This document shows, one piece after another, positions 1 to 64,000 of a DNA stretch of 64,000 nucleotides. The notes under the pieces are model-generated. The model searched no databases. It was not told the DNA's origin and saw nothing but the letters and a program-made list of their open reading frames with translations. The DNA is from Candidatus Amesbacteria bacterium GW2011_GWB1_47_19 (GTDB taxonomy: Bacteria > Patescibacteriota > Microgenomatia > CAZETR01 > Amesbacteraceae): positions 18,274 through 82,273 of the forward strand of contig LCNZ01000005.1 of assembly GCA_001002325.1 (NCBI GenBank). The letters run 5' to 3'. Position 1 is the first letter of the stretch. The number at the start of each line of letters is the position of its first letter. Both the position numbers and the translations under genes were made by a program.

Positions 1-76
1 GCAACCGAACCTGTTGGCTTTGAATTTGCTGGTTGGTGCGGTAGTAGGGTTGACTCACTTAATTACGGGAATTATA

Positions 77-1852
77 TCAACTTAAACTTCTGCTGGCAAT
101 TTCCTCTTTAATGTCAGCAATAAATTTATTAGTTTTTATTTCACCGTAATTTTTTCCGGAACGTCCCCGCTCCGAAACCGTAGAATTTTTTATTTCGTTA
201 TCACCAACTACCAACATGTAGGGTATTTTTTGCAGTTGGGCGTCGCGGATGCGGGCATTCAGGGGTTCGTTTCTGGAATCCAGCTCACTGCGAATCCCCT
301 TCCCCATGAGTTGTTCTTGAACTTTTTTGGCGTAACCGGAATGTTTATCGGAAATGGGAAGAACCACTACCTGTACGGGTGACAGCCAGACCGGAAATAC
401 CCCGGCAAAATGCTCGATAAGAATGCCGATGAATCTTTCCAATGAGCCGTAAACCACCCGGTGAATACAAATGGGAGTTTTACCCTGTCCGTCTTTGTCA
501 ATATATTCCAGCTTGAAACGCAGCGGTTGTTGGAAATCCAGTTGAACGGTGCCCATCTGCCACTCACGGCCTAAAACATCTTTCATCAAAATGTCCACTT
601 TGGGTCCGTAAAACGCGCCATCTCCCTCCAGAACGAAATATTCCACCCCGCTTTTTTCCAGAATTTCTTTGAGCGAAGCCTCAGCTTTGTCCCAGGTGGA
701 TATTTCACCCATAAAGTTGTCGGGATTTCTGGTACCCAAGCGGAAAGAATAAGGGATATTGAATATGGAATAAAAGCGTTTTATTATTTCGAAAACCTCA
801 AGATATTCAGAGACAATCTGGTCTTCGGTGACATAAATGTGGGCATCGTCCTGGCGGAATTCACGCACTCGCAGCAACCCGTTTAATGTTCCGGAAAGTT
901 CGTAGCGGTGGAGAGTGTCGGTATCTGATAATCTGAGCGGCAGATCCCGGTAACTTCTGGTTTTTGAACCGAAAACTACATGGGCATTGGGGCAATTCAT
1001 GGCTTTGATACCATATTCACCTTCATCGGCGGTTTTGGAAATAAACATATTTTCCCAATAATGTTCAAAATGCCCGGATGTCACATACAATTCCTTTTTA
1101 TTGATCAGAGGGGAGGCAATTTCCTTGTAGCCCCGTTTGACGTGATCTTCACGCCAAAATTTAACAAGTTCGTTGTAGATAATCAGTCCGTTCGGAAGCC
1201 AATAAGGCATCCCCGGCGAAGTCTGATGGAACATAAATAACTCCAGTGCCGGTCCGATTTTGCGGTGATCGCGCTTTTTTGCCTCTTCAAGCATATTCAG
1301 ATGATCTTCCAACTCTTTTTTAGTAGGAAATACGGTACCGTAGATGCGAGTCAGCATTTTGTTTTTTTCATTGCCGCGCCAATACGCTCCGGCCAGGGAG
1401 AGCAGTTTGAAATGCTTTAATTCCCTATCCGGATGTTCGACGTGTCCACCGCGGCATAAATCCCAATACTGACCTGATTTATAGAACGTCAATTTCTGAC
1501 CCTCTGCGGCAAACTCGTCTATAAGCTCATATTTGTAGACATTTCCCGGATATTTTTTTTTGGCAGCGTCGGTATCAAGCTCATGACGCTCGAAATTTTT
1601 CCACCCGGGCAGTATTTCGTGCATTTTGGCTTCGATATGTGGTAAATCGCCATCGGTGATTTTGGAGTCGCCGAAGTCAAAATCAAAATAGAAGCCATTT
1701 TCGATTGAAGGACCAATGGTACGGCGAGCATGAGGCCAAAGCTCCATAACCGCCGCGGCCATCAAATGGGCACAGGAATGACGGAGGTTGGTTAATCGTT
1801 CATCGTTCATAGTTGATAGTAGTTTACCCCAAAATGTAATAAAAAAATCCAC
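77..1852 (-). CDS. thrS: Threonyl-tRNA synthetase
   Basis: 591 aa ORF. The N-terminal editing-domain motif HSCAHLMAAAV and class II aaRS core motifs are recognisable along the full length. GTG start. Confidence 0.93.
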   Translation of the reverse strand: MDFFITFWGKLLSTMNDERLTNLRHSCAHLMAAAVMELWPHARRTIGPSIENGFYFDFDFGDSKITDGDLPHIEAKMHEILPGWKNFERHELDTDAAKKKYPGNVYKYELIDEFAAEGQKLTFYKSGQYWDLCRGGHVEHPDRELKHFKLLSLAGAYWRGNEKNKMLTRIYGTVFPTKKELEDHLNMLEEAKKRDHRKIGPALELFMFHQTSPGMPYWLPNGLIIYNELVKFWREDHVKRGYKEIASPLINKKELYVTSGHFEHYWENMFISKTADEGEYGIKAMNCPNAHVVFGSKTRSYRDLPLRLSDTDTLHRYELSGTLNGLLRVREFRQDDAHIYVTEDQIVSEYLEVFEIIKRFYSIFNIPYSFRLGTRNPDNFMGEISTWDKAEASLKEILEKSGVEYFVLEGDGAFYGPKVDILMKDVLGREWQMGTVQLDFQQPLRFKLEYIDKDGQGKTPICIHRVVYGSLERFIGILIEHFAGVFPVWLSPVQVVVLPISDKHSGYAKKVQEQLMGKGIRSELDSRNEPLNARIRDAQLQKIPYMLVVGDNEIKNSTVSERGRSGKNYGEIKTNKFIADIKEEIASRSLS

Positions 1853-1955
1853 TTCTTCGTCAGAACCGGGGTTCCATCTGACTACTATGGTGGCTTAATT
1901 TGTCCGATTTAGCCCGGACAGCTTCCGGCTTTAATGTCAAGAATTTGTATGCGAC

Positions 1956-2342
1956 TTACTTTTCAGACCTGTTGTTAATAAGATTTAATATGAATTCAGG
2001 AGTTTGAAGGATACCACTAAAAGTATAAATACTAATGGCCCATAGCATGGCGTTTGCCACCTCAGGTGACTTTTCACTAAAAACTAAAGAGAGTATCCCT
2101 ATACCCGCTGCCCTCCCGAAATCCCATCCAATTGAAGTAGCATCGCTTCTGGCACTAAATCCTAATTCGCTGTTTTTTTGATCTATATATTGACTTTTTT
2201 CCGGAAAATAATATTTGCCAACCTCCACGATTGTTCCTGAAAGAGGTCTGTGGAAAAAACCGGGTAAGATTGCGGCTAACGGTGCGAATACACAACAAGC
2301 GCAACCCGCAATCTTTAAAGACTTCTGTTCCGTGGAATTCAT
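1956..2342 (-). CDS. hypothetical small membrane protein
   Basis: 128 aa ORF with hydrophobic segments. No recognisable family. Confidence 0.35.
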   Translation of the reverse strand: MNSTEQKSLKIAGCACCVFAPLAAILPGFFHRPLSGTIVEVGKYYFPEKSQYIDQKNSELGFSARSDATSIGWDFGRAAGIGILSLVFSEKSPEVANAMLWAISIYTFSGILQTPEFILNLINNRSEK

Positions 2343-2391
2343 CTGGGCAGCATTGTACTATAGGTTTATTAATAAATCAATCTGATGAAAT

Positions 2392-3318
2392 TCAATTCGC
2401 CAGGGATTTCAGGATGTCTAGATCTGTTTTCCGTGGACCGGTGTGGTTGTCGCCCGGGACTTCCAAAATCAGAGGGGGGCAAATCTTGGTAGCCGATTTA
2501 CATTTATCTATGAAATCCCTGAGATTTTCCAGGCCGATTTTGCCTTCACCCAGATTTGCATGACGGTCCCGACGGGAGGCGAAGTCTGTAGCGGAATCAT
2601 TGAGATGGATGACTGATAGAAATTTAAGTCCGATCTGACGGTCGAATCTTTCCAGGGCGGTTCCCAATTGGTACCCGGAGGCAAAAGCGTGTTGGGTGTC
2701 AAGGCAAATGCCGATTTTTGACCTGTCACCTACCCTTTTTATAATTTCTGACAGTTCCTCGAATGTTACACCGACAGTTCCTCCTTGGCCTGCGGTATTT
2801 TCCAGTATGAGCTTGATGCCTTTGGGACTGCTGTCTAAAATGTAGTTTACCGAAGCGACTATCTGGTTAATGGTGGCGGTTAAACCTTGACCTTTATGAC
2901 TGCCGATGTGCAGAATTGTTCCTTGGGCATTTATTGTGCCAGCCAGCCGTTGATAATAGATTACCGAAGCGATGCTGGCTTTGACATATGCGGAACTTTC
3001 CGAAGCCAGGTTGATCAGATAAGAAGCATGGAAAAAATGAGGACCGAGTTTGTATTCCGCTTTTTTGCGAAGGTAGTCCGCAATTTCTGCAGCAGAGAAA
3101 TTTTTTGTTTTGAGAGTGCGCGGCGGTGAGGCAAATGTCATCAGACAATTACCTCCCAGGTTGACTATCCGGTCCAGACATTTGTCAAAACCACCGCTTA
3201 TTGAGACATGAGCACCGAGGTACACAGATGAGCGCAGTTTAGCAGAAGTCGGGCTCAAGAGATAGTATAATATTCGAAATCGGGCACTTAGCTCAGGAGT
3301 AGAGCGCTTCTTTGACAT
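2392..3318 (-). CDS. nfo: Endonuclease IV (AP endonuclease family 2)
   Basis: Xylose-isomerase-like TIM barrel with the Nfo metal-site motifs (HxSY, ENTAG, DTQHAFASG, HLNDS). The ORF-track ORF extends to 3555. I chose the Met at 3318 (MSKKRS), which gives about 308 aa, typical for Nfo. Confidence 0.85.
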   Translation of the reverse strand: MSKKRSTPELSARFRILYYLLSPTSAKLRSSVYLGAHVSISGGFDKCLDRIVNLGGNCLMTFASPPRTLKTKNFSAAEIADYLRKKAEYKLGPHFFHASYLINLASESSAYVKASIASVIYYQRLAGTINAQGTILHIGSHKGQGLTATINQIVASVNYILDSSPKGIKLILENTAGQGGTVGVTFEELSEIIKRVGDRSKIGICLDTQHAFASGYQLGTALERFDRQIGLKFLSVIHLNDSATDFASRRDRHANLGEGKIGLENLRDFIDKCKSATKICPPLILEVPGDNHTGPRKTDLDILKSLAN

Positions 3319-3402
3319 AGAAGAGGTCAGGGGTGCGAAGCCCTTAGTGCCCACCATAAGGTGGGGTTGCGTGATATGTTGCGGGATATTGGCGTGATAT
3401 AA

Positions 3403-4425
3403 TTGGGTGTGTTCAGTCCTAAATACACCATAAACGACAGGATTGTCAGTCGGCTGACGGCGATTGCGGAGATCCGGGCGATGACTGAAGCTTCGAAGTT
3501 GTTGCCGGCGAGGGAGGCGTTCCTGCGACGGGTAGCGGTAGTGAAAATGGCCCATACTTCTACCTCAATTGAAGGCAATCAACTGGCCGAATATCAGGTA
3601 AAAGAGCTAGCTGAAGGCAAACAGGTCCGGGCTCAGGCGGACCAGATCAGGGAGGTGGAAAATTATCTGGTAGCGCTGCGGAAAGTGGATGAATTGTCGG
3701 AAAAAGGGGCTTTCACTCAGAAAGATGTGTTGTCGTTACACCGGACAGTGACGTCGGGATTGGTAGAATACGAAAAGTCTGGAAATTACAGGACAGGCCT
3801 GGTATATCCGGCATATACTCTCCCGCCATCTGCACAAGTACAGAAATTGGTTGAATATCTGATTAACTGGCTGGACCGGCATGGTGAGATTCATCCGATA
3901 ATCAGAGCTGGACTGTTTCATTACCAGTTTGAGACGATTTACCCTTTTACCGACGGTAACGGCAGGACCGGCAGACTCCTAACTCTGCTGCATTTATATC
4001 AGTCGGGATGGGATTTCAGAAAAGTTCTGGTGCTGGAAGATTTTTATAACCGGAACAGGAAACGATATTATCAGGCGTTACAGACCGGGGATACTTTCGA
4101 GTCCAGATCGGGGGTTGACCTGACGGGGTGGTTGGAGTATTTTGTGGAAGGTTTTGCAGATGAGACGACCCGGGTAAAAGAACAGATCCTGGCATTGCAG
4201 GTTGTGGGAGAAACGGGATTGACCAGAAATGTGCTGGACCATGACGAGCTAAAAATAGTTGATTTTGTGGTGACAGTAGGACGGATAACATCCGCGGATG
4301 TGGTAGACATTCTCAGGGTCCCGAAACGCACTGCACAAGGGAAACTTAAGAGACTGGAAGATATCAGAGTTCTTACAAAACAGGGTGCGGGACCGAATAC
4401 TTATTACGTGATTCCCAAAGTTTGA
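3403..4425 (+). CDS. Fic family protein with intrinsic inhibitory motif and C-terminal wHTH
   Basis: Fic active-site motif HPFTDGNGRTGR. An N-terminal (S/T)xxxE(G/N) inhibitory motif TSTSIEGN lies upstream of it (class II arrangement). TTG/GTG start. Confidence 0.85.
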   Translation: MGVFSPKYTINDRIVSRLTAIAEIRAMTEASKLLPAREAFLRRVAVVKMAHTSTSIEGNQLAEYQVKELAEGKQVRAQADQIREVENYLVALRKVDELSEKGAFTQKDVLSLHRTVTSGLVEYEKSGNYRTGLVYPAYTLPPSAQVQKLVEYLINWLDRHGEIHPIIRAGLFHYQFETIYPFTDGNGRTGRLLTLLHLYQSGWDFRKVLVLEDFYNRNRKRYYQALQTGDTFESRSGVDLTGWLEYFVEGFADETTRVKEQILALQVVGETGLTRNVLDHDELKIVDFVVTVGRITSADVVDILRVPKRTAQGKLKRLEDIRVLTKQGAGPNTYYVIPKV

Positions 4426-4540
4426 TTAATCATTGGGTTGCGGGTTATATAGCGCGATTATGGCGTGGTGTTTGGCAGGAAGGAAGGCGGGAGTAAATCC
4501 GGGTCGGTACCGACCGACGGGATACGCAACAGCTCGAGAC

Positions 4541-5161
4541 TTAACCGGTGGAAGTTACCATGTAGCGCTCGGAAGAGAGCATGTATTTCGCACCGGATTT
4601 ACCTACCTGGCCCCAATAATAACCCCGCTTGGAAGCTCGGGTATTGGCAGCGGCCAGCCATTGACGGGACGATTCAACTTTCTGACGCAGTCCTGATATA
4701 ACGCTTTTAAGGTGAATGTAAAAGTTTTTATGATAAACACCCGGCGAAGAGGGCATTTGAGAGGTGGCTTTCTGGACCTCGGAGGCAAAATCTCCGGCGG
4801 TTTTGGCAAATGCCAAAATTTCCTGCTTCAGAAGCTGAATTTGCTGGCGGATTTCAGCCTGTTTTTGGCGGGAGTAAGTTTCCTGTTGCTGGCGGAGTCC
4901 TTCCAGCTGGCGGGTGAAAGCCGCTTCAGCCTGTTGTTTACCCCGGTTTTCAGCCTGTTCAATTTGTGACAGGGAAAGAGACTCATTGGGATTTAAAGTA
5001 CCTGATAAACCAAAAGACTGCGGGAGGTCGGCCGAAAAAGCCTGTTTTACCTGGGTGGTGGCGTCGGACGCGAAATCTTTGCCCAGATCGCGCAGAGCTT
5101 CCAGGAAGTTGTCGTGAACCGGACCCTGCCGGCGGGATTTATGGGGTGTATTTGAGGCCAT
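4541..5161 (-). CDS. hypothetical protein, Q-rich coiled coil
   Basis: 206 aa ORF with a long Q/E/R-rich heptad-like region. No family recognised. Confidence 0.4.
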   Translation of the reverse strand: MASNTPHKSRRQGPVHDNFLEALRDLGKDFASDATTQVKQAFSADLPQSFGLSGTLNPNESLSLSQIEQAENRGKQQAEAAFTRQLEGLRQQQETYSRQKQAEIRQQIQLLKQEILAFAKTAGDFASEVQKATSQMPSSPGVYHKNFYIHLKSVISGLRQKVESSRQWLAAANTRASKRGYYWGQVGKSGAKYMLSSERYMVTSTG

Positions 5162-5187
5162 ACTATAGGGTAGCTAACGAAGCTATA

Positions 5188-5883
5188 TTATAGCATTCCT
5201 GTCAAAAAGTCCAGTGTGGCTTTGCGATCGGCCAATTGTTGCTGTTTTTGAATGTGCTGAAGAATGAATTCCACTTCCAGATCCGCCCGGGATTGAGAGG
5301 CTAATTGGCTTTTGAGAGTTTCGGGAGATAATTTTTTTGTCTGGAGATACTGGTCGATAGTCAGTCCCAGCCGGGTGATGTTTTCCGCCAGATTACTGAG
5401 CCGGTGGTTGGCTTCCTCCTCTACCAGCATATCGGGAATTTTGACTGATGAGTTATGGCGGAGAAGTTCGAGTTTGGCGGAAACATCCTTAATATCAGGA
5501 GGAAATTTGAGCGGGAATGACAGAGTAACAGCAGGAGATTCGCAGGTGAGGGCGGTGAATTGCCAATCCTGATCCTGTACCCCCTTATCGATATGAATGT
5601 GGGGATAAAGAATGGGTTTGAGCTGATGTTCGGCGACAGTCCGGGCATATATTTGGGGTAATAATTCTCTGACAGCTTCATTTAAGAGGCGGGATTTGTC
5701 GATAAGGGGTTCGACTAATTTCTTGGGAGCCGTGCCTTTTCTGAAACCGGGGACTTGGGCTGAACCGGCTGCTTTCTTTTCCTGATCCGAGATTCCTTTG
5801 GAAATATCGACCCAGGGGAGGATAAGCGTGATCTCGATGTTGCCATTTTCTAGTCGCCGGAGCTGTGAATCCGAATCGGGCAT
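5188..5883 (-). CDS. tig: Trigger factor (short form lacking PPIase domain)
   Basis: N-terminal ribosome-binding signature GFRKGTAPKK (canonical GFRxGxxP) plus a C-terminal helical arm. Only 231 aa, so the central FKBP domain is absent. Confidence 0.7.
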   Translation of the reverse strand: MPDSDSQLRRLENGNIEITLILPWVDISKGISDQEKKAAGSAQVPGFRKGTAPKKLVEPLIDKSRLLNEAVRELLPQIYARTVAEHQLKPILYPHIHIDKGVQDQDWQFTALTCESPAVTLSFPLKFPPDIKDVSAKLELLRHNSSVKIPDMLVEEEANHRLSNLAENITRLGLTIDQYLQTKKLSPETLKSQLASQSRADLEVEFILQHIQKQQQLADRKATLDFLTGML

Positions 5884-5885
5884 GT

Positions 5886-6479
5886 TTATTTGGTGAGAAT
5901 CTGGGTGGAGGTGATAGTGTCCCCGATTGAAATAGCGTTCACCACATCCATACCTGACAGTATGCGTCCAAAGTAAGTATACTCTCCATCGAGAAATTGA
6001 GCGTCTTTTTTGAGTATAAAGAATTGGGAGTCATTGGAAAAATCCCGAGGGGTGTTTTTTCGGGCGACGCCCAAGCTACCCGCGGAAAACTGCTCGGCTG
6101 AGAATTCCGTCGGCAGGTTGGTTTGCCCACCGGTGCCGTCCCCCGCGGGGTCGCAACCCTGGACTACCCAATCTTCCACCCGGTGAAATGTTTTGCCATT
6201 GCAGTAGCCGTTGGCCCATTTGGTGAGGAAATTGAGGACAGTTTTTGGTGAGATATCGGGGCGTAACTCAAGAGTGAATATACCCCGGGAGGTAGTCACT
6301 TCAACTTGAGGTTTGCCGGTAATGGGAGTGCTGGGAGCCGGACTGGGAAATGCCAGCTGTTCTGAAGTAGATAATTTACCCGGAGGAAGTATTCGGGATC
6401 CGTTGCGGCCGATGACAAATATGATAACCAACAGAATCCCCAAACCGATAAGCAGGGGACGACGATCCAGTTTCATCAA
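5886..6479 (-). CDS. Peptidyl-prolyl cis-trans isomerase, cyclophilin type, N-terminal TM anchor
   Basis: Cyclophilin motifs (FHRV, GGxSIYG-like region, FFI, DGxHxVFG) with an N-terminal hydrophobic helix. Confidence 0.85.
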   Translation of the reverse strand: MMKLDRRPLLIGLGILLVIIFVIGRNGSRILPPGKLSTSEQLAFPSPAPSTPITGKPQVEVTTSRGIFTLELRPDISPKTVLNFLTKWANGYCNGKTFHRVEDWVVQGCDPAGDGTGGQTNLPTEFSAEQFSAGSLGVARKNTPRDFSNDSQFFILKKDAQFLDGEYTYFGRILSGMDVVNAISIGDTITSTQILTK

Positions 6480-6520
6480 CGCCGATAATACACGATATAA
6501 AGAGAAAATTCAAAGTGCTG

Positions 6521-6925
6521 TCATTTCAATTCCGCCGGGCGGAACTTGTAGCCGTATATTAACATTCCCCGTTCATCGCCGTCCTGTCTGAGGCGGCGGG
6601 TGACCATTTCCACCGGAGTACCTATTTCCACGGGTTCTTTGCCCAAATCAGTAAGTTGGGCCGTCACTAAAGGGCCTTCCGCAAGTTTAATTAGGGCCAC
6701 CACATAGGGGGCGTTCTCCTCAAATCCGACCGGAGCATCATATACAGTGGTAAAAGAATATACTTCTCCCATACCGGAAAACCGGTACGGGGTCTCGGCT
6801 GTGTTTTTACAATAGGGACATATATCCCGGGGAGGAAAAATTTTAGTCTCACAGTGAGGGCAAATTTCACCGATCAGTTTGTACCGCTGGTTTTTCAGGC
6901 GCCAATGGCGGGGGATCTCCATCAT
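6521..6925 (-). CDS. DUF35-like Zn-ribbon plus OB-fold protein
   Basis: CxxC...CxxC zinc ribbon (CPHC, CPYC) followed by an OB-fold segment. This is the pattern of DUF35_N/DUF35 proteins that normally partner thiolase/HMG-CoA synthase. No such partner is present in the window. Confidence 0.65.
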   Translation of the reverse strand: MMEIPRHWRLKNQRYKLIGEICPHCETKIFPPRDICPYCKNTAETPYRFSGMGEVYSFTTVYDAPVGFEENAPYVVALIKLAEGPLVTAQLTDLGKEPVEIGTPVEMVTRRLRQDGDERGMLIYGYKFRPAELK

Positions 6926-7049
6926 CTGTTAGACGAAAAACCGAATATAAACCCACGGCAGGGTTGACAGATAAGACAATCAGAGTTAAGATGTGACCAC
7001 ACTCTTGTAACAGAGAGTGGAGATGACCCGCAAGGGAAATCTCACGAAA

Positions 7050-7078
7050 AGCCCGACCGCAAGGCCGGGTTTTTCAAA
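7050..7078. terminator. GC hairpin with flanking T/A runs, probable terminator downstream of tRNA-Leu(TAG)
   Basis: The sequence aagcccgaccgcaaggccgggttttt forms a stem-loop followed by a U-run. Read on the minus strand it follows the tRNA. Confidence 0.35.
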
Positions 7079-7080
7079 TG

Positions 7081-7161
7081 TGTCGGAGAGAGGAGTCGAA
7101 CCTCCATGGGTTACCCCACAGGTTCCTAAAACCTGCGCGTCTGCCATTTCGCCACTCCGAC
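7081..7161 (-). tRNA. tRNA-Leu (anticodon TAG), type II long variable arm
   Basis: Cloverleaf folded by hand. Acceptor is gtcggag/ctccgac, anticodon stem caggt/acctg with loop tttagga, and T-loop ttcgact. Confidence 0.75.
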
Positions 7162-7244
7162 GCGGATACGCTCATATCGGAAACCTCTTTCCTTTCGCTT
7201 TCGCTCAAGGTTTCTCCGATATATCTCGCTATGCTCGCTATAAA

Positions 7245-7287
7245 GCGCGCGCCTGCCTGCCGGCAGGCAGGTCTGCCAGTTCCGCCA
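7245..7287 (-). repeat. orphan tRNA-Leu 5' fragment interrupted by a 20-bp palindrome
   Basis: gcgcgc + CCTGCCTGCCGGCAGGCAGG (7252-7271) + tctgccagttccgcca. The last segment matches nt 1-23 of tRNA-Leu(CAG) at 9617-9700, not the adjacent tRNA-Leu(TAG). Confidence 0.6.
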
Positions 7288-7316
7288 TCGCCGCCCGTAA
7301 TTTGAGTATATTTTAC

Positions 7317-7358
7317 CAAAAAAAAGCCCCGGCTCCTGCCCGATGCCGAGGCTTTTTG
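7317..7358. terminator. bidirectional rho-independent terminator candidate
   Basis: An A-run, then gccccggctcctgcccgatgccgaggc hairpin, then a T-run. It lies downstream of the minus-strand methyltransferase gene. Confidence 0.4.
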
Positions 7359-7411
7359 GAAATTCCACCGTCCCGATTTTCATCGGAACCGCGGAACCTG
7401 ACGGGATTGTA

Positions 7412-8173
7412 CTATGATAGCGGATTAATGTCAACTCTATGGGATAATATAAACAGACTGGGACCAAAATAAACATGGGAAAGAAGCGGTTGGGAAAAAT
7501 ACTCCAGGATTAACAGCAGATGTCGGGGAAGAAATTTTTTAAGCTTTTGATAACGAAAATTGGATACGGAAAGGACGGTATCGACAAAAAACCCTGACCT
7601 TCGAAGTGATTTGATGACTGCCAGGGGATGATGATTGACAAAAGGTATAGACATCTTTTTGATGTTTTGGAGACTGCGTTTTTCAAGCGGAGTAAGCGGT
7701 ATCCGGGGACCGAAAAACAAACTGCGGAAACGGGATTTGAAGTTTTGGGAGTTGGCAAATTCCAGGATGAACCGACCACCGGGCGTTAGGAGGCGGTGAA
7801 TTTCGGTAAAGGTGGGTACGAGATCGGGCAAATGATGGGCAACCCGGATTAAGAGAGCCAGGTTTACCGATTGGGGATAAAGACGGATTTTCTGGGCAGA
7901 ACCGGACATAATGAAAATATTTTTATTTTTTTTGAGTTTGATGCGTGCCTGACGGCGGTGGTTCGCCGACGGGTCGACCAGAATAATCCGGGTACAGAAT
8001 TTTGTGAGCAGAGGTTCCAAACGGCCAAATCCTCCGCCAATATCGGCACAAACAGGAAAATTGCTGCCGGACAGTAAACGGTTTAAAGCTACGATTTCAG
8101 CCTGATGTTCGTAATCACGATTTTTCCAGTAATCGAGGTAGGAAAAATCCGGATCGTCGTAATGGTGAGTCAT
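7412..8173 (-). CDS. Class I SAM-dependent methyltransferase
   Basis: Motif I VCADIGGGFGR and motif post-II PGGRFIL. Confidence 0.75.
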   Translation of the reverse strand: MTHHYDDPDFSYLDYWKNRDYEHQAEIVALNRLLSGSNFPVCADIGGGFGRLEPLLTKFCTRIILVDPSANHRRQARIKLKKNKNIFIMSGSAQKIRLYPQSVNLALLIRVAHHLPDLVPTFTEIHRLLTPGGRFILEFANSQNFKSRFRSLFFGPRIPLTPLEKRSLQNIKKMSIPFVNHHPLAVIKSLRRSGFFVDTVLSVSNFRYQKLKKFLPRHLLLILEYFSQPLLSHVYFGPSLFILSHRVDINPLS

Positions 8174-8184
8174 GGGGAAAGCGG

Positions 8185-8754
8185 CTATTCCAAATCAGTC
8201 AAAAATTGGTTGATAGCTTTGGCCCAGGCACCGTCTTTTTCCAGGGAGGGAGGGGTATATTTCGCCATTATTTCCTCGGGTGTATCCAGTCCCTGGTCGA
8301 TATATTTACGTTTCAGGGTTTTGGCGACTGTTTCCATGGCTTCGGGGTAATTTCTGAAGCGGATAACCTGGTCGCCGTAGATGCCATATCCCCAGCAATT
8401 GTGTGACTCTTTGGGAATAATTTTACAGAGGTTGGACTCCTGTCGGGCGATGGCCACCAACAACCGATAATCAAGACGATATTTATCCGAAATGGCAATT
8501 ATCTGATCGGAATACGGTTCCAGAGGTGATCCATATCGGTGAAGATACCTGCGGATTGACAAAGCCCGAGCGTCTGAATAAGTAAATGCTGCGGACAAAT
8601 AGGGGGTGAATTCGGGAGATGAAATTCCCAAGACTTCCGGGGAAAAGGGTGAAGCCGGAACAATTGGCAAAGACATAAAAAGCAGCCTGACCGTGCCAAG
8701 AAACAAAAGGGGTAGCCCCAGGAAAAAAGTGCCTAGCCAAAATATACGGCGCAT
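8185..8754 (-). CDS. hypothetical secreted protein, possible peptidoglycan hydrolase-like
   Basis: N-terminal TM/signal. The QESNLC...NCWGYGI segment loosely resembles the SLT-type catalytic-Glu region. Weak call. Confidence 0.3.
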   Translation of the reverse strand: MRRIFWLGTFFLGLPLLFLGTVRLLFMSLPIVPASPFSPEVLGISSPEFTPYLSAAFTYSDARALSIRRYLHRYGSPLEPYSDQIIAISDKYRLDYRLLVAIARQESNLCKIIPKESHNCWGYGIYGDQVIRFRNYPEAMETVAKTLKRKYIDQGLDTPEEIMAKYTPPSLEKDGAWAKAINQFLTDLE

Positions 8755-8760
8755 AATTTT

Positions 8761-8806
8761 GAGCGGCTAAGGGGAATCGAACCCCTGTCACCCCGCCATG
8801 GCGGGG
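8761..8806 (-). repeat. duplicated 3' 30 nt of tRNA-Gly(GCC) followed by 16-bp perfect palindrome
   Basis: 8761-8790 is identical to 9072-9101. It is immediately followed by CCCCGCCATGGCGGGG (8791-8806). Confidence 0.75.
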
Positions 8807-8816
8807 AGTTCAGCTA

Positions 8817-9065
8817 TTAACAAGTATTACCTAGTAACCGCTTCATGGCATTTCCGCCTTTGTAAGATTTTAGCACTTTTTCTCTTTGTTTAGCTTCGAT
8901 GGGGATGGAATATTCTTCTTTATAAATTAGGATCCACTCCCCTCTCCTGCGAGTTGAAATATTTTGACCACGATTGTGTTCGGATAGACGACGGGATATA
9001 TCGTTGGTACTACCTATGTAATGCCGACCTGAGTAAGTATTTCTGAGAATGTATGTATAGAACAT
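8817..9065 (-). CDS. GIY-YIG nuclease family mini-protein
   Basis: YTYIL...GRHYIGST...RRLSEHN, the GIY-YIG core and Arg/Glu-His motif. 82 aa. Confidence 0.8.
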   Translation of the reverse strand: MFYTYILRNTYSGRHYIGSTNDISRRLSEHNRGQNISTRRRGEWILIYKEEYSIPIEAKQREKVLKSYKGGNAMKRLLGNTC

Positions 9066-9072
9066 TCTAATG

Positions 9073-9143
9073 AGCGGCTAAGGGGAATCGAACCCCTGTC
9101 ATCTCCTTGGCAAGGAGAAGTTCTACCATTGAACCATAGCCGC
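9073..9143 (-). tRNA. tRNA-Gly (anticodon GCC)
   Basis: Acceptor gcggcta/tagccgc, anticodon loop ttGCCaa, T-loop ttcgatt. Confidence 0.85.
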
Positions 9144-9147
9144 AGTG

Positions 9148-9220
9148 TGCCGAGAGCTGGAGTCGAACCAGCATCTGACGCTCTTCAGGCGCCCGCCGTA
9201 ACCACCTTGGCTATCTCGGC
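9148..9220 (-). tRNA. tRNA-Phe (anticodon GAA)
   Basis: Acceptor gccgaga/tctcggc, anticodon loop ctGAAga, T-arm gctggttcgactccagc. Confidence 0.85.
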
Positions 9221-9295
9221 GAAGGAATGAAATGACTGAGCTGAGATACAGCGTAAGTCGTATCTCGGCAAGGAACGAGCTTCAGTTGGATTTTA

Positions 9296-9478
9296 CTACA
9301 TCCGGGGAGGGCTTAAACAGTATCCAGTGCGGTCTCTCCCTTTTTTTAAAAATCTAAAATCTGTATTAAATAGTTTATCAACTTGAGCCGCGGATGGTCT
9401 AATACCTGTATTTTTTTCCACCAAATCTTGAAAATTAGATATTATTTCTTCCCGAAGTTGTTCTTGGGAGGTAGCCAT
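9296..9478 (-). CDS. hypothetical small ORF (60 aa)
   Basis: ORF only. Sits between tRNA-Phe and tRNA-Val. No similarity recognised. Confidence 0.2.
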   Translation of the reverse strand: MATSQEQLREEIISNFQDLVEKNTGIRPSAAQVDKLFNTDFRFLKKGRDRTGYCLSPPRM

Positions 9479-9523
9479 TTATTGATTGTATACCTGGGGT
9501 CAATAGTTGCTGACGCTGTCTGG

Positions 9524-9597
9524 TGGACGATGAGGGACTCGAACCCCCGACCCCCGCTGTGTAAAAGCGATGCTCTAACCAGCTGAGCTAATCGTCC
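9524..9597 (-). tRNA. tRNA-Val (anticodon TAC), CCA encoded
   Basis: Acceptor ggacgat/atcgtcc, anticodon loop ttTACac, T-arm gggggttcgagtccctc, followed by cca. Confidence 0.85.
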
Positions 9598-9616
9598 TGA
9601 GATTATATTACAGCTG

Positions 9617-9700
9617 TGGGCAAGAGAGGACTTGAACCTCCACTCCCTTGCGGGAACAGGCTCCTGAAGCCTGCGCGTCTGCCAGTTCCGCCACTTGCCC
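9617..9700 (-). tRNA. tRNA-Leu (anticodon CAG), type II
   Basis: Acceptor gggcaag/cttgccc, anticodon stem caggc/gcctg with loop ttCAGga, long variable arm, T-loop ttcaagt. Confidence 0.85.
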
Positions 9701-9945
9701 TAGAACTGATTCATGAGCTCCGCAATTATCTCACGTCCGAAACCGGATTTGAAGAATTTCTCAAGATTCCTGGCCTGTATTCTGGTATCGCACTCTTCGA
9801 CGTGAATCAATCGCAACGGCAAATGACCTCTTGTGGAGGGCGATTTACCACTTTCGTGTTGATACAGGCGTCTTTGTAAGTTGTTGGTTATCCCTTTGTA
9901 AATGAATTTATCCCCGTAACTTTGAAGGATATAAACAAAATACAT
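9700..9945 (-). CDS. GIY-YIG nuclease family mini-protein
   Basis: MYFVYILQS...KFIYKGITNNLQRRLYQHE. The stop codon overlaps nt 1 of tRNA-Leu(CAG). Confidence 0.8.
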   Translation of the reverse strand: MYFVYILQSYGDKFIYKGITNNLQRRLYQHESGKSPSTRGHLPLRLIHVEECDTRIQARNLEKFFKSGFGREIIAELMNQF

Positions 9946-9948
9946 GTT

Positions 9949-10073
9949 TGAAGCCTGCGCGCCTGCCTGCCGGCAGGCAGGTCTGCCAGTTCCGCCACTT
10001 GCCCTAGAACTGATTCATGAGCTCCGCAATTATCTCACGTCCGAAACCGGATTTGAAGAATTTCTCAAGATTC
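9949..10073 (-). repeat. direct repeat of 9665-9769 (GIY-YIG 3' end plus tRNA-Leu nt 1-36) with inserted 20-bp palindrome
   Basis: 13 + 92 nt are identical to 9665-9677 and 9678-9769. Perfect palindrome CCTGCCTGCCGGCAGGCAGG at 9962-9981 sits between them. Confidence 0.8.
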
Positions 10074-10194
10074 TTATGAGAAAAATGAATCAATCAAACT
10101 GCTTATATTGATGTACCCAAACCAAAATGTCATATGTCTTACGCGAAAAAAATATAAAATTGTCAATTCATTGGGTATAATTAAGAAAGTAGGA

Positions 10195-10278
10195 GCCGGG
10201 ATGCTGAAACTGGTAGACAGGCATGCTTGAGGGGCATGTGTCAGCAATGGCGTGGAGGTTCGAGTCCTCTTCCCGGCA
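10195..10278 (+). tRNA. tRNA-Leu (anticodon GAG), type II
   Basis: Acceptor gccggga/tcccggc, anticodon stem catgc/gcatg with loop ttGAGgg, long variable arm. Confidence 0.8.
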
Positions 10279-10282
10279 CACT

Positions 10283-10366
10283 GCCGGGGTGGCGAAATGG
10301 TAGACGCAAGGGCCTTAAGAGCCCTCGGTCCAAAAGACCATGCGAGTTCGAGTCTCGCCCCCGGCA
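10283..10366 (+). tRNA. tRNA-Leu (anticodon TAA), type II
   Basis: Acceptor gccgggg/ccccggc, anticodon stem agggc/gccct with loop ctTAAga, T-arm gcgagttcgagtctcgc. Confidence 0.85.
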
Positions 10367-10368
10367 CA

Positions 10369-10764
10369 ATGAGTTTTGAGTGTGTTAATTGTCATTACCT
10401 GGTACGGGAAGGTAAAAGATATGCCGGGACGGAAAACAGAAACCATTGCACGAAATGTTTGTGGTCATTGCATGCGGATTTAAGACCTGGTGACAGAAAA
10501 GCATTGTGCGGAGGAAAAATGAATCCCGCGGGGCTTACTTTTAAGCGGGTGAAAAAAGATAAGTACGGGAAAGAAAAGGTTGGAGAATTGATGCTAGTAC
10601 ACCAATGCGTAAAATGCCTAGAAGTATCAATAAACAGGATTGCGGCGGATGACGACCCGGTGGAAATAATGAATCTCGTAAATTCCGGTTTTTCTGTTGA
10701 AGGAATCAGTGTGCTGGATGAGGCTGACAGGTCGGAAGTACGCAGGCAGCTATTCGGGGTGTAA
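10369..10764 (+). CDS. RNHCP-domain zinc-ribbon protein
   Basis: Literal RNHCTKC signature plus additional CxxC pairs. The ATG lies 2 nt after tRNA-Leu(TAA). The ORF-track upstream extension from 10252 covers two tRNAs and is rejected. Confidence 0.6.
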   Translation: MSFECVNCHYLVREGKRYAGTENRNHCTKCLWSLHADLRPGDRKALCGGKMNPAGLTFKRVKKDKYGKEKVGELMLVHQCVKCLEVSINRIAADDDPVEIMNLVNSGFSVEGISVLDEADRSEVRRQLFGV

Positions 10765-10775
10765 AATTATAAACA

Positions 10776-10848
10776 CGGAGAGTGGCGCAGCTGGTAGCGC
10801 GCATCGTTTGGGACGATGAGGCCCCGGGTTCGAGTCCCGGCTCTCCGA
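10776..10848 (+). tRNA. tRNA-Pro (anticodon TGG)
   Basis: Acceptor cggagag/ctctccg, anticodon stem catcg/cgatg with loop ttTGGga, T-arm ccgggttcgagtcccgg. Confidence 0.85.
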
Positions 10849-10904
10849 CAAAGTTGAGGCGAAGTTTATTTTTAGCGTGAAATGGTTTAGGATATTGTCA
10901 GAGT

Positions 10905-11345
10905 ATGTGGAAAAAATCGTGGGGAGTGTTTGTAGGTGCGGGACTGGTAGCCGGTTTGTTGCCGGTGATGGTCTGGGGGGTTAGTTCCGGAACCAGGACA
11001 CTGTTCTCCACCCGGGCTCAGACACATGAACTGAGATTATGGTGGGAGCCGGCGGAAGCGACCCTGCGGATAGATCAGGCGATGAAATTTAAGCTGATGG
11101 CAAATGTTGAAAGTAAAAACGGAATTCCGGCACTGGAAATGGAATTGGATATCCCCAAGGGGATACTTGTAGCCCCGAAGATTGTCAGATACGGTAAACT
11201 TATCGGTACCTCAGTGGTCGGTGAAGTGGATGTAGTGGCGGTAAACCAGGGAGATTTTTTGATTGGTATCATAGAAGACAAAGTAGTTACCGGCTATCCT
11301 GATATCACCATAATAGCCTCTCCGGTAAAAATCAAAGTCAGGTAA
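10905..11345 (+). CDS. hypothetical secreted protein (first gene of pilin-like operon)
   Basis: N-terminal signal/TM. Ends 4 nt before the next gene. Confidence 0.45.
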   Translation: MWKKSWGVFVGAGLVAGLLPVMVWGVSSGTRTLFSTRAQTHELRLWWEPAEATLRIDQAMKFKLMANVESKNGIPALEMELDIPKGILVAPKIVRYGKLIGTSVVGEVDVVAVNQGDFLIGIIEDKVVTGYPDITIIASPVKIKVR

Positions 11346-11348
11346 AGT

Positions 11349-11795
11349 ATGAAGTTCAAGCCTGCCCTGTCCCTGATCGAATTATTGCTGGTAGTATCGC
11401 TGATCGGCATTCTGTCGCTGCCGGGAGTATTGGGAATAATTAATATCAGAGCCCGCCAGTCACTGGATGTATCTACTAACAAGTTTGCCGAGATTATGCG
11501 ACAAGCCCACATTTTTTCGAGGGAAAACAGAGAAAGTTTGAGTTGGGGAGTAAAAGGAACCGATAAGAATAGTTACCAACTGGTGACCCGGGATGCGACC
11601 AAGACAGTGACAGTCAGGGAAAAGCACAGACTGGAATCGCCGACAGTTTTTATAATTTATCCGTTTGAAGTGTGGTTTGACCAGGGAACGGGAAATACCG
11701 AAATCAACCGGATTTTCATGACCTATGCGTCCAAGGGCGGTACCCGAGTGGTGGGTTTGTCCCCGACCGGTTTAGTAGTTATCGGTATCCTATGA
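11349..11795 (+). CDS. Type IV pilin-like protein (prepilin-type N-terminal domain)
   Basis: N-terminus MKFKPA|LSLIELLLVVSLIGIL is a class III signal. Ala, not Gly, sits at position -1. Confidence 0.7.
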   Translation: MKFKPALSLIELLLVVSLIGILSLPGVLGIINIRARQSLDVSTNKFAEIMRQAHIFSRENRESLSWGVKGTDKNSYQLVTRDATKTVTVREKHRLESPTVFIIYPFEVWFDQGTGNTEINRIFMTYASKGGTRVVGLSPTGLVVIGIL

Positions 11796-12283
11796 AACCC
11801 CGGGCGTTTACAATAATTGAAGTTGTACTGGCGATAACTCTTTTAATCATTTTGGTAACCAGCGTATATCCCCTGGTGGGATGGATGAGAACCAAATCGA
11901 TACGTCTGCAATACGACAGCCAGGCAGCGCTGGTACTTCAGGAAGGGATGGAGGCGGCATACAGCGTTATGATGTCCGACTGGAGCGGCTTTCCTCCCGG
12001 ACCGGGTTATTTTTATCCGATAATTGATGCGTCTTCGGGAACACCAGTCTGGAAGCTGACTGCCGGAATACAATCTAATTATCAGGCCAGGTTTGAAAGA
12101 AAAATACTGATATCCCAGGTATGCCGGAGGCTGGTAACCGGTCAGATGGAAAATACTCCGTGCCAGGCCGATTATCCTGCCGATCCATACAGCCGGAAAG
12201 TTACAACCACCGTAAGCTGGAGGGAATCAGGAAAAACCAAGAGTATTAACGCCCAATTATTAACGGTGAGTATAAACCGATGA
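11792..12283 (+). CDS. Type IV pilin-like protein (prepilin-type N-terminal domain)
   Basis: MKPRA|FTIIEVVLAITLLIIL. ATGA overlap with the upstream gene. Confidence 0.7.
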   Translation: MKPRAFTIIEVVLAITLLIILVTSVYPLVGWMRTKSIRLQYDSQAALVLQEGMEAAYSVMMSDWSGFPPGPGYFYPIIDASSGTPVWKLTAGIQSNYQARFERKILISQVCRRLVTGQMENTPCQADYPADPYSRKVTTTVSWRESGKTKSINAQLLTVSINR

Positions 12284-12726
12284 AGAAGGGAATATCTCTA
12301 ATAGAATTGTTAATTGCCATGGCGCTGGCGGTGTTTGTATTTTTGCTGGTGATATCGATGCTGATGACAATACTAACGGCAAATGCCAGAAGCAGCCGGC
12401 AGGAGACGTTTGAGCAGACAAAAAACGATTTGCAGAGCGAGCTGACAAACGCTGTTAAATGGGGTAAGGATATCAGCTGGTCTTCAGGACAGCTGATCGT
12501 AGACGGTGTAGCGTATTCGAGGATCAGCAATGTGATAATAAAAAACGGACAGTTGTTGACGCCACCGCAAGTCAAAATCACCAACTGGACAATAACCGAG
12601 TTGGGGCAGGGAGATCCGAACATCAGTTTGCGCATGGAAATAGCTATGGAAAACGCAGCTAACAGCAGTATTAAAGACAACATGATTTTGACAGTTACAA
12701 AAAGGCAGACGATCATTGTGAAATGA
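12280..12726 (+). CDS. Type IV pilin-like protein (prepilin-type N-terminal domain)
   Basis: MKKG|ISLIELLIAMALAVFVF. ATGA overlap with the upstream gene. Confidence 0.7.
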   Translation: MKKGISLIELLIAMALAVFVFLLVISMLMTILTANARSSRQETFEQTKNDLQSELTNAVKWGKDISWSSGQLIVDGVAYSRISNVIIKNGQLLTPPQVKITNWTITELGQGDPNISLRMEIAMENAANSSIKDNMILTVTKRQTIIVK

Positions 12727-14021
12727 AAACCATGCGAAATACCAACGGTGTTGCTGTGATGATGCTGGTGCTGGTAGTGTCCATGATAGCGGCTTTTATG
12801 GCCATTGCCTGGCAGTCACGGATTTTATTGGGGGTATACAGGAATAAAGCCCTGTCGGACATTATTGCCGTTTCTTACCATGGGGAGTCCAAGGCCAATG
12901 ACATCCTGGGCAAATTCCTGGGAGATTATCCGGGGGCATTTACTTATAATTTTGAAACTCCATGGGAAGATTTGGGAGACGGAACACAATTGAAAGTCGA
13001 GGGAAAACTGATTGATAATAAGGAAACACTAAATATTACAGCCAAGCGAACGTATGCCAGCACCCAATATCAGGTTACCAGGGAGACGGAAACTTTTTCG
13101 GCGGAAGCTTCGGATGCCGAGATAGTATTTTCGCTGGACTGCACGGGATCCATGGCAGCTGCCGCTTGTGCGGATACAAATATTTGCAATTACCAGCCTC
13201 CCGGGAGTCCGTTTTACGCGATTACCAGGATGGACAAACTGAAAGAGGCCTTGATTGTTTTTCTGGACAAGCTGGAAGCGCTTCCAGGGCATGAAAAAAT
13301 AAAGATCGGACTCTCAGTGTTTACATTAAAGAGCGACTGGATGTATACCAGCTACGCTGCGGACGGAACCCCGACCGGACAGGCAATAAAACCCGATAAT
13401 GCGATATCGTCAGATATTCCGGCTATTAAAAGCGCCGTCAATAACTTTCTGGGAAGAAGCGGTGAAGAGCACAGTATGGCTTGTAAAAAAATTCTGACCT
13501 TTACGAATGTAGGAGGGGGACTGATTTTCGCCCATGACTACCTGAAGACCAGAAAACCACTGGGAAAGAAACAGATAGAAATATTGGTTACCGACGGCTG
13601 GTCTAATCAGAGAACTCCACACGCGGGATGCAGCCAAAATATTTTTTGCCCCGGGGATGCGATTTATTGCAGCGGCTATGGTTATACCTGCCCGGTTCCA
13701 TTACCGAACTGTCAGATGCATGGTTGGGAGTTTACAGCCTGTGCGCTGGCAAGTACCCAGCAACAATGGCAACCTATATCTTTTGCGTCCGATCCCTGGC
13801 CTGTCGGAGTACGTGACCCTGAGGTTGATATGTATACGGTGGGTGTATATTCTGATCCGCCTAATTATATAAATTCGGCATTCACCAATTTTTCAAATAA
13901 GTATTTTCAGAATGATGAGGCTTTTCAATTACCGGTTATATTGTCGGATATTTTTGATGAAATATTAGAAAGTTTTACAGTAATTAATGTTCAGCGACTG
14001 GTACCTTCGCCGATAAGATAA
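12723..14021 (+). CDS. von Willebrand factor type A domain protein with N-terminal TM (pilus-associated adhesin-like)
   Basis: MIDAS motif DCTGSM (DxSxS) and downstream TDG. N-terminal hydrophobic helix. ATGA overlap with the last pilin-like gene. Confidence 0.7.
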   Translation: MKTMRNTNGVAVMMLVLVVSMIAAFMAIAWQSRILLGVYRNKALSDIIAVSYHGESKANDILGKFLGDYPGAFTYNFETPWEDLGDGTQLKVEGKLIDNKETLNITAKRTYASTQYQVTRETETFSAEASDAEIVFSLDCTGSMAAAACADTNICNYQPPGSPFYAITRMDKLKEALIVFLDKLEALPGHEKIKIGLSVFTLKSDWMYTSYAADGTPTGQAIKPDNAISSDIPAIKSAVNNFLGRSGEEHSMACKKILTFTNVGGGLIFAHDYLKTRKPLGKKQIEILVTDGWSNQRTPHAGCSQNIFCPGDAIYCSGYGYTCPVPLPNCQMHGWEFTACALASTQQQWQPISFASDPWPVGVRDPEVDMYTVGVYSDPPNYINSAFTNFSNKYFQNDEAFQLPVILSDIFDEILESFTVINVQRLVPSPIR

Positions 14022-14046
14022 AATGGGTTATAATTCTTCGGGAATT

Positions 14047-14088
14047 GCGGGTGTAGCTCAATGGCAGACCTGCCTGTCGGCAGGCAGG
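14047..14088 (+). repeat. 5' 22 nt of tRNA-Gly(TCC) followed by 20-bp near-palindrome
   Basis: 14047-14068 gcgggtgtagctcaatggcaga is identical to 14341-14362. Then CCTGCCTGTCGGCAGGCAGG at 14069-14088. Confidence 0.75.
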
Positions 14089-14108
14089 GAGCCAGAACTT
14101 TGATTTTA

Positions 14109-14327
14109 ATGAAAAGGTATTTTGTATATATCACCCGCAGTAAATCAACCGGCAGATTTTATACCGGTATGACAAACGACTTGCAAAGAAGGTTAAAACA
14201 GCATAACCGACTAACATCAAATACCCTTGCTACAAGGAAATTGACCGACTTTGAAATTGTTTACAAAGAAATGCAACAAAGCAGAGCAGAAGCAAGAAAA
14301 GTAGAGAGTTTCGTGACAAAATTGTAA
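14109..14327 (+). CDS. GIY-YIG nuclease family mini-protein
   Basis: MKRYFVYITRSKSTGRFYTGMTNDLQRRLKQHN. The ORF-track start at 14061 lies inside the tRNA fragment/palindrome. The ATG at 14109 is preferred. Confidence 0.75.
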   Translation: MKRYFVYITRSKSTGRFYTGMTNDLQRRLKQHNRLTSNTLATRKLTDFEIVYKEMQQSRAEARKVESFVTKL

Positions 14328-14340
14328 AATTCGGTAGCAT

Positions 14341-14411
14341 GCGGGTGTAGCTCAATGGCAGAGCGCCAGTTTTCCAAACTGGTGACGAGGGTCCGATTCC
14401 CTTCACCCGCT
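14341..14411 (+). tRNA. tRNA-Gly (anticodon TCC)
   Basis: Acceptor gcgggtg/cacccgc, anticodon stem ccagt/actgg with loop ttTCCaa, T-loop tccgatt. Confidence 0.85.
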
Positions 14412-14561
14412 CAATAGCGAAATGGTTTTGTGTTTTCTCCAATTTTCCTCAAGAAATCGATCTTTTCCCGAGTTCTAGCCACCATTTTTAGCGTTTTATC
14501 TTTGGCCTGGAAAAAATCATACCGGTAACCGGAGTCGGACCTAATTTGTAGAAAAAATGAG

Positions 14562-15377
14562 TCAGTTTATACTGGAAACTCGCATCCAAATCGGATAATG
14601 GTCAGATAGATTTCCGTATTTTTCGTCAGTTATAACCTTGAATTCTTCTAGTTTTATCAGGTTGTTTCCGAAAGCATAATCTAATCTGAGTATAGGCTCA
14701 TTTACGGGAAGCGGAAATAATTTTGCCGGAACTGTGTCACCTTTTCCTTTACCAAGATCAACAAAACCTGCATTTGTAAGTATTTTCGTTACTTCGCCTC
14801 GTTTCATCTCGTTAAGTGATCCCTTCATACTTTTCATAGGTCCGGGGAATTTACGACCTAATGTCTCTAATTGTTTGTCGGTTTCTGCTAAATCATCATT
14901 ATCAAAGGTGTTTAAATCCCCTGTAATTATCGTTGGAGTGTTTGGGTTGACTAATTTTAATACTGCCTCGATTTGTTTAATTCTAGTATCTTCACTGACA
15001 TCGTCTAAATAGACTGAAAATATATCTATTCCACCAACCTTAGTTCTAATCGCATTTCTGGTAGCAAGCCAAATAGTTTGAATTTCCGTTTCGGCGATTT
15101 GAGAGAAAACAGTAATACCATTGTCATGTCCTTTTGTTACTAATCTTTGATCTTCTAGCTTTACTGTGTGCACGTAGGGGTATCCAAATATTTGTTTTAA
15201 CTCATCTGGTGTAAAAACTTCTGTCCATCTATGGGTATCAACTAAACTGACAATATCTGGGTTCAAATCTTTGATGACACTAGCTAAACCATCAATTCGT
15301 TCAGGTCTTTTTTCTGGGCTGCCATAATCTTTAAAACCACCACTTAAAATATTCCAAGACAAAATTTCTGTTGACAT
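14562..15377 (-). CDS. Endonuclease/exonuclease/phosphatase (EEP) family protein
   Basis: N-terminal SWNIL..GG, a D/N-rich core and C-terminal SDHYPI, all typical of the EEP fold. Start chosen at MSTEIL. Confidence 0.7.
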   Translation of the reverse strand: MSTEILSWNILSGGFKDYGSPEKRPERIDGLASVIKDLNPDIVSLVDTHRWTEVFTPDELKQIFGYPYVHTVKLEDQRLVTKGHDNGITVFSQIAETEIQTIWLATRNAIRTKVGGIDIFSVYLDDVSEDTRIKQIEAVLKLVNPNTPTIITGDLNTFDNDDLAETDKQLETLGRKFPGPMKSMKGSLNEMKRGEVTKILTNAGFVDLGKGKGDTVPAKLFPLPVNEPILRLDYAFGNNLIKLEEFKVITDEKYGNLSDHYPIWMRVSSIN

Positions 15378-15476
15378 ATGTTTTATTTCGGTCCTGCGGC
15401 TAAGATGGATCACAATTTGTGCCATCAGCTCCCTTAAAAGGTACTTTCACCGCAGAGATTATTCGGTACCCAAATA

Positions 15477-16154
15477 TTAGCATATTTTTCGATCTTTGTG
15501 ACGTTTGCCAAATACTTCTAAAAACAGAAAAGGATTCATTTTCTCAAGATAGTCTTCGAATACGTTTAGTTGTAAAATAACATCAGCTGTTACGTAATAG
15601 CGAAGAATTATTTTTACCGCTGTTGCAAATGACATATCAGAATGTTCGAGTAGATACGCTCCCAGGAAAGGGGTATAGATTCTGCCGGGGTTAGTTTCGA
15701 TGACTGTTTTTAACTCGCTTACTTTTATCCAATGGCAACCTTTGGTCTCATTGGTTTCACTGGCAGGAGTTCCTGTCGCAGTGCATCTGAAAATGAATCC
15801 AACAAATGGACCTTCCGGCGATTGAGTTACACAAAAGGGATGGAAAATATCTGAAGACATGTCATGTGAGCTTGTGTGTAGCGTTTCATCTTCGCCACCC
15901 ACCAATGTGATCTCCAGCCCAGATTCTTCCAGCACCTCTCTTCTGACCGTCTGGTATATTGACTCACCTGCACGGAATTTACCACCAGGTATTTCAAGCG
16001 TTCCTGAAAATTTAGGGTCGGACTCCTTACTGCGAGTCTGAACGATTATTTCTTTTTCGCCTGAATCCCCGAGTCTTTCGATTATCGCCCCGACAAATGG
16101 AATTGTCAGCGCCTCTGTGCCTATGCGCGGTAATTTATCATAGGGAATGTACAT
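15477..16154 (-). CDS. NUDIX hydrolase
   Basis: Nudix box GGKFRAGESIYQTVRREVLEESGL. Confidence 0.8.
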   Translation of the reverse strand: MYIPYDKLPRIGTEALTIPFVGAIIERLGDSGEKEIIVQTRSKESDPKFSGTLEIPGGKFRAGESIYQTVRREVLEESGLEITLVGGEDETLHTSSHDMSSDIFHPFCVTQSPEGPFVGFIFRCTATGTPASETNETKGCHWIKVSELKTVIETNPGRIYTPFLGAYLLEHSDMSFATAVKIILRYYVTADVILQLNVFEDYLEKMNPFLFLEVFGKRHKDRKIC

Positions 16155-16332
16155 GGGTGTATTTTAGTTTAAAAGTCGCAAAAATAACAGGTCTTGAGAA
16201 AGTTGTTGAATTCCGTGAGTTGGTAATAAAGCGTAATTATTTCTTCCGGGGTGATATTATTGAAAAGGTTATTTAGTTCGATTCCAGTACGGTTACCGGC
16301 TCATTAAAGATATGAGAATTGAGAAATGAGAG

Positions 16333-16884
16333 ATGAGAAATAAAATTGTTTTATTAATAGCGTTGGTGATAATAGCGGGAGGGTTGGGGTGGGGATGGAA
16401 AATGATGAAAAAGGGAAATACCGGTAAGTGGAGAGAATACCGAAGCACTACCGGAGGATTCAGGCTGGATTATCCTGAAAAGTGGGAGGTGAAGGAATAT
16501 CAAACGAATGAAAATTTTGAGCTGAGGGTGGAGTTTGTTCCGACTACCGAGTCCGACCGGATCGGTCAGGTGGGATTGATTTCCGCGACGGTGGTGGCCA
16601 GTCCAGGTGCCGGGCAGATGATGGCAACGCCGGAAGAGTTTGCGGATTGGGAAAAACAGAAGACAGCGACAACTAATTCCGGGATAGCAAAATACGGTGC
16701 CGGGAAGATCGGAGGAGAGAAAGCAGTGATTCTGTCGGACCAGCTGCGGGATTTCTGGGTCCTTACCGCATGGTTCCGTCGGCAGGACAGGAATTACTAT
16801 TTGGGGGTAATGGGTAATGACAGCCGGGGAAAAGCCGATGAGGATATATATAAAAAAATTGCAAACTCCTGGAAATGGCTTTAG
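16333..16884 (+). CDS. hypothetical secreted/membrane-anchored protein
   Basis: N-terminal TM. No family recognised. Confidence 0.4.
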   Translation: MRNKIVLLIALVIIAGGLGWGWKMMKKGNTGKWREYRSTTGGFRLDYPEKWEVKEYQTNENFELRVEFVPTTESDRIGQVGLISATVVASPGAGQMMATPEEFADWEKQKTATTNSGIAKYGAGKIGGEKAVILSDQLRDFWVLTAWFRRQDRNYYLGVMGNDSRGKADEDIYKKIANSWKWL

Positions 16885-17873
16885 CGCAAACGGGATAATA
16901 TGGTGGGGATCATGGATCCGGTGGCGATTTGCGGTTGACCGGCGGTAGAAATATAAACAGGTATAAAACGGGCATCGACTAATTGACGATTAAAGAATTT
17001 ATATTCGCCGACTACACCCTGGCGGGTGGTTTGGGACCAATTCTGGTCGAATACAAAATTTCCGTGTGAATAAACGATAAGTTTGTCTTTGTAAATTTCC
17101 AAGGGTTGAATCCAATGGGGATGATTACCCAATACAAGATCGGCACCCGAATCAATACTTAAATGCGCCAACTCTCTTTGGCGGTCGGTAACTTTGTGAG
17201 TATATTCATTGCCCCAATGAAATTGAACGATCACCTGCCGGGCATTTTTCCGGGCAAGTAGGATTTGAGCTGTTACAGATCCGGCATCTGCAGCAGCAAT
17301 ACCGGTGTAAGGACCACCGATATCATTGAATCCCAAAAAGGCATAAGCCCCTCCCCTTCTCTGAGTATATACCGGTCCGGAAACGCCAGTGGTGAGAATT
17401 TTATTTCGGTTTAACAGGTCCATGGTGGTGGCTAATCCATCGGGACCGAAGTTGGTGGAATGATTATTGGCCAGGTTGGCGATATCAATACCGGATTCGG
17501 ATAAAGACTTTGCGAATTCGGGACGGCCACAAAAGATGGTTCCCTGGGGCAGTACAGGGCAGGCAGGAAGCAGCGGGGATTCAAGATTGATGTATGTTAT
17601 GTCTGCGGAGGCAAGCAGGTTTTTGAGGGCTCTGAAAGGATAACCGAAGTCCCCGGAGTTTACAGCTGAAATATTTACGGATCTGGCGGTCAGAATATCC
17701 CCGGTTGAGAGCAAAGTAACGGTTTGTTCCGGATCAAGAGAAGCAGACCATGAATGGTCAGAGCCCAGAATACTATCTATAGTCGGCGGGGATATGATTG
17801 TGGGAGTGGGAGACGGAATGACCGGCAAGATGACGGAGGCCGGTGGCGGGGTAGGACAAAGGATTCCCCACAA
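16881..17873 (-). CDS. CapA/PGA_cap family metallophosphatase-like protein
   Basis: YINLESP...HWGNEY...GADLVLGNHPHWIQP...YSHGNFVFDQ, the CapA family signature. Confidence 0.75.
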   Translation of the reverse strand: MWGILCPTPPPASVILPVIPSPTPTIISPPTIDSILGSDHSWSASLDPEQTVTLLSTGDILTARSVNISAVNSGDFGYPFRALKNLLASADITYINLESPLLPACPVLPQGTIFCGRPEFAKSLSESGIDIANLANNHSTNFGPDGLATTMDLLNRNKILTTGVSGPVYTQRRGGAYAFLGFNDIGGPYTGIAAADAGSVTAQILLARKNARQVIVQFHWGNEYTHKVTDRQRELAHLSIDSGADLVLGNHPHWIQPLEIYKDKLIVYSHGNFVFDQNWSQTTRQGVVGEYKFFNRQLVDARFIPVYISTAGQPQIATGSMIPTILSRLR

Positions 17874-17982
17874 AGAACAAATGAGCAGACTGACGGCAGA
17901 AATGAATGAGCTGATAGTTAGATTTTAACTTAAAGATGCCGGGGGGTGTAAAATTTGTGTTAGAGCGACAGTCTCAAGTTAA

Positions 17983-18054
17983 GCCCTTGTAGCTCAACGG
18001 ATAGAGTACTTGTCTTCGGAACAAGTGATGGAGGTTCGATTCCTCCCAAGGGCA
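17983..18054 (+). tRNA. tRNA-Arg (anticodon TCG)
   Basis: Acceptor gcccttg/caagggc, anticodon stem cttgt/acaag with loop ctTCGga, T-arm ggaggttcgattcctcc. Confidence 0.85.
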
Positions 18055-18068
18055 CCCTTCGACTTCGC

Positions 18069-19685
18069 TCAGAGCAAGTGCTTTTGCACTATTGGGGAAG
18101 AACGGAGGAAGAGAATTAGAAAAATAATGATAGTGAGAAGAGAAACTAAGTTGGCCAGACGGTGGATAGGGGGTTCAAGAAGGCGGAATTCCAGAAGATG
18201 CGAGCCGGAGGGAATATTTACGGCCAGCAACCCCTGATTTTGTGGTAGCCGGGGGTTCAGGAGAGGAATTTTTTGCCGGTCAAGATAAGCTGTCCAGCCG
18301 GGAAAATAGACAGTGCGGTCGATAAAAACTCCGCCTGAAGATGAAGATATAAGAAATGAGTGGTAATTGGTTTTCCAAGAGGTTTGTGTGACAACAGATG
18401 AATCAGGGGCGATAAATCGGGAAGTTACGGATGTGTCGGCAGACTGCCAGACGGGGGTATGTTCAGCATCTGGAGTGGTCGTGGAAGGAATGGAGGTTTC
18501 AGCTAGCCAGCTGCCTGGGATTTCCAGATATTGATTTACCCGCCAGTGATTGCGGTTGGCATACAACAACAGAAGCGTGAATAGAATGACAGAAAGACGG
18601 GGCAGGGGTATACGTGAGACTACCCAAGCCGCAAGAAATGAGACACTTAGGGATACCAAGCCCAAAAGCCTCCAGGGGAATTGGAGTAAGTGTAGAGGGG
18701 GAATCAGATGCCAAACCGGTAAGCTGATTTTGAGCATCAGAAATACTGACAGGCATGTCGATATCATGAAGAAAAGGGGAAGAAGAGGGATTTTTTGGCG
18801 GTGGATAATGCTGATTAGGATCAGGAACACCGTTGAAATAAATATCAGGATTTGGGGAAGGCCGATTTGAAAAGACATCTCTCCCCTACTGGCACCCACA
18901 TTGGAAAATCCAAATCCCCAGGGAGAATAAATCAGTTGTTTGAGAGTGGCGAAATGTTCGGGATAATATTGCGAAAATGTCTTGTATATGGAGACATAAT
19001 GCAAGTCAAAAAGGGCAGGAATCCAGAAAAATGCGGTCAGGAGAACGGCCATAATCAGGGGAAGGATTTGTTGTTTACGGATTGCCAAAATATAAATAAT
19101 GATTACCGGCAGGAAGACCATCGCTGTGAGATTGTGAGCGAGAATGAGCATGGACAGAAGCAGAGTCACGGGGAATTTCCGTCCGGCAGAGTAAAGGATT
19201 GCGGGAACAAGAGTTAAAGCCAGAGCTTCACCGATATTTCCCCTGACGTAGACATTCAGAAAATGATACGGAATGTATGTATAGAATAAGCCTCCGGCTA
19301 TGGCCGGTAAGCGGGAAAAATGGCGGGATAACCAGAGATAGGTAAAGTATCCGCTTAAAGGGAAAGTCAGCAAAAACAATAATTTGAAGGCGCTGCCATA
19401 ATTTAAACCCAGATAAATCAGGCTGACAGCCAGGTAATAGACCCCGGGGTAATTGAAATTGAAAAAAGGGTAACCTAATCCCCAATTTAGGCGCTTTGCC
19501 CACCGGACAGGGAACTGACCATCTTTAAGCGCCTGGTGGAAATCAACCAGACGGATGATATGGCCTTCCAGATCGTGGGAGGTATAGATTCCGGGATGCA
19601 GGAGAGCCCGGTAAGCCGGGAAGGTGATGAGGAGAAAGAACAGAATAATTCCTACTTCCCTACCCCGGTTTTTGATTGATGACAC
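18069..19685 (-). CDS. polytopic integral membrane protein, possible GT-C-type glycosyltransferase
   Basis: About 12 predicted TM helices with an extracytoplasmic C-terminal domain. The architecture resembles ArnT/PMT-like enzymes. Weak family call. Confidence 0.35.
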   Translation of the reverse strand: MSSIKNRGREVGIILFFLLITFPAYRALLHPGIYTSHDLEGHIIRLVDFHQALKDGQFPVRWAKRLNWGLGYPFFNFNYPGVYYLAVSLIYLGLNYGSAFKLLFLLTFPLSGYFTYLWLSRHFSRLPAIAGGLFYTYIPYHFLNVYVRGNIGEALALTLVPAILYSAGRKFPVTLLLSMLILAHNLTAMVFLPVIIIYILAIRKQQILPLIMAVLLTAFFWIPALFDLHYVSIYKTFSQYYPEHFATLKQLIYSPWGFGFSNVGASRGEMSFQIGLPQILIFISTVFLILISIIHRQKIPLLPLFFMISTCLSVFLMLKISLPVWHLIPPLHLLQFPWRLLGLVSLSVSFLAAWVVSRIPLPRLSVILFTLLLLYANRNHWRVNQYLEIPGSWLAETSIPSTTTPDAEHTPVWQSADTSVTSRFIAPDSSVVTQTSWKTNYHSFLISSSSGGVFIDRTVYFPGWTAYLDRQKIPLLNPRLPQNQGLLAVNIPSGSHLLEFRLLEPPIHRLANLVSLLTIIIFLILFLRSSPIVQKHLL

Positions 19686-19832
19686 CAGTAATAATCATAG
19701 CACGAGCCATACCCAACCTGTGGAATAACCATACACCTATTCCCTCAATCGGTTTCGACGCCAAAGGATTCTTTCTTCGGTATTTCTACCCTGTCAACAG
19801 TATGACTCAAATATTCTAAGAGAATATCGCTT

Positions 19833-20327
19833 ATGATAAATAAAATGACCATAAATTCAACCTTTACTCACAAAGGGCGGGTTCTCAAGGTGAAGTATTA
19901 TGATTTAGACTCTTTTTCTTCTTTGCCTTATGCCAAATGCCAGCAGGTATATGGTGTATGCTTCTACAAAGATAAAATGGTTATTGTTTCAGGGGAAGGG
20001 ACCAGCGGAGGTTGGGGACTGGTCGGCGGCCACATCGAAAAGGGTGAAACCTACGACCAAACCCTGAGAAGAGAAGTCCGGGAAGAAACAAATATGCGGG
20101 TCTTAAAATCGTATCCAATAGGTGTTCAGGAGGTAACAACCCCTGACGGCAAAGTCGTTTTCCAGCTTCGATACTGTGCCATAGTCGAACCTCTGGGAAA
20201 ATTTGAGAAAGATCCCGCTGGTAGTGTAACCGAGATTAAACTTATTAATTCCGAAGACTACAAAAAATATTTCGACTGGGGTGAAATCGGGGAAAGAATT
20301 ATCCAAAGAGCGATAGACCTTAAATGA
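19833..20327 (+). CDS. NUDIX hydrolase
   Basis: Nudix box GGHIEKGETYDQTLRREVREETNM. Confidence 0.8.
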   Translation: MINKMTINSTFTHKGRVLKVKYYDLDSFSSLPYAKCQQVYGVCFYKDKMVIVSGEGTSGGWGLVGGHIEKGETYDQTLRREVREETNMRVLKSYPIGVQEVTTPDGKVVFQLRYCAIVEPLGKFEKDPAGSVTEIKLINSEDYKKYFDWGEIGERIIQRAIDLK

Positions 20328-20466
20328 AAAAGAAAGACGGTGCATTTGTCACACTTTTTAAAGATGAAGGACGGGATTAGATCTTTTTAGTCTTCAGATC
20401 CGACTGGCCAATTTGGGTCCAGCCGGGAGGAGGAATTGAGCCGGGAGAAAATCATAGGTACAATTG
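20324..20466 (+). pseudogene. NUDIX hydrolase relic (in-frame stop and truncation)
   Basis: Reads MKKKDGAFVTLFKDEGRD*IFLVFRSDWPIWVQPGGGIEPGENHRYN*. The start of the Nudix box (PGGGIEPGE) is intact, then the frame ends. Confidence 0.5.
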
Positions 20467-20511
20467 ATTCAAACGGGGAAGCGTTTCACAAGAAGTCATT
20501 CCCAGCCAGGG

Positions 20512-21012
20512 CTAGTCTAGAGCAACTTGGCTAAAAAAAGTTACTTTATGGGACTTGAGCTGGCTGCCGATGGAATAGAATTTGGCAGAAAAGAATTTCT
20601 TGTTTTTGTACACCCAGGGGGTAAATATTTTGTCTTTGTCAAAAATGTCGAGTGAGGAGATTTTCGGGTCGTGAACCCATTTCAGATAACCTTCCGGGGA
20701 GTCGATCAGTCTACCGGTGAATGAAGGGCTTTCGAAAACAAAGGTGTGGCAGGTTTCGAGGTATTTTTCCGGAGTTTCGATTACGAAAGTTATAATCCCC
20801 CGAAAAATTGTCTTTTTAAGTACTAGACCGGTTTCTTCCCGAACTTCCCTTGAGGCACAGTCTATCGGAGACTCTCCGGGTTCAAATTTTCCTCCCGGCA
20901 CGATCCATTTACCATGCAGGGGATCGTTTGGTTTTTTGTCACGATGTAACATTAGGGTTTTTCCACTTCTCCGAATATAGCAAAGCGAGGTGTTGATGGT
21001 GATATTACTCAT
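20512..21012 (-). CDS. NUDIX hydrolase (MutT-like)
   Basis: Nudix box GGKFEPGESPIDCASREVREETGL. Confidence 0.8.
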   Translation of the reverse strand: MSNITINTSLCYIRRSGKTLMLHRDKKPNDPLHGKWIVPGGKFEPGESPIDCASREVREETGLVLKKTIFRGIITFVIETPEKYLETCHTFVFESPSFTGRLIDSPEGYLKWVHDPKISSLDIFDKDKIFTPWVYKNKKFFSAKFYSIGSQLKSHKVTFFSQVALD

Positions 21013-21407
21013 AGATTAATCGTTTGAGATGTTTAATCATTTCAGCGGTTCCATATACCTTTGTCAGTAGATATTGAGAAAACGGTTCGGGGTTTTTAAG
21101 GTATTTTATAACCATTTCAAAGGGATTTTGTGGAAAGGTTTGCGATTGATCCCAACCAAGTAATTATTATGACACAAGGAGTAACCAGCGAAGAGGTGAA
21201 AGAGAATGCTCAAAAAGTGGCTGAGTTGGTTAAACATAGAGGATACAGGCTACTTACCAGATTGCACGTAGACTTGTGGGGAGCTAAAAGACGGGTTTAA
21301 AGATATGAGGCTAACAGGTTCGAATCTCGTCTTGGGGTGCAATAGTTTGATATGGTTGTCTGAAGCTAAATATTTTAGGGTGGTGTACGGAATGGTTCGA
21401 CGGGAGG

Positions 21408-21698
21408 TTAGGACATCTTTAAAGTGTTTTTCAAAATTTGTTTTAGTTGATTGTGACCGTAGCCACTTTTTAGATATATTTCTCTAGCTTCGGCATCTTG
21501 ACGATTTTGAAAATATTCGTAATGAATTAATTTTAAAGGTCGGCGGGTTTTGGTGGAATCGACTTTGCCTAAATTGTGATCTTGTAGGCGACGCTTTAAA
21601 TCGTTGGTGAAGCCAATATAAAGTTTTAAATCTTTTTGAGATTGAAGGACATAGACGTAGTATTTGTTTGTAAAAACGTCGGACGTTTTTGTAGGCAT
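21408..21698 (-). CDS. GIY-YIG nuclease family mini-protein
   Basis: KYYVYVLQS...LKLYIGFTNDLKRRLQDHN. Confidence 0.8.
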   Translation of the reverse strand: MPTKTSDVFTNKYYVYVLQSQKDLKLYIGFTNDLKRRLQDHNLGKVDSTKTRRPLKLIHYEYFQNRQDAEAREIYLKSGYGHNQLKQILKNTLKMS

Positions 21699-21729
21699 AA
21701 GTTCGGATGTCCCGTCAAACGGGACTATG

Positions 21730-21802
21730 GGTGGATGACGGGTGATGCTCCCGCTACCTCCGCATCCACAGTGCGGCGCTCTACTGATGAGCTACATCCA
21801 CC
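21730..21802 (-). tRNA. tRNA-His (anticodon GTG) with encoded G-1
   Basis: Extra 5' G, acceptor gtggatg/catccac, discriminator C, anticodon loop ctGTGga. The T-loop reads agcatca, which is atypical, so moderate confidence. Confidence 0.65.
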
Positions 21803-21841
21803 GTATAATTGATATCAATATTTTACAATATAATATCCCGG

Positions 21842-22807
21842 TTAGCGGAGATAGAAGAAGGATCCGGTAGTGATGAATACCAGGGCTGCCAATCCCAGGA
21901 TAAGTGTGGTCTGCATAGCCCCGGTTTGCGGCAAATTGCCGTCAGGAGTGGTGACAGAGACAGGAGTACGGGTAGGCGTAGGTGTTAAATCATTGCCGGT
22001 GCAGACACAATCGATATTGTAGGGACATGCCGGTGCCCGGCAATAACCCTGGAAACAATAAAGACTTGATTCGCAATTGGTGTTGTTGCCGCAGGAACCG
22101 CCACAGGAGTTGGGGTCACCAGAACCGGGGGAATCTGTAGGAGTAGCTGAGGGAGACGTCGGTGAGGTGGGTTCCGGTGTGGACGAAGGGGCGGCGGAGG
22201 GTGCAGGGGAGATAGAAGAAGAAACAAAAGTATATTCACCGGTGGAGGACGGAGTCAGCAGAACATCCTGGCCGTCAGATTTTCTGGTAACGATACTTTG
22301 CAGAGGATCGAATGTCAGGATAACGGGATTTACGACAGGAATATCACTGGACGTCAGATTGAAAGTGGCCAATGCAACTGCGGTATTTGAACTATATCCT
22401 TCAGTGGCGGTATTTAAGCAGGCTATATCGATTGTTACTATACCATTGGACGAGTTGGGGGATTTGACAGGACATACCCAGTCGTCGGAATTGCGAATGA
22501 CTGAACTGGTCTGGATATTGGATACAACTACTTCAGGCGTTTCACCACTGTATTCGAATTTAATCCGGGCGGAAACACCGGAGATCGGCAGACCGGCCGG
22601 ATCCAGATAGATGGTGACAACCTGGGACAAATTAACAGGAATACTGGCGGTGGCCGGAGAAAGTGAGATAGTGGCCTGACCGGCGGGAGTAGAGGCTTTT
22701 TTGGAGAACAACTGACGCTCACGGATAAGATAAACACCGGCAAAAGTTGCTAGCAGAACCACTAAAACCACGACAAGCGAAATGATGATTTTTACCGAGG
22801 CGCGCAT
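21842..22807 (-). CDS. Cell-surface protein: N-terminal TM, cohesin-like domain, S/T/P linker, Cys-rich module, LPQTG sortase signal
   Basis: C-terminal LPQTG plus a hydrophobic stretch ending ...YLR. N-terminal domain carries ARIKFEYSG...TIDIACLN motifs shared with 22822 and 23418. Confidence 0.55.
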   Translation of the reverse strand: MRASVKIIISLVVVLVVLLATFAGVYLIRERQLFSKKASTPAGQATISLSPATASIPVNLSQVVTIYLDPAGLPISGVSARIKFEYSGETPEVVVSNIQTSSVIRNSDDWVCPVKSPNSSNGIVTIDIACLNTATEGYSSNTAVALATFNLTSSDIPVVNPVILTFDPLQSIVTRKSDGQDVLLTPSSTGEYTFVSSSISPAPSAAPSSTPEPTSPTSPSATPTDSPGSGDPNSCGGSCGNNTNCESSLYCFQGYCRAPACPYNIDCVCTGNDLTPTPTRTPVSVTTPDGNLPQTGAMQTTLILGLAALVFITTGSFFYLR

Positions 22808-22821
22808 AAAGACAGAATAAC

Positions 22822-23421
22822 TTATTTAAGAATCAAAATCTCGGGAAAAGTTGTCAGAGAGATCTCTTCCCCGCGCTTACTGACCACTTTTGTGAGGGCG
22901 GAATCGAGGCTAAGAGAGAGGTTGGGAATGGCGGTAAGAGCAGTAATTTCAAATGTGGCCATATCGACCGGACCTTCGGGGATATAGCCTTCGGGAGTGA
23001 CATTAGCTGCTGCAAAATCAATGTTCACCTGTTTGTTGACTTTATCTATCTCGACCTTGTTGATCGGAAACAACCACCCGGCATCCAAAAGAGACTTATT
23101 GGATTTGGTCTGGACACCAGTTTTTAAGGTATCGGAGTCTGCAATTTTTATGTCCGGTTCATCGCCAGTGTAGTTATATTTAATCCGTGCTGCAAGTGCG
23201 GCCAGTTTAATTCCCTTGGCGTTAAGTGTCAGACTGACAGTGAGCTTATCACCCTTTGAGTTTAGAGATCTGATGAAGGGGGTGGGTGTAGGTTTGGGAA
23301 TTGAGGTAGCCTGAACAACAGCCTGACCTGAAGGGCTAGATGTAGATGGTTTGTAGGTTGATTTAAGAGCATACAAACCAACCAGCGCAGCGACAGCAAA
23401 AACAAGTACAACTATTTTCAT
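22822..23421 (-). CDS. Secreted cohesin-like domain protein
   Basis: Signal/TM plus a single domain with ARIKYNYTG...NIDFAAANV...GY...ATFEI motifs. Confidence 0.5.
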   Translation of the reverse strand: MKIVVLVFAVAALVGLYALKSTYKPSTSSPSGQAVVQATSIPKPTPTPFIRSLNSKGDKLTVSLTLNAKGIKLAALAARIKYNYTGDEPDIKIADSDTLKTGVQTKSNKSLLDAGWLFPINKVEIDKVNKQVNIDFAAANVTPEGYIPEGPVDMATFEITALTAIPNLSLSLDSALTKVVSKRGEEISLTTFPEILILK

Positions 23422-25721
23422 GGATTGTCTCCGAATACTTCTAATTGAGTGTAATTGCTTAATACTATAGCAATATCCGTGATAGTAATAAAGTTGTCGG
23501 CATCTATGTCGTATATCATATTTTCGGAAAAGACTGGAACGGCTAACTCTGTGTAGTTGCTGATCATCAGACCCAGGTCAATAATGTTGAGAATGTTGTT
23601 GTCATCAAAATCACCAGCCATCATTTCCAGTGATGCCCAAGCGGCGGGGCCGACATTGAGGCCGAAGACGAATCTTAGAGTACCCAGCCTTTTTTGCAGG
23701 TATCCGGGACCTTTGGAGTAGACATCATAGTTGGTACCGAGGGAAGAAATAGGAGACTGGGCGATGTCTATGGGAGCATCGGAGTTGAAGACTCCGTTGA
23801 TGGTACTGGTCATGGTGTGGGTATAGGTATAGCCGTCAAAAGCGTTTACCAGGGACGGGTTTACGCTACGGTTTACGAGAGATCTGGTAACCCCTTGCAT
23901 CCTGACCGAGTAGCGGAAAGTGGAAGGAGGAGGTTCGGTGGGGTAAGGAGTGTCTGTAGGATACGGAGTTTCGGTGGGGTAAGGAGTGTCTGTAGGATAC
24001 GGAGTTTCGGTGGGGTAAGGAGTCTCAGTCGGGGCCGTGACAAACGTATAGACAGGATTGGACGGAGGAATGAGAATATTACGTGTAGGACTGGCTTTGG
24101 TCATAACTTTAGTCTGAATCAGATCGTAAGTCAGGCGTACGGGGTTGGTAGGAGGTACGGTGAGCGCGTAAATATAGAACCTGACAATGGGCTGGCTGAC
24201 GTTGCTGGTATAGCCCACCGTGGAGGTATTAGTGGCAGCGAAGTCGATGGTTACCCGGCCATTTGCGCGTGAAACTGAATTGACGGGGAAAGTCCAATAG
24301 GGAGAACTATCAAACGGATCAACGGTGGTAATCTGGTAAACTGGGTTACCGAATTGGTCTGTAATATCCACTTCAACATCACCCGTGGCACTATACGGGT
24401 ATGAAAGCCGGAAACTAAGGGAGGAGATGGCCTGTCCTCCGGTATTGAGGCTGATGGTGATAGGAAACGCTTGGGTGGTTGGTTTGGTAGCGGTGAGCGG
24501 GTTTGTAGTTAGAGTGGCGGATCCAACGACACCAGTCGGAGTAGCTGAGGGAATGGGTGCGACGGTGGCGGTACCTCCAGGTAATGTCGGCACGACGGTG
24601 CCGGTACCCCCTGAGGGTTGTACTATAACGGAATACATACCCACAATGGTCGTGGGGTCATTGGGGCCGAGAGTGACAGTCTGACCAGCCGAAAAATCGC
24701 GTGAAAGCAGACTATATGTGGTAGGTTCACTATTAACCATATTCAGTCCGGTATCGGTATAAGCTGTGGTCCAGGACGGCCGGCCGGTAATACGATCATC
24801 GAACGCCAGATAGACAATTGCATGACTGGCAACGGTAAAAGTAGCCAGAGGGCTAGTGTTGTAGGAGCGGGAAACTTGAGCGGTGCGGATCCATTGCGAG
24901 CCTAAGACCAGAGAAGGAATAGTAGACCAAATATAGGTCCGATCTCCATATTGAGTGGAACCCACTTGAAGATTATTCTGGATGGACCAATTGACAGCAT
25001 TGGCTGAATCGTAAACTACCAGATTGGAAATCAGGGATCCGGGACCCGGGGTGGGTGTGTTGGTGCCCTGAATAGTAACATCAGCGGGAGAGGTAGAAAA
25101 AACGAGGTTAGTGCTAAGGTCGTTAACCAATTGGGAGTTGGGGGCATTGATGACAATTTGGGTAGGAACCGATTGGCCTTGTTGGAGTTTAAATGCCACC
25201 GGGAAACTGGCGGCTTCGATCAGGCCGGATTGGGCAGGGGGTTTGGGATCGCATTGACCCTGAATAGGATCACATAACGCCAGGGCAAAGATAACCCTGC
25301 CTGTGGAGTTGGCATTAGCCATGGTTGTTTTGGAAATAATAGCCGGGAACAAGGAAGTGGTGGTAACATCACCGGTTAACTGGATCAGGCTCTGGTTAAA
25401 GTTTAATTCGACCAGGATAAAACCAATCATGTGGGCTTTGGCATCGACCATCACTTTTACTGTTTGATTCGGAGGAAGAGTAAAAGATGAAGCGCCGGAA
25501 GAGCTGGTAACGTAAATATGCGGATCGGTGGCGGCGGCGCGGGAAGGCAGTTTGATGCCACCGGTCTTGAGGATATAAACGGCAACAGGAAGACTGAGGG
25601 CAAGAATTACCAGGGCGGCGATTTGGAGAAACAGCGGGAGCCGGACAAACTTTCCACGTAAGCGGTCAAAAAAACTTTCTTTAGGCAAAGACGGAGTCTC
25701 TTCCGACAAGTCTTTTTTCAT
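23418..25721 (-). CDS. Large surface protein with cohesin-like domain, (TPYPT[DE]) repeats and C-terminal dockerin-like double Ca-binding repeat
   Basis: C-terminus has DFDDNNILNIIDLGLMISNY followed by DIDADNFITITDIAIVLSNY, two DxDxDN-type repeats. Internal segment carries FRLSYPYSATG...VTIDFAATN. N-terminal TM. Confidence 0.55.
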   Translation of the reverse strand: MKKDLSEETPSLPKESFFDRLRGKFVRLPLFLQIAALVILALSLPVAVYILKTGGIKLPSRAAATDPHIYVTSSSGASSFTLPPNQTVKVMVDAKAHMIGFILVELNFNQSLIQLTGDVTTTSLFPAIISKTTMANANSTGRVIFALALCDPIQGQCDPKPPAQSGLIEAASFPVAFKLQQGQSVPTQIVINAPNSQLVNDLSTNLVFSTSPADVTIQGTNTPTPGPGSLISNLVVYDSANAVNWSIQNNLQVGSTQYGDRTYIWSTIPSLVLGSQWIRTAQVSRSYNTSPLATFTVASHAIVYLAFDDRITGRPSWTTAYTDTGLNMVNSEPTTYSLLSRDFSAGQTVTLGPNDPTTIVGMYSVIVQPSGGTGTVVPTLPGGTATVAPIPSATPTGVVGSATLTTNPLTATKPTTQAFPITISLNTGGQAISSLSFRLSYPYSATGDVEVDITDQFGNPVYQITTVDPFDSSPYWTFPVNSVSRANGRVTIDFAATNTSTVGYTSNVSQPIVRFYIYALTVPPTNPVRLTYDLIQTKVMTKASPTRNILIPPSNPVYTFVTAPTETPYPTETPYPTDTPYPTETPYPTDTPYPTEPPPSTFRYSVRMQGVTRSLVNRSVNPSLVNAFDGYTYTHTMTSTINGVFNSDAPIDIAQSPISSLGTNYDVYSKGPGYLQKRLGTLRFVFGLNVGPAAWASLEMMAGDFDDNNILNIIDLGLMISNYTELAVPVFSENMIYDIDADNFITITDIAIVLSNYTQLEVFGDNP
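23931..24040. repeat. three tandem 36-bp repeats encoding TPYPTETPYPTD
   Basis: ttcggtggggtaaggagtgtctgtaggatacggagt appears three times in tandem, inside CDS 23418-25721. Confidence 0.8.
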
Positions 25722-25783
25722 TGTACGTTTTCATAGTAGAACGATTTGGGAGGAGAAGTCAAGCGGTAATTATTTGATGTACA

Positions 25784-27322
25784 ATGCTTGAAGGTATGCA
25801 AAGTTCAGTGGTGAAACTTCTGGAAAGCTTAAATAAGGACAATCCGGTTCGGACGGACCAGAGGGAAGACGATGAAGGTCCGGTGGAAAAAATAGCCCAG
25901 GCGTATGAATTGGCACGCAACGCCATGGAATACAGGGCGGAGCATCTGGTACGGAGAGCGGCAATTGAAAGAATATTGAAAAGACAATTATTGTTCGGGA
26001 AGGATGCCTCGTCCCTGGCAGGTTTGCTGCTGCGGGAATTGAAATGGGCAAAATATATAGGTCTGGAAGGTGAAAGAGCGGCGAAGAAAGAGGAAGTCAG
26101 GAAAATACTGGAGACTTATACACCCTGGCTGGACGGAAGGCAATGGGAGAGGGAATGGCTGGTGGGGCTGATTTCGGCGGCGATTGAAGAGAGGTTGAGT
26201 CAAAACCGGGATTACCACGCATTTACGGGTTTCGTATTCGGACATTTAAAATCCGTGATAGTACCAGAGTCGGTGGCAGAATTCGACCTGATACTATATG
26301 TGGCTGTAGATAAAGTTTTTTCCCAGTCCGACAATCAACAGATCTCTTACCATTTGTACAATCTGGTGGCCGAACAAGCCGGCCGGGAGGGAGTATGCGA
26401 TACGGGGAAATTGTTGGAAATCACCCGGAAACAATTTCTGACCGGCGTTAACCATCCGTTGTTCAACAGGCTGTCGGTAGTGGTCAGAAAAATAACGGGG
26501 CCGCTGGTATTGGTCAGAGATATATATTTTTCCGACCCAACGGGTTTTGAGTATGTGCTGGCTGACGCGGATATTTTTAAAGACAAAGCGATGAGGGTGC
26601 TGTCGGAACAGTTGAGGTTGCTTCGGGGCAGGATGAGTACGGCCGGTTGGCGAAGCCTGATTTACGTATTTTTGACAAAAATGCTGTTTGCATTAATACT
26701 GGAAATTCCAATAGACAGGTGGTTGAGAGGTAATGTCGCCTGGATGACATTGACGGTAAATACCGTGTTTCCCGTTGGCTTGATGTGGGTATTGACGGCC
26801 AATATTCGGTTACCAGGAGGGCGGGATCAGGAGAAATTGGTGAAAAAAGCCTGGCTGGCGGTATCCGGGGAACCGGGTAAATGGCTGGAAGGAGAAGAAG
26901 TTATATTCCGCAAAGAAACAAAGGGGGTAAGGTTTAACACATTTCTTGTAGTCTATGCGATATTTTCCGCAGTAGTTTTCGGATTGATTTTAGGAGTTTT
27001 GTTTAAAGCGGGGTTCAGCGTAATCAGCGGTCTGATATTCATATTCTTCGTCACGGTAGTGAGCTTTTTTGCATACCGGATCCGGCAGACAGCCCAGATT
27101 TACTCTCAACGGACAGGCCGGGGTTTGGGTTCGTCGGTGGGAGATATGCTGATGCTGCCGATTGTGGCTGTAGGGAGCTGGCTGAGCCTGGGGGTATCGA
27201 AGCTGAATTTTCTGGTATTTGTTTTTGATTTTATTTTGGAGGCACCGTTTAAAATGATACTCCGGGTGCTGGATAACTGGTTTGATTTCCTATCCGGAAA
27301 AAGGGATGAAGTGGTAGGGTGA
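25784..27322 (+). CDS. hypothetical membrane protein (cytosolic helical N-domain plus 6-7 TM)
   Basis: 512 aa ORF with hydrophobic helices in the C-terminal half. No family recognised. Confidence 0.4.
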   Translation: MLEGMQSSVVKLLESLNKDNPVRTDQREDDEGPVEKIAQAYELARNAMEYRAEHLVRRAAIERILKRQLLFGKDASSLAGLLLRELKWAKYIGLEGERAAKKEEVRKILETYTPWLDGRQWEREWLVGLISAAIEERLSQNRDYHAFTGFVFGHLKSVIVPESVAEFDLILYVAVDKVFSQSDNQQISYHLYNLVAEQAGREGVCDTGKLLEITRKQFLTGVNHPLFNRLSVVVRKITGPLVLVRDIYFSDPTGFEYVLADADIFKDKAMRVLSEQLRLLRGRMSTAGWRSLIYVFLTKMLFALILEIPIDRWLRGNVAWMTLTVNTVFPVGLMWVLTANIRLPGGRDQEKLVKKAWLAVSGEPGKWLEGEEVIFRKETKGVRFNTFLVVYAIFSAVVFGLILGVLFKAGFSVISGLIFIFFVTVVSFFAYRIRQTAQIYSQRTGRGLGSSVGDMLMLPIVAVGSWLSLGVSKLNFLVFVFDFILEAPFKMILRVLDNWFDFLSGKRDEVVG

Positions 27323-28017
27323 GTGAAACTGAAACGGTTGTGAATAAAAACCGATAACATTTCAGACGCCTGCTGTAAGAACTGGCGACGTCTGACCTGA
27401 AACTTTTTGCGGCTCCATTCAAAATACATACGGGATCCGGTTTTTTTCATCATCCAGTGATCAAAGTAAAATTTGGCTACAAAGAAGAGACTGGGATTGA
27501 TTTTTTCGATTCCCCCGAGCTTTTCTACGGCCTGCAAAATACGGGGAAACGACCAGAGTTCCAGGGAATCCAGATCGTAAAGGATCCGGGCTTCGAGAGT
27601 GCGTTTGGGAAGGATCTGAAAAGAGGAGTGTTTGCGGATGGCGTATTTAATTTTTGAGGTTTGGGTCAGAGTCAGAGGAAAGCGGGCAGCATATCGGGAA
27701 AAAAGACGCATGGAACCGATACCTTCGGCGACGTTGTGGAAAATGACGGCCCTTTTCTTTGCGGGATTTTTGGTGGATTTCCAGATATCGTGCCAGCAAA
27801 TTGCCGGAAGTAGGGCGTCGAAGTCGATGCGGGAAAGTTTGACTTCAGCATTTTGGTCCAAGAATTCAGAAAGCGAGTCCAGAATGGAGTAAACATGATT
27901 TTGATTGTGGAGCGGATCGAGAGTACCCCGCATCCGCCGGATGGCATGGTCACAGACTGCAACGGTGGCGGGTGAGACCAGAATGCGGTGGCGGAGCAGG
28001 AAATGATGGAGAGTCAT
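27106..28017 (-). CDS. HD-domain-like phosphohydrolase (tentative)
   Basis: His residues followed by ICWHDIWK (HD). The C-terminal 70 aa are low-complexity and overlap the convergent gene 25784-27322. Confidence 0.35.
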   Translation of the reverse strand: MTLHHFLLRHRILVSPATVAVCDHAIRRMRGTLDPLHNQNHVYSILDSLSEFLDQNAEVKLSRIDFDALLPAICWHDIWKSTKNPAKKRAVIFHNVAEGIGSMRLFSRYAARFPLTLTQTSKIKYAIRKHSSFQILPKRTLEARILYDLDSLELWSFPRILQAVEKLGGIEKINPSLFFVAKFYFDHWMMKKTGSRMYFEWSRKKFQVRRRQFLQQASEMLSVFIHNRFSFTHPTTSSLFPDRKSNQLSSTRSIILNGASKIKSKTNTRKFSFDTPRLSQLPTATIGSISISPTDEPKPRPVR

Positions 28018-28484
28018 AGTGTTTGGGGCGCCGGCGTGACAAACCGGCGGTCTACGGCGGGTAAGGTAATGGTATCCCCCGTTCCCAGATGGATATCTAT
28101 TCCGGCCGGGTCCGGTTCCACAATTGCATTTACAACTTCGAATACGGAATCGGTAGGCATAACATCACCAGTGAAGTCCAGATCTTTGGTCCGGCCGAGA
28201 TATTTAACAATTGAACCGCGTTGTATATATATGTAGTGCATAGTTTTCCAATAAGGTTTGACCTCGGGCAGCTTATGAATAACACCCACGTAAACTTTAG
28301 CCAGTGTGCAGCAGACCTGTCCCCGGTACAGATAACCGGGAATTAGCCTGGCTTTGATTTTATCGGCTAAATCGGGATGCAACATAAAAAAAATTACTGC
28401 TGGACAGATTGGTTGGCATAATGATAGCATTGCCGATATGGCGATAAAAAGAGTCAGTAGAGTGACAAAGAGACAAAGTGACAT
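28014..28484 (-). CDS. hypothetical membrane-anchored protein
   Basis: Start trimmed to MSLCLFV... to avoid overlap with the opposite-strand gene. One TM segment. No family recognised. Confidence 0.3.
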   Translation of the reverse strand: MSLCLFVTLLTLFIAISAMLSLCQPICPAVIFFMLHPDLADKIKARLIPGYLYRGQVCCTLAKVYVGVIHKLPEVKPYWKTMHYIYIQRGSIVKYLGRTKDLDFTGDVMPTDSVFEVVNAIVEPDPAGIDIHLGTGDTITLPAVDRRFVTPAPQTL

Positions 28485-28497
28485 AGATAGAGAAGTG

Positions 28498-29118
28498 ATG
28501 CCGGAATCGCCGGTATTTGAGGTAACGTCTCCGGCCAAGCGCAAAAACAAAAAGTACCTATGGATTGCCGGGGTAATTCTGCTTTTGGGATTGTGGTGGT
28601 ATAAAACGAACACCTGGCCGGTGGTAGCGATGGTGGGTTTTACGCCCGTATTCAGGCATCAGGTAAACCAGGCCCTTTTTAAACAGGGAGGAAAGAATGT
28701 AGTAGAAGGAATTGTGACTGAGAGATTGGTAAAGGGGGAGTTGGCCAAGAAAGGAATTTCCGTATCTGATTCTCAGGCAGATGCAAAAATAGAGGAAGTC
28801 AAGAAAAGTCTGGGTGAGGGAGTGGACTTTGATGCTCTGCTGGCTGAAAAAGGGCTGACAGTGGATGAAGTTCGAAGCCAGGTTAAAATCCAGCTGGGGC
28901 TGGAGCAGATTATTGCCAGCCAGGCTACAGTCTCGGCTGAAGAAGTGGACAAATATGTCAAGGACAACGGAGCGTTTTTAAACGGAACAACCGATGCGGA
29001 AAAAAGGGCTAGCGCCGAGAAAATGCTGGCTGACCAGAAGGTGCAAACCGGCATCTCAACCTGGATCGAGGAACTGAAAACCAGGTCAAAAGTGTGGTAT
29101 ATAGGGATAAATCAGTAG
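28498..29118 (+). CDS. SurA N-terminal-domain-like chaperone (no PPIase domain), TM-anchored
   Basis: TM then the helical pattern LVKGELAKKGISVSDSQADAKIEEVKKSLG...FDALLAEKGLTVDEVRSQVKIQLGLEQII...VSAEEVDKY, typical of SurA_N/PpiD/PrsA N-domains. Start chosen at MPESPV. Confidence 0.45.
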   Translation: MPESPVFEVTSPAKRKNKKYLWIAGVILLLGLWWYKTNTWPVVAMVGFTPVFRHQVNQALFKQGGKNVVEGIVTERLVKGELAKKGISVSDSQADAKIEEVKKSLGEGVDFDALLAEKGLTVDEVRSQVKIQLGLEQIIASQATVSAEEVDKYVKDNGAFLNGTTDAEKRASAEKMLADQKVQTGISTWIEELKTRSKVWYIGINQ

Positions 29119-29183
29119 ATGTATAGTAAATAGGTTGTGATTTAGGGGTTGACATAACAGTAGGCCTGTAGTAGTATAAACGA

Positions 29184-30290
29184 ATGCCAAATAGTGAATT
29201 TCAGCCAAGGTTGCGAGAACGCCTGATGCCGAAGAATAACGGCCCGAGGCTCCCGAAACGTCCGGGTAAAGATTTAAATATTCCTGACTACAGAGAAAGA
29301 GCAGGGGTTGAGACGATGGCCATTGGAGGCATTGTAACGGTTGAAGCCATGAGACGACTGATGGATCAGTATTTTGATGCTCAAGATGGAGTAGCAACCC
29401 AAGCACCCGTTACCACTGAGGCGCCGGTTGTAACCCAGGAACCAACCCAGGAAGCAACTGCGACTCAAGTAGCATCTTCACCCACACCGGAAGCTACTAA
29501 CACGCAGGTTCCTGAACCCACTGCTACCCAACAGGGTTGTGGTAAGCAATATGATATTGACGGAATGAAGAGATACAAATTTGGAGGATTGGAGCATACT
29601 GAACAGACAATCAAAGTCGAACAGGAAAGTGATGTAACCGCAAAAATAAGATATGTACAGGATGTAGATAAATCAGGACGCGAATTTTGTGCTGAAAATG
29701 AATTGCAGACACACGAAACTGCTGTAGTTTATATCGATGGTTGTGGAAAAATTGAAATAACAGACGGCGTTAAAGGTGCAAATGAAGGTACTGATAAATT
29801 CAGTTGCGTTCTTCCGAAAGGTGAATATAAACTCCATGTACAATCGACAGCAAGTGATTACAATGACGTCGGAAGTATTAACATTGGAATAGATATAAAT
29901 ATGGAAGCTGTTCCGACCAAAACGCCGGCATCCCCCACTCCTATTCCTACGACCATGACACCGACTCTTGTTGCCCCGACGATTACACCTACACCTTATC
30001 CCACGGGTTTAGTAACACCTGAGAACTCACCTACACCCCCGTATTATACTGGGACTCCTACTCCTACGGGCGAGTTTCCAACTGCTACTCCTACTCGTAC
30101 AAACGATAATCCCCCCGGCCGTAAGCCGACACCTACTGAAACTTATGTACCAGGTGTTCCTGCACAGCAAAGAGCGATGGTGCCAGTAACCGGAGCTGAA
30201 GTAAACGGTGAGGTGACTGGAGCGGCAATTATGGCTCTGGCCTTTATTTTAGGTAGCATAGCGTATTCAAGAAATCACAGGAGAAGATAA
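29184..30290 (+). CDS. Thr/Pro-rich surface protein with small 4-Cys domain and C-terminal TM plus basic tail
   Basis: TP-rich linkers and C-terminus ...MVPVTGAEVNGEVTGAAIMALAFILGSIAYSRNHRRR. Confidence 0.45.
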   Translation: MPNSEFQPRLRERLMPKNNGPRLPKRPGKDLNIPDYRERAGVETMAIGGIVTVEAMRRLMDQYFDAQDGVATQAPVTTEAPVVTQEPTQEATATQVASSPTPEATNTQVPEPTATQQGCGKQYDIDGMKRYKFGGLEHTEQTIKVEQESDVTAKIRYVQDVDKSGREFCAENELQTHETAVVYIDGCGKIEITDGVKGANEGTDKFSCVLPKGEYKLHVQSTASDYNDVGSINIGIDINMEAVPTKTPASPTPIPTTMTPTLVAPTITPTPYPTGLVTPENSPTPPYYTGTPTPTGEFPTATPTRTNDNPPGRKPTPTETYVPGVPAQQRAMVPVTGAEVNGEVTGAAIMALAFILGSIAYSRNHRRR

Positions 30291-30430
30291 CGAAACAGAA
30301 TAAGAAATAATTTATTAGAAAAAAAGCTAGCACATTGATTAAAACCGCATACGGAATATGCGACGGGTTGAGGGCAGACAGGTGATGACTTACGAACGGA
30401 TTTTTGTGCTAGAAAGTCGGTTCGCTCAAA

Positions 30431-31858
30431 ATGTCTGCCTTCGACCGGCCGCATATGATAGAAACAGATAAGAATCAAATTATTGAACCAGGGAGCCAGT
30501 CTGACCTGGGATTTTTGAGGTCCATAAGAAAAACGGATCATCCCTGGCATGCAGTGTGGAAACAATTTACAGGAGAGAGAAAAGCTCTTGGACAAGGGAA
30601 TTGGTGTGAGTTAAATGTGGCCAGGGAAATAAACGGCCTGAGAAGGGAAGTGCAATTTGCCACATTATCAGAATGGGATTTTGATTTTTCAAAAATGCCC
30701 CAGGTGAAGGAACAATCCGACCAGGTGGCGGGGAGAGTAGCCAGGGAACTGATTAAACTGTCCCGGATGGAGAATCTCAAAACGATAAACGTCAGGCAGC
30801 TGGCCAAATCGGAAATAATCGGTGATGAAGAGGATGCCTGGGAAAAATATGTGAGAGAGACAATCAATAACGGGGAAGAGAGCCGGCCCGATCAAAACGG
30901 GAAAAATGTAAAATTGGCATTCGGGCTGGCAGCCATAGCCCTGGTGGTTGCCGGCAGCTGGTGGGGCTGGAATGTAGTGCATCGGCCGGACATCAAAACG
31001 GGAAATGAGCGGCAAAACAACGAATCCACACCGGTTGCCCGTAAGATGATTTTTGTAACCTGGCCGGAGAACCCCGACCTGCCAGTGGTGCAAAAACGGG
31101 TAAATACCGGTCAACCGGCAGTGCAGAAGACCGGGGACGCTGAAGTGTTCCGTCCGCCTGTGCCATGGTACACAATAAATTGGGAAGGAAATACTATTGA
31201 TTGGTCTATAGATGAACATGTAAGCATACAGGTGGCGGATGAAGATAGCAGGCAGATGAGTCTGGAATTGTCGAATTGGAGATCGCAACACGGAAAAGTA
31301 TCTGAGAGATCCGGAAAAGATAAAGGAAGGGGCGGTTTGGTGGATAAATTGATGAAAAAAGTAGGGATGAAGCCGCTGGAAAGAGGCGTGTCGGGAAAAT
31401 TTAAAAAGGTGGTGGATGATGTGAACGCCTGGTGGAAAAAAGAGGACAAAGCGATGCTTTTCAGGACATCTTCACCTGTCCGGATCGGGATGTTAATGCA
31501 TTCAGGTAGAGTGTTTTTACTGGAACAGGATTTATTGGCGGAGTATTTCCGGAAAAGCGGACAAAATGCGCTTGGGGATATCTTGAGATTAAAAAAAGGC
31601 GATAAAGTACTGGTTCTGAAGGTGGTTTGGGTATCGGAAAGTTTTTCGCAGGATGATTTTTTCAAATCCAAACTGGGAACACCCGCGGAGCCTTGGGAAC
31701 CTACCAGTCTGGATGAAAACGCCTTGGGTATACCTGACGAATACAGATCAAAACCGGGAGTAGATATTGTCTATTGTGCCGGGAAGAGCAAGATTAGCGA
31801 ATCCAGACAGGCAGTAGCTACAGAATTGATCGGAATTGAAGATGCCCCGCACAGATAA
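30431..31858 (+). CDS. hypothetical protein with one central TM
   Basis: 475 aa ORF. No family recognised. Confidence 0.4.
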   Translation: MSAFDRPHMIETDKNQIIEPGSQSDLGFLRSIRKTDHPWHAVWKQFTGERKALGQGNWCELNVAREINGLRREVQFATLSEWDFDFSKMPQVKEQSDQVAGRVARELIKLSRMENLKTINVRQLAKSEIIGDEEDAWEKYVRETINNGEESRPDQNGKNVKLAFGLAAIALVVAGSWWGWNVVHRPDIKTGNERQNNESTPVARKMIFVTWPENPDLPVVQKRVNTGQPAVQKTGDAEVFRPPVPWYTINWEGNTIDWSIDEHVSIQVADEDSRQMSLELSNWRSQHGKVSERSGKDKGRGGLVDKLMKKVGMKPLERGVSGKFKKVVDDVNAWWKKEDKAMLFRTSSPVRIGMLMHSGRVFLLEQDLLAEYFRKSGQNALGDILRLKKGDKVLVLKVVWVSESFSQDDFFKSKLGTPAEPWEPTSLDENALGIPDEYRSKPGVDIVYCAGKSKISESRQAVATELIGIEDAPHR

Positions 31859-31901
31859 CGGACGAGCAGATTTGGTGTAAAATTCGATTGGGCATTTAAA
31901 A

Positions 31902-31973
31902 GCCCCCGTAGCTCAACGGACAGAGTAAGTCCCTTCTAAGGACGAGATGGAGGTTCGATTCCTCCCGGGGGCA
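31902..31973 (+). tRNA. tRNA-Arg (anticodon TCT)
   Basis: Acceptor gcccccg/cgggggc, anticodon loop ctTCTaa, T-arm ggaggttcgattcctcc. Confidence 0.8.
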
Positions 31974-31978
31974 CTTGT

Positions 31979-32050
31979 GGGCCCGTAGCTCAGGGGTAGA
32001 GCAGTCGCCTCTTAAGCGAACGGTCGAAGGTTCGAATCCTTCCGGGCTCA
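31979..32050 (+). tRNA. tRNA-Lys (anticodon CTT)
   Basis: Acceptor gggcccg/cgggctc, anticodon loop ctCTTaa, T-arm gaaggttcgaatccttc. Confidence 0.8.
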
Positions 32051-32055
32051 CTTAA

Positions 32056-32126
32056 TGCGAGGTCGTCTAATGGTAGGACAGCAGACTTTGGATCTGCTTA
32101 TCTTGGTCCGAATCCAAGCCTCGCAG
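32056..32126 (+). tRNA. tRNA-Gln (anticodon TTG)
   Basis: U1:A72 acceptor tgcgagg/cctcgca, anticodon stem gcaga/tctgc with loop ctTTGga, T-arm cttggtccgaatccaag, discriminator G, followed by a T-run. Confidence 0.85.
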
Positions 32127-32180
32127 CTTTTTTATGATAGTGTTAGTGGACGATGTAAGAACCACCTATTGAGGTGTTAT

Positions 32181-32501
32181 CTACGAATTTATAGCCTTAA
32201 TTGCTTGTAATGTAAAAAACATTCCAAATATATAACTTAAGAGATGCGGAGCTATTAATAGACCAAAACTCATAATAAGATGTTTTCGTTGAATCAAGTT
32301 TGTTTTATCAAGTTTTTGCAAGTAGATTAAGTAGTATATGTTTACAGCGATAAATGTAAACCACAAAAGACTCGGCCATAAAAATCCAAAACTATACGCT
32401 CGATTACTTATTTGCGAATAACTGTATAACCTTTCAATAGAACCCCAAAGAAAAACTACGTTTATGAGTGTACTTACAGCTATCATTATTTTTGCTACCA
32501 T
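32181..32501 (-). CDS. hypothetical small membrane protein
   Basis: 106 aa with 3 predicted TM. Confidence 0.35.
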   Translation of the reverse strand: MVAKIMIAVSTLINVVFLWGSIERLYSYSQISNRAYSFGFLWPSLLWFTFIAVNIYYLIYLQKLDKTNLIQRKHLIMSFGLLIAPHLLSYIFGMFFTLQAIKAINS

Positions 32502-32541
32502 AATTGAAGTGTAGCATAATAAGTTCCAACATAGTCAACCA

Positions 32542-32898
32542 GTGCCAGCAGAAAAAATGAAAATAATTAATAAGAAAATATCTTTGAAAGAATTGGAGAA
32601 GCTGGCGGCAGGGAAATTCGGAATGCTGGTAAAGGCGGTTGTGGATATTGAACATAAAATCATGGCTGTTGATGGCGAATTGCATTCCGACGAAGAAGGA
32701 TTTCTGATATCGCAAGGATCCAAACAATCAAATTTATGGGGTATAATTCTTTACCCTGAACTTAACGGCGAAGAGTTTGTGGAATTCGATTCCATGATAA
32801 ATATCAGACCTTCGGCGGGGAATAACTCGAGATCAGTTGAAGATCCGAAAGTTAGAAAAATAATTATCGATATAGTGAATGATTTGGTAGAAAAATGA
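32542..32898 (+). CDS. hypothetical protein
   Basis: 118 aa ORF. ATGA overlap with the next gene. Confidence 0.4.
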   Translation: MPAEKMKIINKKISLKELEKLAAGKFGMLVKAVVDIEHKIMAVDGELHSDEEGFLISQGSKQSNLWGIILYPELNGEEFVEFDSMINIRPSAGNNSRSVEDPKVRKIIIDIVNDLVEK

Positions 32899-33236
32899 AT
32901 ACCTGGCACAAGGGATTGACTTCGGAAAGATGGGGGGAAATGTCATTAGCCGAACAGATGGCTAACGTAGCCAGCGAGGTGGGCAGGACAATCAGCTGGA
33001 GGAATAAAGGAAATACGGAGTACAGCAGACTGGCGTTTGAGAGAGCTCTTGAACTATTAACATTGACGAAAACATCTTTTAAAAAGGAGGAATCTATATT
33101 AAAGGAAATAAGCCGGGTTTATGAAGCGTTGGCGGATTATTTCCTGGGAGAAAACAAATTTGGGTCAAGCGATGAATTGTGGGAGAAGTATTTTGCGCCT
33201 TTTGAATACCTGGCAGCCCGGGAACGATTAGAGTAA
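32895..33236 (+). CDS. hypothetical all-alpha protein (MazG/NTP-pyrophosphatase-like pattern, weak)
   Basis: 113 aa ORF. Helical LAEQMANVASEVGRTI segment. Weak call. Confidence 0.35.
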   Translation: MNTWHKGLTSERWGEMSLAEQMANVASEVGRTISWRNKGNTEYSRLAFERALELLTLTKTSFKKEESILKEISRVYEALADYFLGENKFGSSDELWEKYFAPFEYLAARERLE

Positions 33237-33251
33237 TATAAATATTGACTT

Positions 33252-34796
33252 ATGATATCGGCGGAATTAGAGAATTATCTGAAGAATTGCCGGGACAGCG
33301 GAGCCAAGTTTGACGAGGTGGAAAAAGCACTTTCTATACAAGGTTATTCTTCAAACCAGATATCTGAGGCAGGACAGTGGTACAACCCGGTCGTCCCCAA
33401 AACAAAAATCCGGAAACCGCTGGCGGTGGTACTGCTGATGCTGGCGATATTTTTGTTGGCGGGAACGGGGGCGGCTGCATATCTGGTAGCCGCGGAAAAA
33501 ATTAAAATAAACAACCCCGGACTGGTAGTGGGAATCCAGAAGGTGGTATACAGTATCCCCTTTGTCCCCAAAACGCCCAAGATGGTGATTTTGAAGGCAG
33601 TGGAAGCACATAAAAAGATTTCCCGGAATACCTGGGAACTATCAATCTCCGGAAGAGGAATGGGATCGGAATTGGGGGAAATTTTCGGATCCGACACCAC
33701 GGACCTGCTTATTTCCGGTTATTCGGACTTTTCCGATTCGGAAAACGTCAGGTTTAAAATATCAGCAAATCTGGGGAAAGAGGTGCAGGTCGAACTGCGG
33801 AAGAAAGACAAAATACTGTATGCAAATGTATCCAAGATGCCGTTGGCTATATATGCATTTATCGGATTGGAACCGGATAAAGTAAAGCTGATATTGGCCA
33901 ACTGGATAGCGATAGACGTTTCGGGACTGAATACGGAGGCCAGGAATTTATTGTCGGAAATTCCGGAAAGCAGCAGACAGTCACAGACGCAGGAAACGAC
34001 ACAGGAAATATTGGAGAAGTTGCTGAATGAAGAAGTCATTCCCCTGTCAAGCATGACAACCGATAAAAGCCAGGGATATGCGGTCTATAAAATTGTATTT
34101 AGGGCTTCACCGGAACAATTGGACAGAATTGAAGAGGCGGCGGGAACAGATCCGGGCAGGCTGAAATTTTCAGAATGGCTGAAGAACCCGGTGATTACTC
34201 TATTCATAGATAAGGAGAAGAATCTGGTAAGAAGGGCGGAAGCGACCTTCACTATAGATTACGACCAGCCGGAAACGTCGATTCCCCTAATAGGCAGCGG
34301 GGAGGAAAAGGCGGATGTGGCAGTGGTATTAAAATTGGACAATTTCGGGGAAGAGATGATCATTGATGTTCCGGATAAATCACTGACTCCCGATGAATTT
34401 TACCAGATGGTGATGGATGCGGAACCCGGGGGATTATTGACGATTAACCCCGATAGACAGTTAGCCCGGGTACGGGATGCCAAAAGAAGGGCGGATATTT
34501 CCGCCATACTATCCGCAACTTACCAGTTTACGGCCGATAACAGAGGGATATTACCGGTGACGATAGGGACGGAGGCGAAAAAGATATCCGAGTCCGGGGC
34601 GAATCTGTGTAAATACCTGGTACCGGAATACCTGGCTGCATTTCCCATTGATCCGAGACAGGGAGACGGTAAGAATTTTGTGAATTGCCCGAAAGGGTAT
34701 GATACCGGATACACGATTTTTAAGGATAAAAACGACAGGATTACAATTTTGGCACCCATGTCCGAAGGGAATGAAATAGTTACGGTTACCCGGTGA
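33252..34796 (+). CDS. membrane protein with cytosolic N-domain, one TM, large extracytoplasmic region ending in a pilin-like (GspG-like) globular domain
   Basis: C-terminal RVRDAKRRADISAILSATYQFTADNRGILP...DPRQGDG...GYDTGYTIF follows the pseudopilin head-domain pattern. Confidence 0.4.
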   Translation: MISAELENYLKNCRDSGAKFDEVEKALSIQGYSSNQISEAGQWYNPVVPKTKIRKPLAVVLLMLAIFLLAGTGAAAYLVAAEKIKINNPGLVVGIQKVVYSIPFVPKTPKMVILKAVEAHKKISRNTWELSISGRGMGSELGEIFGSDTTDLLISGYSDFSDSENVRFKISANLGKEVQVELRKKDKILYANVSKMPLAIYAFIGLEPDKVKLILANWIAIDVSGLNTEARNLLSEIPESSRQSQTQETTQEILEKLLNEEVIPLSSMTTDKSQGYAVYKIVFRASPEQLDRIEEAAGTDPGRLKFSEWLKNPVITLFIDKEKNLVRRAEATFTIDYDQPETSIPLIGSGEEKADVAVVLKLDNFGEEMIIDVPDKSLTPDEFYQMVMDAEPGGLLTINPDRQLARVRDAKRRADISAILSATYQFTADNRGILPVTIGTEAKKISESGANLCKYLVPEYLAAFPIDPRQGDGKNFVNCPKGYDTGYTIFKDKNDRITILAPMSEGNEIVTVTR

Positions 34797-34797
34797 T

Positions 34798-36498
34798 CTA
34801 CTTCCAAGCTTTTTGGAGATAGTCGCGGACGCAGCGGTGGGTATTGAAGTAAGACCCTAAAGAGATGGACTGCTTCATTTTGGCAATCCAGTCCTGACGG
34901 TGGTCATAGTACATGGGAATTATTTCGTGCTCCAATTTGCTATAGAGATCTTCGGCATCAGCGGCATCAGAGTCTGTCGGGTCAAGAGATCCTTCATCGG
35001 CACCAATGGACCAGCCGGAAGAAGGATTTTGACGCTTGGCCTCTATCCACCAGCCATCCAAAACGGAAAAATTTATGGTACCATTAAGCGCGGCTTTCAT
35101 ACCGGAAGTGCCGGAAGCTTCCAGGGGGCGGCGGGGGGTGTTGAGCCAGACGCTGGAGCCGGAAATGAGAATGCGGGCGATTTTAGGGGAGTAGTTTTCC
35201 AGATACGCAATCTTGATGACATCCCTGAAATTTTTTGAATGGTTGACGATTTCCCGGACTATCCCCTGGGAGATATCGTCATCGGCATGCGATTTGCCGC
35301 ACTGGATGATCTGCAGTTTACCGGAACCGATACGTACAAAACGTTCCAGATCACGGTACAAAAGGAGAGGGCGTTTGTAGGCAACCGGCCGACGGGCCAG
35401 GGAGACAGTCAGGGTGTCGGTGTCGAACAACTCACTTTTTAGGGGATGTTCTTTTTCGTTAAGAGAGGAGATGGAGGTGAGATGGCGATTGACGATGCGC
35501 ACCAGCTTGGTTTTAGCGTCAATGTGATGGTTCCAGAGATCGGCATCCGGTATTTTTTGGGGAGCCTGACTTAGAAGACCGGGGTCTTCCAGCCAACCGG
35601 GGAGATATTTGTCGAACAGATTTTGCATCGTGGGGGCGGTCCAATTGCGGTGATATACCCCATTGGTAACGAAATCGAATTTAAATCCAGGGAAAAGATG
35701 TTCGGATACCAGGCGATGCTTTTCGGAAACGGCAAAAGCCTTGCGTGAGAGGTTTAAAGCCAGGTGAGACATGGAGAGGCAGTCCTGCCCGGCAATTTTT
35801 TTGATGTGCCAGGGAAGATGGGGACCAGCGAAACGGTAAGCCAAACCGTAGTCGAATTTGTCGTGGCCCTCCGGGACGGGAGTGTGGGTGGTAAAAACAC
35901 AAAGTTTCCTGACCGCTTCGTCCTGCCAGTTATTTTCGGCCAGAAGTCCCAGGGTGAGAAATGAACTATGACCTTCATTGAGGTGAAATGTATTGACTTT
36001 GTCGTAACCCAGCGCCCGAAGCATTTTTAAGCCACCTAAACCTAGAACCAGTTCCTGACAAATCCGGGTTTCCGGTTTGGAGCTGTAGAGATTGACAGTA
36101 ATTTCCTTGGCCCAATCGGGGTTGCCCAGAAAATTGGTGTCCAGCATAAAAATCGGCACGATGAAACCGGAAGCACCGATAATGTCATAACGCCAACAGC
36201 CGATTTCAATTCGGGTGCTATCGAGTTCCAGGCTGACCCGAGTCGGCAATTTGACCAACTGATCCAGTTTCTGCCAATCGGAACGGTAGAACGATTGAGA
36301 ACCATCCAGGTTAATGATCTGGCTGAAAGTGTCTCCGGAATAGACCAGGGTAATTCCTACGGCGGGAATTTTGAGATCGGCACAGGAACGAAGCAGATCA
36401 CCGGCCAAGACCCCTAATCCGCCGGCGTAGGTAGGGATATCCGATTCCAACATCATTTCCAGGGAGAAATACGCAACTTTGAGGGCAGGCAAAGCCAT
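34798..36498 (-). CDS. glgP: Alpha-glucan (glycogen/maltodextrin) phosphorylase, GT35
   Basis: PLP-lysine site EASGTSGMKAALNG and overall GT35 core. 566 aa. Confidence 0.85.
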   Translation of the reverse strand: MALPALKVAYFSLEMMLESDIPTYAGGLGVLAGDLLRSCADLKIPAVGITLVYSGDTFSQIINLDGSQSFYRSDWQKLDQLVKLPTRVSLELDSTRIEIGCWRYDIIGASGFIVPIFMLDTNFLGNPDWAKEITVNLYSSKPETRICQELVLGLGGLKMLRALGYDKVNTFHLNEGHSSFLTLGLLAENNWQDEAVRKLCVFTTHTPVPEGHDKFDYGLAYRFAGPHLPWHIKKIAGQDCLSMSHLALNLSRKAFAVSEKHRLVSEHLFPGFKFDFVTNGVYHRNWTAPTMQNLFDKYLPGWLEDPGLLSQAPQKIPDADLWNHHIDAKTKLVRIVNRHLTSISSLNEKEHPLKSELFDTDTLTVSLARRPVAYKRPLLLYRDLERFVRIGSGKLQIIQCGKSHADDDISQGIVREIVNHSKNFRDVIKIAYLENYSPKIARILISGSSVWLNTPRRPLEASGTSGMKAALNGTINFSVLDGWWIEAKRQNPSSGWSIGADEGSLDPTDSDAADAEDLYSKLEHEIIPMYYDHRQDWIAKMKQSISLGSYFNTHRCVRDYLQKAWK

Positions 36499-36521
36499 AA
36501 ATTAATTGTATACTAAAGTCA

Positions 36522-36758
36522 ATGAAATTTTACGAACATTATAAAAGATCGCTGGTAAAGACGGTCACTTACAGGATACTGATTATCATCTCGACTTTGT
36601 TTGTGGTTTATGCGGTAACTCAAAAGACGTGGCCGACCTTGGAAATTACCGGAATTGCTAGTATATCCAGTACCCTGATATATTTTTTACATGAAAGAGT
36701 GTGGAGTGCAGTAAGGTGGGGGAAACAGAACCATGTCAAGGAAGGCCGCAGCCGGTAG
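36522..36758 (+). CDS. DUF2061-like small membrane protein
   Basis: KTVTYRILIIISTLFVVYAVT pattern. 78 aa. Confidence 0.45.
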   Translation: MKFYEHYKRSLVKTVTYRILIIISTLFVVYAVTQKTWPTLEITGIASISSTLIYFLHERVWSAVRWGKQNHVKEGRSR

Positions 36759-37101
36759 CTTCGGAAAGTTTTTTTATCCCCTGCTCCCCCACCAGTTTAG
36801 TGCCGTCATCTAAAATCCAGGTGGGATAACTTTCCACCCCTTTGTCCAGACATTTTTGCGGATCAGCCGGACATTCGAAGTAGGAAACATATTTGAAGGA
36901 ATCACCGAAAGCTTTTTTCTCCCGTTGGCAATGGGAACACCAGGCGGCACCGTACATAACGACATTTTTTGAAGTGAGGCATTTAGCAAAATCATCCAGG
37001 CCGGTGATAACCGGGGCAGTTGACCGGGTAGCAAGGACGATGCCTCCGCCCAGTAGAAGCAAGGAGGCGATTATGAATACAATTATTACCGATTTATTCA
37101 T
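36736..37101 (-). CDS. Secreted thioredoxin-fold thiol:disulfide oxidoreductase (CxxC)
   Basis: Signal/TM plus the WCSHCQ active site. Confidence 0.7.
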   Translation of the reverse strand: MNKSVIIVFIIASLLLLGGGIVLATRSTAPVITGLDDFAKCLTSKNVVMYGAAWCSHCQREKKAFGDSFKYVSYFECPADPQKCLDKGVESYPTWILDDGTKLVGEQGIKKLSEATGCGLP

Positions 37102-37598
37102 TCTTTACAGCAGTCGACCAACTTGTTAACGATTTCCTCATAAGACCAGGCGGAAGACTGAGGAATGGGTTTTTTTTGAACATTATTAAGATCTATCAAT
37201 TTAAGCCGGACTGCCCAGAAAAGGGAGAAGACTTTGTAGGCTTCATGAAACATTTCCTCAGACTCCTTTTTCCGGCCGTCGGTCTGGAGCTTTGTGGCTA
37301 CTTCCATAATGCGCATTGTGGAAGCCAGGAGATGCTTGGAGATACACCACGTCTCTCCTTGGTGTTTGTCAATCATTCGGGCCAGAAGAGATTTCCTGAT
37401 TTCACGGGTTTGGGCCAGTAGTTCGAGGTATGAATTATCATGGGTTTTCTGGGAAGTGAAGAAGAAATGCTCTTCAAGGCTGATCAGGTTCATGACTGCT
37501 AAACTTAAATCCTCTTCAAGAGACAGGTCAAAATCCTTACCGGCTTTGAGCAGGTTTACTTTGTCAATAAGTTTTTGGAAATCGGAATCGGCGGACAT
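37098..37598 (-). CDS. hypothetical cytosolic protein
   Basis: 166 aa ORF between ccdA and the thioredoxin gene. ATGA overlap. Confidence 0.4.
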   Translation of the reverse strand: MSADSDFQKLIDKVNLLKAGKDFDLSLEEDLSLAVMNLISLEEHFFFTSQKTHDNSYLELLAQTREIRKSLLARMIDKHQGETWCISKHLLASTMRIMEVATKLQTDGRKKESEEMFHEAYKVFSLFWAVRLKLIDLNNVQKKPIPQSSAWSYEEIVNKLVDCCKE

Positions 37599-37610
37599 GG
37601 TTTTTGTATA

Positions 37611-38279
37611 TTAAAGCAAAAAAATAATTAATGCCAGAATGATCATGGCCAGTGAGCTGAAAATATCCAGGCTACGGCTGCGGCTTTTGCGCCAGTTTTG
37701 GAACCTGGTCATGACCGGCTGACTGCCGGAAATAAGCAATATCAGGACCAAAGGTGAAATAAAAATGAGGTTGTAATAAATGAGATATAAGGCGCCTGTT
37801 ACAAACGTAGCGGAATCGTGGAGCAGAGTGAGAACGAACAAATATGGCCCTCCGGTGCAGGGGAACTCAAACAGACCGACCAAAACTCCCATAAAAAAAA
37901 CGGCAGGAATAGTTCCCCGCTGAAGAAGCCCAGCCAGACCCGGCTTGGCCGATTGAGGAATCTGCAGTTTGACGGGAAAGTCGGGAATTAACCGGTCCAG
38001 AAGACCCAGAACTCCGGTGCATATCAGGATTAGCGCGCCGAATTTGGTGATTGCCCGGGGAATGCCGAAAAATGACAATGCCTGCAATACCCCCAAACCG
38101 ATGAGGATATATGTGATAAATATACCCAGAATATAGGATCCGGCAATAACTAATACTTCACGGTGGGACTTTTCCAGGCTGATGAGAAAACCCAGGGTTA
38201 AAAGAAGAACGGAGATGGCGCAAGGGTTGATACTATCCAGGAGAGCTCCAGCGGTAATAACGGGCAACTGGTTAAGCAT
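37611..38279 (-). CDS. ccdA: Cytochrome c biogenesis / DsbD-family thiol:disulfide transporter CcdA
   Basis: Two conserved Cys in TM helices (DSINPCAIS and EFPCTGGPY). 6 TM. Confidence 0.8.
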   Translation of the reverse strand: MLNQLPVITAGALLDSINPCAISVLLLTLGFLISLEKSHREVLVIAGSYILGIFITYILIGLGVLQALSFFGIPRAITKFGALILICTGVLGLLDRLIPDFPVKLQIPQSAKPGLAGLLQRGTIPAVFFMGVLVGLFEFPCTGGPYLFVLTLLHDSATFVTGALYLIYYNLIFISPLVLILLISGSQPVMTRFQNWRKSRSRSLDIFSSLAMIILALIIFLL

Positions 38280-38308
38280 CGGAAAATTATATCATCCTCC
38301 CCGGCGAA

Positions 38309-39676
38309 TTATTTACGGGAGATGTTAAAAGAGTTTGGATAGAAAAGAAACACGGCAGGGGCTTCTTCAAGGAGAAACTTCTGGAAATCGGAATAAATAC
38401 CGAATCGGACTGCGTAATCCGAAGTTTTCCGGCCATCTTCCAAAAGTTTGTCTATCCGGGGATTTTTGAGGCGGGAGAGATTTGTAGTGTCCTGGGTTGA
38501 ATGCCAGAGATTGTACTGGTCCGGGTCTGAGGGGATGGCTTGAGCAATCAGTATAATCTGGTACTCCGAGGGTAGTTCGGTGGACACAATTATTTTGGTA
38601 TCCACGCCTATGGCAGACCAGTCTTTTTTGATGTCTTCGGCAATTTCCGAATATGCAGGAACCGTAGATAAGATAACTGATTCCGGAATCTTTTCAACCT
38701 TTTTGAGCAATTCTTTAGCCTTGGCGGGATCCAAATCGTATTTTTTTACCTCCGAATTAAAAGCCCAGGATTCGGGTGAAATCGGTCCCAGAGCCCGGTC
38801 CGACCAACGGGATTTGTCTATAGCATATGTCAGAGCCAGACGCAGGTTTTTACCGGAGGGACCGGATAGCTGGGGGTCCTGAGTGTTGAAAAAGATACCG
38901 ATATATCGATCTTTCTGAGTATGAGAATTGATTTCCAGGTTTGACCAGGATGAAAGATCATTAGGTTCTGTAAGGCCGACAATTTCATGAAGAATACCCA
39001 GCTTCAGAGCGAGCCGAGCCTGATCTCCCGAGGAATAGAAATGATAGATCAGCCCAGGCAGAGCGGAGTTACTGGGGACAGGGACGAGAGTTAGAATTGA
39101 GAGCAGACTGCCGTTTTTGCGATAAGATTTTATGCGGTATGTACCCAGGCCGGAAATCTGCGGGCGGTTAAAACGTGTCAAGAGGCCAGATGTTTTTAGC
39201 ACCGGCCGGGATACCACAGAAGGCAAAGGCGAAAACGGATCGGTAAGTTTTATGAGCAGATGATCTGAATCGGGATACTCGATTGAGGCATCGCGAAAGT
39301 TGTAGCGGATGTCTTGGCTCTTGACAGAGGAACCGTCATGCCAGACCAGGGAGCGGTCAATGGTAAAAATATATGTTTTTCCGCTGTCCGTTGCCTGCCA
39401 GGAGGAAGCAATTCCGGGTGAAGCGACACCGGTAGGATCTAAATTGGTGAGTCCGATGCTGACTTTTTGCATCAAAGATAGCGGCAGGTCGTTGAGAGTG
39501 TACCGGCCTATTATTCCGATGCGGCGGACATTCCCGATACGGTTACCCAAAATAAACAACCTCGGAGCGACAATTGCTGAAATAACCGCCAGTGTTAAAC
39601 CCAAAAGTATCGGTAACCAATGCTTGGCAGTCAGGGCGCGAATAAAGCGGAGGTAAAATCTCAGCTTTTTATACAT
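38309..39676 (-). CDS. ABC transporter substrate-binding protein, family 5 (peptide/nickel type)
   Basis: ASSWQATDSGKTYIFTIDRSLVWHDGSSVKSQDIRYNF matches the SBP_bac_5 N-lobe signature. N-terminal anchor. Confidence 0.65.
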   Translation of the reverse strand: MYKKLRFYLRFIRALTAKHWLPILLGLTLAVISAIVAPRLFILGNRIGNVRRIGIIGRYTLNDLPLSLMQKVSIGLTNLDPTGVASPGIASSWQATDSGKTYIFTIDRSLVWHDGSSVKSQDIRYNFRDASIEYPDSDHLLIKLTDPFSPLPSVVSRPVLKTSGLLTRFNRPQISGLGTYRIKSYRKNGSLLSILTLVPVPSNSALPGLIYHFYSSGDQARLALKLGILHEIVGLTEPNDLSSWSNLEINSHTQKDRYIGIFFNTQDPQLSGPSGKNLRLALTYAIDKSRWSDRALGPISPESWAFNSEVKKYDLDPAKAKELLKKVEKIPESVILSTVPAYSEIAEDIKKDWSAIGVDTKIIVSTELPSEYQIILIAQAIPSDPDQYNLWHSTQDTTNLSRLKNPRIDKLLEDGRKTSDYAVRFGIYSDFQKFLLEEAPAVFLFYPNSFNISRK

Positions 39677-39682
39677 GAAGTG

Positions 39683-39895
39683 TCAGATAAACAACTGACT
39701 GACAACCGAGACAATTACAAAAAGAACAGAAAGAACGATGGTGGAACGGAAAACCAGATTTTCCACTCCCCGTTTGGAATGATATGCCTGGCTGCCGAAA
39801 GCCCGGCCCAGTCCGGTACCTTTGGCTTGAATCAGAATCAAGCCCACTACGGCCAGGGAAAGAATTATCTGAAACAGAAGCAGGACATTTTTCAT
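39683..39895 (-). CDS. secG: Preprotein translocase subunit SecG
   Basis: 70 aa with LILIQAKGTGLGRAFGS motif between two TM helices. Confidence 0.7.
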   Translation of the reverse strand: MKNVLLLFQIILSLAVVGLILIQAKGTGLGRAFGSQAYHSKRGVENLVFRSTIVLSVLFVIVSVVSQLFI

Positions 39896-39922
39896 AGACG
39901 CTGATATTATACCCCAAACAGG

Positions 39923-40333
39923 TCAATCCTGGAGAAGCCAATAGAGAAAGTGAAAGGTCAGAGTCAGCACGAGAGTGGCCACGAGAAAGGCAGCAAACGG
40001 GGAAAAGCTAAGGGGAGGAATGATAACATACTGCAGGTTTAGTCCCGGGAATACGAAGGGCTGGATGCGGAGGTTGGGAACCAACCAGGTGACCAGATAC
40101 AAAGTTATAATGTTTGATATCCAGCGAAAAAGACCGAGGGTTACCAAATGGATAGGCAGCAGAAGCAGATTAACGACAGGGCGGACAAAAAGATTGACGG
40201 CGGCTATGGCCAGTGCGGCCAGCAACAGCGTCTGATAGCCTCCGACATACGTAATAACCGGAGATAAAATTTGGGCTGCCAGGAAAATACCGGCGAGGTT
40301 AATGGCAATTGATCTAAGTAAAAGTCTTAACAA
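39923..40333 (-). CDS. hypothetical 4-TM membrane protein (holin-like/DUF)
   Basis: Hydrophobic profile only. Confidence 0.35.
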   Translation of the reverse strand: MLRLLLRSIAINLAGIFLAAQILSPVITYVGGYQTLLLAALAIAAVNLFVRPVVNLLLLPIHLVTLGLFRWISNIITLYLVTWLVPNLRIQPFVFPGLNLQYVIIPPLSFSPFAAFLVATLVLTLTFHFLYWLLQD

Positions 40334-40365
40334 TAATTTTATTATTTACTTTTAGGAGAAAATTA

Positions 40366-41673
40366 TCAAATTTCAGACAGGAATTCCCGTTTGCGGTGGA
40401 GATGGTGGAGGCGGCGGGAAAAGCGATGGGCTTCGTCCCGCAGGCGAATTAAAAGCTGTAGACCCGGATGATAACGAGGCAGGTTAATTTCGGTAAAGCC
40501 GACGGGTGAAGGAATAATCAGGGTTTCGATGCGTTTAGCGAGGGCGAGGATAGGGATTAGGTTATAGGGGTTAGGGTCCAGATTTTTCAAAATACTTAAC
40601 TGGGGTTTGCCCCCATCCAGGACTATCAGGTCCGGGGCAGGCCAATCGGTCCGTTTGAGACGACGGTTAAGAATACCCAGAAGAGATGCCACATCATCGG
40701 CTGAATCGGGGGTACGAACAGTAAAATGGCGGTAATCCCGGTGAGAAATACGACCGTCTACAGCTACAGCCATGGCGGCAGTAGCTGACCCGCCTCTCAG
40801 ATGCGATACATCGTACATTTCAATCCGTTTCAAGGATTTGAGATAGGGTAAGCAGGGATTCAGAATTTGAATTAGGGAGGCCAGGGCTTCAGATCGCAGG
40901 TCATGAAGTAAATTGGGGTTTTGCAGATAAAGATCCGGTGAAGACGGAGGGTGCTGTAAATAGTTAAGGGCAGTCAGACGGTCACGCAACAGGGCAGCCG
41001 ATTCATAATTCTGATTTTTAGACGCTGTCGACATGGCTGTCTCCAGTTGCCGGTTAACAGAAATGAAATCACCTTTGAGCAGACGGCGCAAACGGGCTAT
41101 GTTTTTTCGGTAATCGAGAATTTGTGGCGGTGACAGGACATCTCCGGGACAAGGACGACAGAGACCTAAATGGGAGTACAGACAGGGACGTTTGACCGGC
41201 CGGGGTAAGCTGCAGAAAGGCGTAACGGTACGGAACCAGCGCAGGATCCGGGAAGGTAAACGGCGGTTGAGGAAGGGACCGGCAACGGCCAGGCGGGATT
41301 GGTGATTGATCAGGGGGCGGGGAAATTTTTCGCGGGTAAGATGTATATGGTACGGTGTTTTGTCATCTTTGGACACCGAGTTGAATCCGGGTTTGAGTTT
41401 TCGGATTAAACTGGATTCCAGGAGCAAAGCTTCGACTTCGGAAATGACCTCAATATATTCCAGGGAAATGATACGGCTAACAAGAAGCGAAGTTTTAGGA
41501 CCCAGGCGTACAGGAGATTGAAAATAGGATTTAACCCGGTTTTTAAGGTTTTTGGCTTTGCCGACGTAGAGGATTTTGCCTGCGGCGTCTTTGAAGAAAT
41601 AGACTCCAGGTGCGGTAGGCAATGAGCGCCACAAAGATGAGCGAGACGGCCGTAAAGATGATAAACGCGACAT
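40366..41673 (-). CDS. uvrC: Excinuclease ABC subunit C (short form)
   Basis: N-terminal GIY-YIG domain PGVYFFKDAAGKILYVGKAKNLKNRVKSYF and the UvrC endonuclease region. The 5' 131 nt overlap the upstream transglutaminase-like ORF, so the true start may be an internal TTG. Confidence 0.85.
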   Translation of the reverse strand: MSRLSSLRPSRSSLWRSLPTAPGVYFFKDAAGKILYVGKAKNLKNRVKSYFQSPVRLGPKTSLLVSRIISLEYIEVISEVEALLLESSLIRKLKPGFNSVSKDDKTPYHIHLTREKFPRPLINHQSRLAVAGPFLNRRLPSRILRWFRTVTPFCSLPRPVKRPCLYSHLGLCRPCPGDVLSPPQILDYRKNIARLRRLLKGDFISVNRQLETAMSTASKNQNYESAALLRDRLTALNYLQHPPSSPDLYLQNPNLLHDLRSEALASLIQILNPCLPYLKSLKRIEMYDVSHLRGGSATAAMAVAVDGRISHRDYRHFTVRTPDSADDVASLLGILNRRLKRTDWPAPDLIVLDGGKPQLSILKNLDPNPYNLIPILALAKRIETLIIPSPVGFTEINLPRYHPGLQLLIRLRDEAHRFSRRLHHLHRKREFLSEI

Positions 41674-43384
41674 ACCAACCCAGGAGCAGCCGGGCAGGGA
41701 TATTATATGTCACACCAGCGCTACCGGCGGAAACTAGAAGAGATTTTGGAGAAATATCAGGAATATATGATGAGAATAATGACAGGGGATAGGTTTGGCT
41801 GGAAAAAGGCGGCATTACACCCAGGTCAGAAGGAGGAACGGGGGAAATATTCAGATTTTCGGGTTTGAGCAACAGCCGGGGATGATTTACTGACTGACCG
41901 GAGGGGTTGGAGATCCTGAGGTCCGAAAAAAATATCGGCAGGGGAAGAATCTGGAAAGGCGGAGTCCAGGAAATTGAAAGGGAGGGAGGTAGATATTCAC
42001 GGAATTTGGACAAAGTAATTTCTACATCCCGGGAACTGGAACCGGTATCGTAGAGACCGGCCGCGACAGGATAGGAAGCGTCGACACCATGAATGGTAAA
42101 TGCGAAGTGATTGAAGTCAAATTTAGAAAAATAATCCAAACCCCCGGTGGTGTTTTCCCAAGTGGGATCAACACTAATCCAAGCCCCAGACTGGCTGTCC
42201 CAGTATTCAGGCCAAGCGTGAAGAATGTCTTGCTGGAGACTGAGGGGACGGAGGCGGCTGTCCGTGGTATATGCGTAACCGTTCAGCTCCCTGGCAGGGA
42301 TACCGGCCGCATGGGCAAGGGTGATGAAAAGATCAGTAAAGTCCTGGCAGCGGCTTTTTGATGGGTCATCGAGGATTGCGGACGATGTACGCCGGGAGGC
42401 TGCGGGCCCGATTTCGGAATAATCGTAATCCAATAGTTTGACTACGTAATCATAAATATCGCGGGGCGTACGATGTTTTTTGACCAGATCTGCAATCCGG
42501 TCATCTGAAACAATCCAGTAATCCGAAGGCTGTGTGTAAACTGACAAATCAGTAGGCGGGTCCGAAACCGCACCGGGTTCAGCCAGCAGATGAACCTGCC
42601 CGGAAGCAGTAACTTTCAGTTCCTGACCGGCGGTCAGTAAATACTGGGCCAACCAGTTACCATCGGCATCAGCCAGGACATTTTGGGGGGCGGGATTTAA
42701 CGAATCGTAAAATACTTTTTGATATGCGGTATCCGGAGGTAAAGCTATCTCGGTAAGAATCGGCTCGGAACGGGTATTGGTAAGCGGGTAAGACAGGCGG
42801 AAATCAAAAACCTGAAAATTGCCAAACGCTGCGGAAATACCTACGGAATCCGCAACTGAGGGGGAGAAGAGATAAACATTGTCAACACTTTCGCGGATTG
42901 ATGACGAAGGCGGAGGGGATATATAAGCCGGATCTCCGAATGATGAAGGAACAATCAGGCGGAAATCATGAGAGATTCGGGGAAGGTTAATTTCCCAAAT
43001 CTGGCCCTTTTTAACTGCGGGCTGGCCTTCGTAACGGATAGTAAAAACGCGGGTCTGGTCTTTACCCACCAGGGGTGTGGGAAATTCGATGGTAATAAGA
43101 TATGTGTCCGATCCCTCGGAAACTGTAGTGGTTTTGAGCGGCCCACCGGTATCGGAGGCGGAAAAGTTTTTTGGCAGCTCGCCGGAAAACTTCAGCTGAT
43201 AAGAAGGAGCGTAAATTTTGGACTGCAGGTTGGTGAGTGTTACCTGCTGGGTAACTGCAGAGATACCGGAGGAGGCGAAACGATAATCCATGGAGACGGT
43301 AGATTCGAAATTCGCTGCATGAGCGGAGGAGAGGGTGAGGGTAAGGAATTGAAAGACAAACAGAGAGAATAATCGATACCGCAT
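41543..43384 (-). CDS. Transglutaminase-like domain protein, secreted with C-terminal TM
   Basis: Cys-His-Asp core CQDFTDLFITLAHAAGIPAR...HAWPEYW...D. Signal peptide and C-terminal TM with basic tail. Confidence 0.7.
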   Translation of the reverse strand: MRYRLFSLFVFQFLTLTLSSAHAANFESTVSMDYRFASSGISAVTQQVTLTNLQSKIYAPSYQLKFSGELPKNFSASDTGGPLKTTTVSEGSDTYLITIEFPTPLVGKDQTRVFTIRYEGQPAVKKGQIWEINLPRISHDFRLIVPSSFGDPAYISPPPSSSIRESVDNVYLFSPSVADSVGISAAFGNFQVFDFRLSYPLTNTRSEPILTEIALPPDTAYQKVFYDSLNPAPQNVLADADGNWLAQYLLTAGQELKVTASGQVHLLAEPGAVSDPPTDLSVYTQPSDYWIVSDDRIADLVKKHRTPRDIYDYVVKLLDYDYSEIGPAASRRTSSAILDDPSKSRCQDFTDLFITLAHAAGIPARELNGYAYTTDSRLRPLSLQQDILHAWPEYWDSQSGAWISVDPTWENTTGGLDYFSKFDFNHFAFTIHGVDASYPVAAGLYDTGSSSRDVEITLSKFREYLPPSLSISWTPPFQILPLPIFFSDLRISNPSGQSVNHPRLLLKPENLNISPVPPSDLGVMPPFSSQTYPLSLFSSYIPDISPKSLLVSAGSAGVTYNIPARLLLGWYVAFIIFTAVSLIFVALIAYRTWSLFLQRRRRQNPLRRQSQKP

Positions 43385-43396
43385 ACGGTAATTTTA

Positions 43397-46237
43397 CTAT
43401 TTCAGGAACCGCCCCGTAGGGGAACCGGAGACGGATGCCAGTTTATGAGGCGGTCCGGCAGCAATCAAACGCCCGCCGTCATCGCCACCTTCGGGACCGA
43501 GCTCTATAATCCAGTCGGCATTTTTTATAACATCCAAATTATGCTCGATGACCACCACGGTGTTACCCGCGGCAACCAAACGGTGAAGGACCAAAAGAAG
43601 TTTTTCCAAATCGGCAAAATGCAGTCCGGTGGTGGGTTCGTCGAGTATATAAAAAGCCCTTTTGCCCGTAGAACGCTTGGATAATTCGGTGGCTAGCTTT
43701 ACCCGCTGGGCTTCACCTCCCGAAAGCGTTGGTGCAGGTTGTCCGAGGCGAATATAATCCAGGCCAACATCCTTTAAAGTCCGCAGTTTTTCCTGAGCCT
43801 GGGGAATGTTGGCAAAAAAATCCAGAGCCTCCTCGACTGTCATTTCTAACACGTCGGCGATGTTTTTATTTTTGAATGAGACTTCCAGAGTTTCGGAATT
43901 GTAGCGTGAACCCCCACAGAGTTCACATTTGACGTAAACATCGGGCAAAAACTGCATTTCTATTTTGATCTGTCCTTCCCCCTGGCAATTTTCGCAGCGG
44001 CCGCCCCTGACGTTAAATGAAAACCTACCGGGCAGATAACCGCGGATACGGGCTTGGGAGGTGAGGGCGAAAATATCGCGGACCGGCGTAAAAAGTCCGG
44101 TGTATGTAGCGGGATTTGAGCGGGGGGTGCGGCCGATGGGAGACTGATCGACCATGATGACCCGGCTAATACTGTCCATTCCTTCCAAACGATCAAACGT
44201 ACCTGGTTTTTCGCGGTGTTCCCGGCTCAAGTGAGATGCCAGGGCATGATATAAAATATCTATCAAAAGAGTAGATTTACCTGAACCGGAAACACCGGCA
44301 ACAACTATGAATTTTCCCAAAGGGAAACTGACGTCAATATGCTGCAAATTGTGTTCGGAAGCACCGTATACAGTCAGTTGATCAGTGGTCAGATGACTGG
44401 TGAGGGGGAGCGGCCGGAGAGTGATCTGTTTTTTACCGGACAGATATTGACCGGTAAGGGAAGCGGGATCGGAAGCGATATGGCGGGGAGTACCTCGGGA
44501 AACAATTTTGCCCCCGTGATCTCCGGCTCCTGGCCCGAAATCGATAATCCAGTCACTCTGATTCATCATATCCCGGTCGTGTTCGACTACAATTACAGAG
44601 TTTCCCAGGTCACGCAGGCGTTTGAGAGTGTCGATCAAGCGTTGATTGTCCCGCTGATGCAGACCAATCGACGGTTCATCCAGAACGTATAAAACCCCTG
44701 ACAGACCGCTGCCAATCTGCGAAGCCAGGCGAATACGCTGGGCTTCTCCGCCGGCCAGGGAGTTAGCCGGGCGGTCCAGTGTCAGATAATCCAAGCCCAC
44801 GGACACAAGAAAATTAAGCCGTTCGGATATTTCCTTGAGTATGGGACGGGAGACAGTCTGATCACGCGAATTCAATGAAGGAAGAGAGCCAAGAACCGAC
44901 AAAGTTCCGGTTATGGACATACGGGTAATTTCAACAATGGATTTTGCGTCAATAGTTACGGAAAGGGCTTCCGGTTTGAGACGAGCTCCACGGCAGGAAG
45001 GGCAAATTTCCTTGCGCATATATTTTTCTATCTCGTTTCTTATGAAGTCGGATTGGGTTTGACGGTGGCGGCGGGAGAGATTGGGAATAATGCCTTCAAA
45101 AGAAATGATTTCATCGGTACCGAATAAAAGGATTTTCTTCTGAGACGGGGTTAATTCCTTAATCGGGATACGCAGGGGGACGATGGCGCCGATTTTTTGG
45201 GAAAACCAGGAATCGTAACTGAAAATATTGGCATAAGGAAGTATTCCCCCCTCACTGATAGTCAGATTGGGATTGAGGATGAGATTTTCGTCAATTTTGA
45301 GAAGTGTTCCCAACCCTGTGCAGGTAGTACAAGCACCATGGGGAGAATTGAAGGAAAACATCCGGGGTTCGATGGGGGGAAGAGATATATTGTCGACGGG
45401 ACAGGAAAATTTTTCAGAAAATAAGTGGTCATCCAGATGTGAAGGACGATCTGGCAGATCGAAAGATTTGTCAAGAATTTCCGTGACTATGCACAGACCC
45501 TCAGACAGTTTTAGTGCCTGTTCGACCGAGTCAAACAGGCGGCTGCGCAACGAGGAAATATCGACCAACTGCGGTTTGGTGACCGAAAGACGATCTATCA
45601 CCACGTCGATGGCGTGCTTGTTGTTTTTCAGAAGAAAAACGTCTTCGTCCAGTCCTACAATCTTGCCGTCGATACGAATCTGAGAATAACCTTTTTGGCG
45701 AAGACTGCCAAAAAGGTCTTTAAATTCTCCTTTTCTATCTCTGATTACGGGAGACAGCAGCAGAAAACGGAATTGCCTGTGAGCAGAAAGTTTTTCGCGG
45801 GTAAGGACAAATATTTGTTCCACGATTTGCTGGGCGGACATTTGAGATATCTCTCGGCCGCATTTCGGACAGTGGGGGTGACCGATCCGGGCGAATAAAA
45901 GACGGAGATAGTCGTAAATTTCGGTGACCGTACCGACCGTGGAACGGGGATTATGGGAAGCACTTTTCTGATCTATGGAAATGGCCGGGGAAAGACCGGT
46001 AATATTGTCTACATCGGGTTTGTCCATGACTCCCAGGAATTGACGGGCATAAGAGGATAATGATTCCACGTAACGCCGCTGGCCTTCGGCATAGATGGTA
46101 TCAAATGCCATTGAGCTTTTGCCGGAACCTGATAGACCGGTAAAGACCACCAACTTATTTTTGGGAATGTCCAAATCGACATTTTTCAGGTTATGTTCAC
46201 GGGCACCCCTGACTTTGATGAAATCGTTCATTTTCAA
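43397..46237 (-). CDS. uvrA: Excinuclease ABC subunit A
   Basis: Two ABC ATPase modules with Walker A (GLSGSGKSS, GVSGSGKST) and zinc-finger CxxC pairs. The better start is probably the ATG at 46231 (MNDFIKVRGAREHNL). Confidence 0.95.
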   Translation of the reverse strand: MKMNDFIKVRGAREHNLKNVDLDIPKNKLVVFTGLSGSGKSSMAFDTIYAEGQRRYVESLSSYARQFLGVMDKPDVDNITGLSPAISIDQKSASHNPRSTVGTVTEIYDYLRLLFARIGHPHCPKCGREISQMSAQQIVEQIFVLTREKLSAHRQFRFLLLSPVIRDRKGEFKDLFGSLRQKGYSQIRIDGKIVGLDEDVFLLKNNKHAIDVVIDRLSVTKPQLVDISSLRSRLFDSVEQALKLSEGLCIVTEILDKSFDLPDRPSHLDDHLFSEKFSCPVDNISLPPIEPRMFSFNSPHGACTTCTGLGTLLKIDENLILNPNLTISEGGILPYANIFSYDSWFSQKIGAIVPLRIPIKELTPSQKKILLFGTDEIISFEGIIPNLSRRHRQTQSDFIRNEIEKYMRKEICPSCRGARLKPEALSVTIDAKSIVEITRMSITGTLSVLGSLPSLNSRDQTVSRPILKEISERLNFLVSVGLDYLTLDRPANSLAGGEAQRIRLASQIGSGLSGVLYVLDEPSIGLHQRDNQRLIDTLKRLRDLGNSVIVVEHDRDMMNQSDWIIDFGPGAGDHGGKIVSRGTPRHIASDPASLTGQYLSGKKQITLRPLPLTSHLTTDQLTVYGASEHNLQHIDVSFPLGKFIVVAGVSGSGKSTLLIDILYHALASHLSREHREKPGTFDRLEGMDSISRVIMVDQSPIGRTPRSNPATYTGLFTPVRDIFALTSQARIRGYLPGRFSFNVRGGRCENCQGEGQIKIEMQFLPDVYVKCELCGGSRYNSETLEVSFKNKNIADVLEMTVEEALDFFANIPQAQEKLRTLKDVGLDYIRLGQPAPTLSGGEAQRVKLATELSKRSTGKRAFYILDEPTTGLHFADLEKLLLVLHRLVAAGNTVVVIEHNLDVIKNADWIIELGPEGGDDGGRLIAAGPPHKLASVSGSPTGRFLK

Positions 46238-46243
46238 ACAATT

Positions 46244-46273
46244 ATTGTACTACGGGTTTCGGGTTTTGTTCAA
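46244..46273 (-). promoter_or_regulatory. candidate sigma70-type promoter of uvrA (TTGAAC-N18-TACAAT), near-leaderless
   Basis: Read on the minus strand, TTGAAC (46273-46268) and TACAAT (46249-46244). The -10 ends 12 nt before the ATG at 46231. Confidence 0.35.
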
Positions 46274-46532
46274 GTATCAGAAGAGGTTATTTGGAAAGAT
46301 GCTTACCATCCTGGGTCACATGTTTTTTTAAGCATTCCGGTTTCCTGGTTTGAGGAGCTTTTTGGGGATTTCCGGGATGATGAAGTTTTTCGGTCCGGGG
46401 CTTGGGTTTCCAACCTTTCATGAATTCCGCCGATACCATGGTATTTTTATAATTAAATGAAGCTGACTATTTGTCAATAAGAGATTTTAGAGAATCCTTT
46501 ATAATATGCTATAGGTTATGATATAATAACGA

Positions 46533-46781
46533 ATGGGAAAAAATGAAACAGAAAGCGATATTCATTGTGAGGTGATAGGCGATGTATGTAAGCATATAGG
46601 TGAAGGAAGGGGGAAATGTATGTTTTGTACGGATGCAACGAGACACTTTATTGATTTGGTAAAAAAACTGGGTATTAAAAAAGGTGAAATTAAAACCGAC
46701 GGGTCTGAGGACGGTAACAGATTTACGGTGTATACAGATAATGGCTGGAGACGGAGTATAAGGAGCGGTAGGATCAGCTAA
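46533..46781 (+). CDS. hypothetical small Cys-rich protein
   Basis: 82 aa with HCEVIGDVCKH and GKCMFC (possible zinc knuckle). Lies between uvrA and uvrB on the opposite strand. Confidence 0.3.
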   Translation: MGKNETESDIHCEVIGDVCKHIGEGRGKCMFCTDATRHFIDLVKKLGIKKGEIKTDGSEDGNRFTVYTDNGWRRSIRSGRIS

Positions 46782-46787
46782 GTTCAG

Positions 46788-48818
46788 TTACTTATCTTTT
46801 AAACCTCGAATCTCGGCTATACGGTCGCGGATTTTGGCGGCAAGTTCGAAATCCAGGTTTTTGGCGGCCCTGATCATGTCACGGTTCATTATTTTTACCA
46901 GTTTGGTGAGGTCCGAAGGGGTAAGCTGGAAAACACGAGACATGTCCACATCGGAAGCGTCAAGTGAACGGCCTTTGAGAATCTGTGCGGGATCGAGTTT
47001 GACCGGAGAGTCTTCGGTTGCTGCCTCGACAATCCTTTCCCGGATGGGCTTGGTAATACTGGCAGGAATAATATGGTGTTTGAGGTTATATTCCAGCTGG
47101 ATCTCTCTCCGGCGTTCGACCTCGGAGATAGCATGGCGCATGGAGTCAGTAATGTGATCAGCATACATAATCACCTGACCGTCTACATGACGGGCAGCTC
47201 TGCCCATGGTCTGAATCAGGGACGTTCGGGATCGCAAAAATCCTTCCTTGTCCGCATCCAAAATTGCCACCAGCGAAACTTCGGGTAAATCCAAACCTTC
47301 GCGCAATAAATTGATGCCTACTACCACATCGTAAGTTCCGGAGCGCAAATCGCTGAGCACATCCAGGCGGGTTAAGGTCTCGATATCCGCATGCAGATAA
47401 TGGACTTTTATGCCGTGTTCCTGAAGGTAGGCGGACAGATCTTCAGCCATCCTTTTGGTAAGGGTGGTAACCAGAACCCGCTGACCGCGGGAGGTGCGAT
47501 CTGAGATATGAGAAACGAGAGATGAAATTTGATTTTTGGTCGGTAGAACCAGGATCTGTGGGTCAACCAGGCCGGTGGGACGGATGAGCTGTTCGACTAT
47601 TTGACCCGATGACAGGGATATTTCCCAGTCGTTGGGAGTAGCAGAGGTGTACATTGTCAACCCCATACGCCTCTGGAATTCGTCAAACTTGAGCGGCCGG
47701 TTGTCCAGAGCAGAAGGCAAGCGGAAACCAAAATCTATAAGTGTCTGCTTGCGGGATCTGTCTCCGTTGTACATTCCGCGGACCTGAGGGACCGTAATGT
47801 GAGACTCGTCGATAATCAATAAGTAATCCTTGGGAAAATAATCAAGAAGACTGTATGGCGGGTCACCGGGATTACGACCGTCAAAATAACGGGAGTAATT
47901 TTCGATGCCGTTGACGTATCCCAATTCGCGGATCATTTCCAAATCGTAGGTGACACGCTGATGTAGCCGATGCGCCTCCAGAATTTTTCCTGATCCGCGC
48001 AGCAACTTTTCCTGTGAGGTCAAGTCGGAAGTGATCTGAGAAAATATTTCATTCTGATTATCGCGTGAAGCGATGTAATGCTTGGCGGGATAGATCACAT
48101 GATTGATGATTGGAGATTCAGGATTGATGATTTCTCCCGTAAAGGAATTAATTTTTTCAATTTTTGTGATTTTTATTCCGTCGTGACGGATGCGGACGGC
48201 CGTATCCTCATAAGCCGGATAGATATCGATTACTTCACCCCTGAGACGGTAAGTTCCCCGGCGGAAGTCAAAATCAGAGCGGGAATATTGAAGATGGTTG
48301 AGGCGCAGCGTGATCTGTTCCCGGGTAACTTTCAAACCGGGAACAAGTTCAAGTACAGATTTGCCATATTCAGCCGGTGAGCCGAGGTTGTAGATACATG
48401 AGACCGAAGCTACAACCAGAGTATCTTTGCGGGTAAGCAGGTTCGTGGTAGCTGCTAAACGAAGCTTGTCGATCTCGGCGTTGATGTCTGTTTCTTTTTC
48501 GATGTAAGTGTCGGTTGAGGGAATATATGCTTCGGGCTGGTAATAATCGTAATAGGACACAAAATATGAGACAGCGTTGTCAGGGAAATATTCTTTGAAT
48601 TCCTGATAAAGCTGGGCAGCTAGAGTCTTGTTATGGGAAATTATCAGAGTGGGTTTCTGATATGCAGCAATAACGTTGGCCATGGTAAAAGTTTTGCCGC
48701 TGCCGGTAACTCCCAGAAGCACCTGATGGGACTGGCCGGACTTCAGACCAGCGATCAATTTTTCAATCGCCTGTGGCTGATCACCGGTGGCATGATATGG
48801 AGAGACTAATTTAAACAT
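46788..48818 (-). CDS. uvrB: Excinuclease ABC subunit B
   Basis: Helicase motifs (GVTGSGKT, DESH) and the C-terminal UvrB/UvrC interaction domain. Confidence 0.95.
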   Translation of the reverse strand: MFKLVSPYHATGDQPQAIEKLIAGLKSGQSHQVLLGVTGSGKTFTMANVIAAYQKPTLIISHNKTLAAQLYQEFKEYFPDNAVSYFVSYYDYYQPEAYIPSTDTYIEKETDINAEIDKLRLAATTNLLTRKDTLVVASVSCIYNLGSPAEYGKSVLELVPGLKVTREQITLRLNHLQYSRSDFDFRRGTYRLRGEVIDIYPAYEDTAVRIRHDGIKITKIEKINSFTGEIINPESPIINHVIYPAKHYIASRDNQNEIFSQITSDLTSQEKLLRGSGKILEAHRLHQRVTYDLEMIRELGYVNGIENYSRYFDGRNPGDPPYSLLDYFPKDYLLIIDESHITVPQVRGMYNGDRSRKQTLIDFGFRLPSALDNRPLKFDEFQRRMGLTMYTSATPNDWEISLSSGQIVEQLIRPTGLVDPQILVLPTKNQISSLVSHISDRTSRGQRVLVTTLTKRMAEDLSAYLQEHGIKVHYLHADIETLTRLDVLSDLRSGTYDVVVGINLLREGLDLPEVSLVAILDADKEGFLRSRTSLIQTMGRAARHVDGQVIMYADHITDSMRHAISEVERRREIQLEYNLKHHIIPASITKPIRERIVEAATEDSPVKLDPAQILKGRSLDASDVDMSRVFQLTPSDLTKLVKIMNRDMIRAAKNLDFELAAKIRDRIAEIRGLKDK

Positions 48819-48830
48819 TTATTATGAGTA

Positions 48831-48860
48831 TTGACATTTGGGTAATGTTCGGTTTATATT
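48831..48860 (+). promoter_or_regulatory. candidate lexA promoter TTGACA-N17-TTATAT with embedded imperfect palindrome (possible SOS operator)
   Basis: TTGACA at 48831-48836 and TTATAT at 48854-48859, 7 nt before the lexA ATG. The spacer contains GACATttgggtaATGTTC. Confidence 0.4.
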
Positions 48861-48866
48861 ATAGAT

Positions 48867-49511
48867 ATGCCGGTGACACTTTACAACAGACAGAGACAAA
48901 TTTTAGATTTTATCGCCCAATTTATCCAGAGGAACGGTTACTCCCCTACTCTTCAGGAAATTGCTGGAGCTTTGGGAGTATCTTCCCTGGCAACGGTTCA
49001 TGAACACTTGGAAGCAATGTCTAAAAAAGGCATCATCAAAAGGTTTGAGGGCACGGTCCGGGGGATAGAAATCCTGGATAAGGAGGTGGCGGCCCGCCAG
49101 GCGGCGGGCCCAGCGGCCGTGGAACTGCCTATCTTAGGATTTATTGCCGCCGGGCAGCCGATTGAGCCGTTTACCGATCCCAACGCCACGTTCGGAGTAC
49201 CGCCACTGATGGTGTCACCGAAAAAGAGATGTTTCGTCCTGCAGGTAAAAGGTGAATCCATGATTGAAGCGGGGATTTTTGACAGGGACTACGTGGTGAT
49301 TGAACAAACAGAAACTGCAAAAGACGGGGAAGTGGTGGTAGCTTTGTTGGATAACGGGTTTGCTACCCTGAAGAGATTCTTTAAGGAGGCTACCAGAATC
49401 CGCCTGGAACCGGCCAATTCCAGCATGTCCCCTATTTTCGTGGCAGGTGATAAGGTCAGGATACAGGGGAAAGTAGTGGGAGTTATCAGAAGGTATAATC
49501 AGGTAAATTAG
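48867..49511 (+). CDS. lexA: LexA repressor
   Basis: N-terminal wHTH (LTxRQxxIL, TLQEIA) and C-terminal S24 peptidase with the Ser...Lys dyad region (VKGESMIEAGI...VVALLDNGFATLKRF). Confidence 0.85.
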   Translation: MPVTLYNRQRQILDFIAQFIQRNGYSPTLQEIAGALGVSSLATVHEHLEAMSKKGIIKRFEGTVRGIEILDKEVAARQAAGPAAVELPILGFIAAGQPIEPFTDPNATFGVPPLMVSPKKRCFVLQVKGESMIEAGIFDRDYVVIEQTETAKDGEVVVALLDNGFATLKRFFKEATRIRLEPANSSMSPIFVAGDKVRIQGKVVGVIRRYNQVN

Positions 49512-49832
49512 ATCCATATGAACGATATTCAGTATGATCAGTTGGTTCGTATATACGGACTTGAAAGAACCGACAAGTACGTAAGTGCAGTAGATGTTGA
49601 AAAATGTAATTATTATAGAATATTGGGATTATTAGCCTAAGCAGTAGAAGAGGTTGCTGCCCCCCCTGAGAATCCAGCCGTAAAAGTCATTATCAGAGAT
49701 GGTTTACGGCCTAATCATAGTCAATTACTAGGAGCGAGGAGGTTCAACCGTCGCGGAGGCAAGATTTTTATAAAGATAGGAAGAGAAGAAGATAATCCGA
49801 CATAGAAATAAGTTAAGAATTAAATCGCAAGA

Positions 49833-50453
49833 CTAACCACGGCGGAGACGGTTGGAAATGAAGTGGTAAATTATGGGAGCGACGGAGAGGAAGATGATGG
49901 CGAGGATGACCAGGGTGAAGTTGTGTTTGACGGTGGGGATATTGCCGAAGAAGTAACCGGTCAGGGTGAAAGCAAATACCCAAACCAGCCCTCCGAAGAT
50001 GTTATAAGAGATAAATTTGGAATATTCCATTTTGCCTATTCCGGCCACAAAGGGGGCAAAAGTTCGCACGATAGGTACAAAACGGGCCAGAAATATGGTT
50101 TTCCCCCCATGTTTGGCAAAAAAAGCATTGGTCTGGTCGATGTGGTGCTTGTTGATCGGGATTTTCGGGTTAGCGATAATTTTTTCACCGAAAAAATGGC
50201 CTATCCAATAATTGGCGGTGTCTCCCAGAACGGCAGCAAAAAAGAGCAGGCCCAATAAAAGATAAAGGTTAAGTGAACCCATGGCGGCAAAAGCACCGGA
50301 TGCGAACAAAAGACTGTCACCGGGAAGAAATGGGGTGATGACAAAGCCGGTTTCCAGAAAAATTATGAAAAACAAGATGGCATATACAAAAACACCGTAA
50401 TTGGCTATCAGCTCTCCCAGATGCACGTCGATATGCAGTATAAAATCGATCAC
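49833..50453 (-). CDS. DedA family membrane protein
   Basis: GFVITPFLPGDSLLFASGAFAA DedA signature. Confidence 0.8.
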   Translation of the reverse strand: MIDFILHIDVHLGELIANYGVFVYAILFFIIFLETGFVITPFLPGDSLLFASGAFAAMGSLNLYLLLGLLFFAAVLGDTANYWIGHFFGEKIIANPKIPINKHHIDQTNAFFAKHGGKTIFLARFVPIVRTFAPFVAGIGKMEYSKFISYNIFGGLVWVFAFTLTGYFFGNIPTVKHNFTLVILAIIFLSVAPIIYHFISNRLRRG

Positions 50454-50478
50454 AGGTTATAATAATAATGGATATATG

Positions 50479-51162
50479 GGTAAGTTGTACATAGTCGCCA
50501 CACCGATTGGTAATCTGGAAGACATTACCATCAGAGCGGTCAGGATTTTGCTGGAGACTGAAGTAATAGTGTGCGAGGATACAAGACGTACCGGGATCTT
50601 GATAAAACTTATTTTTGAAAAGTTCGGTACTTCAATTTTCAATTTTCAATATAAAAATTCCAAAAAAAAGAAATTTATTTCCGTCAGGGATTGGAATGAA
50701 GCGGAAATGTTACCAAAGGTGCTGGAAGAATTGGAGAAGGGGGATGTGGCTGTAGTAAGCGATGCCGGGACTCCCCTGTTATCAGACCCGGGTTTTAAGC
50801 TGGTGAGAGCCGCCAGAAAGGGTGGATTTAACGTCTCCCCTATCCCCGGTCCGTTCGCGGGAGCGGCGGCCCTGAGCGCCGCAGGATTGCCTACCAATAA
50901 ATTTATGTTTTGGGGATTTTTACCCAAAAAATGGGAGCTGTTACCCGGAATGACGCATGTGATTTATGAGTCACCGATAAGACTTAGTAAGACTTTGGAG
51001 ATTATTTCCGGGAGATATCCAAATGCGGAAGTTGTAGTAGCCAGGGAGATGACTAAGATACACGAGAAAATTTACAATTTTAAATTTGAAATTTTAAATC
51101 AAGAACAAAATTCAAAAACAAAGGGAGAGGCGACGATTCTGGTATATTTTCCGGAGATTTAA
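50479..51162 (+). CDS. rsmI: 16S rRNA (cytidine1402-2'-O)-methyltransferase
   Basis: LYIVATPIGNLEDIT...VCEDTRRT...VSDAGTPLLSDPG, the tetrapyrrole-methylase-fold RsmI pattern. Start chosen at MGKLYIV. Confidence 0.85.
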   Translation, partial: GKLYIVATPIGNLEDITIRAVRILLETEVIVCEDTRRTGILIKLIFEKFGTSIFNFQYKNSKKKKFISVRDWNEAEMLPKVLEELEKGDVAVVSDAGTPLLSDPGFKLVRAARKGGFNVSPIPGPFAGAAALSAAGLPTNKFMFWGFLPKKWELLPGMTHVIYESPIRLSKTLEIISGRYPNAEVVVAREMTKIHEKIYNFKFEILNQEQNSKTKGEATILVYFPEI

Positions 51163-51392
51163 AGTTTTGACTTGGTAACACTATTCGGAAAGAATCTTTT
51201 CATAGTTGACCTGGACGTTCGGATTTTAACTATACTAGGTTTGACAGCTGTTGATGCCAATATTTCAAGATCCTCGGCGGTAGGATTTCTTGCTAAAAAA
51301 GCTAGTAAATATCCCCATGCTGTTACCGGACTGGGTATGGTTTGAGGTTCAACTTCTTTGAGGCGGATTGATTCATGTATTGCTTTTGCCAT
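51159..51392 (-). CDS. hypothetical small protein
   Basis: 77 aa ORF only. Confidence 0.25.
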   Translation of the reverse strand: MAKAIHESIRLKEVEPQTIPSPVTAWGYLLAFLARNPTAEDLEILASTAVKPSIVKIRTSRSTMKRFFPNSVTKSKL

Positions 51393-51427
51393 GACTGAAT
51401 TATACTACAAGCCGAAGCATTGTCAAT

Positions 51428-53080
51428 TTAAGTTTGGGGGAGGGTGGAGAGGAGGTTGCGGCCGGTCATATTGATGGGGATGGGAATTTTCATAAGCGAC
51501 AACAGAGTGGGTGCGACATCGGCAAGTATACCCTGGGAAACCTGGGCAGAAAAACGCATGGAATTGCCGGCTACAATAAACGGCACGGGATTGGCATTGT
51601 GCTCGGTATCCACGCCTCCCGTGGCCATATTTATCATTTCTTCAGCATTACCGTGATCTGCGGTTAATACCAGCACACCGTCGCTGCCGATTACCGTGGC
51701 GGCCAAATCGGTGAGACAGCTGTCAACGGTCTGACAAGCTTTGACCGTGGCTTCAATGTTTCCGGTATGTCCGACCATATCGGGGTTGGCATAATTTATG
51801 ACAATCAGGTCATGGTTGGCAGAGCGGATCATGGCAATCACCCTGTCGGTAATTTCCCTGGCTGACATTTCCGGTTTTTTGTCATATGTGGGGACATTGG
51901 GGGATGGAATAATCAGGCGGTCTTCACCAATAAACGCCTCTTCACGAAGTCCGTTAAAATAGTAAGTGACAAACCGCTCTTTTTCGGATTCACAGATACG
52001 CAGCTGACGCAGGCCATGATCAGCAACGACGCGACCCAAAGGGTTTTCCACCACTTGTGGAGGAAAAGCGACATTAACAGGAAGATTTTTTTCATATTCG
52101 GTCATGGTGACAAAAAACAGATTTTTGAGCATTTTGGGACGGGAAAAAGGCTGCTGTTTTGATACCATGGAAGCGTCTATCTCATGCTTTTTGAGGTATT
52201 TGATAGCATAAGGGTCGAACCCGACAATGTTGGCGGTTTTTTCGAAATCGGGCAGGACAAAGGATTTTGCCAGCTGCCGGGGACGGTCAATGCGAAAATT
52301 GACGAAAATTACAGCATCGTTATCTTTTATGAGAGCTGTGGGACGGTTGTCGGAATCGGTAATGATCGTAGGTTCGACAAATTCATCAGTCTGGTTGGCG
52401 GCATAGGACTGAGTGATGACCTGTTCCACGGAAGAAGCGGTTTTACCCCGACCTTCGGTGAGACAAAAATAAGCTTTCGCTGTTCGGTCCCAGCGAAAAT
52501 CTCGGTCCATGGCATAATACCTGCCCATGACAGAGGCGATTTTGCCGATACCCTCGCGAGCAATAACGGTCTGTAATTGTTTGATATAAGTCATAGCGGC
52601 GGAAGGGGGTGAATCCCGCCCGTCAGTAAAAATATGCAAAAATATGTCAGGCAAAAGCTGTTCATGACAAAATCGGAGAAGGGCAAAGAAATGCGACAAA
52701 TCGGAATGGACTCCTCCACCCCCCACCAAACCCAGGAGATGCAGACGGGATTTGTGGGCGGTGAGGTGCTTGGCGGCAGAGATCAGAGCGGTATTCTGAA
52801 AGAAACTGCCGTCGGCGATGGACATGTTAATCCGGGGTAAATCCTGGTAAATAATACGGCCGGCTCCCAGATTTAAGTGGCCGGTTTCGGTATTGCCGGG
52901 TTCACGTTTGGGCAGACCCACGGATTCACCGTGAGCTATCAGCTGGGTGTGGACATAAGCCGAAGACAGAGAAGAAAAAGTTGGGGTATTTGCCTGGGAA
53001 ATGGCGTTTCCCTTTCCGGGAGGGGCAATGCCCCAACCATCCAGTATTGCTAAAACGACTTGTCGGATATTTTTGGCCAT
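51428..53080 (-). CDS. gpmI: 2,3-bisphosphoglycerate-independent phosphoglycerate mutase
   Basis: VLAILDGWG start motif and the iPGM metalloenzyme core. Start chosen at MAKNIRQ (the ORF extends further upstream). Confidence 0.9.
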   Translation of the reverse strand: MAKNIRQVVLAILDGWGIAPPGKGNAISQANTPTFSSLSSAYVHTQLIAHGESVGLPKREPGNTETGHLNLGAGRIIYQDLPRINMSIADGSFFQNTALISAAKHLTAHKSRLHLLGLVGGGGVHSDLSHFFALLRFCHEQLLPDIFLHIFTDGRDSPPSAAMTYIKQLQTVIAREGIGKIASVMGRYYAMDRDFRWDRTAKAYFCLTEGRGKTASSVEQVITQSYAANQTDEFVEPTIITDSDNRPTALIKDNDAVIFVNFRIDRPRQLAKSFVLPDFEKTANIVGFDPYAIKYLKKHEIDASMVSKQQPFSRPKMLKNLFFVTMTEYEKNLPVNVAFPPQVVENPLGRVVADHGLRQLRICESEKERFVTYYFNGLREEAFIGEDRLIIPSPNVPTYDKKPEMSAREITDRVIAMIRSANHDLIVINYANPDMVGHTGNIEATVKACQTVDSCLTDLAATVIGSDGVLVLTADHGNAEEMINMATGGVDTEHNANPVPFIVAGNSMRFSAQVSQGILADVAPTLLSLMKIPIPINMTGRNLLSTLPQT

Positions 53081-53106
53081 ATCGCTATTAATTAAATATA
53101 ACACTT

Positions 53107-54171
53107 GTGATAGCATTAACTCAAAAGCGGATGATAATTGAATTAATTGAACCCAGGAAAATAATTTCGTCGATGGGAAGCGATACGGTGGAGGTGAGGA
53201 TGGTGACTGCGGCCGGGGAATATACGGCATCCGTTCCGGCAGGAATCTCCGCCGGAAAATATGAGGTATCAAAAGTGTCTCCTGAGGAAGCGATAGTCCA
53301 AATAGATGAATTTAAGAAAGAATTAACAGGGAAGGAATTTAATCAGCTGGGGTTGGACGAAATATTAAATAAATCCAATTTGGGGGGAAATGCCAAACTG
53401 GCGGTGTCGGCGGCTTTCTGGAAATCGGAAGTCAGATCAAAACTCAGAAAATATCAAAAATTTCCTAAGCTGTTCACACTAATGTTTGAAGGAGGCAAAC
53501 ACGGAAATCCGGAAATTACCATACAGGAAATTGCAGTGGTGGAAGATACAGTAAATACAGCTGTGATTGATTTTCAGGTGCTGAAAAAATATCTTGAAAA
53601 TCAAGGGACGGAGACGACCGTGGGGGCTGAAGGGGCATTTTCTCCGAAAGACTGGGATAACGAACGAGTTTTACAAACCATAAGCGATGTGTTTGGAGAG
53701 AAAAAAATGGCTTTGGATATGGCCGGAAGTTTTATTCCCGATTCATTGAATATAAAGGAAATTATCGCAAAGTATCCGGTGTTTTCCGTGGAGGATCCGT
53801 TTGACGATGAAAGCTGGAATGAATGGAAAACATTTTATGAAGATTATAAAGACAAAATATTGATAGTAGGTGACGATTTGACAGCGACGAACCCAATCCG
53901 ATTGCAGATGGCAACCAATCCCAGAGTTATTAATGCAATGGTAATTAAGCCAAACCAGAACGGGACGATCAGCGGAACCATAGAAACTGCCAAAATAGCC
54001 AGAGAAAACGGTATAGCAACTGTGGTTTCCCACCGGGGTGAAGAGACGGATGATGACTGGCTGGTAGACCTGGCTTTAGAAATAGAAGCTGATTATGTGA
54101 AGTTCGGCGGATTGGAAAGAGGAGAACGGGTGGCAAAGTATAACAGACTCAGAGAATTGGGAATGACATAA
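53107..54171 (+). CDS. Enolase-like paralog (short, 354 aa) with conserved catalytic and metal residues
   Basis: DTVEVRMVTAAGEYTASVPAGIS...; ALDMAGSF; SVEDPFDDESW; IVGDDLTATN; VIKPNQNGTISGT; SHRGEETDD; VKFGG. Confidence 0.6.
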   Translation: MIALTQKRMIIELIEPRKIISSMGSDTVEVRMVTAAGEYTASVPAGISAGKYEVSKVSPEEAIVQIDEFKKELTGKEFNQLGLDEILNKSNLGGNAKLAVSAAFWKSEVRSKLRKYQKFPKLFTLMFEGGKHGNPEITIQEIAVVEDTVNTAVIDFQVLKKYLENQGTETTVGAEGAFSPKDWDNERVLQTISDVFGEKKMALDMAGSFIPDSLNIKEIIAKYPVFSVEDPFDDESWNEWKTFYEDYKDKILIVGDDLTATNPIRLQMATNPRVINAMVIKPNQNGTISGTIETAKIARENGIATVVSHRGEETDDDWLVDLALEIEADYVKFGGLERGERVAKYNRLRELGMT

Positions 54172-55431
54172 TCAACGAGTGGAAGAAATTTCGGTATCGA
54201 TGGAAAGGAAATGGTTGTACTTGGCTACTCTTTCTCCGCGAGCAGGCGCACCGAATTTGGCATAATCCGCTCCTACCCCGACGGCAAAGTCGGCAATAAA
54301 GGTGTCGTTGGTCTCTCCTGAACGGTGGGTAATGTTAATTTTCCATCCGGCGTCCCTGGCTTTTTTAACCGCTGCGATGGCCTCGGAAACGGTGCCGATT
54401 TGATTTGGTTTGATGATAGCCCCATTGCAGGCTTTTTCGGCGATAGCTTTGGAAATTTTGGTCAGGTTGGTAGCCAGCAAATCGTCGCCGACGATAGTGG
54501 TATTCTGGCCAAGCTCCGAAGTAATCTGAGTCCAACCTTTCCAGTCATTTTCGTGCAGAGGGTCTTCTAAAAGACGTAAATGGTATTGCTTGTTGAGATC
54601 CCGAAGATACTCTATGAATTCGGAAGTATCCATGGGAGAGCTGCGATCCTTGATGGTATATCGGCCATCCTTGTAAAAACTATCGGAAGCTACGTCCAAG
54701 CCAAGTTCCACGTCGATCTGGGGTTGTTTCTTGCACTCAATAATCGCCTCGCTTAATATTTCCAGTGCATCCAGATTGGTAAAAAGATTTGGAGCAAAAC
54801 CGCCTTCGTCACCGACGCTGTGAATCGCACCCCGACGGACAAGCAGATTTTTTATCGAATGGTAAATTTCAGCGCCGGTTTGGAGCATTACTGAGAATGT
54901 GGATTTACGGCTGGGGATGATATGGAACTCCTGAAAATCCAGATTACCGGCGCCATGCTTGCCGCCGTTGATCATATTGAAAACAGGAGTGGGGATAAAC
55001 AGCTGGGAGCTGTTTTCAGCCAGTGTGGCAATATAGCGATAAAGCGGAAGAGAAGCCGCCTGGGCCAGAACTTTTGTGACAGACATAGAGACTCCCAACA
55101 GGGAGTTAGCCCCGAAACGGCTCTTGCTGGGGGTACCGTCCAATTGATTTAATATGTTATCCACCTCTTTGACTGTGGAAAAATCCATGCCCACAAGCTT
55201 GGCAGCAATCTCCCGGTTTACGTGGCCCACTGCCTGCAGAACACCTTTTCCGAAATAACGATTGGGGTCGTTGTCGCGCAGTTCAGACGAGTCCGGTATA
55301 CCGATTGAGGATCCCGAAGGGACTGAAGAAACACCGTATTGGCCGGTGTCAAGTATGGCTATGACTTCAACCGTAGGAGTAGCCCGTGAATCCAGGATTT
55401 CTCTGGCGTAAAGCTGTTTAAGTTTGGCCAT
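54172..55431 (-). CDS. eno: Enolase
   Basis: ILDSRATPTVEV, IKPNQIGTVSEAI, SHRSGETNDTFIADFAV, full-length 419 aa. Confidence 0.92.
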   Translation of the reverse strand: MAKLKQLYAREILDSRATPTVEVIAILDTGQYGVSSVPSGSSIGIPDSSELRDNDPNRYFGKGVLQAVGHVNREIAAKLVGMDFSTVKEVDNILNQLDGTPSKSRFGANSLLGVSMSVTKVLAQAASLPLYRYIATLAENSSQLFIPTPVFNMINGGKHGAGNLDFQEFHIIPSRKSTFSVMLQTGAEIYHSIKNLLVRRGAIHSVGDEGGFAPNLFTNLDALEILSEAIIECKKQPQIDVELGLDVASDSFYKDGRYTIKDRSSPMDTSEFIEYLRDLNKQYHLRLLEDPLHENDWKGWTQITSELGQNTTIVGDDLLATNLTKISKAIAEKACNGAIIKPNQIGTVSEAIAAVKKARDAGWKINITHRSGETNDTFIADFAVGVGADYAKFGAPARGERVAKYNHFLSIDTEISSTR

Positions 55432-57745
55432 AAGGATGATTAGTTTTTAATGAAATAAGCTTTTCCTCACAATGGTATACGATTTCCCGGGTGCGGGCAA
55501 TAGCGTCAGGATTAACAGAGATGCTGGTAATACCCCAGGAAACGAGTTTTTCCACCAGATCCGGATACTGGGAGGGTGCCTGACCGCAAATACTGCAAAG
55601 AATTCCTCTTTTGACACAGGTTTTGATGGTTTTTTCTAATGCCCAGAGCACTGCAGGGTTCAGTTCACTGAACTGGGATGCGACTTCTGAGTTGTCACGG
55701 TCTATTCCCAGAATCAGCATGGTGAGGTCGTTACTGCCGATAGATACGCCGTCGATACCGACATCAATGAAGTCGTCCAGAAGGATGACGTTGGCCGGAA
55801 TTTCCACCATCATGTAAAGCTTGAAAGATGAAGATCGATAGAGACCGGCGGCAGCTACCAATTTTTTTACTTCGGTCAGTTCAAATACGGTAGATACGAA
55901 AGGTATCATCAAATGCAGATTTTTCAGGTCCATTTTGTGACGGACGAGTTTAATGGCTTCCAATTCCAAATTGAATACCTCCGGGGTTTTGATATAACGG
56001 AATGCTCCCCTGAAACCGAGCATAGGATTGGATTCTTCTGGTTCGAACTTCTCCCCTCCCTTAAGAGCCCGGTATTCGTTGGTTTTGAAATCTGTTGCCC
56101 GGTAAATCACAGGGCGGGGGTGGAAGGCTTTGCAAAAGATGCCGATGTCTTGAGCCAACTTATTTATAAATTGAAGGCTTTTACCCTCGGCGATGAGTTT
56201 TTTGGGATGAATGCCGATACCGGCTATCATGAATTCAGCCCGCAGGAGACCAACACCGTCGACGTGGATGGTGGAGATTTTTTCCGCCAGATCAGGCTCG
56301 GCCAAATTGACATAAATTTTGGTTGCGGTTTTTAATAAAGAATCCGGAGGCGGTTTTTTGGGATCGGACTGAGCTACCTGTATGGAAGATCGGGGTAATG
56401 AACCTTTGAAAACTTCCCCCGTGACTCCATTTACGGTGATAATCATACCTTCTTTAAGGAATTTGGTGGCCGTGGTGGTGCCGACTACACAGGGTACACC
56501 TAATTCCCGGGAAACGATGGCAGCATGGGAGGTTAGCCCACCCCGGTTGGTAACTATTGCCGAGGCCCGTTTCATGGCCGGGACAAAGTCTGGTGTGGTC
56601 ATATCGGTTACCAAAATGTCGCCTGTTTTGACTTTGTCCAAATGTTTGGTATCCGGAACCAGGCGGACTGGCCCCGAAGCTATTCCGGGGGATGCGGGGG
56701 CTCCGGTAAGTATTGATTTACCGAGATTTTTTGTCAGATCTGCGGGTACGGCGGACTGTTTTTCACCCAAAGTAGTAATGGGCCGGCTCTGGGTGATAAA
56801 CAAGCGATCCTTATATAAAGCCCATTCTATGTCCTGGGGAAAAAAATAATGATGATGGACCTTTTTTCCGATTTTGGCCAGTTCAATAATATATTTATCC
56901 GATAATTTCTGGTGTTTGCGACGGGAACGGGGAACCGGCAGTTGTTTGACACCCAAGGTTTTCCTGACTTCCATCACTTCCTGATTGCTGATTTGGCGCG
57001 AACGGATTTCCAGATCTGACTTTGAGACTTCATAATGATCGGGAGTAACCACACCCTGAACAATATAATCACCCAGGCCATAAATGGCTTCTATCACCAG
57101 AAGGTTTTTGTCCTGGGTTATGGGGTCGATTGTGAACATGACTCCCGAGACTTCTGATTGAACCATCTGCTGAACAGGAACGGCAATACCGACTTTGAAA
57201 TGGTCGAATTTTTTTTGGACCCGATAGAAAATGCTTCTTTCACCGAAAAGCGACAGCCAACACTCCTTAACTTTTAAAAGGACGTTGGAGTCTCCTGAAA
57301 TGTTGAGATAAGATTCCTGCTGACCGGCAAACGAAGCGTCCGGCAAATCCTCGGCGGTGGCAGATGAACGGACAGCCACGGGAATATTTGACCCCAGATT
57401 CCAGTGATCAATATTGAGTTGATGGTAAGCGGAAAATATTTCTGCGGAAACTGCCGGCGGCATTTCGGCGTGATCCAACAAATGCCTGACTTTTTGTGAA
57501 GCCTGTCTGAGCTGTGCCGGGTCCAGGACGTCGACGGAAGACAACAATTGATGGATTTGAGAGCGAAGGCGGTTGTGTTCCAGAAAATTGAAGTAGGCGT
57601 CGGCAATAACCACAAATCCCGGAGGCACGGGAATTCCGGCCGAGGTTAATTCTCCGAGATTGGCTCCTTTACCACCGGCTATATCGATGTCCTCTTTTCC
57701 CAACTGGTCAAACCAGCGGATATATTTATATTTTTTTAATTTCAT
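55418..57745 (-). CDS. ppsA: Phosphoenolpyruvate synthase (pyruvate, water dikinase)
   Basis: N-terminal ATP-grasp GGKGANLGEL, phospho-His domain TNRGGLTSHAAIVSRELGVPCVVG, C-terminal PEP-utilising TIM barrel. 775 aa. Confidence 0.8.
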   Translation of the reverse strand: MKLKKYKYIRWFDQLGKEDIDIAGGKGANLGELTSAGIPVPPGFVVIADAYFNFLEHNRLRSQIHQLLSSVDVLDPAQLRQASQKVRHLLDHAEMPPAVSAEIFSAYHQLNIDHWNLGSNIPVAVRSSATAEDLPDASFAGQQESYLNISGDSNVLLKVKECWLSLFGERSIFYRVQKKFDHFKVGIAVPVQQMVQSEVSGVMFTIDPITQDKNLLVIEAIYGLGDYIVQGVVTPDHYEVSKSDLEIRSRQISNQEVMEVRKTLGVKQLPVPRSRRKHQKLSDKYIIELAKIGKKVHHHYFFPQDIEWALYKDRLFITQSRPITTLGEKQSAVPADLTKNLGKSILTGAPASPGIASGPVRLVPDTKHLDKVKTGDILVTDMTTPDFVPAMKRASAIVTNRGGLTSHAAIVSRELGVPCVVGTTTATKFLKEGMIITVNGVTGEVFKGSLPRSSIQVAQSDPKKPPPDSLLKTATKIYVNLAEPDLAEKISTIHVDGVGLLRAEFMIAGIGIHPKKLIAEGKSLQFINKLAQDIGIFCKAFHPRPVIYRATDFKTNEYRALKGGEKFEPEESNPMLGFRGAFRYIKTPEVFNLELEAIKLVRHKMDLKNLHLMIPFVSTVFELTEVKKLVAAAGLYRSSSFKLYMMVEIPANVILLDDFIDVGIDGVSIGSNDLTMLILGIDRDNSEVASQFSELNPAVLWALEKTIKTCVKRGILCSICGQAPSQYPDLVEKLVSWGITSISVNPDAIARTREIVYHCEEKLISLKTNHPYGQT

Positions 57746-60122
57746 CCTTGTACCAGTCTACCCAAGGAATAGGTCCGGGGTCAATGTGATTTAACAGAGA
57801 TAAATAATAAGCTATAAAACTACCGGTCTGTACCAAATCCATCGACTCAAAGAAACGGGACGGCCCGACAGGTTTGAGGCTTATGACGGGTAAGTGATGG
57901 CGAGTTACGGCAGAAACTGTGACAGGCAGAGTGCGGTTAATTTCCGGGTTATAAAGATCGGAGCCGATAATAACAAAAACCAGGTTTTGGGGAAGAGTTG
58001 AAGGAAAAGTCAATCCTTCCAACAAGTGGTGGTTGGCTTCGGGAACGTCAAACAGAACCGCAAATGTCTTGGCGTTTTCATTTATCTGATTTTTAAATCC
58101 ATGCGCCGGCCCTTTGAGATGTTCTGAGGCAATGAGGACAGGGATGCGGCCGACCAGCTGTTTGGCCAGATTGAAATATGAGTCGGCTAATTCCTGACGT
58201 TTTTTCAGGAAATCGGGCAAATGGTTTAGGTCCTTTATGGGATGAATCAGGCGGCATCGGGAAAGCAATGTGATCAATGCCAGTATGCTGTAACCTAAAC
58301 CCATACGAGGCTGGGTGGAGGGGTTTGCATCAGTTGAAAAAACATAGTGAGGCAGATTTTGGTCGAGGGCAACTTCGGCCAACTTTCCTCCACTGGTAAG
58401 AATATAAATTTGGGCTCCTCGGCTACGGGCTTCGGCCAGTGAGGTGAGAGTCTCTTCGGTATTACCGGAGTAACTGGATATGACTACCAAAGAATTATTG
58501 TCGACAAAATTCGGTAAATGGTATTCAGTCGAAACTACGATAGGGATTTTCAGCTGCTGGCGCTCCAAACCGGCGATAATCCGCCCACCCAGGGCGGATC
58601 CACCCATTCCGGAAATAACGATGTTTTTGGACAGGAAACATGATTCGGGAATATACTGCTGTACCAGATCTCTGATAACCTGGGAACATTGGTCCGGAAA
58701 GGAGGTAATCGAATCACCTACCCTGAGAGAATCCTGGGACTCAAGTTCGGACAGAGATTGATAACCTGAAGTGGTTGTATTAACGGAGGGATTGATAAGA
58801 CCTTTCAGCCAGGCAAGATTTTCCTGGCCGAGTTTTTCACAGCGGGATTTATCGTTACTTTGAACGTACACTCTGAATTCGGGCGCATTACCGGATCCGC
58901 GGAATAACAGCCAATCATGATTGTTCAGTATTACTTTCAGACCGTCCGTGGCGTCAATATCATGAGAGGAATATTTTTCGCGAACCCGGTCGAGAATGTA
59001 GGCATATTTGGAAAAAGGACAGTCTGATTTTTCGCGGAAAAGATAGAATTTTGGGAGTGTGGCGACAGATCGGGAAAGACTGCCTCCCCGGTGTTTGAGG
59101 TAGTTGAGCATTTTTATAAGAGTAGAGCCTCCGTCCCGGCCGTAAAATATTTCACTGCTGATACCGCCGCCATTGGCTTCGAACCCGAATTTTGAACCAT
59201 AACGTTTCATGGCTTCTATAACAAATGTGGAGCCGACTTTGGTACGGTAAACCTTTTTACCCAGGGCATCCACTACGGAGCTGGTACTGACGGGGGTAAC
59301 AAAAGAAGCAGAGTCACTAACAGATGCCAATAAAGAGCAGGAGTAGTCACCGGGAATATAATTTCCCTGCTCGTCGATAAAAACAATGCGATCACCGTCA
59401 ACATCAAATCCCAACCCCAGATCCGCACCTTTGGCCAATATGAGACGTGAGGCCTCTAAAAAAGAGGTGGAAATTTCCGTGTCACGGGGAACAAAATGAG
59501 GCGCCTGGATATCACATTCTTCGGTAGTGATGAAATCAAGACCCAGATCCGAAAGCAGAGCAGGCATGATTTGCGATTGGGTACCATTGGCAGTGTCCAG
59601 GACAATTTTCCAGGAGGGATAAGGCGTGTCTGCCAAATTCTTTAACATATCCAGATACAAATCCCTGGCTGCGTCGGATCTTGTCACCACCGGAATGACC
59701 TGGTTATCAGATGCAGGTGCGTCGTGTTGTGTAAATAAATTCTCGATTTCAATTTCCTGTTTTTTGTTGACTTCCTCACCGTCAAATAAAAATTTAACCC
59801 CGTTTAAATTCGCGGTAATATGGCTGCCGGTAATCATAACCGCTCCACCCAGGTAACCGGTTTGCTTTAAAAAGTAGGTGAGGCAGGGTGTGGGAATCAC
59901 ACCCTGGTCGGATATTTCCCAACCACATGCTGATAAACCTCTGATAACGTCAGTTTTAATGCGGGGGCTGCTGTCGCGGGGATCCATAGCAACAGCGATT
60001 TGGCCGGTTTTCCCTTTGGAAATGAGCCATGAACCGTAGGTATATCCCAGGCGAAAACAGAATTGGGGAGTGAAAAGCTGATCTGCTGGGCCACGAACAC
60101 CGCTGGTACCGAAAAGTTTCAT
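57726..60122 (-). CDS. Fusion protein: alpha-D-phosphohexomutase (PMM/PGM) N-terminal half plus bifunctional phosphoglucose/phosphomannose isomerase (SIS) C-terminal half
   Basis: N-terminal GTSGVRG and the TGSHITANLNG phosphoserine loop. C-terminal GMGGSALGGR plus the PGI/PMI C-domain. Confidence 0.7.
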   Translation of the reverse strand: MKLFGTSGVRGPADQLFTPQFCFRLGYTYGSWLISKGKTGQIAVAMDPRDSSPRIKTDVIRGLSACGWEISDQGVIPTPCLTYFLKQTGYLGGAVMITGSHITANLNGVKFLFDGEEVNKKQEIEIENLFTQHDAPASDNQVIPVVTRSDAARDLYLDMLKNLADTPYPSWKIVLDTANGTQSQIMPALLSDLGLDFITTEECDIQAPHFVPRDTEISTSFLEASRLILAKGADLGLGFDVDGDRIVFIDEQGNYIPGDYSCSLLASVSDSASFVTPVSTSSVVDALGKKVYRTKVGSTFVIEAMKRYGSKFGFEANGGGISSEIFYGRDGGSTLIKMLNYLKHRGGSLSRSVATLPKFYLFREKSDCPFSKYAYILDRVREKYSSHDIDATDGLKVILNNHDWLLFRGSGNAPEFRVYVQSNDKSRCEKLGQENLAWLKGLINPSVNTTTSGYQSLSELESQDSLRVGDSITSFPDQCSQVIRDLVQQYIPESCFLSKNIVISGMGGSALGGRIIAGLERQQLKIPIVVSTEYHLPNFVDNNSLVVISSYSGNTEETLTSLAEARSRGAQIYILTSGGKLAEVALDQNLPHYVFSTDANPSTQPRMGLGYSILALITLLSRCRLIHPIKDLNHLPDFLKKRQELADSYFNLAKQLVGRIPVLIASEHLKGPAHGFKNQINENAKTFAVLFDVPEANHHLLEGLTFPSTLPQNLVFVIIGSDLYNPEINRTLPVTVSAVTRHHLPVISLKPVGPSRFFESMDLVQTGSFIAYYLSLLNHIDPGPIPWVDWYKDEIKKI

Positions 60123-60135
60123 AGGCAGGACAAAA

Positions 60136-60852
60136 TTATCCTACATTTTTTAGGACCCAAAGTTCAAGAGCAGAAGCCAAATCGAAAGGGGAAGAAGATG
60201 TTTTTTGGGCATAATCCAGAGACAACAAACGGTCATTGGCCATAATCAATCCTTCAAGAGTAAAGCGGTCAGACAGAGATTTTAGTGATGACAATTGCCA
60301 GGCCGGGAAATTTCCTGTACCGTCTTTGACCATAATGAGTTTGTGTAACTGACCGGCCAACAGGGAAAAAACCAATTCGGGAGGTGAAACCTCCAATGCT
60401 CTGTGCAATGCCGGAAGGTTTAATGTATCCAGAAAACGGAAAACATATTTGGGATACTCAAATTTTCGGATATGAGATGAAGGAAAATCCCTGATCTGGG
60501 AGGATACATCCTTCGGTTCCCAAATTGAAACGGGAGAGGAGAGATGTGAAAGGAAATATTTAATTAGTTCACTCTTTTCAGAAGAAGGGCGGCGGGAAAA
60601 GATTTCTTCGACAAATATAGCTTTTGAATCGTTAAAAAGCGAATCCGATTCAAAGGAAAATGTCAGGTCGGGAAGTGTCAGGGTATGACCTGACAGAGTA
60701 ATAAGATGTTTATCTTCGGCGACAGCTGTAGATTTAAGCTTGAGGAAAAGTTCCCTGGAAGACAATTGGTTGTCGCCGTGGATGATGATTAATCCGGGAG
60801 ACGGGTTACTCATATGATTTGACGGAAAGTGAGTAATAAAGCTGATCGACAA
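60136..60852 (-). CDS. DNA polymerase III delta subunit-like (tentative)
   Basis: LIIIHGDN N-terminal motif and helical C-terminal part. Short. Weak call. Confidence 0.3.
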   Translation of the reverse strand: MSISFITHFPSNHMSNPSPGLIIIHGDNQLSSRELFLKLKSTAVAEDKHLITLSGHTLTLPDLTFSFESDSLFNDSKAIFVEEIFSRRPSSEKSELIKYFLSHLSSPVSIWEPKDVSSQIRDFPSSHIRKFEYPKYVFRFLDTLNLPALHRALEVSPPELVFSLLAGQLHKLIMVKDGTGNFPAWQLSSLKSLSDRFTLEGLIMANDRLLSLDYAQKTSSSPFDLASALELWVLKNVG

Positions 60853-61204
60853 GATCGTGATAGTGGCGGAAAGTCCTGCGTCCAGCGAGCCGCGAACGGT
60901 GCGGGACTAGAGCGCCGGAAAAAGTTTTTGGTACGTGTATTAATTCGTGTATAAGAACTTTTTCCTGGTCGGAAAGAGAAAGACGGTCAAATTTTTCGGC
61001 GATCACCTCCAGGCAATAATGAGGAGGGGTGTCCAGGGCAATCTGCCAAATTCGGGGAAGACTCCAAATTCTGGCAGTCGACCGTCCCTGAGAACCTTGG
61101 CTTCTGAAGCATATAATTCTTTCAGCGCGGATATGAGTCAATCGCAGTTGACTCACCAGAAAACTTATACGACTGGCAATGTCCGGAGCCGGTTTCCACT
61201 GCAT
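60806..61204 (-). CDS. putative HExxH metal-dependent hydrolase (DUF45/YgjP-like)
   Basis: LIHELIHVP motif. Confidence 0.4.
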   Translation of the reverse strand: MQWKPAPDIASRISFLVSQLRLTHIRAERIICFRSQGSQGRSTARIWSLPRIWQIALDTPPHYCLEVIAEKFDRLSLSDQEKVLIHELIHVPKTFSGALVPHRSRLAGRRTFRHYHDLVDQLYYSLSVKSYE

Positions 61205-61234
61205 AGGATGTAATGATACAGCAGAGGTGATAAT

Positions 61235-61492
61235 TTATCCGATTTTGACGATTTCATCCCCCGGTTTAACTGCCTGAGCGACTTTGAGTCCGATAGTGTC
61301 ACCCTTTTTGGCTGAAGTGACCTGCTGGTGTTCTACCTGCATAGAGTCAACTTTTTGAGAAAATTCGGCAGAACCGGAGACTCGGATATTTTCGCCCAGA
61401 GTCAGCCCGGCCGTGAGATCTACAACGGCTACTCCGATGTGATCGTAGTAGTGGGTGACATTACCTGCTTTGATGTCTGACGTGGAAATCAC
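61235..61492 (-). CDS. hypothetical small beta-barrel protein (EF-Tu domain-2-like)
   Basis: 85 aa ORF. Pattern only. Confidence 0.3.
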   Translation of the reverse strand: MISTSDIKAGNVTHYYDHIGVAVVDLTAGLTLGENIRVSGSAEFSQKVDSMQVEHQQVTSAKKGDTIGLKVAQAVKPGDEIVKIG

Positions 61493-61527
61493 CCCCTTTC
61501 TTTCAGGTGAGTATAGGATGAAGATCC

Positions 61528-62991
61528 TCAGAGGGCAAGAGAAACATTGTCATTGACCTTGATCCCATGGGTAGCAATGAAACCGGCGTTGACTTCCAGA
61601 ACCTGGCTTACCGGGACATCAGGTAAAATAATCAGTGGCTGGCCAGAAGTAGCAGACGGCGGTAAAACGTCCGGAGTGAGTCCGACTACCCGGTCTCCGT
61701 TGATCCAGATAAAGTCCAGGGGGAAGATCATATCCTTCATCCAAAACTGATGCAGGCCGGGTTGGGGAAAATTAAAAAGCATACCGTGATCAGGCGAAAG
61801 ATTTTCCCGGTTTGACAAACCGACAGATCTTTCAATTTGAGAATCCGCAATCTCGACCTTTATCAGGGTGTTACCAATAGTTAACAGAGATGCGGTACCA
61901 GTTAACTGGCGGAAAAATCGGCGCAACCGGCCGAGGATATCTTTTCCTGATATTAAGGGAACCGGGGAAACACTGACGACTGGAGCAACAGAAGGAACCG
62001 GCTGGATTGACAGGAGAGGACTTCCCGGTGTTTTGGGGAAAGAGAATATGTCACGGTAAGATGCAGTAGGCTGACCCTGTTTATCCATCAAAGAAAATCC
62101 GGCAAAATCCCCGGCAGCGGCATTTAATAGAAAGGGAGTTATAGCTACAATATTCTTTTCGGTCCATACGGAGGTAAGAGCAGTTGAAAAAAATGACGGA
62201 TCGCCGGGTTTGCCGGTTTCGGTTATAAATACCGGTTTATCCGGGAAACCCAGAGATTTCAAGAAGGACAGCTCATAACGGTAGCTGGTGATGCCGTAGC
62301 GGGAAGTAGAAAATACTGAAGCGGTGTAACCGGGATTGGGATATGCATGAACCGAAAGGCCGTCTAGACTTCCGTACCAGTCAGGTTGAAAAGATGTAAG
62401 CAACCGGTAATATTTTAAGGCGTCAAGGGAAGTATGGTTTGACGGAGCGGACATATCAAGGCCGGAACTGAGAAGAAAATAATCCTCGGAACGGCTTTTG
62501 AAGATTGTATGAGCATCCAGGATAATATTTGAGTATTCCGGAGGAGATACATAACCCCCCCATTCAGCCGCATGATTAGGCTCGTTGAAGAGGATAATAT
62601 AGCGGTTTTTAACCGGCCAGGAAAGGTTATTCAGAAAGTTGGCAAAATCCAACAGATCAGAAGCGGCAGGTGTAACCCACCGGCCAGAACCGGCATAAGT
62701 AGCCAGACGAATAACCGGGATTACGTGCAAAGTCCGGCACTGATTAAAGAAGAGAGACCATTTTTCCAAATCCCGGTCGTCAATACGAATGGGAATTGTG
62801 ACATAGCCCCAATCTCCACCGGAACTGTTTACCAGCTTAGATGCTTCAACTATTTCAGAAGGCTCGAGAATATGAACCCCGATACGATTGTTGGGTACGG
62901 ATAACGGATTATATATTGCTGCCGAAGTGACCGGCCACAAAATTAACACAGAGATATAAACCACGAGAGATAAAAAAATTAATCGCAGCAT
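61528..62991 (-). CDS. Secreted glycoside hydrolase (clan GH-A TIM barrel) fused to C-terminal DUF192 domain
   Basis: ILFNEPNH (acid/base Glu) and FITETG (nucleophile Glu) motifs. C-terminal DHGMLFNF...FWMKDMIFPLDFIWI...VLEVNAGF matches DUF192. Confidence 0.6.
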   Translation of the reverse strand: MLRLIFLSLVVYISVLILWPVTSAAIYNPLSVPNNRIGVHILEPSEIVEASKLVNSSGGDWGYVTIPIRIDDRDLEKWSLFFNQCRTLHVIPVIRLATYAGSGRWVTPAASDLLDFANFLNNLSWPVKNRYIILFNEPNHAAEWGGYVSPPEYSNIILDAHTIFKSRSEDYFLLSSGLDMSAPSNHTSLDALKYYRLLTSFQPDWYGSLDGLSVHAYPNPGYTASVFSTSRYGITSYRYELSFLKSLGFPDKPVFITETGKPGDPSFFSTALTSVWTEKNIVAITPFLLNAAAGDFAGFSLMDKQGQPTASYRDIFSFPKTPGSPLLSIQPVPSVAPVVSVSPVPLISGKDILGRLRRFFRQLTGTASLLTIGNTLIKVEIADSQIERSVGLSNRENLSPDHGMLFNFPQPGLHQFWMKDMIFPLDFIWINGDRVVGLTPDVLPPSATSGQPLIILPDVPVSQVLEVNAGFIATHGIKVNDNVSLAL

Positions 62992-62999
62992 GAGGTTAA

Positions 63000-63500
63000 T
63001 TATACCCGGCAGGGAAGATCGGTTTTGCGGATGTGACAGATGGCCAGTGCCAAGGCGTCGGCCATATCATCGAAGTGGGACTTGGTGCCCTTTTTTTCGC
63101 GGAATTTAAGCAGTTGTTTAACTTTTTTTTTCATCACTTTTTTATCAGCTTTGCCTGATCCCCCAACATAGAGTTTTACCTGCATCGGAGTGTAGTCAAA
63201 TACCGGTAAGCCGTGGTGGTGAATTGCCAGCTTGATAACACCTATTGCCTGGCCGACTGAAATGGCAGTCAGGGCGTTGGTGGCAAAAAATAGCCGTTCG
63301 ATGGAAACCACATCGGGAGAATGTTTGTCAATGATTTCCGAAATACCCCGGTAGATTATATCCAGTCTCTGACCGTGCGGCAATTCCTTGGAGGTGGAGA
63401 CCAGACCGAAATCAAGCAGTGTATAATTTTCACCGCCCAGGTGATCTATGACTCCGAAACCAGTAGTTGCAGTGCCCGGATCAATTCCTAAAATACGCAT
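63000..63500 (-). CDS. ruvC: Holliday junction resolvase RuvC
   Basis: MRILGIDPGTATTGFGVI... with catalytic Asp/Glu positions. 166 aa. Confidence 0.9.
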   Translation of the reverse strand: MRILGIDPGTATTGFGVIDHLGGENYTLLDFGLVSTSKELPHGQRLDIIYRGISEIIDKHSPDVVSIERLFFATNALTAISVGQAIGVIKLAIHHHGLPVFDYTPMQVKLYVGGSGKADKKVMKKKVKQLLKFREKKGTKSHFDDMADALALAICHIRKTDLPCRV

Positions 63501-63540
63501 ATATCAGGTTTATATACCCATTTAGATTAATATAGTAATT

Positions 63541-64000
63541 ATGAGAAAGCTAGTGATACTTCTGGTAATTGCGTTGGGAGTAGTGATGATTTTATGGAAA
63601 AGTGATATGTCACGGGAAACGGAATTTGTTGCAATATCCCCTACCCCTAATAAAGAGACTGAAGTAAAAGTCACTATAGATATATATGAAGCAGGTGACA
63701 AGGCAATAACTCTGGTTCCCAATTTTCAGGAAAAATTAAAAATCAGCGAACTAGTAGCAAAGCACGGTTGTGTAGCCGGCATAAATGGCGGTTTTTATGA
63801 CACAGACAACCAACCGTTGGGTTGGATGGCGGCCGGAGGAAAAATAATTTCCGGGGAAAAATCCAGCAATTTATTTAACGGATTTTTATGGCAAGAAAAA
63901 CAACCGGAAGTGCACATTTCGCGTGATTTACCCCTGAGGGATGTATTGTGGGGTCTCCAATCGGGTCCGCTAATAATGGAATCAGGCAGAGCGTTGACAT
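63541..64000 (+). CDS. partial CDS (runs off window end): TM-anchored phosphodiester-glycosidase-like protein
   Basis: MRKLVILLVIALGVVMIL...AGINGGFYDTDNQPLGWMAAGG. No stop before 64000. Confidence 0.4.
   Translation, partial: MRKLVILLVIALGVVMILWKSDMSRETEFVAISPTPNKETEVKVTIDIYEAGDKAITLVPNFQEKLKISELVAKHGCVAGINGGFYDTDNQPLGWMAAGGKIISGEKSSNLFNGFLWQEKQPEVHISRDLPLRDVLWGLQSGPLIMESGRALT

Follow-up and report, generated by a model that had tools for sequence, protein, structure and literature searches.

A mini GIY-YIG nuclease gene joined to tRNA-Leu(CAG) in Candidatus Amesbacteria, a member of a probably mobile, homing-like cassette family in tRNA genes of CPR/Patescibacteria

Introduction

In a stretch of 64,000 nucleotides of Candidatus Amesbacteria DNA (hereafter the window), a very small gene of the GIY-YIG nuclease type lies between an intact tRNA-Leu(CAG) and a second copy of its own 3′ end, which is joined to a copy of the 5′ part of the same tRNA that a palindrome splits. 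How did this arrangement arise, and is the nuclease gene part of the cause or only a neighbor? A preliminary description, made from the sequence, read the locus as a target-site duplication, or a tandem re-insertion, of a free-standing homing-endonuclease-like cassette into a tRNA gene kept intact by duplication. Here we analyzed the locus, the protein, the palindrome and comparable loci in other genomes.

Results

Structure of the locus at tRNA-Leu(CAG)

The locus spans 9616–10073 and is read on the minus strand. Its features are as follows (PAL denotes the palindrome):

9616–9700, minus strand: intact tRNA-Leu(CAG), the functional copy (ARAGORN; Rfam RF00005, 53.2 bits at 9617–9700)
9700–9945, minus strand: GIY-YIG mini-ORF #1, 81 aa, single domain (ORF list, Pfam PF01541)
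9725–9753, minus strand: promoter-like TTCAAA-N17-(TG)GATAAT within the 3′ end of the ORF (consensus match only)
9946–9948, minus strand: 3-nt spacer AAC from the displaced tRNA piece to the ATG (sequence)
9949–9961, minus strand: tRNA-Leu(CAG) nt 24–36, displaced copy (identical to the intact tRNA)
9962–9981, no strand: PAL, a perfect 20-nt palindrome, CCTGCCTGCCGGCAGGCAGG (seamless between nt 23 and 24 of the displaced tRNA copy)
9982–10004, minus strand: tRNA-Leu(CAG) nt 1–23, displaced copy (100% identity)
10005–10073, minus strand: second copy of the 3′-terminal 69 nt of ORF #1, aa 59–81 (in the 93-nt exact repeat)
10029–10057, minus strand: duplicate promoter-like element, upstream of the displaced fragment, PAL and the ORF (consensus match)

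The 105-bp repeat of the preliminary description is real. On the minus strand, it consists of an exact 93-nt piece (9677–9769 = 9981–10073), long enough for a chance origin to be excluded, and a 12-nt piece (9665–9676 = 9949–9960); the copies are 100% identical, and the two pieces are held apart in the upstream copy only, by a gap of 20 nt. The palindrome splits that copy between tRNA nt 23 and 24, as had been stated, and its position is ambiguous by 1 nt (one C is shared). The repeat was correctly said to hold the ORF end and tRNA nt 1–36, but the ORF part is 69 nt rather than 70, and the tRNA, intact as claimed, ends by ARAGORN at 9616 rather than 9617. The second anticodon base (nt 36) is the last tRNA position in the repeat, and tblastn placed the match to aa 59–81 at 10075–10007. 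The ORF #1 stop codon TAG (9702–9700) overlaps the tRNA, its G being tRNA nt 1, again as first described. No Shine–Dalgarno sequence was found in the 3-nt spacer before the ORF #1 ATG.

JGI metagenome contig L001 and NCBI MAG contig L002 carried the 700-nt region, with its repeat, at 100% identity; a second JGI sample (L004) differed by 1 mismatch. The structure was thus confirmed in three independent assemblies, and the artefact that the preliminary description had wished to rule out is unlikely.

The promoter-like element at 9725–9753 sits 24 nt upstream of the tRNA. The motif was found twice versus 1.2 times expected, which is not significant by itself; it coincides with the codons of the conserved FFKSGFGREII segment and is seen again in many loci of the family described below. 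We hypothesize that TTCAAA-N17-GATAAT may be a true promoter.

A single-domain protein of the UPF0213/SLX1 branch

The assignment of the ORF to the GIY-YIG nucleases was upheld. Pfam GIY-YIG (PF01541) matched ORF #1 with E = 6.8e-14 and 52.4 bits against a cut-off of 22.6, and it was the only family above its cut-off in the 81-aa sequence. The residues Y5, Y16, G18, R26, H30 and E62 were invariant in alignments, and the AlphaFold model (pLDDT 94.7) showed a beta-beta-alpha-beta-alpha-alpha fold. The profile search matched the UPF0213 structures 1ywl (E = 2.5e-7) and 1zg2 (E = 1.7e-6), with I-TevI (1mk0) at E = 0.66. Foldseek likewise gave 1zg2 at E = 3e-4 and Slx1 at 5e-3 to 4e-2 (nuclease domain, TM 0.65–0.68, identity 26–33%), followed by I-TevI at about 1 and UvrC at about 2. 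The protein groups with the UPF0213/SLX1 (URI) branch and not with I-TevI or UvrC.

The protein ends at aa 81 and comprises the catalytic domain only, the C-terminal DNA-binding module being absent; sequence-specific homing on double-stranded tRNA genes is therefore doubtful. The label "homing-endonuclease-like" must be revised accordingly, as a single catalytic domain of the UPF0213/SLX1 branch, without a DNA-binding domain, is not a typical Seg/I-TevI-type enzyme. No NCBIfam model matched ORF #1; TIGR01453 ("group I intron endonuclease") gave weak, sub-threshold similarity to ORFs #2 and #3 of the window and no match to ORF #1. The clade of single-domain GIY-YIG proteins to which it belongs comprised 1,838 representatives at E ≤ 1e-10, and the best 150 of these were 63–214 aa long, except for one of 655 aa. 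With 81 aa and one domain, ORF #1 falls within the size range of the Ssn nucleases (single-domain GIY-YIG, 150 aa or less).

Other cassettes in the window

Four GIY-YIG mini-ORFs are present in the window, each beside a same-strand tRNA. Apart from the ORF #1 locus (site B), the following sites were found:

7252–7296, minus strand: site A, a relic with a tRNA-Leu-like 5′ fragment (7272–7296) and an exact PAL (7252–7271), ORF lost
8761–9143, minus strand: mirror-image (3′-type) cassette at tRNA-Gly(GCC)
9072–9143, minus strand: its intact tRNA-Gly(GCC)
8817–9065, minus strand: its GIY-YIG ORF #2, 82 aa
8791–8806: its different palindrome, CCCCGCCATGGCGGGG
8761–8790, minus strand: its exact copy of tRNA-Gly(GCC) nt 43–72
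14047–14412, plus strand: site C, cassette at tRNA-Gly(TCC)
14047–14068, plus strand: its fragment, tRNA-Gly(TCC) nt 1–22
14069–14088: its PAL variant, CCTGCCTGTCGGCAGGCAGG
14109–14327, plus strand: its GIY-YIG ORF #3, 72 aa
14341–14412, plus strand: its intact tRNA-Gly(TCC)
21420–21801, minus strand: tRNA-His (21729–21801), then GIY-YIG ORF #4 (about 21420–21698)

The site A relic is followed, about 90 nt downstream, by an intact tRNA-Leu(TAG) (7080–7161) and shares 41 identical nt with site B (7247–7287 = 9957–9997). No clear tRNA duplicate was found at the tRNA-His/ORF #4 site. An Rfam search at E ≤ 1 over 6500–22500 gave only tRNAs, with neither a group I intron nor any other RNA family.

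Recurrence in other genomes

Recurrence was examined in 26 protein-selected loci from other genomes, 24 of which were full-length and served for the PAL count. In the 26 loci, a same-strand tRNA started −36 to +26 nt from the ORF stop (called by ARAGORN in 24/26; in L009 and L018, the tRNA 5′ end was seen in the sequence only), and the ORF was preceded by a copy of the 5′ part of the adjoining tRNA. The tRNAs were Leu (with five anticodons), Cys, His, Arg and Asn; counted over all the other genomes, family members preceded at least 10 distinct tRNA species. Its proteins were 41–65% identical, and its hosts were CPR/Patescibacteria, plus at least one copy in a higher-GC organism. The link between ORF and tRNA gene, and an intact tRNA maintained by partial duplication, had been correctly recognized at site B.

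Across the family, the displaced tRNA piece ended at about nt 24 to 45 and was separated from the ATG by 1–10 nt. A boundary in the anticodon loop, on which the preliminary description had remarked, does exist at site B, but as the family ends vary from nt 24 to 45, it is no defined integration point, and a classical target-site duplication was not borne out. A −10-like box was located 3–20 nt upstream of the displaced fragment in 15/20 loci, versus a 30% background. Displaced fragments that differed from the adjoining tRNA were genuine alleles with the same anticodon, the one in L023 being 40/44 identical to the tRNA-Leu(TAG) of another genome; judged by such sequence differences, one tRNA half in these loci appears to be foreign. 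Tandem or nested forms were seen in L008, L011, L029, L084, L128 and L133, both polarities around one tRNA with a PAL in each in L198, and relics in five further loci.

The palindrome PAL

PAL occurred at 3 sites in the window versus 0 expected (100 shuffles), each copy inside a displaced tRNA 5′ fragment, and its ssDNA hairpin had an energy of −8 kcal/mol. Among the 24 full-length family loci, PAL was exact in 20 and PAL-derived in the other 4, and it lay 7–36 nt upstream of the ATG in 20/24. It is thus a gene-linked, multi-copy hairpin repeat within the 20–50 nt of the Ssn type. It entered the tRNA at nt 9, 11, 12, 16, 17, 18 or 22, with the tRNA sequence continuing seamlessly, and one fragment (L128) contained two exact PALs. 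The PAL–PAL spacing was 9–13 nt in L128, L133 and L161. In silico excision of PAL restored the tRNA for L179 only.

Elsewhere, PAL was present at more than 155 loci, across phyla and in genomes of 29–71% GC, with a GIY-YIG gene within 600 nt in only 6/155. PAL-encoded peptides appeared in over-called protein ends of 14/59 homologs and 24/149 family representatives, versus 0/120 in a control family. Among 118 ORFs neighboring PAL outside the cassettes, Pfam detected housekeeping genes and no recurrent transposase, and the PAL sequence was found in no paper searched. PAL is a dispersed element in its own right. Far from being an incidental interruption, as had been supposed, it shows the strongest conservation of any part of the cassette family.

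Two other identities of PAL were considered and rejected. A sequencing adapter does not fit, with both flanks contiguous, degenerate and split copies in existence and positions reproducible. The NTS/SRM repeat of the Ssn system does not fit either: the published SRM pattern, HGTCWYN(0-2)YYVSBRHN(0-5)WNVSBRGN(0-2)RNCYNB, was found nowhere in the 110,588 nt of the 24 family loci, and no SRM motif was present within 500 nt of the window ORF.

Empty sites, gain and loss

Comparison of orthologous tRNA-Leu genes in relatives revealed empty sites. In L190 and L191, the tRNA-Leu(CAG) was 85/85 identical (84/85 in L191), with neither cassette nor PAL, and the tRNA-Gly(GCC) was 72/72 identical and also without a cassette; L192 and L194 were likewise without cassettes. 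On four related Amesbacteria contigs representing three lineages, tRNA-Gly(GCC) directly abutted the orthologous next gene, the 3′-type cassette being missing. In another Amesbacteria genome (L033), tRNA-Leu(CAG) was empty and tRNA-Leu(TAA) held a decayed cassette. Close relatives therefore differ in the presence or absence of the cassette at a conserved site, a polymorphism of the kind expected of free-standing homing endonucleases (Seg/I-TevI type), and related Amesbacteria carry an identical tRNA-Leu(CAG) without ORF, fragment or palindrome, in agreement with the mobile insertion first proposed.

One further contig, L003, was 100% identical to the window for 964 nt and then about 71% identical, exactly from the tRNA-Gly end, and it starts inside the repeat. 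It was set aside as an empty site, being a possible chimeric join, and the non-chimeric contigs L190–L195 were used instead. The upstream flank of the window locus is rearranged relative to the empty-site relative, with tRNA-Leu(GAG) inverted, so that the exact original insertion is not reconstructable.

Discussion

A proposed cassette with its own homology arms

The data are best explained, with a probability of roughly 0.6, by a mobile, homing-like selfish cassette with tRNA-derived homology arms that resides in tRNA genes of CPR/Patescibacteria. Each cassette has three parts: the original promoter with the tRNA 5′ part (nt 1 to about 24–45), disabled by PAL in the D-arm region; a 1–10-nt spacer followed by an ORF of about 80 aa encoding a single-domain GIY-YIG protein of the UPF0213/SLX1 type; and, directly at the stop codon or overlapping it, the same tRNA in complete and functional form. 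The two tRNA pieces, as direct repeats, would act as built-in homology arms. Through them, recombination or gene conversion would place a copy of the cassette in a cognate tRNA gene that is still unoccupied, a step that the predicted nuclease activity probably stimulates. Recombination between the tRNA repeats would remove the cassette again. Only crossovers 5′ of PAL would leave a working tRNA, which would explain the constant place of PAL in the displaced copy.

At site B, we infer that the displaced fragment and the intact tRNA recombined in a further, unequal crossover, which would have produced a tandem cassette (ORF-fragment/PAL-ORF-tRNA); the upstream unit would later have been deleted to its last 69 nt, and this would be the source of the 105-bp repeat. 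The 69-nt ORF end in the upstream copy is a peculiarity of site B and is best read as the remnant of a truncated tandem cassette. The proposed tandem re-insertion thus survives as a tandem remnant, but the upstream ORF end does not belong to the primary insertion. The retained piece carries the promoter-like element, which may now drive the ORF.

By likeness to the Ssn nucleases and their NTS/SRM repeats, PAL is probably the cognate hairpin that the nuclease recognizes, and it appears to insert repeatedly near the nuclease gene. We tentatively consider a wider reading, less probable than the cassette itself, in which PAL and the mini GIY-YIG gene form a two-part mobile system: the nuclease, Ssn/SLX1-like and directed to a hairpin or other structure, would repeatedly insert or spread PAL seamlessly across several phyla, and the gene would move horizontally, nested in tRNA genes between self-carried arms.

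Certain observations are difficult for the mobile cassette. The homology arms 5′ of PAL are 9–23 nt, which is very short for RecA-type recombination, and the varied PAL positions, together with two PALs in one fragment, mean that recurrent seamless insertion is needed. The standard rule of homing is that insertion destroys the target; the intact tRNA in an occupied locus keeps any intra-tRNA site, so the rule does not hold here. The rarity of GIY-YIG genes beside PAL elsewhere (6/155), its range over genomes of 29–71% GC and the lack of SRM matches also count against the cassette reading.

Alternative explanations

The strongest competitor, although an unlikely one, is a resident, domesticated Ssn-like system, i.e., a nuclease of the host, directed at PAL hairpins in ssDNA, whose gene rides on strong tRNA promoters. 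Its role might be to modulate natural transformation or recombination, and tRNA fragments and tandem pieces would be by-products of hairpin- or nick-induced recombination and would not serve the spread of the gene. Ssn proteins (cd10448, GIY-YIG_unchar_3) consist of a GIY-YIG domain only and cut ssDNA site-specifically; cognate, multi-copy NTS/SRM hairpins flank 71% of their genes (Chenal et al., 2025, PMC11893778). They are about 94 aa long, spare dsDNA and RNA, cut a few nt 5′ of their own hairpins and modulate transformation, and the gene was present in 81% of the genomes rich in the repeat (PMC11893778). Both systems have a nuclease of about 80–95 aa with a GIY-YIG domain only, a short GC-rich hairpin repeat that is tightly tied to the gene but has many further copies scattered across phyla, and a gene-plus-hairpin layout resembling a minimal mobile element. 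The dispersal of PAL mostly away from GIY-YIG genes, the tRNA promoters kept by the displaced fragments and the pilin-like proteins encoded in the window also fit a resident system. However, close relatives with identical tRNAs have neither cassette nor PAL, occupancy shifts between tRNA genes in related genomes, relics are common, some displaced fragments are foreign alleles, and a genome holds several diverged copies, with four in the 64 kb of the window. The canonical SRM motif is missing: Ssn needs an asymmetric GTCAT-type flank, whereas PAL is a perfect, orientation-free 20-nt palindrome without such a flank, and the family loci contain no match to the published pattern. By sequence and fold, the cassette protein is nearest to UPF0213 and Slx1. 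The Ssn paper never mentions tRNA and reports neither tRNA association nor partial tRNA duplications (PMC11893778).

It is improbable that replication slippage or an unequal crossover simply duplicated the segment in place, with the nuclease an unrelated, chance neighbor of the tRNA. The 105-nt repeat is indeed local and 100% identical, and an unequal crossover forms part of the cassette account too, but the layout of tRNA 5′ fragment, PAL, ORF and intact tRNA is found in more than 20 independent genomes and at three window sites. One-off slippage explains neither this recurrence nor the PAL insertion, and the protein identities of 41–65% contradict the spread of the loci as one recently transferred segment.

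tRNA genes are the classical targets of integrative elements, which restore the gene from a partial copy of their own, and site-specific integration by a tyrosine or serine recombinase supplied in trans, with att duplication in the tRNA in the style of a phage, ICE or integrative mobilisable element, would match this pattern. We rejected it as very improbable: no integrase or other recombinase is encoded in or near the units of about 300 bp, the duplicated segment ends vary (nt 24–45) with no fixed crossover core seen, and 5′ and 3′ polarities both occur. To our knowledge, any known integrative element is far larger than these units.

Collapsed or mis-joined repeats in a metagenome-assembled genome are a still poorer explanation. 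The data are metagenomic, and L003 suggests that chimeric joins at tRNAs do occur, but the agreement of three independent assemblies, a 93-nt repeat shorter than typical reads and the homologous architecture in many unrelated assemblies argue against an artefact. Poorest of all is a degenerate group I tRNA intron with an intron-encoded GIY-YIG endonuclease, for although such introns are frequent in Patescibacteria tRNA genes (PMC13011429, a paper with no mention of palindromes, duplications or pseudogenes) and ORFs #2 and #3 weakly resemble TIGR01453, the downstream tRNA is complete and uninterrupted so that splicing is not needed, the ORF lies outside the functional tRNA, and the Rfam search gave only tRNAs.

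Relation to known systems

The cassette family has partial counterparts elsewhere. SegB is a phage-borne protein of about 220 aa with a DNA-binding region. It is a free-standing GIY-YIG homing endonuclease of the phage T4/T6 tRNA gene cluster (PMC2330249; PMC13096335), and in T6 the nuclease and homologous recombination have produced tandem repeats whose unit is a tRNA plus a 3′-truncated nuclease gene, the tRNA 5′ end and the nuclease gene 3′ end sharing microhomology (PMC13096335). This unit is very like the partial tandem at 9949–10073, and both GIY-YIG genes lie among tRNA genes, but the cassette protein has 81 aa, is chromosomal and belongs to the SLX1/UPF0213 branch, and the cassettes carry a PAL-bearing displaced tRNA fragment.

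Mobile endonuclease ORFs (mORFs) of mitochondria, known with duplicated gene termini from Allomyces atp6 and from Glomus atp6, atp9, cox2 and nad3, follow a similar logic. An mORF (LAGLIDADG or GIY-YIG) enters an essential gene together with a substitute for the gene end; the native end is pushed aside as a fragment that is not expressed, and the two copies can differ, one being foreign (PMC3630166). A free-standing endonuclease ORF, a replacement gene copy and a displaced native fragment are common to mORFs and cassettes; mORFs, however, target the 3′ ends of mitochondrial protein-coding genes, whereas the cassettes occupy bacterial tRNA genes, duplicate either end, measure about 300 bp and bear a conserved palindrome on the displaced piece.

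The best sequence and fold matches were UPF0213/COG2827 "URI-domain-only" proteins (PDB 1ywl, 1zg2) and the SLX1 nuclease domain. For its activity, SLX1 depends on SLX4 and on additional domains, which are missing here. UPF0213, YhbQ or COG2827 appeared in no title or abstract of the literature searched, and no function or genomic habit was found there. As for PAL, fungal mitochondrial genomes contain GC-rich palindromes. REP/BIME repeats with RAYT transposases have been discussed beside hairpin repeats (PMC11893778). Both are, like PAL, short, GC-rich, intergenic and dispersed, and they are thought to be mobilized in trans by a hairpin-recognizing enzyme; unlike these elements, PAL is only 20 nt long, identical across phyla, seamless without target duplication and associated with no HUH/Y1 transposase.

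Significance

No paper in the literature searched joins GIY-YIG, tRNA genes and CPR/Patescibacteria, and the tRNA-linked mini GIY-YIG cassette family is not described in those papers; its genes are currently annotated as "endonuclease" or "hypothetical". The large, uncharacterized clade of single-domain GIY-YIG proteins, tied to a defined 20-nt hairpin, offers a candidate enzyme–substrate pair that, by analogy with Ssn, could serve as a sequence- or structure-specific ssDNA tool. PAL, kept without change over genomes of 29–71% GC and seamless at its insertion sites, is of interest by itself as an apparently mobile sequence. The tRNA pseudo-fragments can also cause chimeric joins in metagenomes. 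If the two-part reading is true, a "portable-arm" homing cassette would be able to enter any genome that shares a conserved tRNA, without disrupting that tRNA. The cassette would be a bacterial counterpart of the mitochondrial endonuclease ORFs and would provide a minimal model, of about 300 bp, of a selfish nuclease gene that uses an essential conserved gene as a safe harbor and as portable homology for horizontal spread. It would also account for the small GIY-YIG genes, joined to tRNA genes and accompanied by tRNA pseudo-fragments, that recur in CPR/Patescibacteria genomes.

Layout of the tRNA-Leu(CAG) locus

At site B (9616-10073), an 81-aa GIY-YIG ORF (ORF #1) lies between an intact tRNA-Leu(CAG) and a displaced tRNA-Leu 5' piece interrupted by a palindrome, CCTGCCTGCCGGCAGGCAGG (PAL). 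Read on the minus strand, the features are:

10073-10005, minus: copy of the last 69 nt of ORF #1 (sequence, repeat finder)
10004-9982, minus: displaced tRNA-Leu nt 1-23 (sequence)
9981-9962: PAL, perfect, 20 nt, between tRNA nt 23 and 24
9961-9949, minus: displaced tRNA-Leu nt 24-36 (sequence)
between the displaced tRNA piece and ORF #1, minus: spacer AAC
9945-9700, minus: GIY-YIG ORF #1, 81 aa (PF01541, E=6.8e-14)
9700-9616, minus: intact tRNA-Leu(CAG) (ARAGORN and Rfam)

The first base of the tRNA is the G of the ORF #1 TAG stop codon, and the repeat finder returned an exact 93-nt repeat (9677-9769 = 9981-10073) with a 12-nt continuation offset by 20 nt. The layout of repeat, GIY-YIG gene and intact tRNA given in the preliminary description was borne out by the repeat finder, PF01541, ARAGORN, Rfam and further assemblies. 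A JGI contig and the NCBI MAG contig DNMO01000005.1 (GCA_003488165.1) matched a 700-nt region that includes the repeat at 100% identity, and a second JGI sample matched it at 699/700. Because the structure is reproduced in JGI and NCBI MAG contigs, it is real and not an artefact of one assembly. An NCBI protein identical to ORF #1 is assigned to Candidatus Amesbacteria (CPR/Patescibacteria).

Other cassettes in the window

A tblastn search with ORF #1 found four GIY-YIG mini-ORFs in the 64 kb (9945-9700, 9065-8817, 14109-14327 and ~21698-21420; ORFs #1 to #4), each adjoining a same-strand tRNA (Leu-CAG, Gly-GCC, Gly-TCC and His). PAL was present at three sites (7252-7271, 9962-9981 and 14069-14088) versus 0 expected, always within a tRNA 5' fragment upstream of an intact tRNA. 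Besides site B, the window holds:

7252-7296, minus: site A, a relic that has lost its ORF, preceding tRNA-Leu(TAG)
8761-9143, minus: mirror-image cassette with intact tRNA-Gly(GCC), ORF #2, a different GC palindrome CCCCGCCATGGCGGGG and an exact 30-nt copy of tRNA nt 43-72
14047-14088, plus: site C, PAL with one mismatch, preceding ORF #3 and tRNA-Gly(TCC)

At site A (7161-7340, minus), the acceptor stem of the 5' fragment is unlike that of every tRNA-Leu in the window, and the ~90 nt after PAL hold a hairpin and no ORF. Two contigs from other assemblies (such loci and contigs carry L-numbers), L003 and L190, have a different, intact GIY-YIG gene at tRNA-Leu(TAG), where the window has this relic. 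ORF #4 lies downstream of tRNA-His (21420-21801, minus), after two hairpins, GTCCCGTTTGACGGGAC and AAAACGTCCGACGTTTT; no tRNA duplicate was detected, and the T-loop of this tRNA-His, AGCATCA, looks non-canonical. Adjoining the tRNA cluster, a run of small ORFs at 10905-12726 (plus) has prepilin-like N-termini (e.g., MKFKPALSLIELLLVVSLIG). These would fit competence machinery or a type IV pilus, of relevance if the nuclease acts on incoming ssDNA.

Conservation of the cassette in other genomes

A protein-pattern scan, with one genome per species, returned 26 loci, labeled in their records as Gottesman-, Davies-, Levy- and Amesbacteria, Microgenomates and Patescibacteria or, for many bin MAGs, 'uncultured Gammaproteobacteria'. 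The title 'uncultured Gammaproteobacteria bacterium' stands on the CPR-type cassette MAGs L009, L010, L016-L020, L022, L023 and L026-L029 (binchicken and similar co-assemblies); such titles look like placeholders or errors. A same-strand tRNA started -36 to +26 nt from the stop codon in 26/26 loci; ARAGORN placed it in 24, and in L009 (N-run) and L018 (locus end) it was placed by a tRNA 5' end seen in the sequence only. The tRNAs were Leu (all five anticodons), Cys, His, Arg(CCT) and Asn.

The full-length loci numbered 24 (21 of the 26 plus L002, L005 and L008). Exact PAL occurred 7-36 nt upstream of the ATG in 20 of them, so the palindrome is not the incidental feature it had been taken for; the other four had a one-mismatch PAL, split copies, or three degenerate tandem copies. 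Because the proteins were only 41-65% identical to ORF #1, PAL is by far the best-conserved part of the cassette. It always lay within a duplicate of the downstream tRNA's 5' part, with the tRNA sequence resuming seamlessly past it. The insertion point followed nt 22 in 13 loci and nt 9, 11, 12, 16, 17 or 18 in others. The displaced piece ended anywhere from ~nt 24 to nt 45, which contradicts the defined site in the anticodon loop that the preliminary description had proposed. Its reading of a mobile GIY-YIG cassette that leaves the tRNA intact held, and target-site duplication at such a site did not.

A -10-like box was found 3-20 nt upstream of the displaced piece in 15/20 loci, versus a 30% background, which identifies the displaced piece as the end of the tRNA gene that originally lay next to the promoter. 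No Shine-Dalgarno sequence was present at any family ORF examined. Over-called extensions at the N- or C-terminus held the PAL-encoded peptides LPAGRQ, PACRQA and CLPAGR in 14/59 close homologs and in 24/149 family representatives, compared to 0/120 proteins of a control family. These counts are context-free, independent support for the link to PAL.

In L198, PAL-bearing displaced fragments flank both sides of a tRNA-Leu(TAA)-plus-ORF unit; with its 58% GC, the family is not strictly confined to low-GC CPR genomes. In L008 (2800-3400), a nested arrangement was seen: tRNA-Leu(CAG) nt 1-17 followed by a ~105-nt insert that has a hairpin of its own. One copy of this unit precedes the PAL-bearing fragment and another separates the ORF from the intact tRNA; tRNA 5' pieces are thus split here by a second element.

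Gain and loss of cassettes

Amesbacteria contigs for comparison were found through orthologs of the gene adjoining ORF #2. The 15-kb contig L190 is divergent from the window on both sides and so is not a chimera. Its tRNA-Leu(CAG) is identical to the window copy (85/85) and has only a 48-nt spacer and tRNA-Leu(GAG) before it, with no ORF, tRNA fragment or PAL at the site. The L190 tRNA-Gly(GCC) is also identical (72/72), and the next gene directly abuts it; the tRNA-Gly site is likewise empty in L192 and L194. The mirror-image ORF #2 cassette was cleanly absent from four Amesbacteria contigs of three lineages (L190, L191, L192 and L194), and no PAL was found in L190-L197. In L033 (Amesbacteria), tRNA-Leu(CAG) is empty and tRNA-Leu(TAA) is occupied by a decayed, PAL-less cassette. 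The empty tRNA-Leu(CAG) loci of L190 and L033 support a mobile cassette. L190 also carries a GIY-YIG gene before tRNA-Leu(TAG), with 62% identity to ORF #4.

The displaced 3' fragment of the ORF #2 cassette retains its native junction with the next gene; the fragment is therefore original, and the tRNA part beside ORF #2 is the new copy. Displaced fragments that differ from the neighboring tRNA were genuine alleles with the same anticodon: the L023 fragment matched another genome's tRNA-Leu(TAG) at 40/44, and the L021 fragment matched the tRNA-Leu(TAA) of L026 at 33/38. These matches suggest that the two tRNA halves can differ in genomic origin.

Over 964 nt, L003 (1-964), a contig of a different sample, matches the window (10035-9072) at 100% identity, which falls to ~71% exactly at the tRNA-Gly(GCC) 3' end. 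The drop marks either a join of two metagenome sequences into a chimera at a shared tRNA, or a genuine recombination breakpoint where a cassette sits. The tRNA cluster is rearranged around the cassette: in L190 (816-1269), tRNA-Leu(GAG) is co-oriented, directly upstream of tRNA-Leu(CAG) and nearly identical to it, whereas in the window (9616-10367) its orientation is reversed and its sequence quite different. The tRNA spacers of relatives (L190 992-1039; L003 2440-2500) contain other short palindromes rich in GC, GTCACGCTGAGCGTGAC, CCAAGCTTAGCTTGG and GGGACGCTCAGCGTCCC, which may be additional hairpin elements or processing signals.

The GIY-YIG protein

The ORF #1 protein was modeled with confidence (pLDDT 94.7) and comprises nothing but a beta-beta-alpha-beta-alpha-alpha GIY-YIG domain. 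Among solved structures, a profile search returned the UPF0213 proteins 1ywl (E=2.5e-7) and 1zg2 (E=1.7e-6), followed by SLX1, and the I-TevI catalytic domain at only E=0.66. Foldseek ranked 1zg2 first, then Slx1 (TM 0.65-0.68, 26-33% identity), with I-TevI and UvrC far behind. The protein belongs to the UPF0213/SLX1 branch of the GIY-YIG superfamily. The family has 1,838 representatives at E<=1e-10, nearly all of the best 150 being short, and 11,231 at E<=1e-3. No DNA-binding domain was found in the ORF #1 protein, which argues against long-target recognition of the Seg/I-TevI type and for recognition of a structure or hairpin. By domain structure, it is not a Seg/I-TevI-type homing endonuclease.

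PAL outside the cassette

A search for PAL made independently of the GIY-YIG gene found it in at least 120 metagenome stretches and 35 IMG/VR contigs, with at least 169 copies in at least 155 loci (L035-L189) from genomes of 29-71% GC. Only 6 of the 155 loci listed, all low-GC, had a GIY-YIG gene within 600 nt. The neighbors were ordinary housekeeping genes, with GIY-YIG still the top recurrent Pfam family (3/118), and no gene was consistently found beside PAL among the loci listed. About 13 copies lay in tRNA-like DNA (low-GC loci, 12/81, versus 3.3% of random 60-mers); elsewhere PAL often centers other hairpins or sits amid short tandem repeats, often of 7-nt period. When PAL was excised in silico, a full tRNA was restored only in L179, a 64% GC 'viral' contig. 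There, a full-length tRNA-Met (2239-2330) carries PAL in its variable region (2284-2303), is called by ARAGORN despite it, and is a normal 72-nt tRNA-Met without it. If this tRNA is functional, PAL may serve it as a long variable arm. A similar arrangement was seen in L156.

In L128, a contiguous tRNA-Arg fragment holds two exact PALs, one following nt 12 and the other nt 22; two PALs also occur in L133, a tandem fragment-plus-PAL in L029, and three adjacent degenerate copies in L005. Multiple PALs in one fragment argue that insertion recurs, and against one inherited event. Folded as ssDNA, PAL gives a stem of 8 bp and a CCGG loop (-8 kcal/mol). It had no Rfam match and was not found in the literature searched.

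Discussion

The cassette consists of a promoter with a PAL-interrupted tRNA 5' part, a GIY-YIG ORF and an intact tRNA, is present or absent in close relatives, and occurs at many tRNA species. This presence/absence polymorphism resembles that of homing elements. The locus is neither an integrase-type island nor a group I intron.

We infer that the two tRNA pieces act as homology arms. A donor cassette would recombine with, or convert, an unoccupied cognate tRNA gene; a left exchange in tRNA nt 1 to ~22, 5' of PAL, and a right exchange in the intact tRNA would reproduce exactly the layout seen and keep the tRNA working. Exchanges on the 3' side of PAL would leave it in the functional tRNA and be selected against, which would account for its confinement to the displaced copy. 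Were the repeats to recombine with each other, the cassette would be excised precisely, leaving empty sites, and unequal exchange between sister chromosomes would duplicate it. At site B, the extra 69 nt of ORF end joined to tRNA nt 1 match the expectation from an unequal crossover within nt 1-23, giving an ORF-fragment/PAL-ORF-tRNA order, after which the upstream unit would have lost its 5' portion. An experimental parallel to this ORF-end duplication is phage T6, where nuclease activity of SegB (GIY-YIG) and homologous recombination produce tandem units of tRNA-Tyr plus 3'-truncated segB (PMC13096335).

The retained 69 nt hold TTCAAA-N17-(TG)GATAAT, identical to the element preceding the tRNA (9725-9753 and 10029-10057, minus); by its consensus match only, the duplicate may drive ORF #1. 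At many loci, the DNA coding for the conserved C-terminal peptide FFKSGFGREII reads as a sigma-70-like TTYAAA-N17-GATAAT/AATAAT, 10-35 nt before the tRNA. These stretches may be dual-coding and provide the displaced tRNA with a promoter.

The closest characterized system is Ssn, a group of single-domain GIY-YIG nucleases with multi-copy hairpin repeats on the flanks of their genes; the enzymes bind these repeats and cut ssDNA a few nt upstream (PMC11893778). The architecture and the hairpin link are alike. The published Ssn hairpin repeat motif (SRM) is not present at the cassette family loci, and so the cassette nuclease may work like Ssn but is not assigned to it. If the analogy holds, this GIY-YIG clade would have PAL as its cognate hairpin, and PAL-PAL spacings of 9-13 nt (L128, L133 and L161) would fit cutting near the bound hairpin. 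Alternatively, and compatibly, PAL would act as a stabilizer: with the upstream repeat cut into pieces of <=23 nt, recombination would delete the cassette less often. PAL is identical across phyla and inserted seamlessly, and the hairpin and stabilizer ideas account for neither property.

In mitochondrial endonuclease ORFs, a replacement gene end is brought in and the native end displaced (PMC3630166), the logic proposed here for the cassette. Each ingredient taken singly has a precedent: GIY-YIG genes located at tRNAs, endonuclease ORFs accompanied by duplicated gene ends, and single-domain GIY-YIG proteins with hairpin repeats. Their combination, a ~300-bp cassette set in bacterial tRNA genes of various CPR lineages, flanked by a PAL-disabled tRNA fragment and an intact tRNA and marked by an invariant 20-nt palindrome, was not found in the literature searched.

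Follow-up and report, generated by a model that had tools for sequence, protein, structure and literature searches.

A conserved Microgenomates gene cassette that probably encodes a minor-pilin set with a predicted vWA-bearing pilin

Five consecutive genes, here called O1 to O5, lie within the 64-kb stretch of DNA from an ultrasmall CPR bacterium (Amesbacteria) that we analyzed (the window). They form an operon that is conserved among CPR bacteria of the Microgenomates type and that, in our assessment, probably encodes the core minor-pilin set of a type IV pilus, i.e., the pilins that prime the fiber and form its tip, with O5 as the adhesive tip. A first-pass annotation of the same DNA had proposed a minor-pilin set accompanied by a vWA tip adhesin. 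This general reading is supported by the family matches of O2, O3, and O4, by the MIDAS-bearing family to which O5 belongs, by the structural model of O5, and by linkage of the cassette to PilB, PilC, and PilM genes in related genomes.

Gene order and the pilin-type N termini of O2 to O4

Reading of the sequence confirmed five intact, co-directional ORFs on the + strand between positions 10905 and 14021, all at the coordinates first noted (Table 1). ATGA overlaps had been reported at every junction. They are present at three of the four (O2/O3, O3/O4, and O4/O5), but the O1/O2 junction reads TAA-AGT-ATG and is a 3-nt gap. Promoter and terminator scans of the region gave nothing above the shuffled expectation.

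Table 1. Positions of the five genes and of the MIDAS residues of O5 in the window
Feature	Position	Strand	Description
O1	10905-11345	+	146 aa
O2	11349-11795	+	148 aa
O3	11792-12283	+	163 aa
O4	12280-12726	+	148 aa
O5	12723-14021	+	432 aa; NCBI record: hypothetical protein UX91_C0005G0042
MIDAS loop 1 of O5, D139-C-T-G-S-M144	13137-13154	+	DxTxS variant of DxSxS
O5 MIDAS residue T261	13503-13505	+	alignment column
O5 MIDAS residue D291	13593-13595	+	alignment column

Three of the genes had been described as carrying class III prepilin N termini, and our analysis agrees: O2, O3, and O4 each have Glu at +5 and, around and after it, an uncharged hydrophobic stretch of about 20 residues (about 21 are expected of class III). 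The predicted cleavage sites are MKFKPA/LSLIEL in O2, MKPRA/FTIIEV in O3, and MKKG/ISLIEL in O4. Position -1 is therefore Gly in O4 and, as had been pointed out before, Ala in O2 and O3. The Ala residues are read directly from the sequence, and they are assigned to -1 because no other register places Glu at +5. A six-frame motif scan of the 64-kb window yielded four further class III motif matches, which we rejected because no hydrophobic stretch follows a short leader; O2, O3, and O4 have the only genuine class III N termini in the window. Among relatives, Gly occupies -1 in 5 of 8 members of the O2 family, with Ala also found in the orthologues at loci L002 and L010. In the O3 family, Gly is present in 8 of 9 members, the O3 of the window being the exception. 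A G-1A pilin of S. sanguinis is processed and assembled normally, and a similar result has been reported for P. aeruginosa (PMC6497953). Ala at -1 need not call for a special peptidase.

None of the window's own five proteins reached curated Pfam or NCBIfam thresholds. For N_methyl (PF07963), O2, O3, and O4 scored 15.0, 18.1, and 15.1 bits, respectively, below the gathering cutoff of 21.2, and matches to N_methyl or TIGR02532 are on record for some of their orthologues. The O2 of the window had subthreshold matches to N_methyl, GspH, and PRK10506. At the level of families, and again below curated cutoffs, all 8 O2 members matched GspH (TIGR01708; best, 4.4e-10) and 4 matched ComGD; all 9 O3 members matched ComGE (best, 6.9e-9), 3 matched PilV, and 2 matched GspI; and the 9 O4 members matched PRK10557 (8), ComGF (7), HpsC (5), and GspJ (1). 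The types of family match along the gene order O2, O3, O4 are H, I, J; in each case, it is chiefly the N-terminal half of the protein that underlies the assignment. In a PDB profile search, the O2 family profile matched solved type IV pilins along their alpha1 helices; PDB searches with single O2, O3, and O4 sequences gave weak N-terminal matches only. On the basis of these sequence matches, O2 is most likely a minor pilin of the GspH/FimU/ComGD type, O3 most likely one of the GspI/PilV/ComGE type, and O4 most likely one of the GspJ/PilW/ComGF type. The O4 orthologues of L008 and L009 have an added PA14 module.

O1 had been described simply as a secreted protein. That description is not established; what can be said is that O1 is conserved, has one long N-terminal hydrophobic helix, and belongs to no known family. 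Its N terminus is basic and is followed by the single helix of about 21 residues, which includes a conserved Pro, and then by a beta-rich domain of about 110 aa with the motif ELR(I/L)WxEP. No family was found for it in Pfam, NCBIfam, or PDB, and a similarity comparison showed it to be unrelated to the other surface protein of the 64-kb window (22822-23421). We considered a cohesin-like domain and dropped it, evidence for a cohesin-like fold being absent. Aligned orthologues occupy the same cassette position in L002, L004, L006, L008, L009, and L010. The L003 cassette has no O1, and L015 has a 155-aa gene at this position that was left out of the O1 alignment. O1 may be a putative membrane-anchored or secreted accessory of the cassette.

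O5, a predicted fourth pilin with a vWA module

The N terminus of O5, MKTMRNTNG/VAVMMLVLVV, is of the pilin type, with a short basic leader and no Glu5; the first-pass annotation does not mention it. Gly is found at -1 in 69 of 70 relatives, residues 10 to 30 (about 21) are hydrophobic, and position +5 is occupied throughout the family by I, L, V, or M, never by Glu. With its 432 aa, O5 is also the largest pilin of the cassette, the others being about 150 aa long. It has no match to GspK, PilX_N, N_methyl, or any other Pfam or NCBIfam model, and GspK and PilX are likewise absent from the matches of its family.

Word-indexed searches gave just 3 or 4 relatives of O5. We therefore used an exhaustive profile search for the full family, which comprises 116 representative clusters publicly labeled "hypothetical" and lacking a Pfam domain. 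The O5 of the window did not match vWA models, whereas 47 of 77 relatives matched VWA_2 (best, 2.4e-11) and 29 matched VWA. The MIDAS motif DCTGSM, noted previously, was found at residues 139 to 144; together with T261 and D291, it gives O5 a complete set of MIDAS residues, which is conserved in relatives. In an alignment of 77 sequences, D139 and T/S141 are present in all 77 (T in 63, S in 14), S143 in 74, T261 in 73, and D291 in 76. Two cysteines are similarly constant, with C140 in 76 of the 77 sequences and C254 nearly invariant. In PDB, the family profile matched PitA, SpaC, GBS104, RrgA, BatB, and S. sanguinis PilB.

Structure prediction of the vWA protein, proposed earlier as a check, gave a confident pilin module and a vWA fold. 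With the 77-sequence alignment, AlphaFold2 produced a model of O5 with a pLDDT of 91.2; an earlier model built from 3 sequences (pLDDT, 45.7) was discarded. The model predicts an alpha1 helix with a small beta-sheet (approximately residues 1 to 125), followed by a vWA module (approximately residues 132 to 426), whose C-terminal strand (residues 420 to 426) may rejoin the pilin sheet. The structures nearest to the model are pilus-tip adhesins. We conclude from the N terminus and the model that O5 is a predicted fourth pilin at the GspK/PilX position, with a vWA module built in.

Among solved structures, the closest analogue is PilB of S. sanguinis, a type IV minor pilin built of two modules, one of them a vWA (PDB 7b7p; PMC8179133). 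The same study assigns adhesion at the tip to the vWA modular pilin and counts GspK among the modular pilins located at the tip (PMC8179133). Like PilB, the O5 model joins a pilin module of alpha1 helix and beta-sheet to a vWA. There are also clear differences. The class III signal of PilB is canonical and includes Glu5 (IPR012902), whereas O5 has neither Glu5 nor an N_methyl match; the PilB gene is not grouped with those of the four core minor pilins, whereas O5 stands fourth in the core set, in the K/X position; and the two proteins are about 15% identical, with DCTxSM in O5 in place of DxSxS and conserved Cys-rich insertions in addition.

As a set, the cassette resembles GspH-I-J-K, FimU-PilV-PilW-PilX, and ComGD-GE-GF-GG in having four consecutive genes for predicted small pilins. 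Like GspK, whose modularity has been described (PMC8179133), O5 is last and largest, lacks Glu5, and has an extra domain. What sets the cassette apart from those core sets is a vWA in the place where GspK has its alpha-domain, along with a non-pilin gene, O1, ahead of the pilins. The vWA protein had been likened to PilY1/PilC, and the likeness holds insofar as an adhesive vWA would here, too, be presented at the tip with minor pilins from the same operon (PMC8179133). What defines PilY1/PilC proteins, however, is a beta-propeller at the C terminus (IPR008707), and they are not pilins; in P. aeruginosa PilY1 the vWA domain is N-terminal. We rejected membership of O5 in this family, and with it the idea of a PilY1/PilC-like non-pilin accessory, since O5 has a pilin N terminus, no IPR008707 match, and no propeller in its model. 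The sortase or type V tip adhesins SpaC, RrgA, GBS104, PitA, and Mfa5 also have a vWA but, unlike the predicted type IV pilin O5, are assembled by sortase or strand exchange and lack an alpha1 helix. Among CPR bacteria, Nanosynbacter lyticus TM7x has the PilX-type modular minor pilins PilX1 and PilX2, of which PilX2 is required for binding to the host (PMC12206443). As judged from their description, they are like the predicted pilin O5 in being CPR minor pilins whose signal peptide is noncanonical and whose C terminus bears an additional effector domain (PMC12206443). Where O5 has a vWA, however, these pilins have a beta-jelly roll and a beta-propeller, and they come from Saccharibacteria rather than Microgenomates.

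Conservation, assembly genes, and alternative readings

The order and motifs of the cassette recur in 10 other Microgenomates-type loci from genomes and metagenomes (L002 to L010 and L015); the loci counted as cassette carriers were L001 to L010 and L015. A search of the genome collection with a 6-sequence alignment returned 3 loci. Carriers include Amesbacteria, Gottesmanbacteria, and Woesebacteria, and orthologues of the five proteins are 23 to 46% identical, with the gene order the same. In two related genomes (L006/L007 and L015/L016), genes for T2SSE (PilB), T2SSF (PilC), and PilM_2 are found about 6 kb downstream of the cassette. No PilB, PilC, PilD, PilM, or major pilin was found in the 64-kb window plus 10 kb beyond each end (about 84 kb). 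Searches by tblastn with Woesebacteria-type PilB, PilC, and sortase gave no match, either in the window or at the other loci, and among the best 120 matches of a PilB homologue search there were Woesebacteria-type proteins only. In the CPR bacteria at large, PilB, PilT, PilC, PilM, PilN, PilO, and PilD are widespread (PMC6744442).

The lack of nearby assembly genes and the subthreshold scores of the window's proteins could be taken to mean that the ORFs are decayed or nonfunctional, or that their motifs are chance resemblances. This is barely credible given that the five ORFs are intact, that their order is kept in many genomes at 23 to 46% identity, that functional residues are conserved, and that the O5 model is of high confidence; the recurrence of the same order and motifs in 10 independent loci places the ORFs and motifs beyond chance. 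We also consider it very unlikely that O5 is a BatA/BatB-like membrane-anchored vWA protein with a plain signal anchor that merely adjoins three pilin genes, even though BatB-type vWA proteins are among its profile matches and O5 has neither Glu5 nor a match to N_methyl or any other pilin model.

Somewhat less remote, but still unlikely, is that the cassette encodes the tip of a short pseudopilus for Com-like DNA uptake or T2SS-like secretion instead of that of a long, adhesive type IV pilus, with the vWA having a structural or substrate-handling role. The best family matches of O2 to O4 do include ComGD, ComGE, and ComGF as well as GspH, GspI, and GspJ, and type IV pilus and competence genes have been treated jointly as widespread in CPR bacteria (PMC6744442). 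The closest structural neighbors of O5, which are pilus-tip adhesins, argue against this reading, as does the acquisition by O4 orthologues of PA14, a module generally associated with carbohydrate binding, which indicates ligand binding at the tip. Moreover, CPR bacteria lack PilQ and apparently an outer membrane (PMC6744442), so a strict T2SS is not expected in them. Adhesion by a pilus is compatible with uptake or secretion, since a single pilus can serve both.

Proposed mechanism and significance

With O2 to O5 as the minor pilins of a type IV pilus, we infer their processing by peptidase, priming activity, tip location, adhesive role, and type of ligand as follows. The four prepilins would insert into the membrane, and prepilin peptidase would cut their short leaders after the Gly or Ala at -1. 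The mature proteins would assemble through their alpha1 helices into a complex. This complex would act as the primer when a PilB/PilC/PilM machine, with its genes elsewhere, polymerizes the major pilin, and it would finish at the pilus tip. O5 would cap the fiber, with a putative MIDAS-bound Mg2+ or Mn2+ exposed for ligand binding. The ligand would most plausibly be on the host-cell surface, given the episymbiotic lifestyle of cultivated CPR bacteria.

A bolder proposal, which we regard as doubtful, is that O1 to O5 constitute a Microgenomates-wide host-recognition module in which the effector domains at the tip are swapped between lineages and set which host is attached. The swapped parts may be the vWA with variable Cys-rich arms on a K-type pilin and the PA14 inserted in a J-type pilin. 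Under this proposal, O1 may be a new assembly or anchoring factor specific to the tip complex, and the recurrent Ala at -1 may reflect a CPR peptidase with relaxed, archaeal-like specificity.

The biology suggested here extends known principles and is largely expected rather than a new kind of system; what is new is the annotation of the family, since a function is now proposed for previously unannotated proteins labeled "hypothetical." Censuses of modular pilins that require a canonical N-methyl motif would miss the O5 family, and undercounting of modular pilins was anticipated by the authors of the PilB study (PMC8179133). CPR/Patescibacteria make up a very large and mostly uncultivated share of bacterial diversity. 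Those members that have been cultivated live on the cells of a host, and they depend on type IV pili (PMC12206443). Few of the proteins with which CPR bacteria contact their hosts are known, and O5 is a concrete candidate adhesin among them, together with three partner pilins.

Layout of the cassette and its surroundings

The cassette, from a groundwater CPR/Microgenomates genome, consists of five co-directional ORFs, O1 to O5. ATGA overlaps, ascribed to every junction in the first-pass annotation, were found at three of the four (O2/O3, O3/O4, and O4/O5); O1/O2 reads TAA-AGT-ATG, with a 3-nt gap. Since 4-base overlaps also occur at three further co-directional pairs in the window (22822/23418, 36736/37098, and 27106/28014), those in the cassette are an indication of an operon and nothing more exotic. 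Consensus promoter and terminator scans performed no better than on shuffled sequence.

Features of the window (window coordinates)
Feature	Position	Strand	Description
O1	10905-11345	+	146 aa
O2	11349-11795	+	148 aa
O3	11792-12283	+	163 aa
O4	12280-12726	+	148 aa
O5	12723-14021	+	432 aa
tRNA-Pro	10776-10849		upstream border of O1-O5
tRNA-Gly	14341-14412		downstream of O1-O5
GIY-YIG-like small ORF	8817-9065	-	between tRNA genes
GIY-YIG-like small ORF	9700-9945	-	between tRNA genes
GIY-YIG-like small ORF	14061-14327	+	between tRNA genes, downstream of O1-O5
Direct repeat, 93 nt	9677-9769 = 9981-10073
Direct repeat, 31 nt	8760-8790 = 9071-9101
RNHCP-domain protein	10252-10764	+
Three consecutive Pro/Thr-rich surface proteins	21842-25721	-	321, 199, and 767 aa
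514-aa protein	33252-34796	+	internal hydrophobic helix
Transglutaminase-like surface protein	41543-43384	-	613 aa; PF01841, 2.2e-15

The first two GIY-YIG-like ORFs are flanked by exact direct repeats duplicating tRNA ends, and an 81-aa counterpart gene (locus L014) has a Pfam GIY-YIG match; these look like mobile elements inserted beside tRNA genes. The Gottesmanbacteria copy of the cassette (L003) likewise has a GIY-YIG gene nearby. As listed, the RNHCP ORF starts at a GTG that overlaps tRNA-Leu genes; translation therefore probably begins at an internal Met. The 514-aa protein has no class III signal and no Pfam or PDB match; by eye, its last ~110 residues (ARVRDAKRRADISAILSATYQFTADNRG...) resemble the globular part of CPR pilins. 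None of the Pro/Thr-rich proteins had a Pfam match at an E value of ≤0.01, and the terminal repeats of the largest appear dockerin-like by eye.

Three predicted minor pilins and Ala at -1

As first annotated, three genes encode class III N-termini: O2 (MKFKPA/LSLIEL, the slash marking the predicted cleavage point), O3 (MKPRA/FTIIEV), and O4 (MKKG/ISLIEL), each with Glu at +5 followed by an uncharged hydrophobic stretch. They are the only genuine instances among seven motif matches in a six-frame scan of the 64 kb; the other four have no hydrophobic stretch after a short leader. Scanned singly, the window proteins gave only subthreshold scores for N_methyl, GspH, GspI, ComGE, and ComGF. We typed the families by gathering orthologues from nine further loci and scanning every member separately. 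The O2 family matched GspH in 8/8 members (best, 4.4e-10), PRK10506 in 7/8, and ComGD in 4/8, and its profile also matches many type IV pilins of known structure over their alpha1 helices. ComGE was matched by all nine O3 members (6.9e-9), PilV by three, and GspI by two; for O4, the matches were PRK10557 (8/9), ComGF (7/9), HpsC (5/9), and GspJ (1/9). Because these scores fall below curated equivalog cutoffs and derive mostly from N-terminal halves, assignment of O2, O3, and O4 to the H, I, and J minor-pilin types, respectively, is probable rather than proven. The order of types agrees with the canonical gspH-I-J-K and comGD-GE-GF-GG gene orders.

With the cleavage register set so that Glu falls at +5, the annotated Ala at -1 in O2 and O3 is real. 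In the O2 family, Ala occupies this position at three of eight loci (the window, L002, and L010) and Gly at the others; in the O3 family, only the window copy has Ala (1/9). Bacterial leaders are said in a review to end "invariably" in Gly (PMC4471445). In Streptococcus sanguinis PilE1, G-1A left processing and assembly unaffected and G-1S blocked processing; a similar result in Pseudomonas aeruginosa is cited in the same study (PMC6497953). Given the tolerated G-1A change in PilE1, natural Ala at -1 is unusual yet requires no special explanation.

O5, a predicted vWA pilin

The sequence of O5 is the same as that of UX91_C0005G0042, a hypothetical protein of Candidatus Amesbacteria bacterium GW2011_GWB1_47_19. 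Alone, O5 had no Pfam, NCBIfam, or PDB sequence match. An exhaustive profile search of 1.84 billion proteins identified 116 representative relatives, most of ~400 aa and matching over their full length. Among 77 aligned relatives, VWA_2 was detected in 47 (best, 2.4e-11) and VWA in 29 (both Pfam). In the PDB, the family profile matched the vWA tip adhesins PitA, SpaC, GBS104, and RrgA, and also BatB and the S. sanguinis pilin PilB. The previously noted MIDAS motif, DCTGSM, occupies residues 139 to 144, and the metal positions are nearly invariant (D139 and T/S141, 77/77; S143, 74/77; T261, 73/77; D291, 76/77). An AlphaFold2 model from the 77-sequence alignment (pLDDT, 91.2; pTM, 0.82) comprises a helix (residues 8 to 66), three strands (89 to 121), and an alpha/beta domain (132 to 426). 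O5, whose residues 140 to 340 correspond to window 13140-13742, has 10 Cys residues. Conservation of C140, within the MIDAS loop (D-C-T-x-S), in 76/77 relatives, together with nearly invariant C254, suggests a disulfide adjoining the metal site. Directly after the cassette in L002 comes a DsbA/thioredoxin gene (4787-5878). Cys-rich insertions beside the MIDAS are variable, reaching ~170 aa in relative P0003.

The arrangement had been likened to minor pilins with a PilY1/PilC-type tip adhesin. The combination of a minor-pilin set with a vWA protein stands, but O5 is itself a pilin: a PilY1-like nonpilin is ruled out by the lack of a beta-propeller and by the pilin-type N terminus, and the system is not a PilY1/PilC member, although the O2-O5 set resembles the PilY1-plus-minor-pilin tip complex in its working. 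The O5 leader is short and basic, with Gly as its last residue in 69/70 relatives; ~21 hydrophobic residues follow, with I, L, V, or M at +5 and Glu in none. Absence of Glu5 is a hallmark of the tip pseudopilin GspK. GspK has been cited as a modular tip pilin (PMC8179133); O5 is not demonstrably a member of that family. The system would also work like a known core minor-pilin set joined to a vWA modular pilin of the S. sanguinis PilB kind; unlike PilB, O5 lacks Glu5 and is located inside an H-I-J-K set. From its Gly at -1, hydrophobic stretch without Glu5, and vWA fold, O5 is best viewed as a pilin in the K/X position that has gained a vWA module by grafting or insertion.

Conservation and a proposed tip complex

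All five genes are present in GCA_964463725.1 (L002), a metagenome contig (L004), GCA_040959955.1 and a sequencing-run assembly (L006/L007), Woesebacteria UBA5941 (L008), two MAGs (L009 and L010), and GCA_964524515.1 (L015). L001, a metagenome contig, is partial; L005, another, is a fragment with two O5-type genes. Pairwise identity to the window proteins is 23 to 46%. L009 and L010 are labelled "uncultured Gammaproteobacteria bacterium," yet carry a cassette otherwise seen in Microgenomates, and are probably a mislabelled bin.

O1, described initially as secreted, does have an N-terminal hydrophobic helix, but at ~21 residues (with a conserved Pro, after a basic N terminus) it exceeds the usual length of a cleaved Sec signal, making anchoring in the membrane no less likely than secretion. 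A beta-rich domain of ~110 aa follows, and alignment of seven loci, including the window, revealed a conserved ELR(I/L)WxEP motif. L003 has O2 to O5 without O1; L015 has a 155-aa gene at its position. O1 could not be matched to any family in Pfam, NCBIfam, or the PDB and is unrelated to the surface protein at 22822-23421. Our guess is that it acts specifically for this cassette, in assembly or anchoring.

About 6 kb downstream of the cassette in L006/L007 and L015/L016 are a sortase gene, T2SSE (PilB with an MshEN domain), and T2SSF (PilC), followed in L016 by a PilM_2 gene. The interval (L006, 11267-16846; L015/L016) holds a DUF2292 gene, several very large repeat proteins rich in Asn, Ser, and Thr, and the sortase gene, all of which may be further surface-structure components. 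Near the Amesbacteria copy, no assembly genes were found in the window or 10 kb past either end, and no Amesbacteria protein was among the best 120 matches listed in a PilB homologue search. PilB, PilT, PilC, PilM, PilN, PilO, and PilD are reported to be widespread in CPR genomes, and PilQ to be absent (PMC6744442).

We propose that prepilin peptidase would remove the leaders of O2 to O5, whose alpha1 helices would then pack together to form a priming complex, with PilC as the platform; as PilB drives the addition of major pilin, the complex would be lifted to the tip. O5, without Glu5, would sit on top, with coordination of MIDAS-bound Mg2+/Mn2+ completed by an acidic ligand residue. The O4 orthologues of L008 (8910-9989) and L009 (9059-9967) carry an extra ~150-aa module matching PA14 (PDB 6qdi; E value, 1.9e-72), so cassette pilins gain different ligand-binding modules in different lineages. 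Together with the variable insertions by the MIDAS, this sequence evidence points to ligand binding at the pilus tip, a parallel to PilX2, which the CPR bacterium TM7x requires for binding to its host. The O5 family is unannotated, and surveys demanding a canonical N-methyl motif would overlook it.

What the first reader, a model, noticed from the sequence alone, without database searches (positions are those of the whole stretch)
14047..14411. Third GIY-YIG/tRNA mosaic: tRNA-Gly(TCC) 5' fragment, palindrome, GIY-YIG, intact tRNA
A 22-nt exact copy of the tRNA-Gly(TCC) 5' end is followed by the 20-bp near-palindrome, then a 72-aa GIY-YIG ORF, then the complete tRNA. The ORF-track start at 14061 reads through the fragment and palindrome, which is almost certainly an artefact. 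The organisation is the same as at the Leu(CAG) locus but on a different tRNA isoacceptor family. This argues for mobility rather than a one-off rearrangement.
Basis: seen in the sequence. Interest (0 to 1): 0.7.

Follow-up and report, generated by a model that had tools for sequence, protein, structure and literature searches.

The report
Nuclease gene cassette inside tRNA gene
A tiny nuclease gene that behaves like selfish DNA sits inside a glycine tRNA gene of an uncultured groundwater bacterium; it left a duplicated tRNA stub carrying a 20-letter palindrome that recurs, letter for letter, beside related nuclease genes and elsewhere in many bacterial phyla.

Summary
Positions 14047-14068 are an exact 22-nt copy of the 5' end of tRNA-Gly(TCC) (14341-14412). 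They are followed by the palindrome CCTGCCTGTCGGCAGGCAGG (14069-14088) and a 72-aa GIY-YIG ORF (14109-14327). Two independent assemblies carry the same arrangement. The window (Candidatus Amesbacteria) holds five such GIY-YIG/tRNA loci. Among 76 metagenomic relatives, 42 have the palindrome ("PAL") within 120 nt upstream of the ORF, always inside the D-arm of a tRNA 5' stub, and 34 have a tRNA 0-18 nt downstream, covering at least 14 anticodons. A related genome has an empty site for one window locus and a different GIY+tRNA cassette at another. The nuclease is a stand-alone Slx1/UPF0213-type domain, not an I-TevI/SegB type. No group I intron is present, and the 14061 start is an artefact. It is perfect in 39 of 48 GIY loci whose proteins are only 41-66% identical. 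My best reading is a homing-type cassette that duplicates part of the tRNA, with PAL as its cis element. PAL's exact role is unresolved. I found no description of it in the searchable literature.

The parts
14029..14034 (+). TATAAT -10 box, 12 nt upstream of the tRNA stub. This is the presumed original tRNA promoter and now the likely promoter of the GIY-YIG ORF.
   Evidence: Sequence read. A perfect TATAAT lies 3-22 nt upstream of the stub in 8 of 28 comparable loci, and a match of at least 5/6 in 16 of 28. The simple promoter scan did not list this site, because no -35 box passed its rule.
14047..14068 (+). Displaced 5' stub of tRNA-Gly(TCC): an exact copy of tRNA nt 1-22 (acceptor 5' strand, D-stem 5' strand, D-loop).
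   Evidence: D3; 22/22 identity.
14069..14088 (+). PAL, a 20-nt GC-rich palindrome (C9>T variant of CCTGCCTGCCGGCAGGCAGG), inserted in the D-arm of the stub. It folds as an 8-bp stem with a tetraloop.
   Evidence: The same 20-mer lies next to GIY genes in 42 of 76 relatives and is perfect in 39 of 48 occurrences.
14089..14108 (+). Relic and spacer. gagccag (14089-14095) resembles the next tRNA positions; an AT-rich spacer then runs to the start codon, which is 20 nt after PAL.
   Evidence: The relic is 10.9 +/- 4.5 nt in relatives, and the PAL-to-ATG distance has a median of 19.5 nt.
14109..14327 (+). GIY-YIG nuclease ORF, 72 aa, a stand-alone Slx1/UPF0213-type domain. Core residues are kept, but the C-terminal KSGxGRE motif of the clade is missing.
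   Evidence: (invariant Y5 Y16 G18 R26 H30 E50 E62).
14325..14330 (+). TAAAAT, a -10-like hexamer overlapping the stop codon, 10 nt before the intact tRNA. It may be the tRNA's own promoter.
14341..14412 (+). Intact tRNA-Gly(TCC), the only TCC isoacceptor in the window.
9616..10073 (-). Locus B, with the same architecture on tRNA-Leu(CAG): remnant of an older ORF C-terminus (10073-10005), stub nt 1-23 (10004-9982), PAL (9981-9962), relic cgcgcaggcttca (9961-9949), 81-aa GIY-YIG ORF (9945-9700; its stop TAG shares G1 of the tRNA), and the tRNA (9700-9616).
   Evidence: (93-nt exact repeat D1).
7080..7291 (-). Locus A, a decayed copy: Leu-type stub, PAL (7252-7271), about 88 nt of remnant that still resembles the GIY C-terminal coding region, and tRNA-Leu(TAG) (7161-7080).
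   Evidence: D4: 41 nt identical to locus B.
8760..9143 (-). Locus D, the mirror form: intact tRNA-Gly(GCC) (9143-9072), 82-aa GIY-YIG ORF (9065-8817), a different palindrome CCCCGCCATGGCGGGG (8806-8791), and an exact 31-nt copy of the tRNA 3' end (8790-8760). L247 has the empty site.
   Evidence: (D8).
21408..21801 (-). Locus E: tRNA-His (21801-21729), hairpin gtcccgtttgacgggac, and a 96-aa GIY-YIG ORF of another subfamily (21698-21408). No PAL.

Best explanation
Locus C is one copy of a family of very small selfish cassettes. Each consists of a stand-alone Slx1/UPF0213-type GIY-YIG nuclease gene that lives inside a tRNA gene.

Anatomy (shown). The cassette separates a promoter-bearing 5' stub of the tRNA (nt 1-22 plus a short relic) from a complete, functional tRNA copy that starts 13 nt after the stop codon. 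The stub is interrupted in its D-arm by PAL, a 20-nt palindrome that belongs to the cassette. PAL lies about 20 nt from the ORF and always on the side away from the intact tRNA.

Mechanism (inferred).
- The nuclease breaks a cassette-free tRNA gene. Having no DNA-binding domain, it probably recognises structure or a loop, as Slx1 does.
- Recombinational repair from a cassette-bearing copy installs the ORF together with a duplicate of the displaced tRNA segment. The essential tRNA therefore stays intact and the host cannot easily lose the insert.
- Nuclease-induced breaks can also produce local tandem repeats, as seen for phage SegB; locus B looks like such a product.
- The ORF is transcribed from the tRNA's own -10 box, through the stub and PAL. 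Translation starts at 14109.
- RNase P cutting at tRNA +1 would define the mRNA 3' end.

Role of PAL. PAL is a required cis element. Most likely it is a hairpin in the sense-strand RNA or single-stranded DNA at the cassette's outer end, recognised in a sequence-specific way, and it also breaks the tRNA D-arm target in the stub. Which of these roles is primary is not settled.

The locus C copy itself may be decaying, because its C-terminus is truncated.
For: - Recurrence. There are five loci in the window. Of 76 relatives, 42 have PAL upstream, 34 have a tRNA 0-18 nt downstream, and 6 are mirror forms. PAL is always inside a tRNA stub's D-arm but at variable positions, nt 11-24.
- The stub is identical to the local tRNA in 23 of 45 loci.
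- Polymorphism. L247 has an empty site for locus D and a swapped GIY+tRNA cassette at locus A. L249 has a different tRNA-Gly and no GIY at the position of locus C. Proteins about 70% identical sit next to different tRNAs.
- The ORFs are intact, with invariant catalytic residues. The AF2 model has pLDDT 95.3, and its nearest structures are UPF0213 and Slx1.
- PAL is perfect in 39 of 48 loci although the proteins are only 41-66% identical. The PAL-to-ATG distance has a median of 19.5 nt regardless of where PAL sits in the tRNA.
- Across phyla, 5-6 of the 8 GIY genes found in 1.18 Mb around PAL sites lie within about 150 nt of PAL.
- The T5-A12 double change in PAL is compensatory in a 6-bp register. 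C>T changes are confined to the 5' arm on the sense strand.
- -10 boxes lie upstream of the stubs.
- Precedent. SegB, a GIY-YIG nuclease in the T4/T6 tRNA cluster, cuts tRNA-gene DNA and drives tandem [tRNA + truncated segB] repeats (PMC2330249, PMC13096335).
Against: - No cleavage activity or target is known for any member. The bacterial Slx1-like family has been regarded as vertically inherited housekeeping nucleases (PMC1564403).
- The restored intact tRNA should itself be a target, so immunity of the occupied allele is unexplained.
- I did not find a clean empty site for locus C; synteny breaks on its left side.
- The locus C protein lacks the KSGxGRE motif that is conserved in more than 90% of the clade, and its only database relatives are conspecific.
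- Most PAL copies in other phyla are solitary, intergenic, and not near tRNAs or GIY genes. PAL may therefore have a life of its own.
- How a duplicate of the local tRNA segment arises at each new tRNA is not explained.
Confidence: 0.6

Rival explanations
1. PAL is an independent, promiscuous palindromic micro-element, analogous to REP sequences or mitochondrial GC clusters. It inserts into hairpin loops and dispensable DNA. The dead tRNA stubs beside GIY genes are simply permissive, loop-rich landing sites. In this reading PAL has no mechanistic tie to the nuclease beyond perhaps stabilising the mRNA end.
For: - Most PAL sites in the genome scan are solitary and intergenic (59 of 69), in at least 10 phyla and in virus-like contigs.
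- Some sit at the apex of local inverted repeats, and palindromes are found nested in palindromes (L171/L191, L005).
- One otherwise complete phage-like tRNA-Met carries PAL in its variable loop.
- GC-rich palindromes that flank tRNA genes and behave as mobile DNA are known in fungal mitochondria (PMC4478555, which cites Yin et al. 1981).
Against: - PAL lies at a nearly fixed distance from the ORF (median 19.5 nt), always on the side away from the intact tRNA, whatever its position in the tRNA.
- 42 of 76 GIY genes have PAL.
- When a GIY gene occurs in a PAL locus of any phylum, it is almost always adjacent.
- There is no consistent target duplication (4 of 121) and no associated transposase-like gene.
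Confidence: 0.2
2. There is no ongoing mobility. The mosaic is the decaying product of local tandem duplication of a [GIY + tRNA 5' part] unit, caused by nuclease-induced or palindrome-induced breaks. It is a 'genomic accordion' like SegB-driven amplification, inherited vertically afterwards.
For: - Locus B has a 93-nt exact repeat made of the GIY C-terminus plus tRNA nt 1-21, as expected for a two-unit tandem array with a deleted first ORF.
- In L128 and L139 the stub is also preceded by a GIY C-terminal remnant.
- T6 SegB yields 718-bp [tRNA-Tyr + C-terminally truncated segB] repeats (PMC13096335).
- The locus C ORF is C-terminally truncated.
Against: - Most stubs are preceded by a native-looking -10 box rather than an ORF remnant.
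- There is an empty site and a swapped cassette in a close relative.
- The same clade occupies at least 14 different tRNAs.
- In several loci the cassette is flanked by the two complementary halves of an older tRNA (L003, L005, L128, L031).
Confidence: 0.12
3. The GIY-YIG protein is a domesticated housekeeping enzyme, either a Slx1-like repair nuclease or an RNA/tRNA-processing factor. It is co-transcribed with tRNAs for regulatory reasons, and the stubs are neutral by-products.
For: - The family is Slx1/UPF0213-like.
- Dunin-Horkawicz et al. describe the prokaryotic members as vertically inherited, and note a fusion with a TrmH-like tRNA methyltransferase that hints at RNA metabolism.
- The ORF and tRNA are tightly packed and can only be co-transcribed in most loci.
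Against: - There are five paralogous copies in 64 kb of a reduced genome, two of them decayed or truncated.
- Presence/absence varies between close relatives.
- Association with many different tRNAs and with partial gene duplications is typical of selfish insertions.
Confidence: 0.06
4. The ORF is housed in a tRNA intron (group I or archaeal-type), or the stub is an assembly artefact.
For: - In locus B the stub ends after anticodon position 35, which is the 35/36 site reported for group I introns in Patescibacteria tRNAs (PMC13011429).
Against: - An Rfam E-value scan of 6900-14600 finds only tRNAs.
- Only 3-20 nt lie between the stub and the ATG, and -1 to 18 nt between the stop codon and the tRNA. 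That leaves no room for a ribozyme.
- A complete tRNA lies downstream.
- The sequence is identical in three assemblies.
Confidence: 0.01

Closest known systems
SegB, the free-standing GIY-YIG homing endonuclease in the tRNA gene cluster of phages T4/T6
   Same: Both are GIY-YIG nuclease genes lying directly beside tRNA genes. SegB cuts within tRNA-gene DNA and is inherited by co-conversion. It also drives tandem repeats of [tRNA + C-terminally truncated nuclease gene] through double-strand breaks and homologous recombination (PMC2330249, PMC13096335). Locus B's 93-nt repeat and locus C's truncated C-terminus look like the same kind of product.
   Different: SegB belongs to the phage seg homing-endonuclease group (by my own knowledge, about 220 aa with a C-terminal DNA-binding region). 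Here the protein is a 72-82-aa catalytic domain only, of the Slx1/UPF0213 lineage; I-TevI is only rank 13 by fold. The host is a cellular CPR genome and other phyla, not a phage. Here the tRNA gene is partly duplicated around the ORF and a conserved palindrome is present.
Bacterial Slx1-like / UPF0213 stand-alone GIY-YIG proteins (EF2693 1ywl, BH0048 1zg2) and eukaryotic Slx1
   Same: These are the best sequence-profile and fold matches. They share the minimal domain without auxiliary domains. Slx1 is structure-specific, cutting flaps, junctions and stem-loops, which fits a nuclease associated with a hairpin and with loop positions of tRNA genes.
   Different: These proteins are described as vertically inherited repair-type nucleases (PMC1564403). 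No association with tRNA genes, partial gene duplications or a palindrome has been reported in what I could search.
Mobile GC-rich palindromic clusters of fungal mitochondria (yeast GC clusters; Neurospora PstI palindromes flanking tRNA genes)
   Same: They are short GC-rich hairpin-forming palindromes in AT-rich genomes. They are highly conserved in sequence, flank tRNA genes, are polymorphic and are thought to be mobile, possibly helped by endonucleases (PMC4478555 and its reference to Yin et al. 1981).
   Different: They are organellar and lineage-specific, and some have AG target duplications. PAL is a single 20-mer shared by many bacterial phyla, without target duplication, and is tied to one nuclease clade.
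Free-standing homing endonuclease genes that carry a replacement for the gene end they displace (for example the Allomyces mitochondrial atp6 insertion; from my own knowledge, not checked here)
   Same: The insert brings a copy of the interrupted gene segment, so the gene stays functional and a displaced pseudo-fragment remains beside it.
   Different: Those are protein-coding genes in mitochondria, with different nuclease families and no palindrome.
Integrase-driven genomic islands in tRNA genes (attL/attR repeats of the tRNA 3' end)
   Same: Both insert in a tRNA gene with a direct repeat of part of the tRNA, so that an intact tRNA is kept.
   Different: Here there is no integrase, and the insert is only about 300 bp. 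Usually the 5' part is duplicated, and the repeat is interrupted by PAL.
Group I introns at position 35/36 of Patescibacteria tRNA genes
   Same: They occur in the same phylum and the same kind of gene, and the junction in locus B is at 35/36 (PMC13011429).
   Different: No intron RNA is present. The downstream tRNA is complete. Nakagawa et al. report HNH, not GIY-YIG, endonucleases in these introns.

Membership tests
GIY-YIG nuclease superfamily (PF01541) | Significant match to the domain profile above the curated cut-off | tested here: met
   Locus C scores 47.5 bits (cut-off 22.6, E=2.3e-12). Loci B and D score 52.4 and 54.8 bits.
GIY-YIG nuclease superfamily (PF01541) | Conserved catalytic residues (the two Tyr of GIY/YIG, Arg, His, Glu) and the beta-beta-alpha-beta-alpha fold | tested here: met
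   Y5, Y16, G18, R26, H30, E50 and E62 are invariant in 37 sequences including locus C. The AF2 model has pLDDT 95.3 with the order strand, strand, helix, strand, helix, helix.
Slx1 / UPF0213 lineage of GIY-YIG | Closest to Slx1/UPF0213 rather than UvrC/I-TevI; a minimal domain without auxiliary domains | tested here: met
   PDB profile search gives 1ywl at 1.6e-11, 1zg2 at 1e-10 and Slx1 at 1e-4. Foldseek ranks 1zg2 and Slx1 at positions 1-8 and I-TevI at 13. The proteins are 72-82 aa.
Slx1 / UPF0213 lineage of GIY-YIG | Structure-specific cleavage of branched or hairpin DNA | not testable with these tools
   Needs enzyme assays.
Homing endonuclease gene (free-standing) | Presence/absence polymorphism at an otherwise conserved site | tested here: met
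   L247 has an empty site for locus D, where the tRNA-Gly(GCC) is followed directly by the downstream gene. For locus C itself the test is inconclusive: L249 has another tRNA-Gly and no GIY, but the left flank is not syntenic.
Homing endonuclease gene (free-standing) | The enzyme cleaves the cassette-free allele, and the occupied allele is immune | not testable with these tools
   No biochemical data exist. Immunity of the intact tRNA copy is unexplained.
SegB-like phage seg endonucleases | I-TevI-type catalytic domain plus a C-terminal DNA-binding region | tested here: not met
   The proteins are domain-only. The NCBIfam grpIintron_endo model scores 23-26 bits, far below its cut-off of 56.
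Group I intron in a tRNA gene | Intron ribozyme between two tRNA exons | tested here: not met
   No Rfam intron hit at E<=1 in 6900-14600. There is no space outside the ORF, and a complete tRNA lies downstream.
Insertion sequence / MITE | Terminal inverted repeats with a fixed-length target-site duplication, and a transposase somewhere | tested here: not met
   Only 4 of 121 PAL sites have a flanking direct repeat of 7 nt or more. No shared gene family lies near solitary PALs.
Integrase-type tRNA island | Tyrosine or serine recombinase gene within the insert | tested here: not met
   The insert is about 290 nt and holds only the GIY-YIG ORF.

The most novel reading that the evidence does not exclude
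PAL (CCTGCCTGCCGGCAGGCAGG) together with the minimal Slx1-like GIY-YIG nuclease forms a previously unrecognised kind of mobile system, shared by many bacterial phyla and some viruses. A roughly 80-aa structure-specific nuclease and a 20-nt hairpin would serve as its specific cis site. The pair invades tRNA genes at their loop positions, duplicates the displaced tRNA segment so that the essential gene survives, and captures its promoter. It also scatters solitary PAL copies, either as footprints or as non-autonomous derivatives, much as REPs relate to RAYT transposases.
Probability: 0.25. Interest if true: 0.9.

Novelty: new variant of a known kind. Interest (0 to 1): 0.75.

Why it matters
- Free-standing homing endonucleases that live beside tRNA genes are known from T-even phages. 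Gene-end duplication by such elements, and GC-rich palindromes near tRNA genes, are known from fungal mitochondria. Here all three features occur together in cellular bacteria with reduced genomes, and the nuclease belongs to a lineage (Slx1/UPF0213) that has been treated as housekeeping.
- If the nuclease really drives these cassettes, part of a family with about 24,000 cluster representatives would need to be re-read as selfish DNA.
- It would also explain recurrent tRNA pseudo-fragments and swapped tRNA genes in CPR genomes.
- It exposes a systematic annotation error: proteins with PACRQAG, LPAGRQ or CLPAGR extensions.
- The 20-mer itself is conserved letter for letter from Patescibacteria to Bacteroidota, Planctomycetota, Proteobacteria and virus-like contigs, and I found it in no paper. 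It is a concrete, testable puzzle: a short sequence this widespread must be recognised by something.

Tried and rejected
- **Group I or other intron:** an Rfam E-value scan found only tRNAs.
- **Assembly artefact:** three independent assemblies are identical.
- **The 14061 start:** rejected on the position of the Pfam domain, the N-termini of homologues, and the fact that PAL is read in three different frames in database proteins.
- **PAL as a transposon with target duplication:** only 4 of 121 sites have a repeat of 7 nt or more.
- **PAL always within otherwise intact tRNAs (a mini-intron idea):** deleting PAL in silico restores a full tRNA at only 3 of 278 sites.
- **A shared protein near solitary PALs:** all-against-all clustering of 3,025 ORFs found none except the GIY clade.
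- **PAL in well-studied replicons:** no true match in INPHARED phages or PLSDB plasmids.
- **PAL in the literature:** zero papers contain the 20-mer. Searches for GIY-YIG with Patescibacteria, tRNA or UPF0213 gave nothing relevant.
- **A clean empty site for locus C:** looked for through orthologues of the neighbouring Exo_endo_phos gene. I found a different tRNA-Gly (L249) or no tRNA (L250), but the left flank is not syntenic, so the result is inconclusive.
- **Whole-leader RNA structure:** only the PAL hairpin is robust; the full leader has z = -1.46.
- **Close relatives of the locus C protein:** the word-indexed search returned only the conspecific 88-aa call.
- **Not possible within the caps:** testing genome by genome whether PAL and the GIY clade co-occur.
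Full report
**1. The observation**

The window contains the 22-mer GCGGGTGTAGCTCAATGGCAGA exactly twice, at 14047-14068 and at 14341-14362. The second copy is the start of a complete tRNA-Gly(TCC) at 14341-14412 (ARAGORN; Rfam tRNA 70.3 bits). No second copy is expected by chance.

The first copy is followed directly by CCTGCCTGTCGGCAGGCAGG (14069-14088). The perfect palindrome CCTGCCTGCCGGCAGGCAGG occurs at 7252-7271 and 9962-9981 (0.00 matches expected). I call this 20-mer PAL.

An ORF runs from ATG 14109 to TAA 14327 (72 aa) and matches Pfam GIY-YIG at E=2.3e-12. The stop codon is 13 nt from the tRNA.

The same stretch, with one SNP, is present in two assemblies from other samples (L243, L244). 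The window itself is contig DNMO01000005.1 of a Candidatus Amesbacteria MAG.

**2. The start codon**

The 88-aa reading from 14061 adds 16 residues that are simply the translation of the tRNA D-loop and of PAL. Three results argue against it:
- The Pfam domain starts at residue 20 of that version.
- All relatives start with M-(x)-Y-F-V-Y-I.
- Among the 149 best representatives of the family in a 1.8-billion-protein library, 19 contain a PAL-encoded peptide. These occur in all three frames (PACRQA, LPAGRQ, CLPAGR), 16 at the N-terminus and 3 at the C-terminus.

PAL is therefore non-coding DNA that gene callers often read through. The database entry for this very gene (P0060, 88 aa) is such a case.

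**3. The surroundings**

The window holds five GIY-YIG/tRNA loci.
- **Locus B (minus strand).** It has the same plan on tRNA-Leu(CAG): stub nt 1-23, PAL, 13 more tRNA nucleotides up to the anticodon, then aacATG, an 81-aa ORF whose stop codon TAG shares its G with tRNA position 1, and the tRNA. A 93-nt exact repeat (ORF C-terminus plus tRNA nt 1-21) shows that the stub was itself once preceded by another ORF copy.
- **Locus A.** It has a Leu-type stub, PAL and an 88-nt remnant that still resembles the ORF's C-terminal coding region, in front of tRNA-Leu(TAG).
- **Locus D.** This is a mirror image: intact tRNA-Gly(GCC), ORF, a different palindrome (CCCCGCCATGGCGGGG), then an exact 31-nt copy of the tRNA 3' end.
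- **Locus E.** A GIY-YIG of another subfamily lies directly after tRNA-His.

No group I intron or any other Rfam family is detectable between 6900 and 14600. There is also no room for one.

**4. Related sequences**

*Protein relatives.* Relatives of the locus B protein are CPR proteins. Several have lengths near 100 aa. A scan of JGI metagenome contigs returned 490 confirmed relatives, of which 80 were kept. Of the 76 genes with enough flanking sequence:
- 42 have PAL within 120 nt upstream, nearly always the perfect 20-mer.
- 34 have a same-strand tRNA 0-18 nt after the stop codon. These are Leu with five anticodons, Asn, Lys, Gly, Cys, Val, Glu, His, Gln and Ser.
- 6 are mirror forms.

*PAL and the stub.* In every case PAL sits inside a tRNA 5' stub, within the D-arm, but at different positions, after nt 11 to 24. 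The stub continues 10.9 +/- 4.5 nt beyond PAL whatever that position is. The distance from PAL to the ATG has a median of 19.5 nt (IQR 16-24). In 23 of 45 loci the stub before PAL is identical to the 5' end of the local tRNA.

*Mirror forms.* Here PAL lies 10-26 nt after the stop codon, inside the displaced 3' piece, in the T-loop, the variable loop or the D-loop. PAL is thus always on the side of the ORF away from the intact tRNA and always inside the displaced copy.

*Split older tRNAs.* In several loci the upstream stub and a downstream 3' fragment have complementary acceptor strands. An older tRNA gene was therefore split by an insert that carries the ORF and a whole tRNA gene (L003, L005, L128, L161, and L031 without an ORF).

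**5. Evidence for mobility**

- A related genome (L247) has locus B unchanged. However, its tRNA-Gly(GCC) is followed directly by the downstream gene, so locus D is a 311-bp insertion.
- At the place of locus A, L247 carries a different GIY-YIG gene and a different tRNA-Leu(TAG) sequence, while the upstream flank is shared.
- At the position of locus C, an 89%-identical neighbour gene in L249 is followed by the same intergenic sequence, but by a tRNA-Gly(CCC) of different sequence with no ORF, stub or PAL. L250 has no tRNA there.
- The left flank of locus C is not syntenic in these relatives, so this is not a clean empty site.
- GIY proteins about 70% identical lie next to Val-CAC, Leu-TAG and Lys-TTT genes.

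**6. The protein**

A profile of 37 members finds as nearest solved structures the UPF0213 proteins EF2693 (1ywl, 1.6e-11) and BH0048 (1zg2), followed by Slx1. An AlphaFold model (pLDDT 95.3) gives the same ranking by fold, and the I-TevI catalytic domain is only at rank 13. Dunin-Horkawicz et al. [quoted passage not shown] They describe these as the minimal GIY-YIG domain, regarded as vertically inherited.

The family is large: 23,725 cluster representatives at E<=1e-3. The catalytic residues are invariant.

The locus C protein keeps these residues but ends before the KSGxGRE motif that more than 90% of the clade has. This copy may therefore be on its way to decay.

**7. The palindrome**

This was the unexpected part. 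About three quarters of the hits are the perfect 20-mer, for which roughly 0.5 matches would be expected in 596 Gb.

*Hosts.* They include Patescibacteria of many classes, Bacteroidota, Omnitrophota, Planctomycetota, Gamma- and 'Delta'-proteobacteria, Nitrospirota, Chloroflexota, Actinomycetota, Bacillota and a cyanobacterium. The Bacteroidota include cultured Winogradskyella, Flavobacterium, Flagellimonas, Gaetbulibacter, Zunongwangia and Longitalea. Thirty-five virus-like contigs also carry PAL.

*Context of the copies.*
- Most are solitary and intergenic (59 of 69).
- Only 4 of 121 have a flanking direct repeat of 7 nt or more.
- No common neighbouring gene family was found.
- 16 of 125 are within 600 nt of a tRNA. 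Several of these repeat the stub::PAL + tRNA plan without an ORF (L008, L031, L035, L058).

*Link to the GIY gene.* In 1.18 Mb around these sites there are eight GIY genes of this lineage, and five or six of them lie within about 150 nt of PAL. They are in WWE3, Bdellovibrionales, Bacteroidetes (a mirror form on tRNA-Thr), Thermodesulfobacteriota (next to an hsdS-like gene, not a tRNA) and a virus-like contig.

*Where PAL is absent.* It has no true match in INPHARED phages or PLSDB plasmids. No paper in the library contains the 20-mer.

**8. Constraint on PAL**

- Next to GIY genes whose products are only 41-66% identical, PAL is perfect in 39 of 48 cases. This is far more conservation than neutral non-coding DNA would keep, so PAL is either under selection or regenerated at each transfer.
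- The commonest variant, CCTGTCTGCCGACAGGCAGG, changes positions 5 and 12. In the register CCTGYC-TGCC-GRCAGG-CAGG these two positions pair, so C-G has become T-A. This is a compensatory change that argues for a hairpin in a single strand.
- On the strand of the ORF the other changes are mostly C>T in the 5' arm (9 events) and never the mirror G>A in the 3' arm except at position 12. This is what G.U tolerance in a sense-strand RNA hairpin would give. The sample is small and not phylogenetically independent.
- PAL folds as an 8-bp stem with a tetraloop. In the locus C leader it is the only robust element (whole leader z = -1.46), and the AUG is left unpaired.
- GIY genes that lack PAL often have a degenerate PAL, a palindrome nested in PAL, or another GC-rich hairpin at the same place.

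**9. Expression signals**

A TATAAT box lies 12 nt before the locus C stub (14029-14034). In comparable loci a perfect TATAAT precedes the stub in 8 of 28 and a 5/6 match in 16 of 28. The stub therefore appears to have kept the tRNA's promoter, which would now drive the ORF.

Upstream of the intact tRNA, about nine loci share TGAGATAAT. These are the codons of the conserved GREII motif, and they read as an extended -10 element 20-25 nt before the tRNA. Locus C, which lacks that motif, has TAAAAT overlapping its stop codon 10 nt before the tRNA. These are consensus matches, not evidence of use.

By inference, RNase P cleavage at tRNA +1 would define the mRNA 3' end. In locus B and some relatives it would remove the last base of the stop codon.

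**10. Most likely explanation**

*Shown:*
- The anatomy and its recurrence on many tRNAs.
- Polymorphism between relatives.
- The family assignment of the nuclease.
- The tight and conserved link between PAL and the ORF.

*Inferred:*
- The nuclease breaks cassette-free tRNA genes. Lacking a DNA-binding domain, it probably recognises structure-prone loop regions, as Slx1 does.
- Recombinational repair copies the cassette together with a duplicate of the displaced tRNA segment.
- Nuclease-induced breaks also give local tandem repeats.

The best-characterised precedent is phage SegB. It is a GIY-YIG endonuclease in the T4/T6 tRNA cluster that cuts tRNA-gene DNA, is inherited by co-conversion, and generates tandem [tRNA-Tyr + C-terminally truncated segB] units through double-strand breaks and homologous recombination (PMC2330249, PMC13096335).

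PAL is a cis element of the cassette. The data favour a hairpin at the outer end of the ORF's transcript that is also recognised in a sequence-specific way. It necessarily disrupts the D-arm (or T-arm) of the displaced copy.

*Open points:*
- Whether the nuclease binds PAL.
- How the intact tRNA escapes cleavage.
- How the local tRNA segment becomes duplicated at each new site.
- Where the solitary PAL copies come from.

**11. Rivals**

- PAL as an independent palindromic micro-element, like mitochondrial GC clusters (PMC4478555), explains the solitary copies. It does not explain the fixed distance and the fixed side relative to the ORF.
- A purely local tandem-duplication history explains locus B. 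It does not explain the empty and swapped sites or the split older tRNAs.
- A domesticated housekeeping nuclease is hard to reconcile with five partly decayed paralogues in 64 kb and with presence/absence variation.
- The intron and artefact explanations are excluded.

**12. Novelty**

The components have precedents: free-standing GIY-YIG genes beside tRNA genes in phages, gene-end duplication by homing-endonuclease inserts, GC-rich palindromes near tRNA genes in fungal mitochondria, and partial tRNA repeats at integrated islands.

I found nothing in the searchable literature on this combination in cellular bacteria, on an Slx1-type nuclease in this role, or on the cross-phylum 20-mer. I therefore rate it a new variant of a known kind. 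There is a substantial chance, about one in four, that the nuclease-plus-hairpin pair is a mobile system of a kind not yet described.

Noticed in passing
Loci L008-L127 (genome contigs) and L208-L242 (viral contigs): The 20-mer CCTGCCTGCCGGCAGGCAGG occurs, mostly as solitary intergenic copies, in genomes of at least 10 bacterial phyla including cultured Flavobacteriia, and in virus-like contigs. A common variant, CCTGTCTGCCGACAGGCAGG, is a compensatory double change in a shifted 6-bp register.
   Followed up: partly
L232:2239-2330 (virus-like contig): An otherwise complete tRNA-Met gene carries PAL in its variable loop, which would give it a long extra arm like a class II tRNA. It was the only convincing case among 278 PAL sites of PAL inside an intact tRNA.
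   Followed up: partly
window 9700-9702 (minus strand), and L001, L002, L146, L153: The stop codon TAG of the GIY-YIG ORF shares its G with position 1 of the downstream tRNA. RNase P processing would therefore leave an mRNA without a stop codon, a possible built-in limit on nuclease expression.
   Followed up: no
window 9722-9730 (minus strand; gtgagataat in locus B), and the same position in L001, L128, L133, L136, L139, L142, L155, L160, L163: The codons of the conserved C-terminal GREII motif read TGAGATAAT, an extended -10-like element 20-25 nt upstream of the tRNA. They are identical at synonymous positions in loci whose proteins are only about 55-65% identical. This may be an internal promoter for the tRNA.
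   Followed up: partly
Proteins P0002, P0003, P0060, P0143-P0289 (database entries): Many deposited GIY-YIG proteins of about 100-125 aa carry N- or C-terminal extensions containing PACRQA, LPAGRQ or CLPAGR, often preceded by a translated tRNA D-arm (for example GVAQLVD). These are annotation artefacts of reading through the stub and PAL.
   Followed up: yes
L006:1757-1850 compared with L005:1757-1841: Two near-identical contigs share the stub, PAL and ORF, but in L006 the downstream tRNA-Leu is chimeric from the variable arm onward and its acceptor strands no longer pair (gccttcg with ccccggc). ARAGORN finds no tRNA there. This is either a dead recombinant tRNA or an assembly chimera.
   Followed up: partly
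L003:1422-1486 and L004; L214:2773-2825: PAL occurs in tandem: three diverged copies in L003, two in the near-identical L004, and two perfect copies 13 nt apart in L214. Copy number therefore changes between close relatives.
   Followed up: no
L099:3861-3880 (Thermodesulfobacteriota): PAL followed by a GIY-YIG ORF sits at the end of an hsdS-like (type I restriction specificity) reading frame rather than in a tRNA gene, so the module is not strictly tied to tRNA genes.
   Followed up: no
window 10905-14021: A run of five same-strand ORFs, the middle three with pilin-like hydrophobic N-termini (for example LIELL), ends in a 432-aa protein directly upstream of the finding. It looks like a type IV pilus or pseudopilus operon. 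Synteny with relatives breaks exactly at the tRNA-Gly locus.
   Followed up: no
window 7080-10850: Nine tRNA genes lie within 3.8 kb on both strands, interleaved with three GIY-YIG loci. The tRNA-Leu(GAG) and tRNA-Leu(TAA) pair (10195-10367) is free of cassettes.
   Followed up: no
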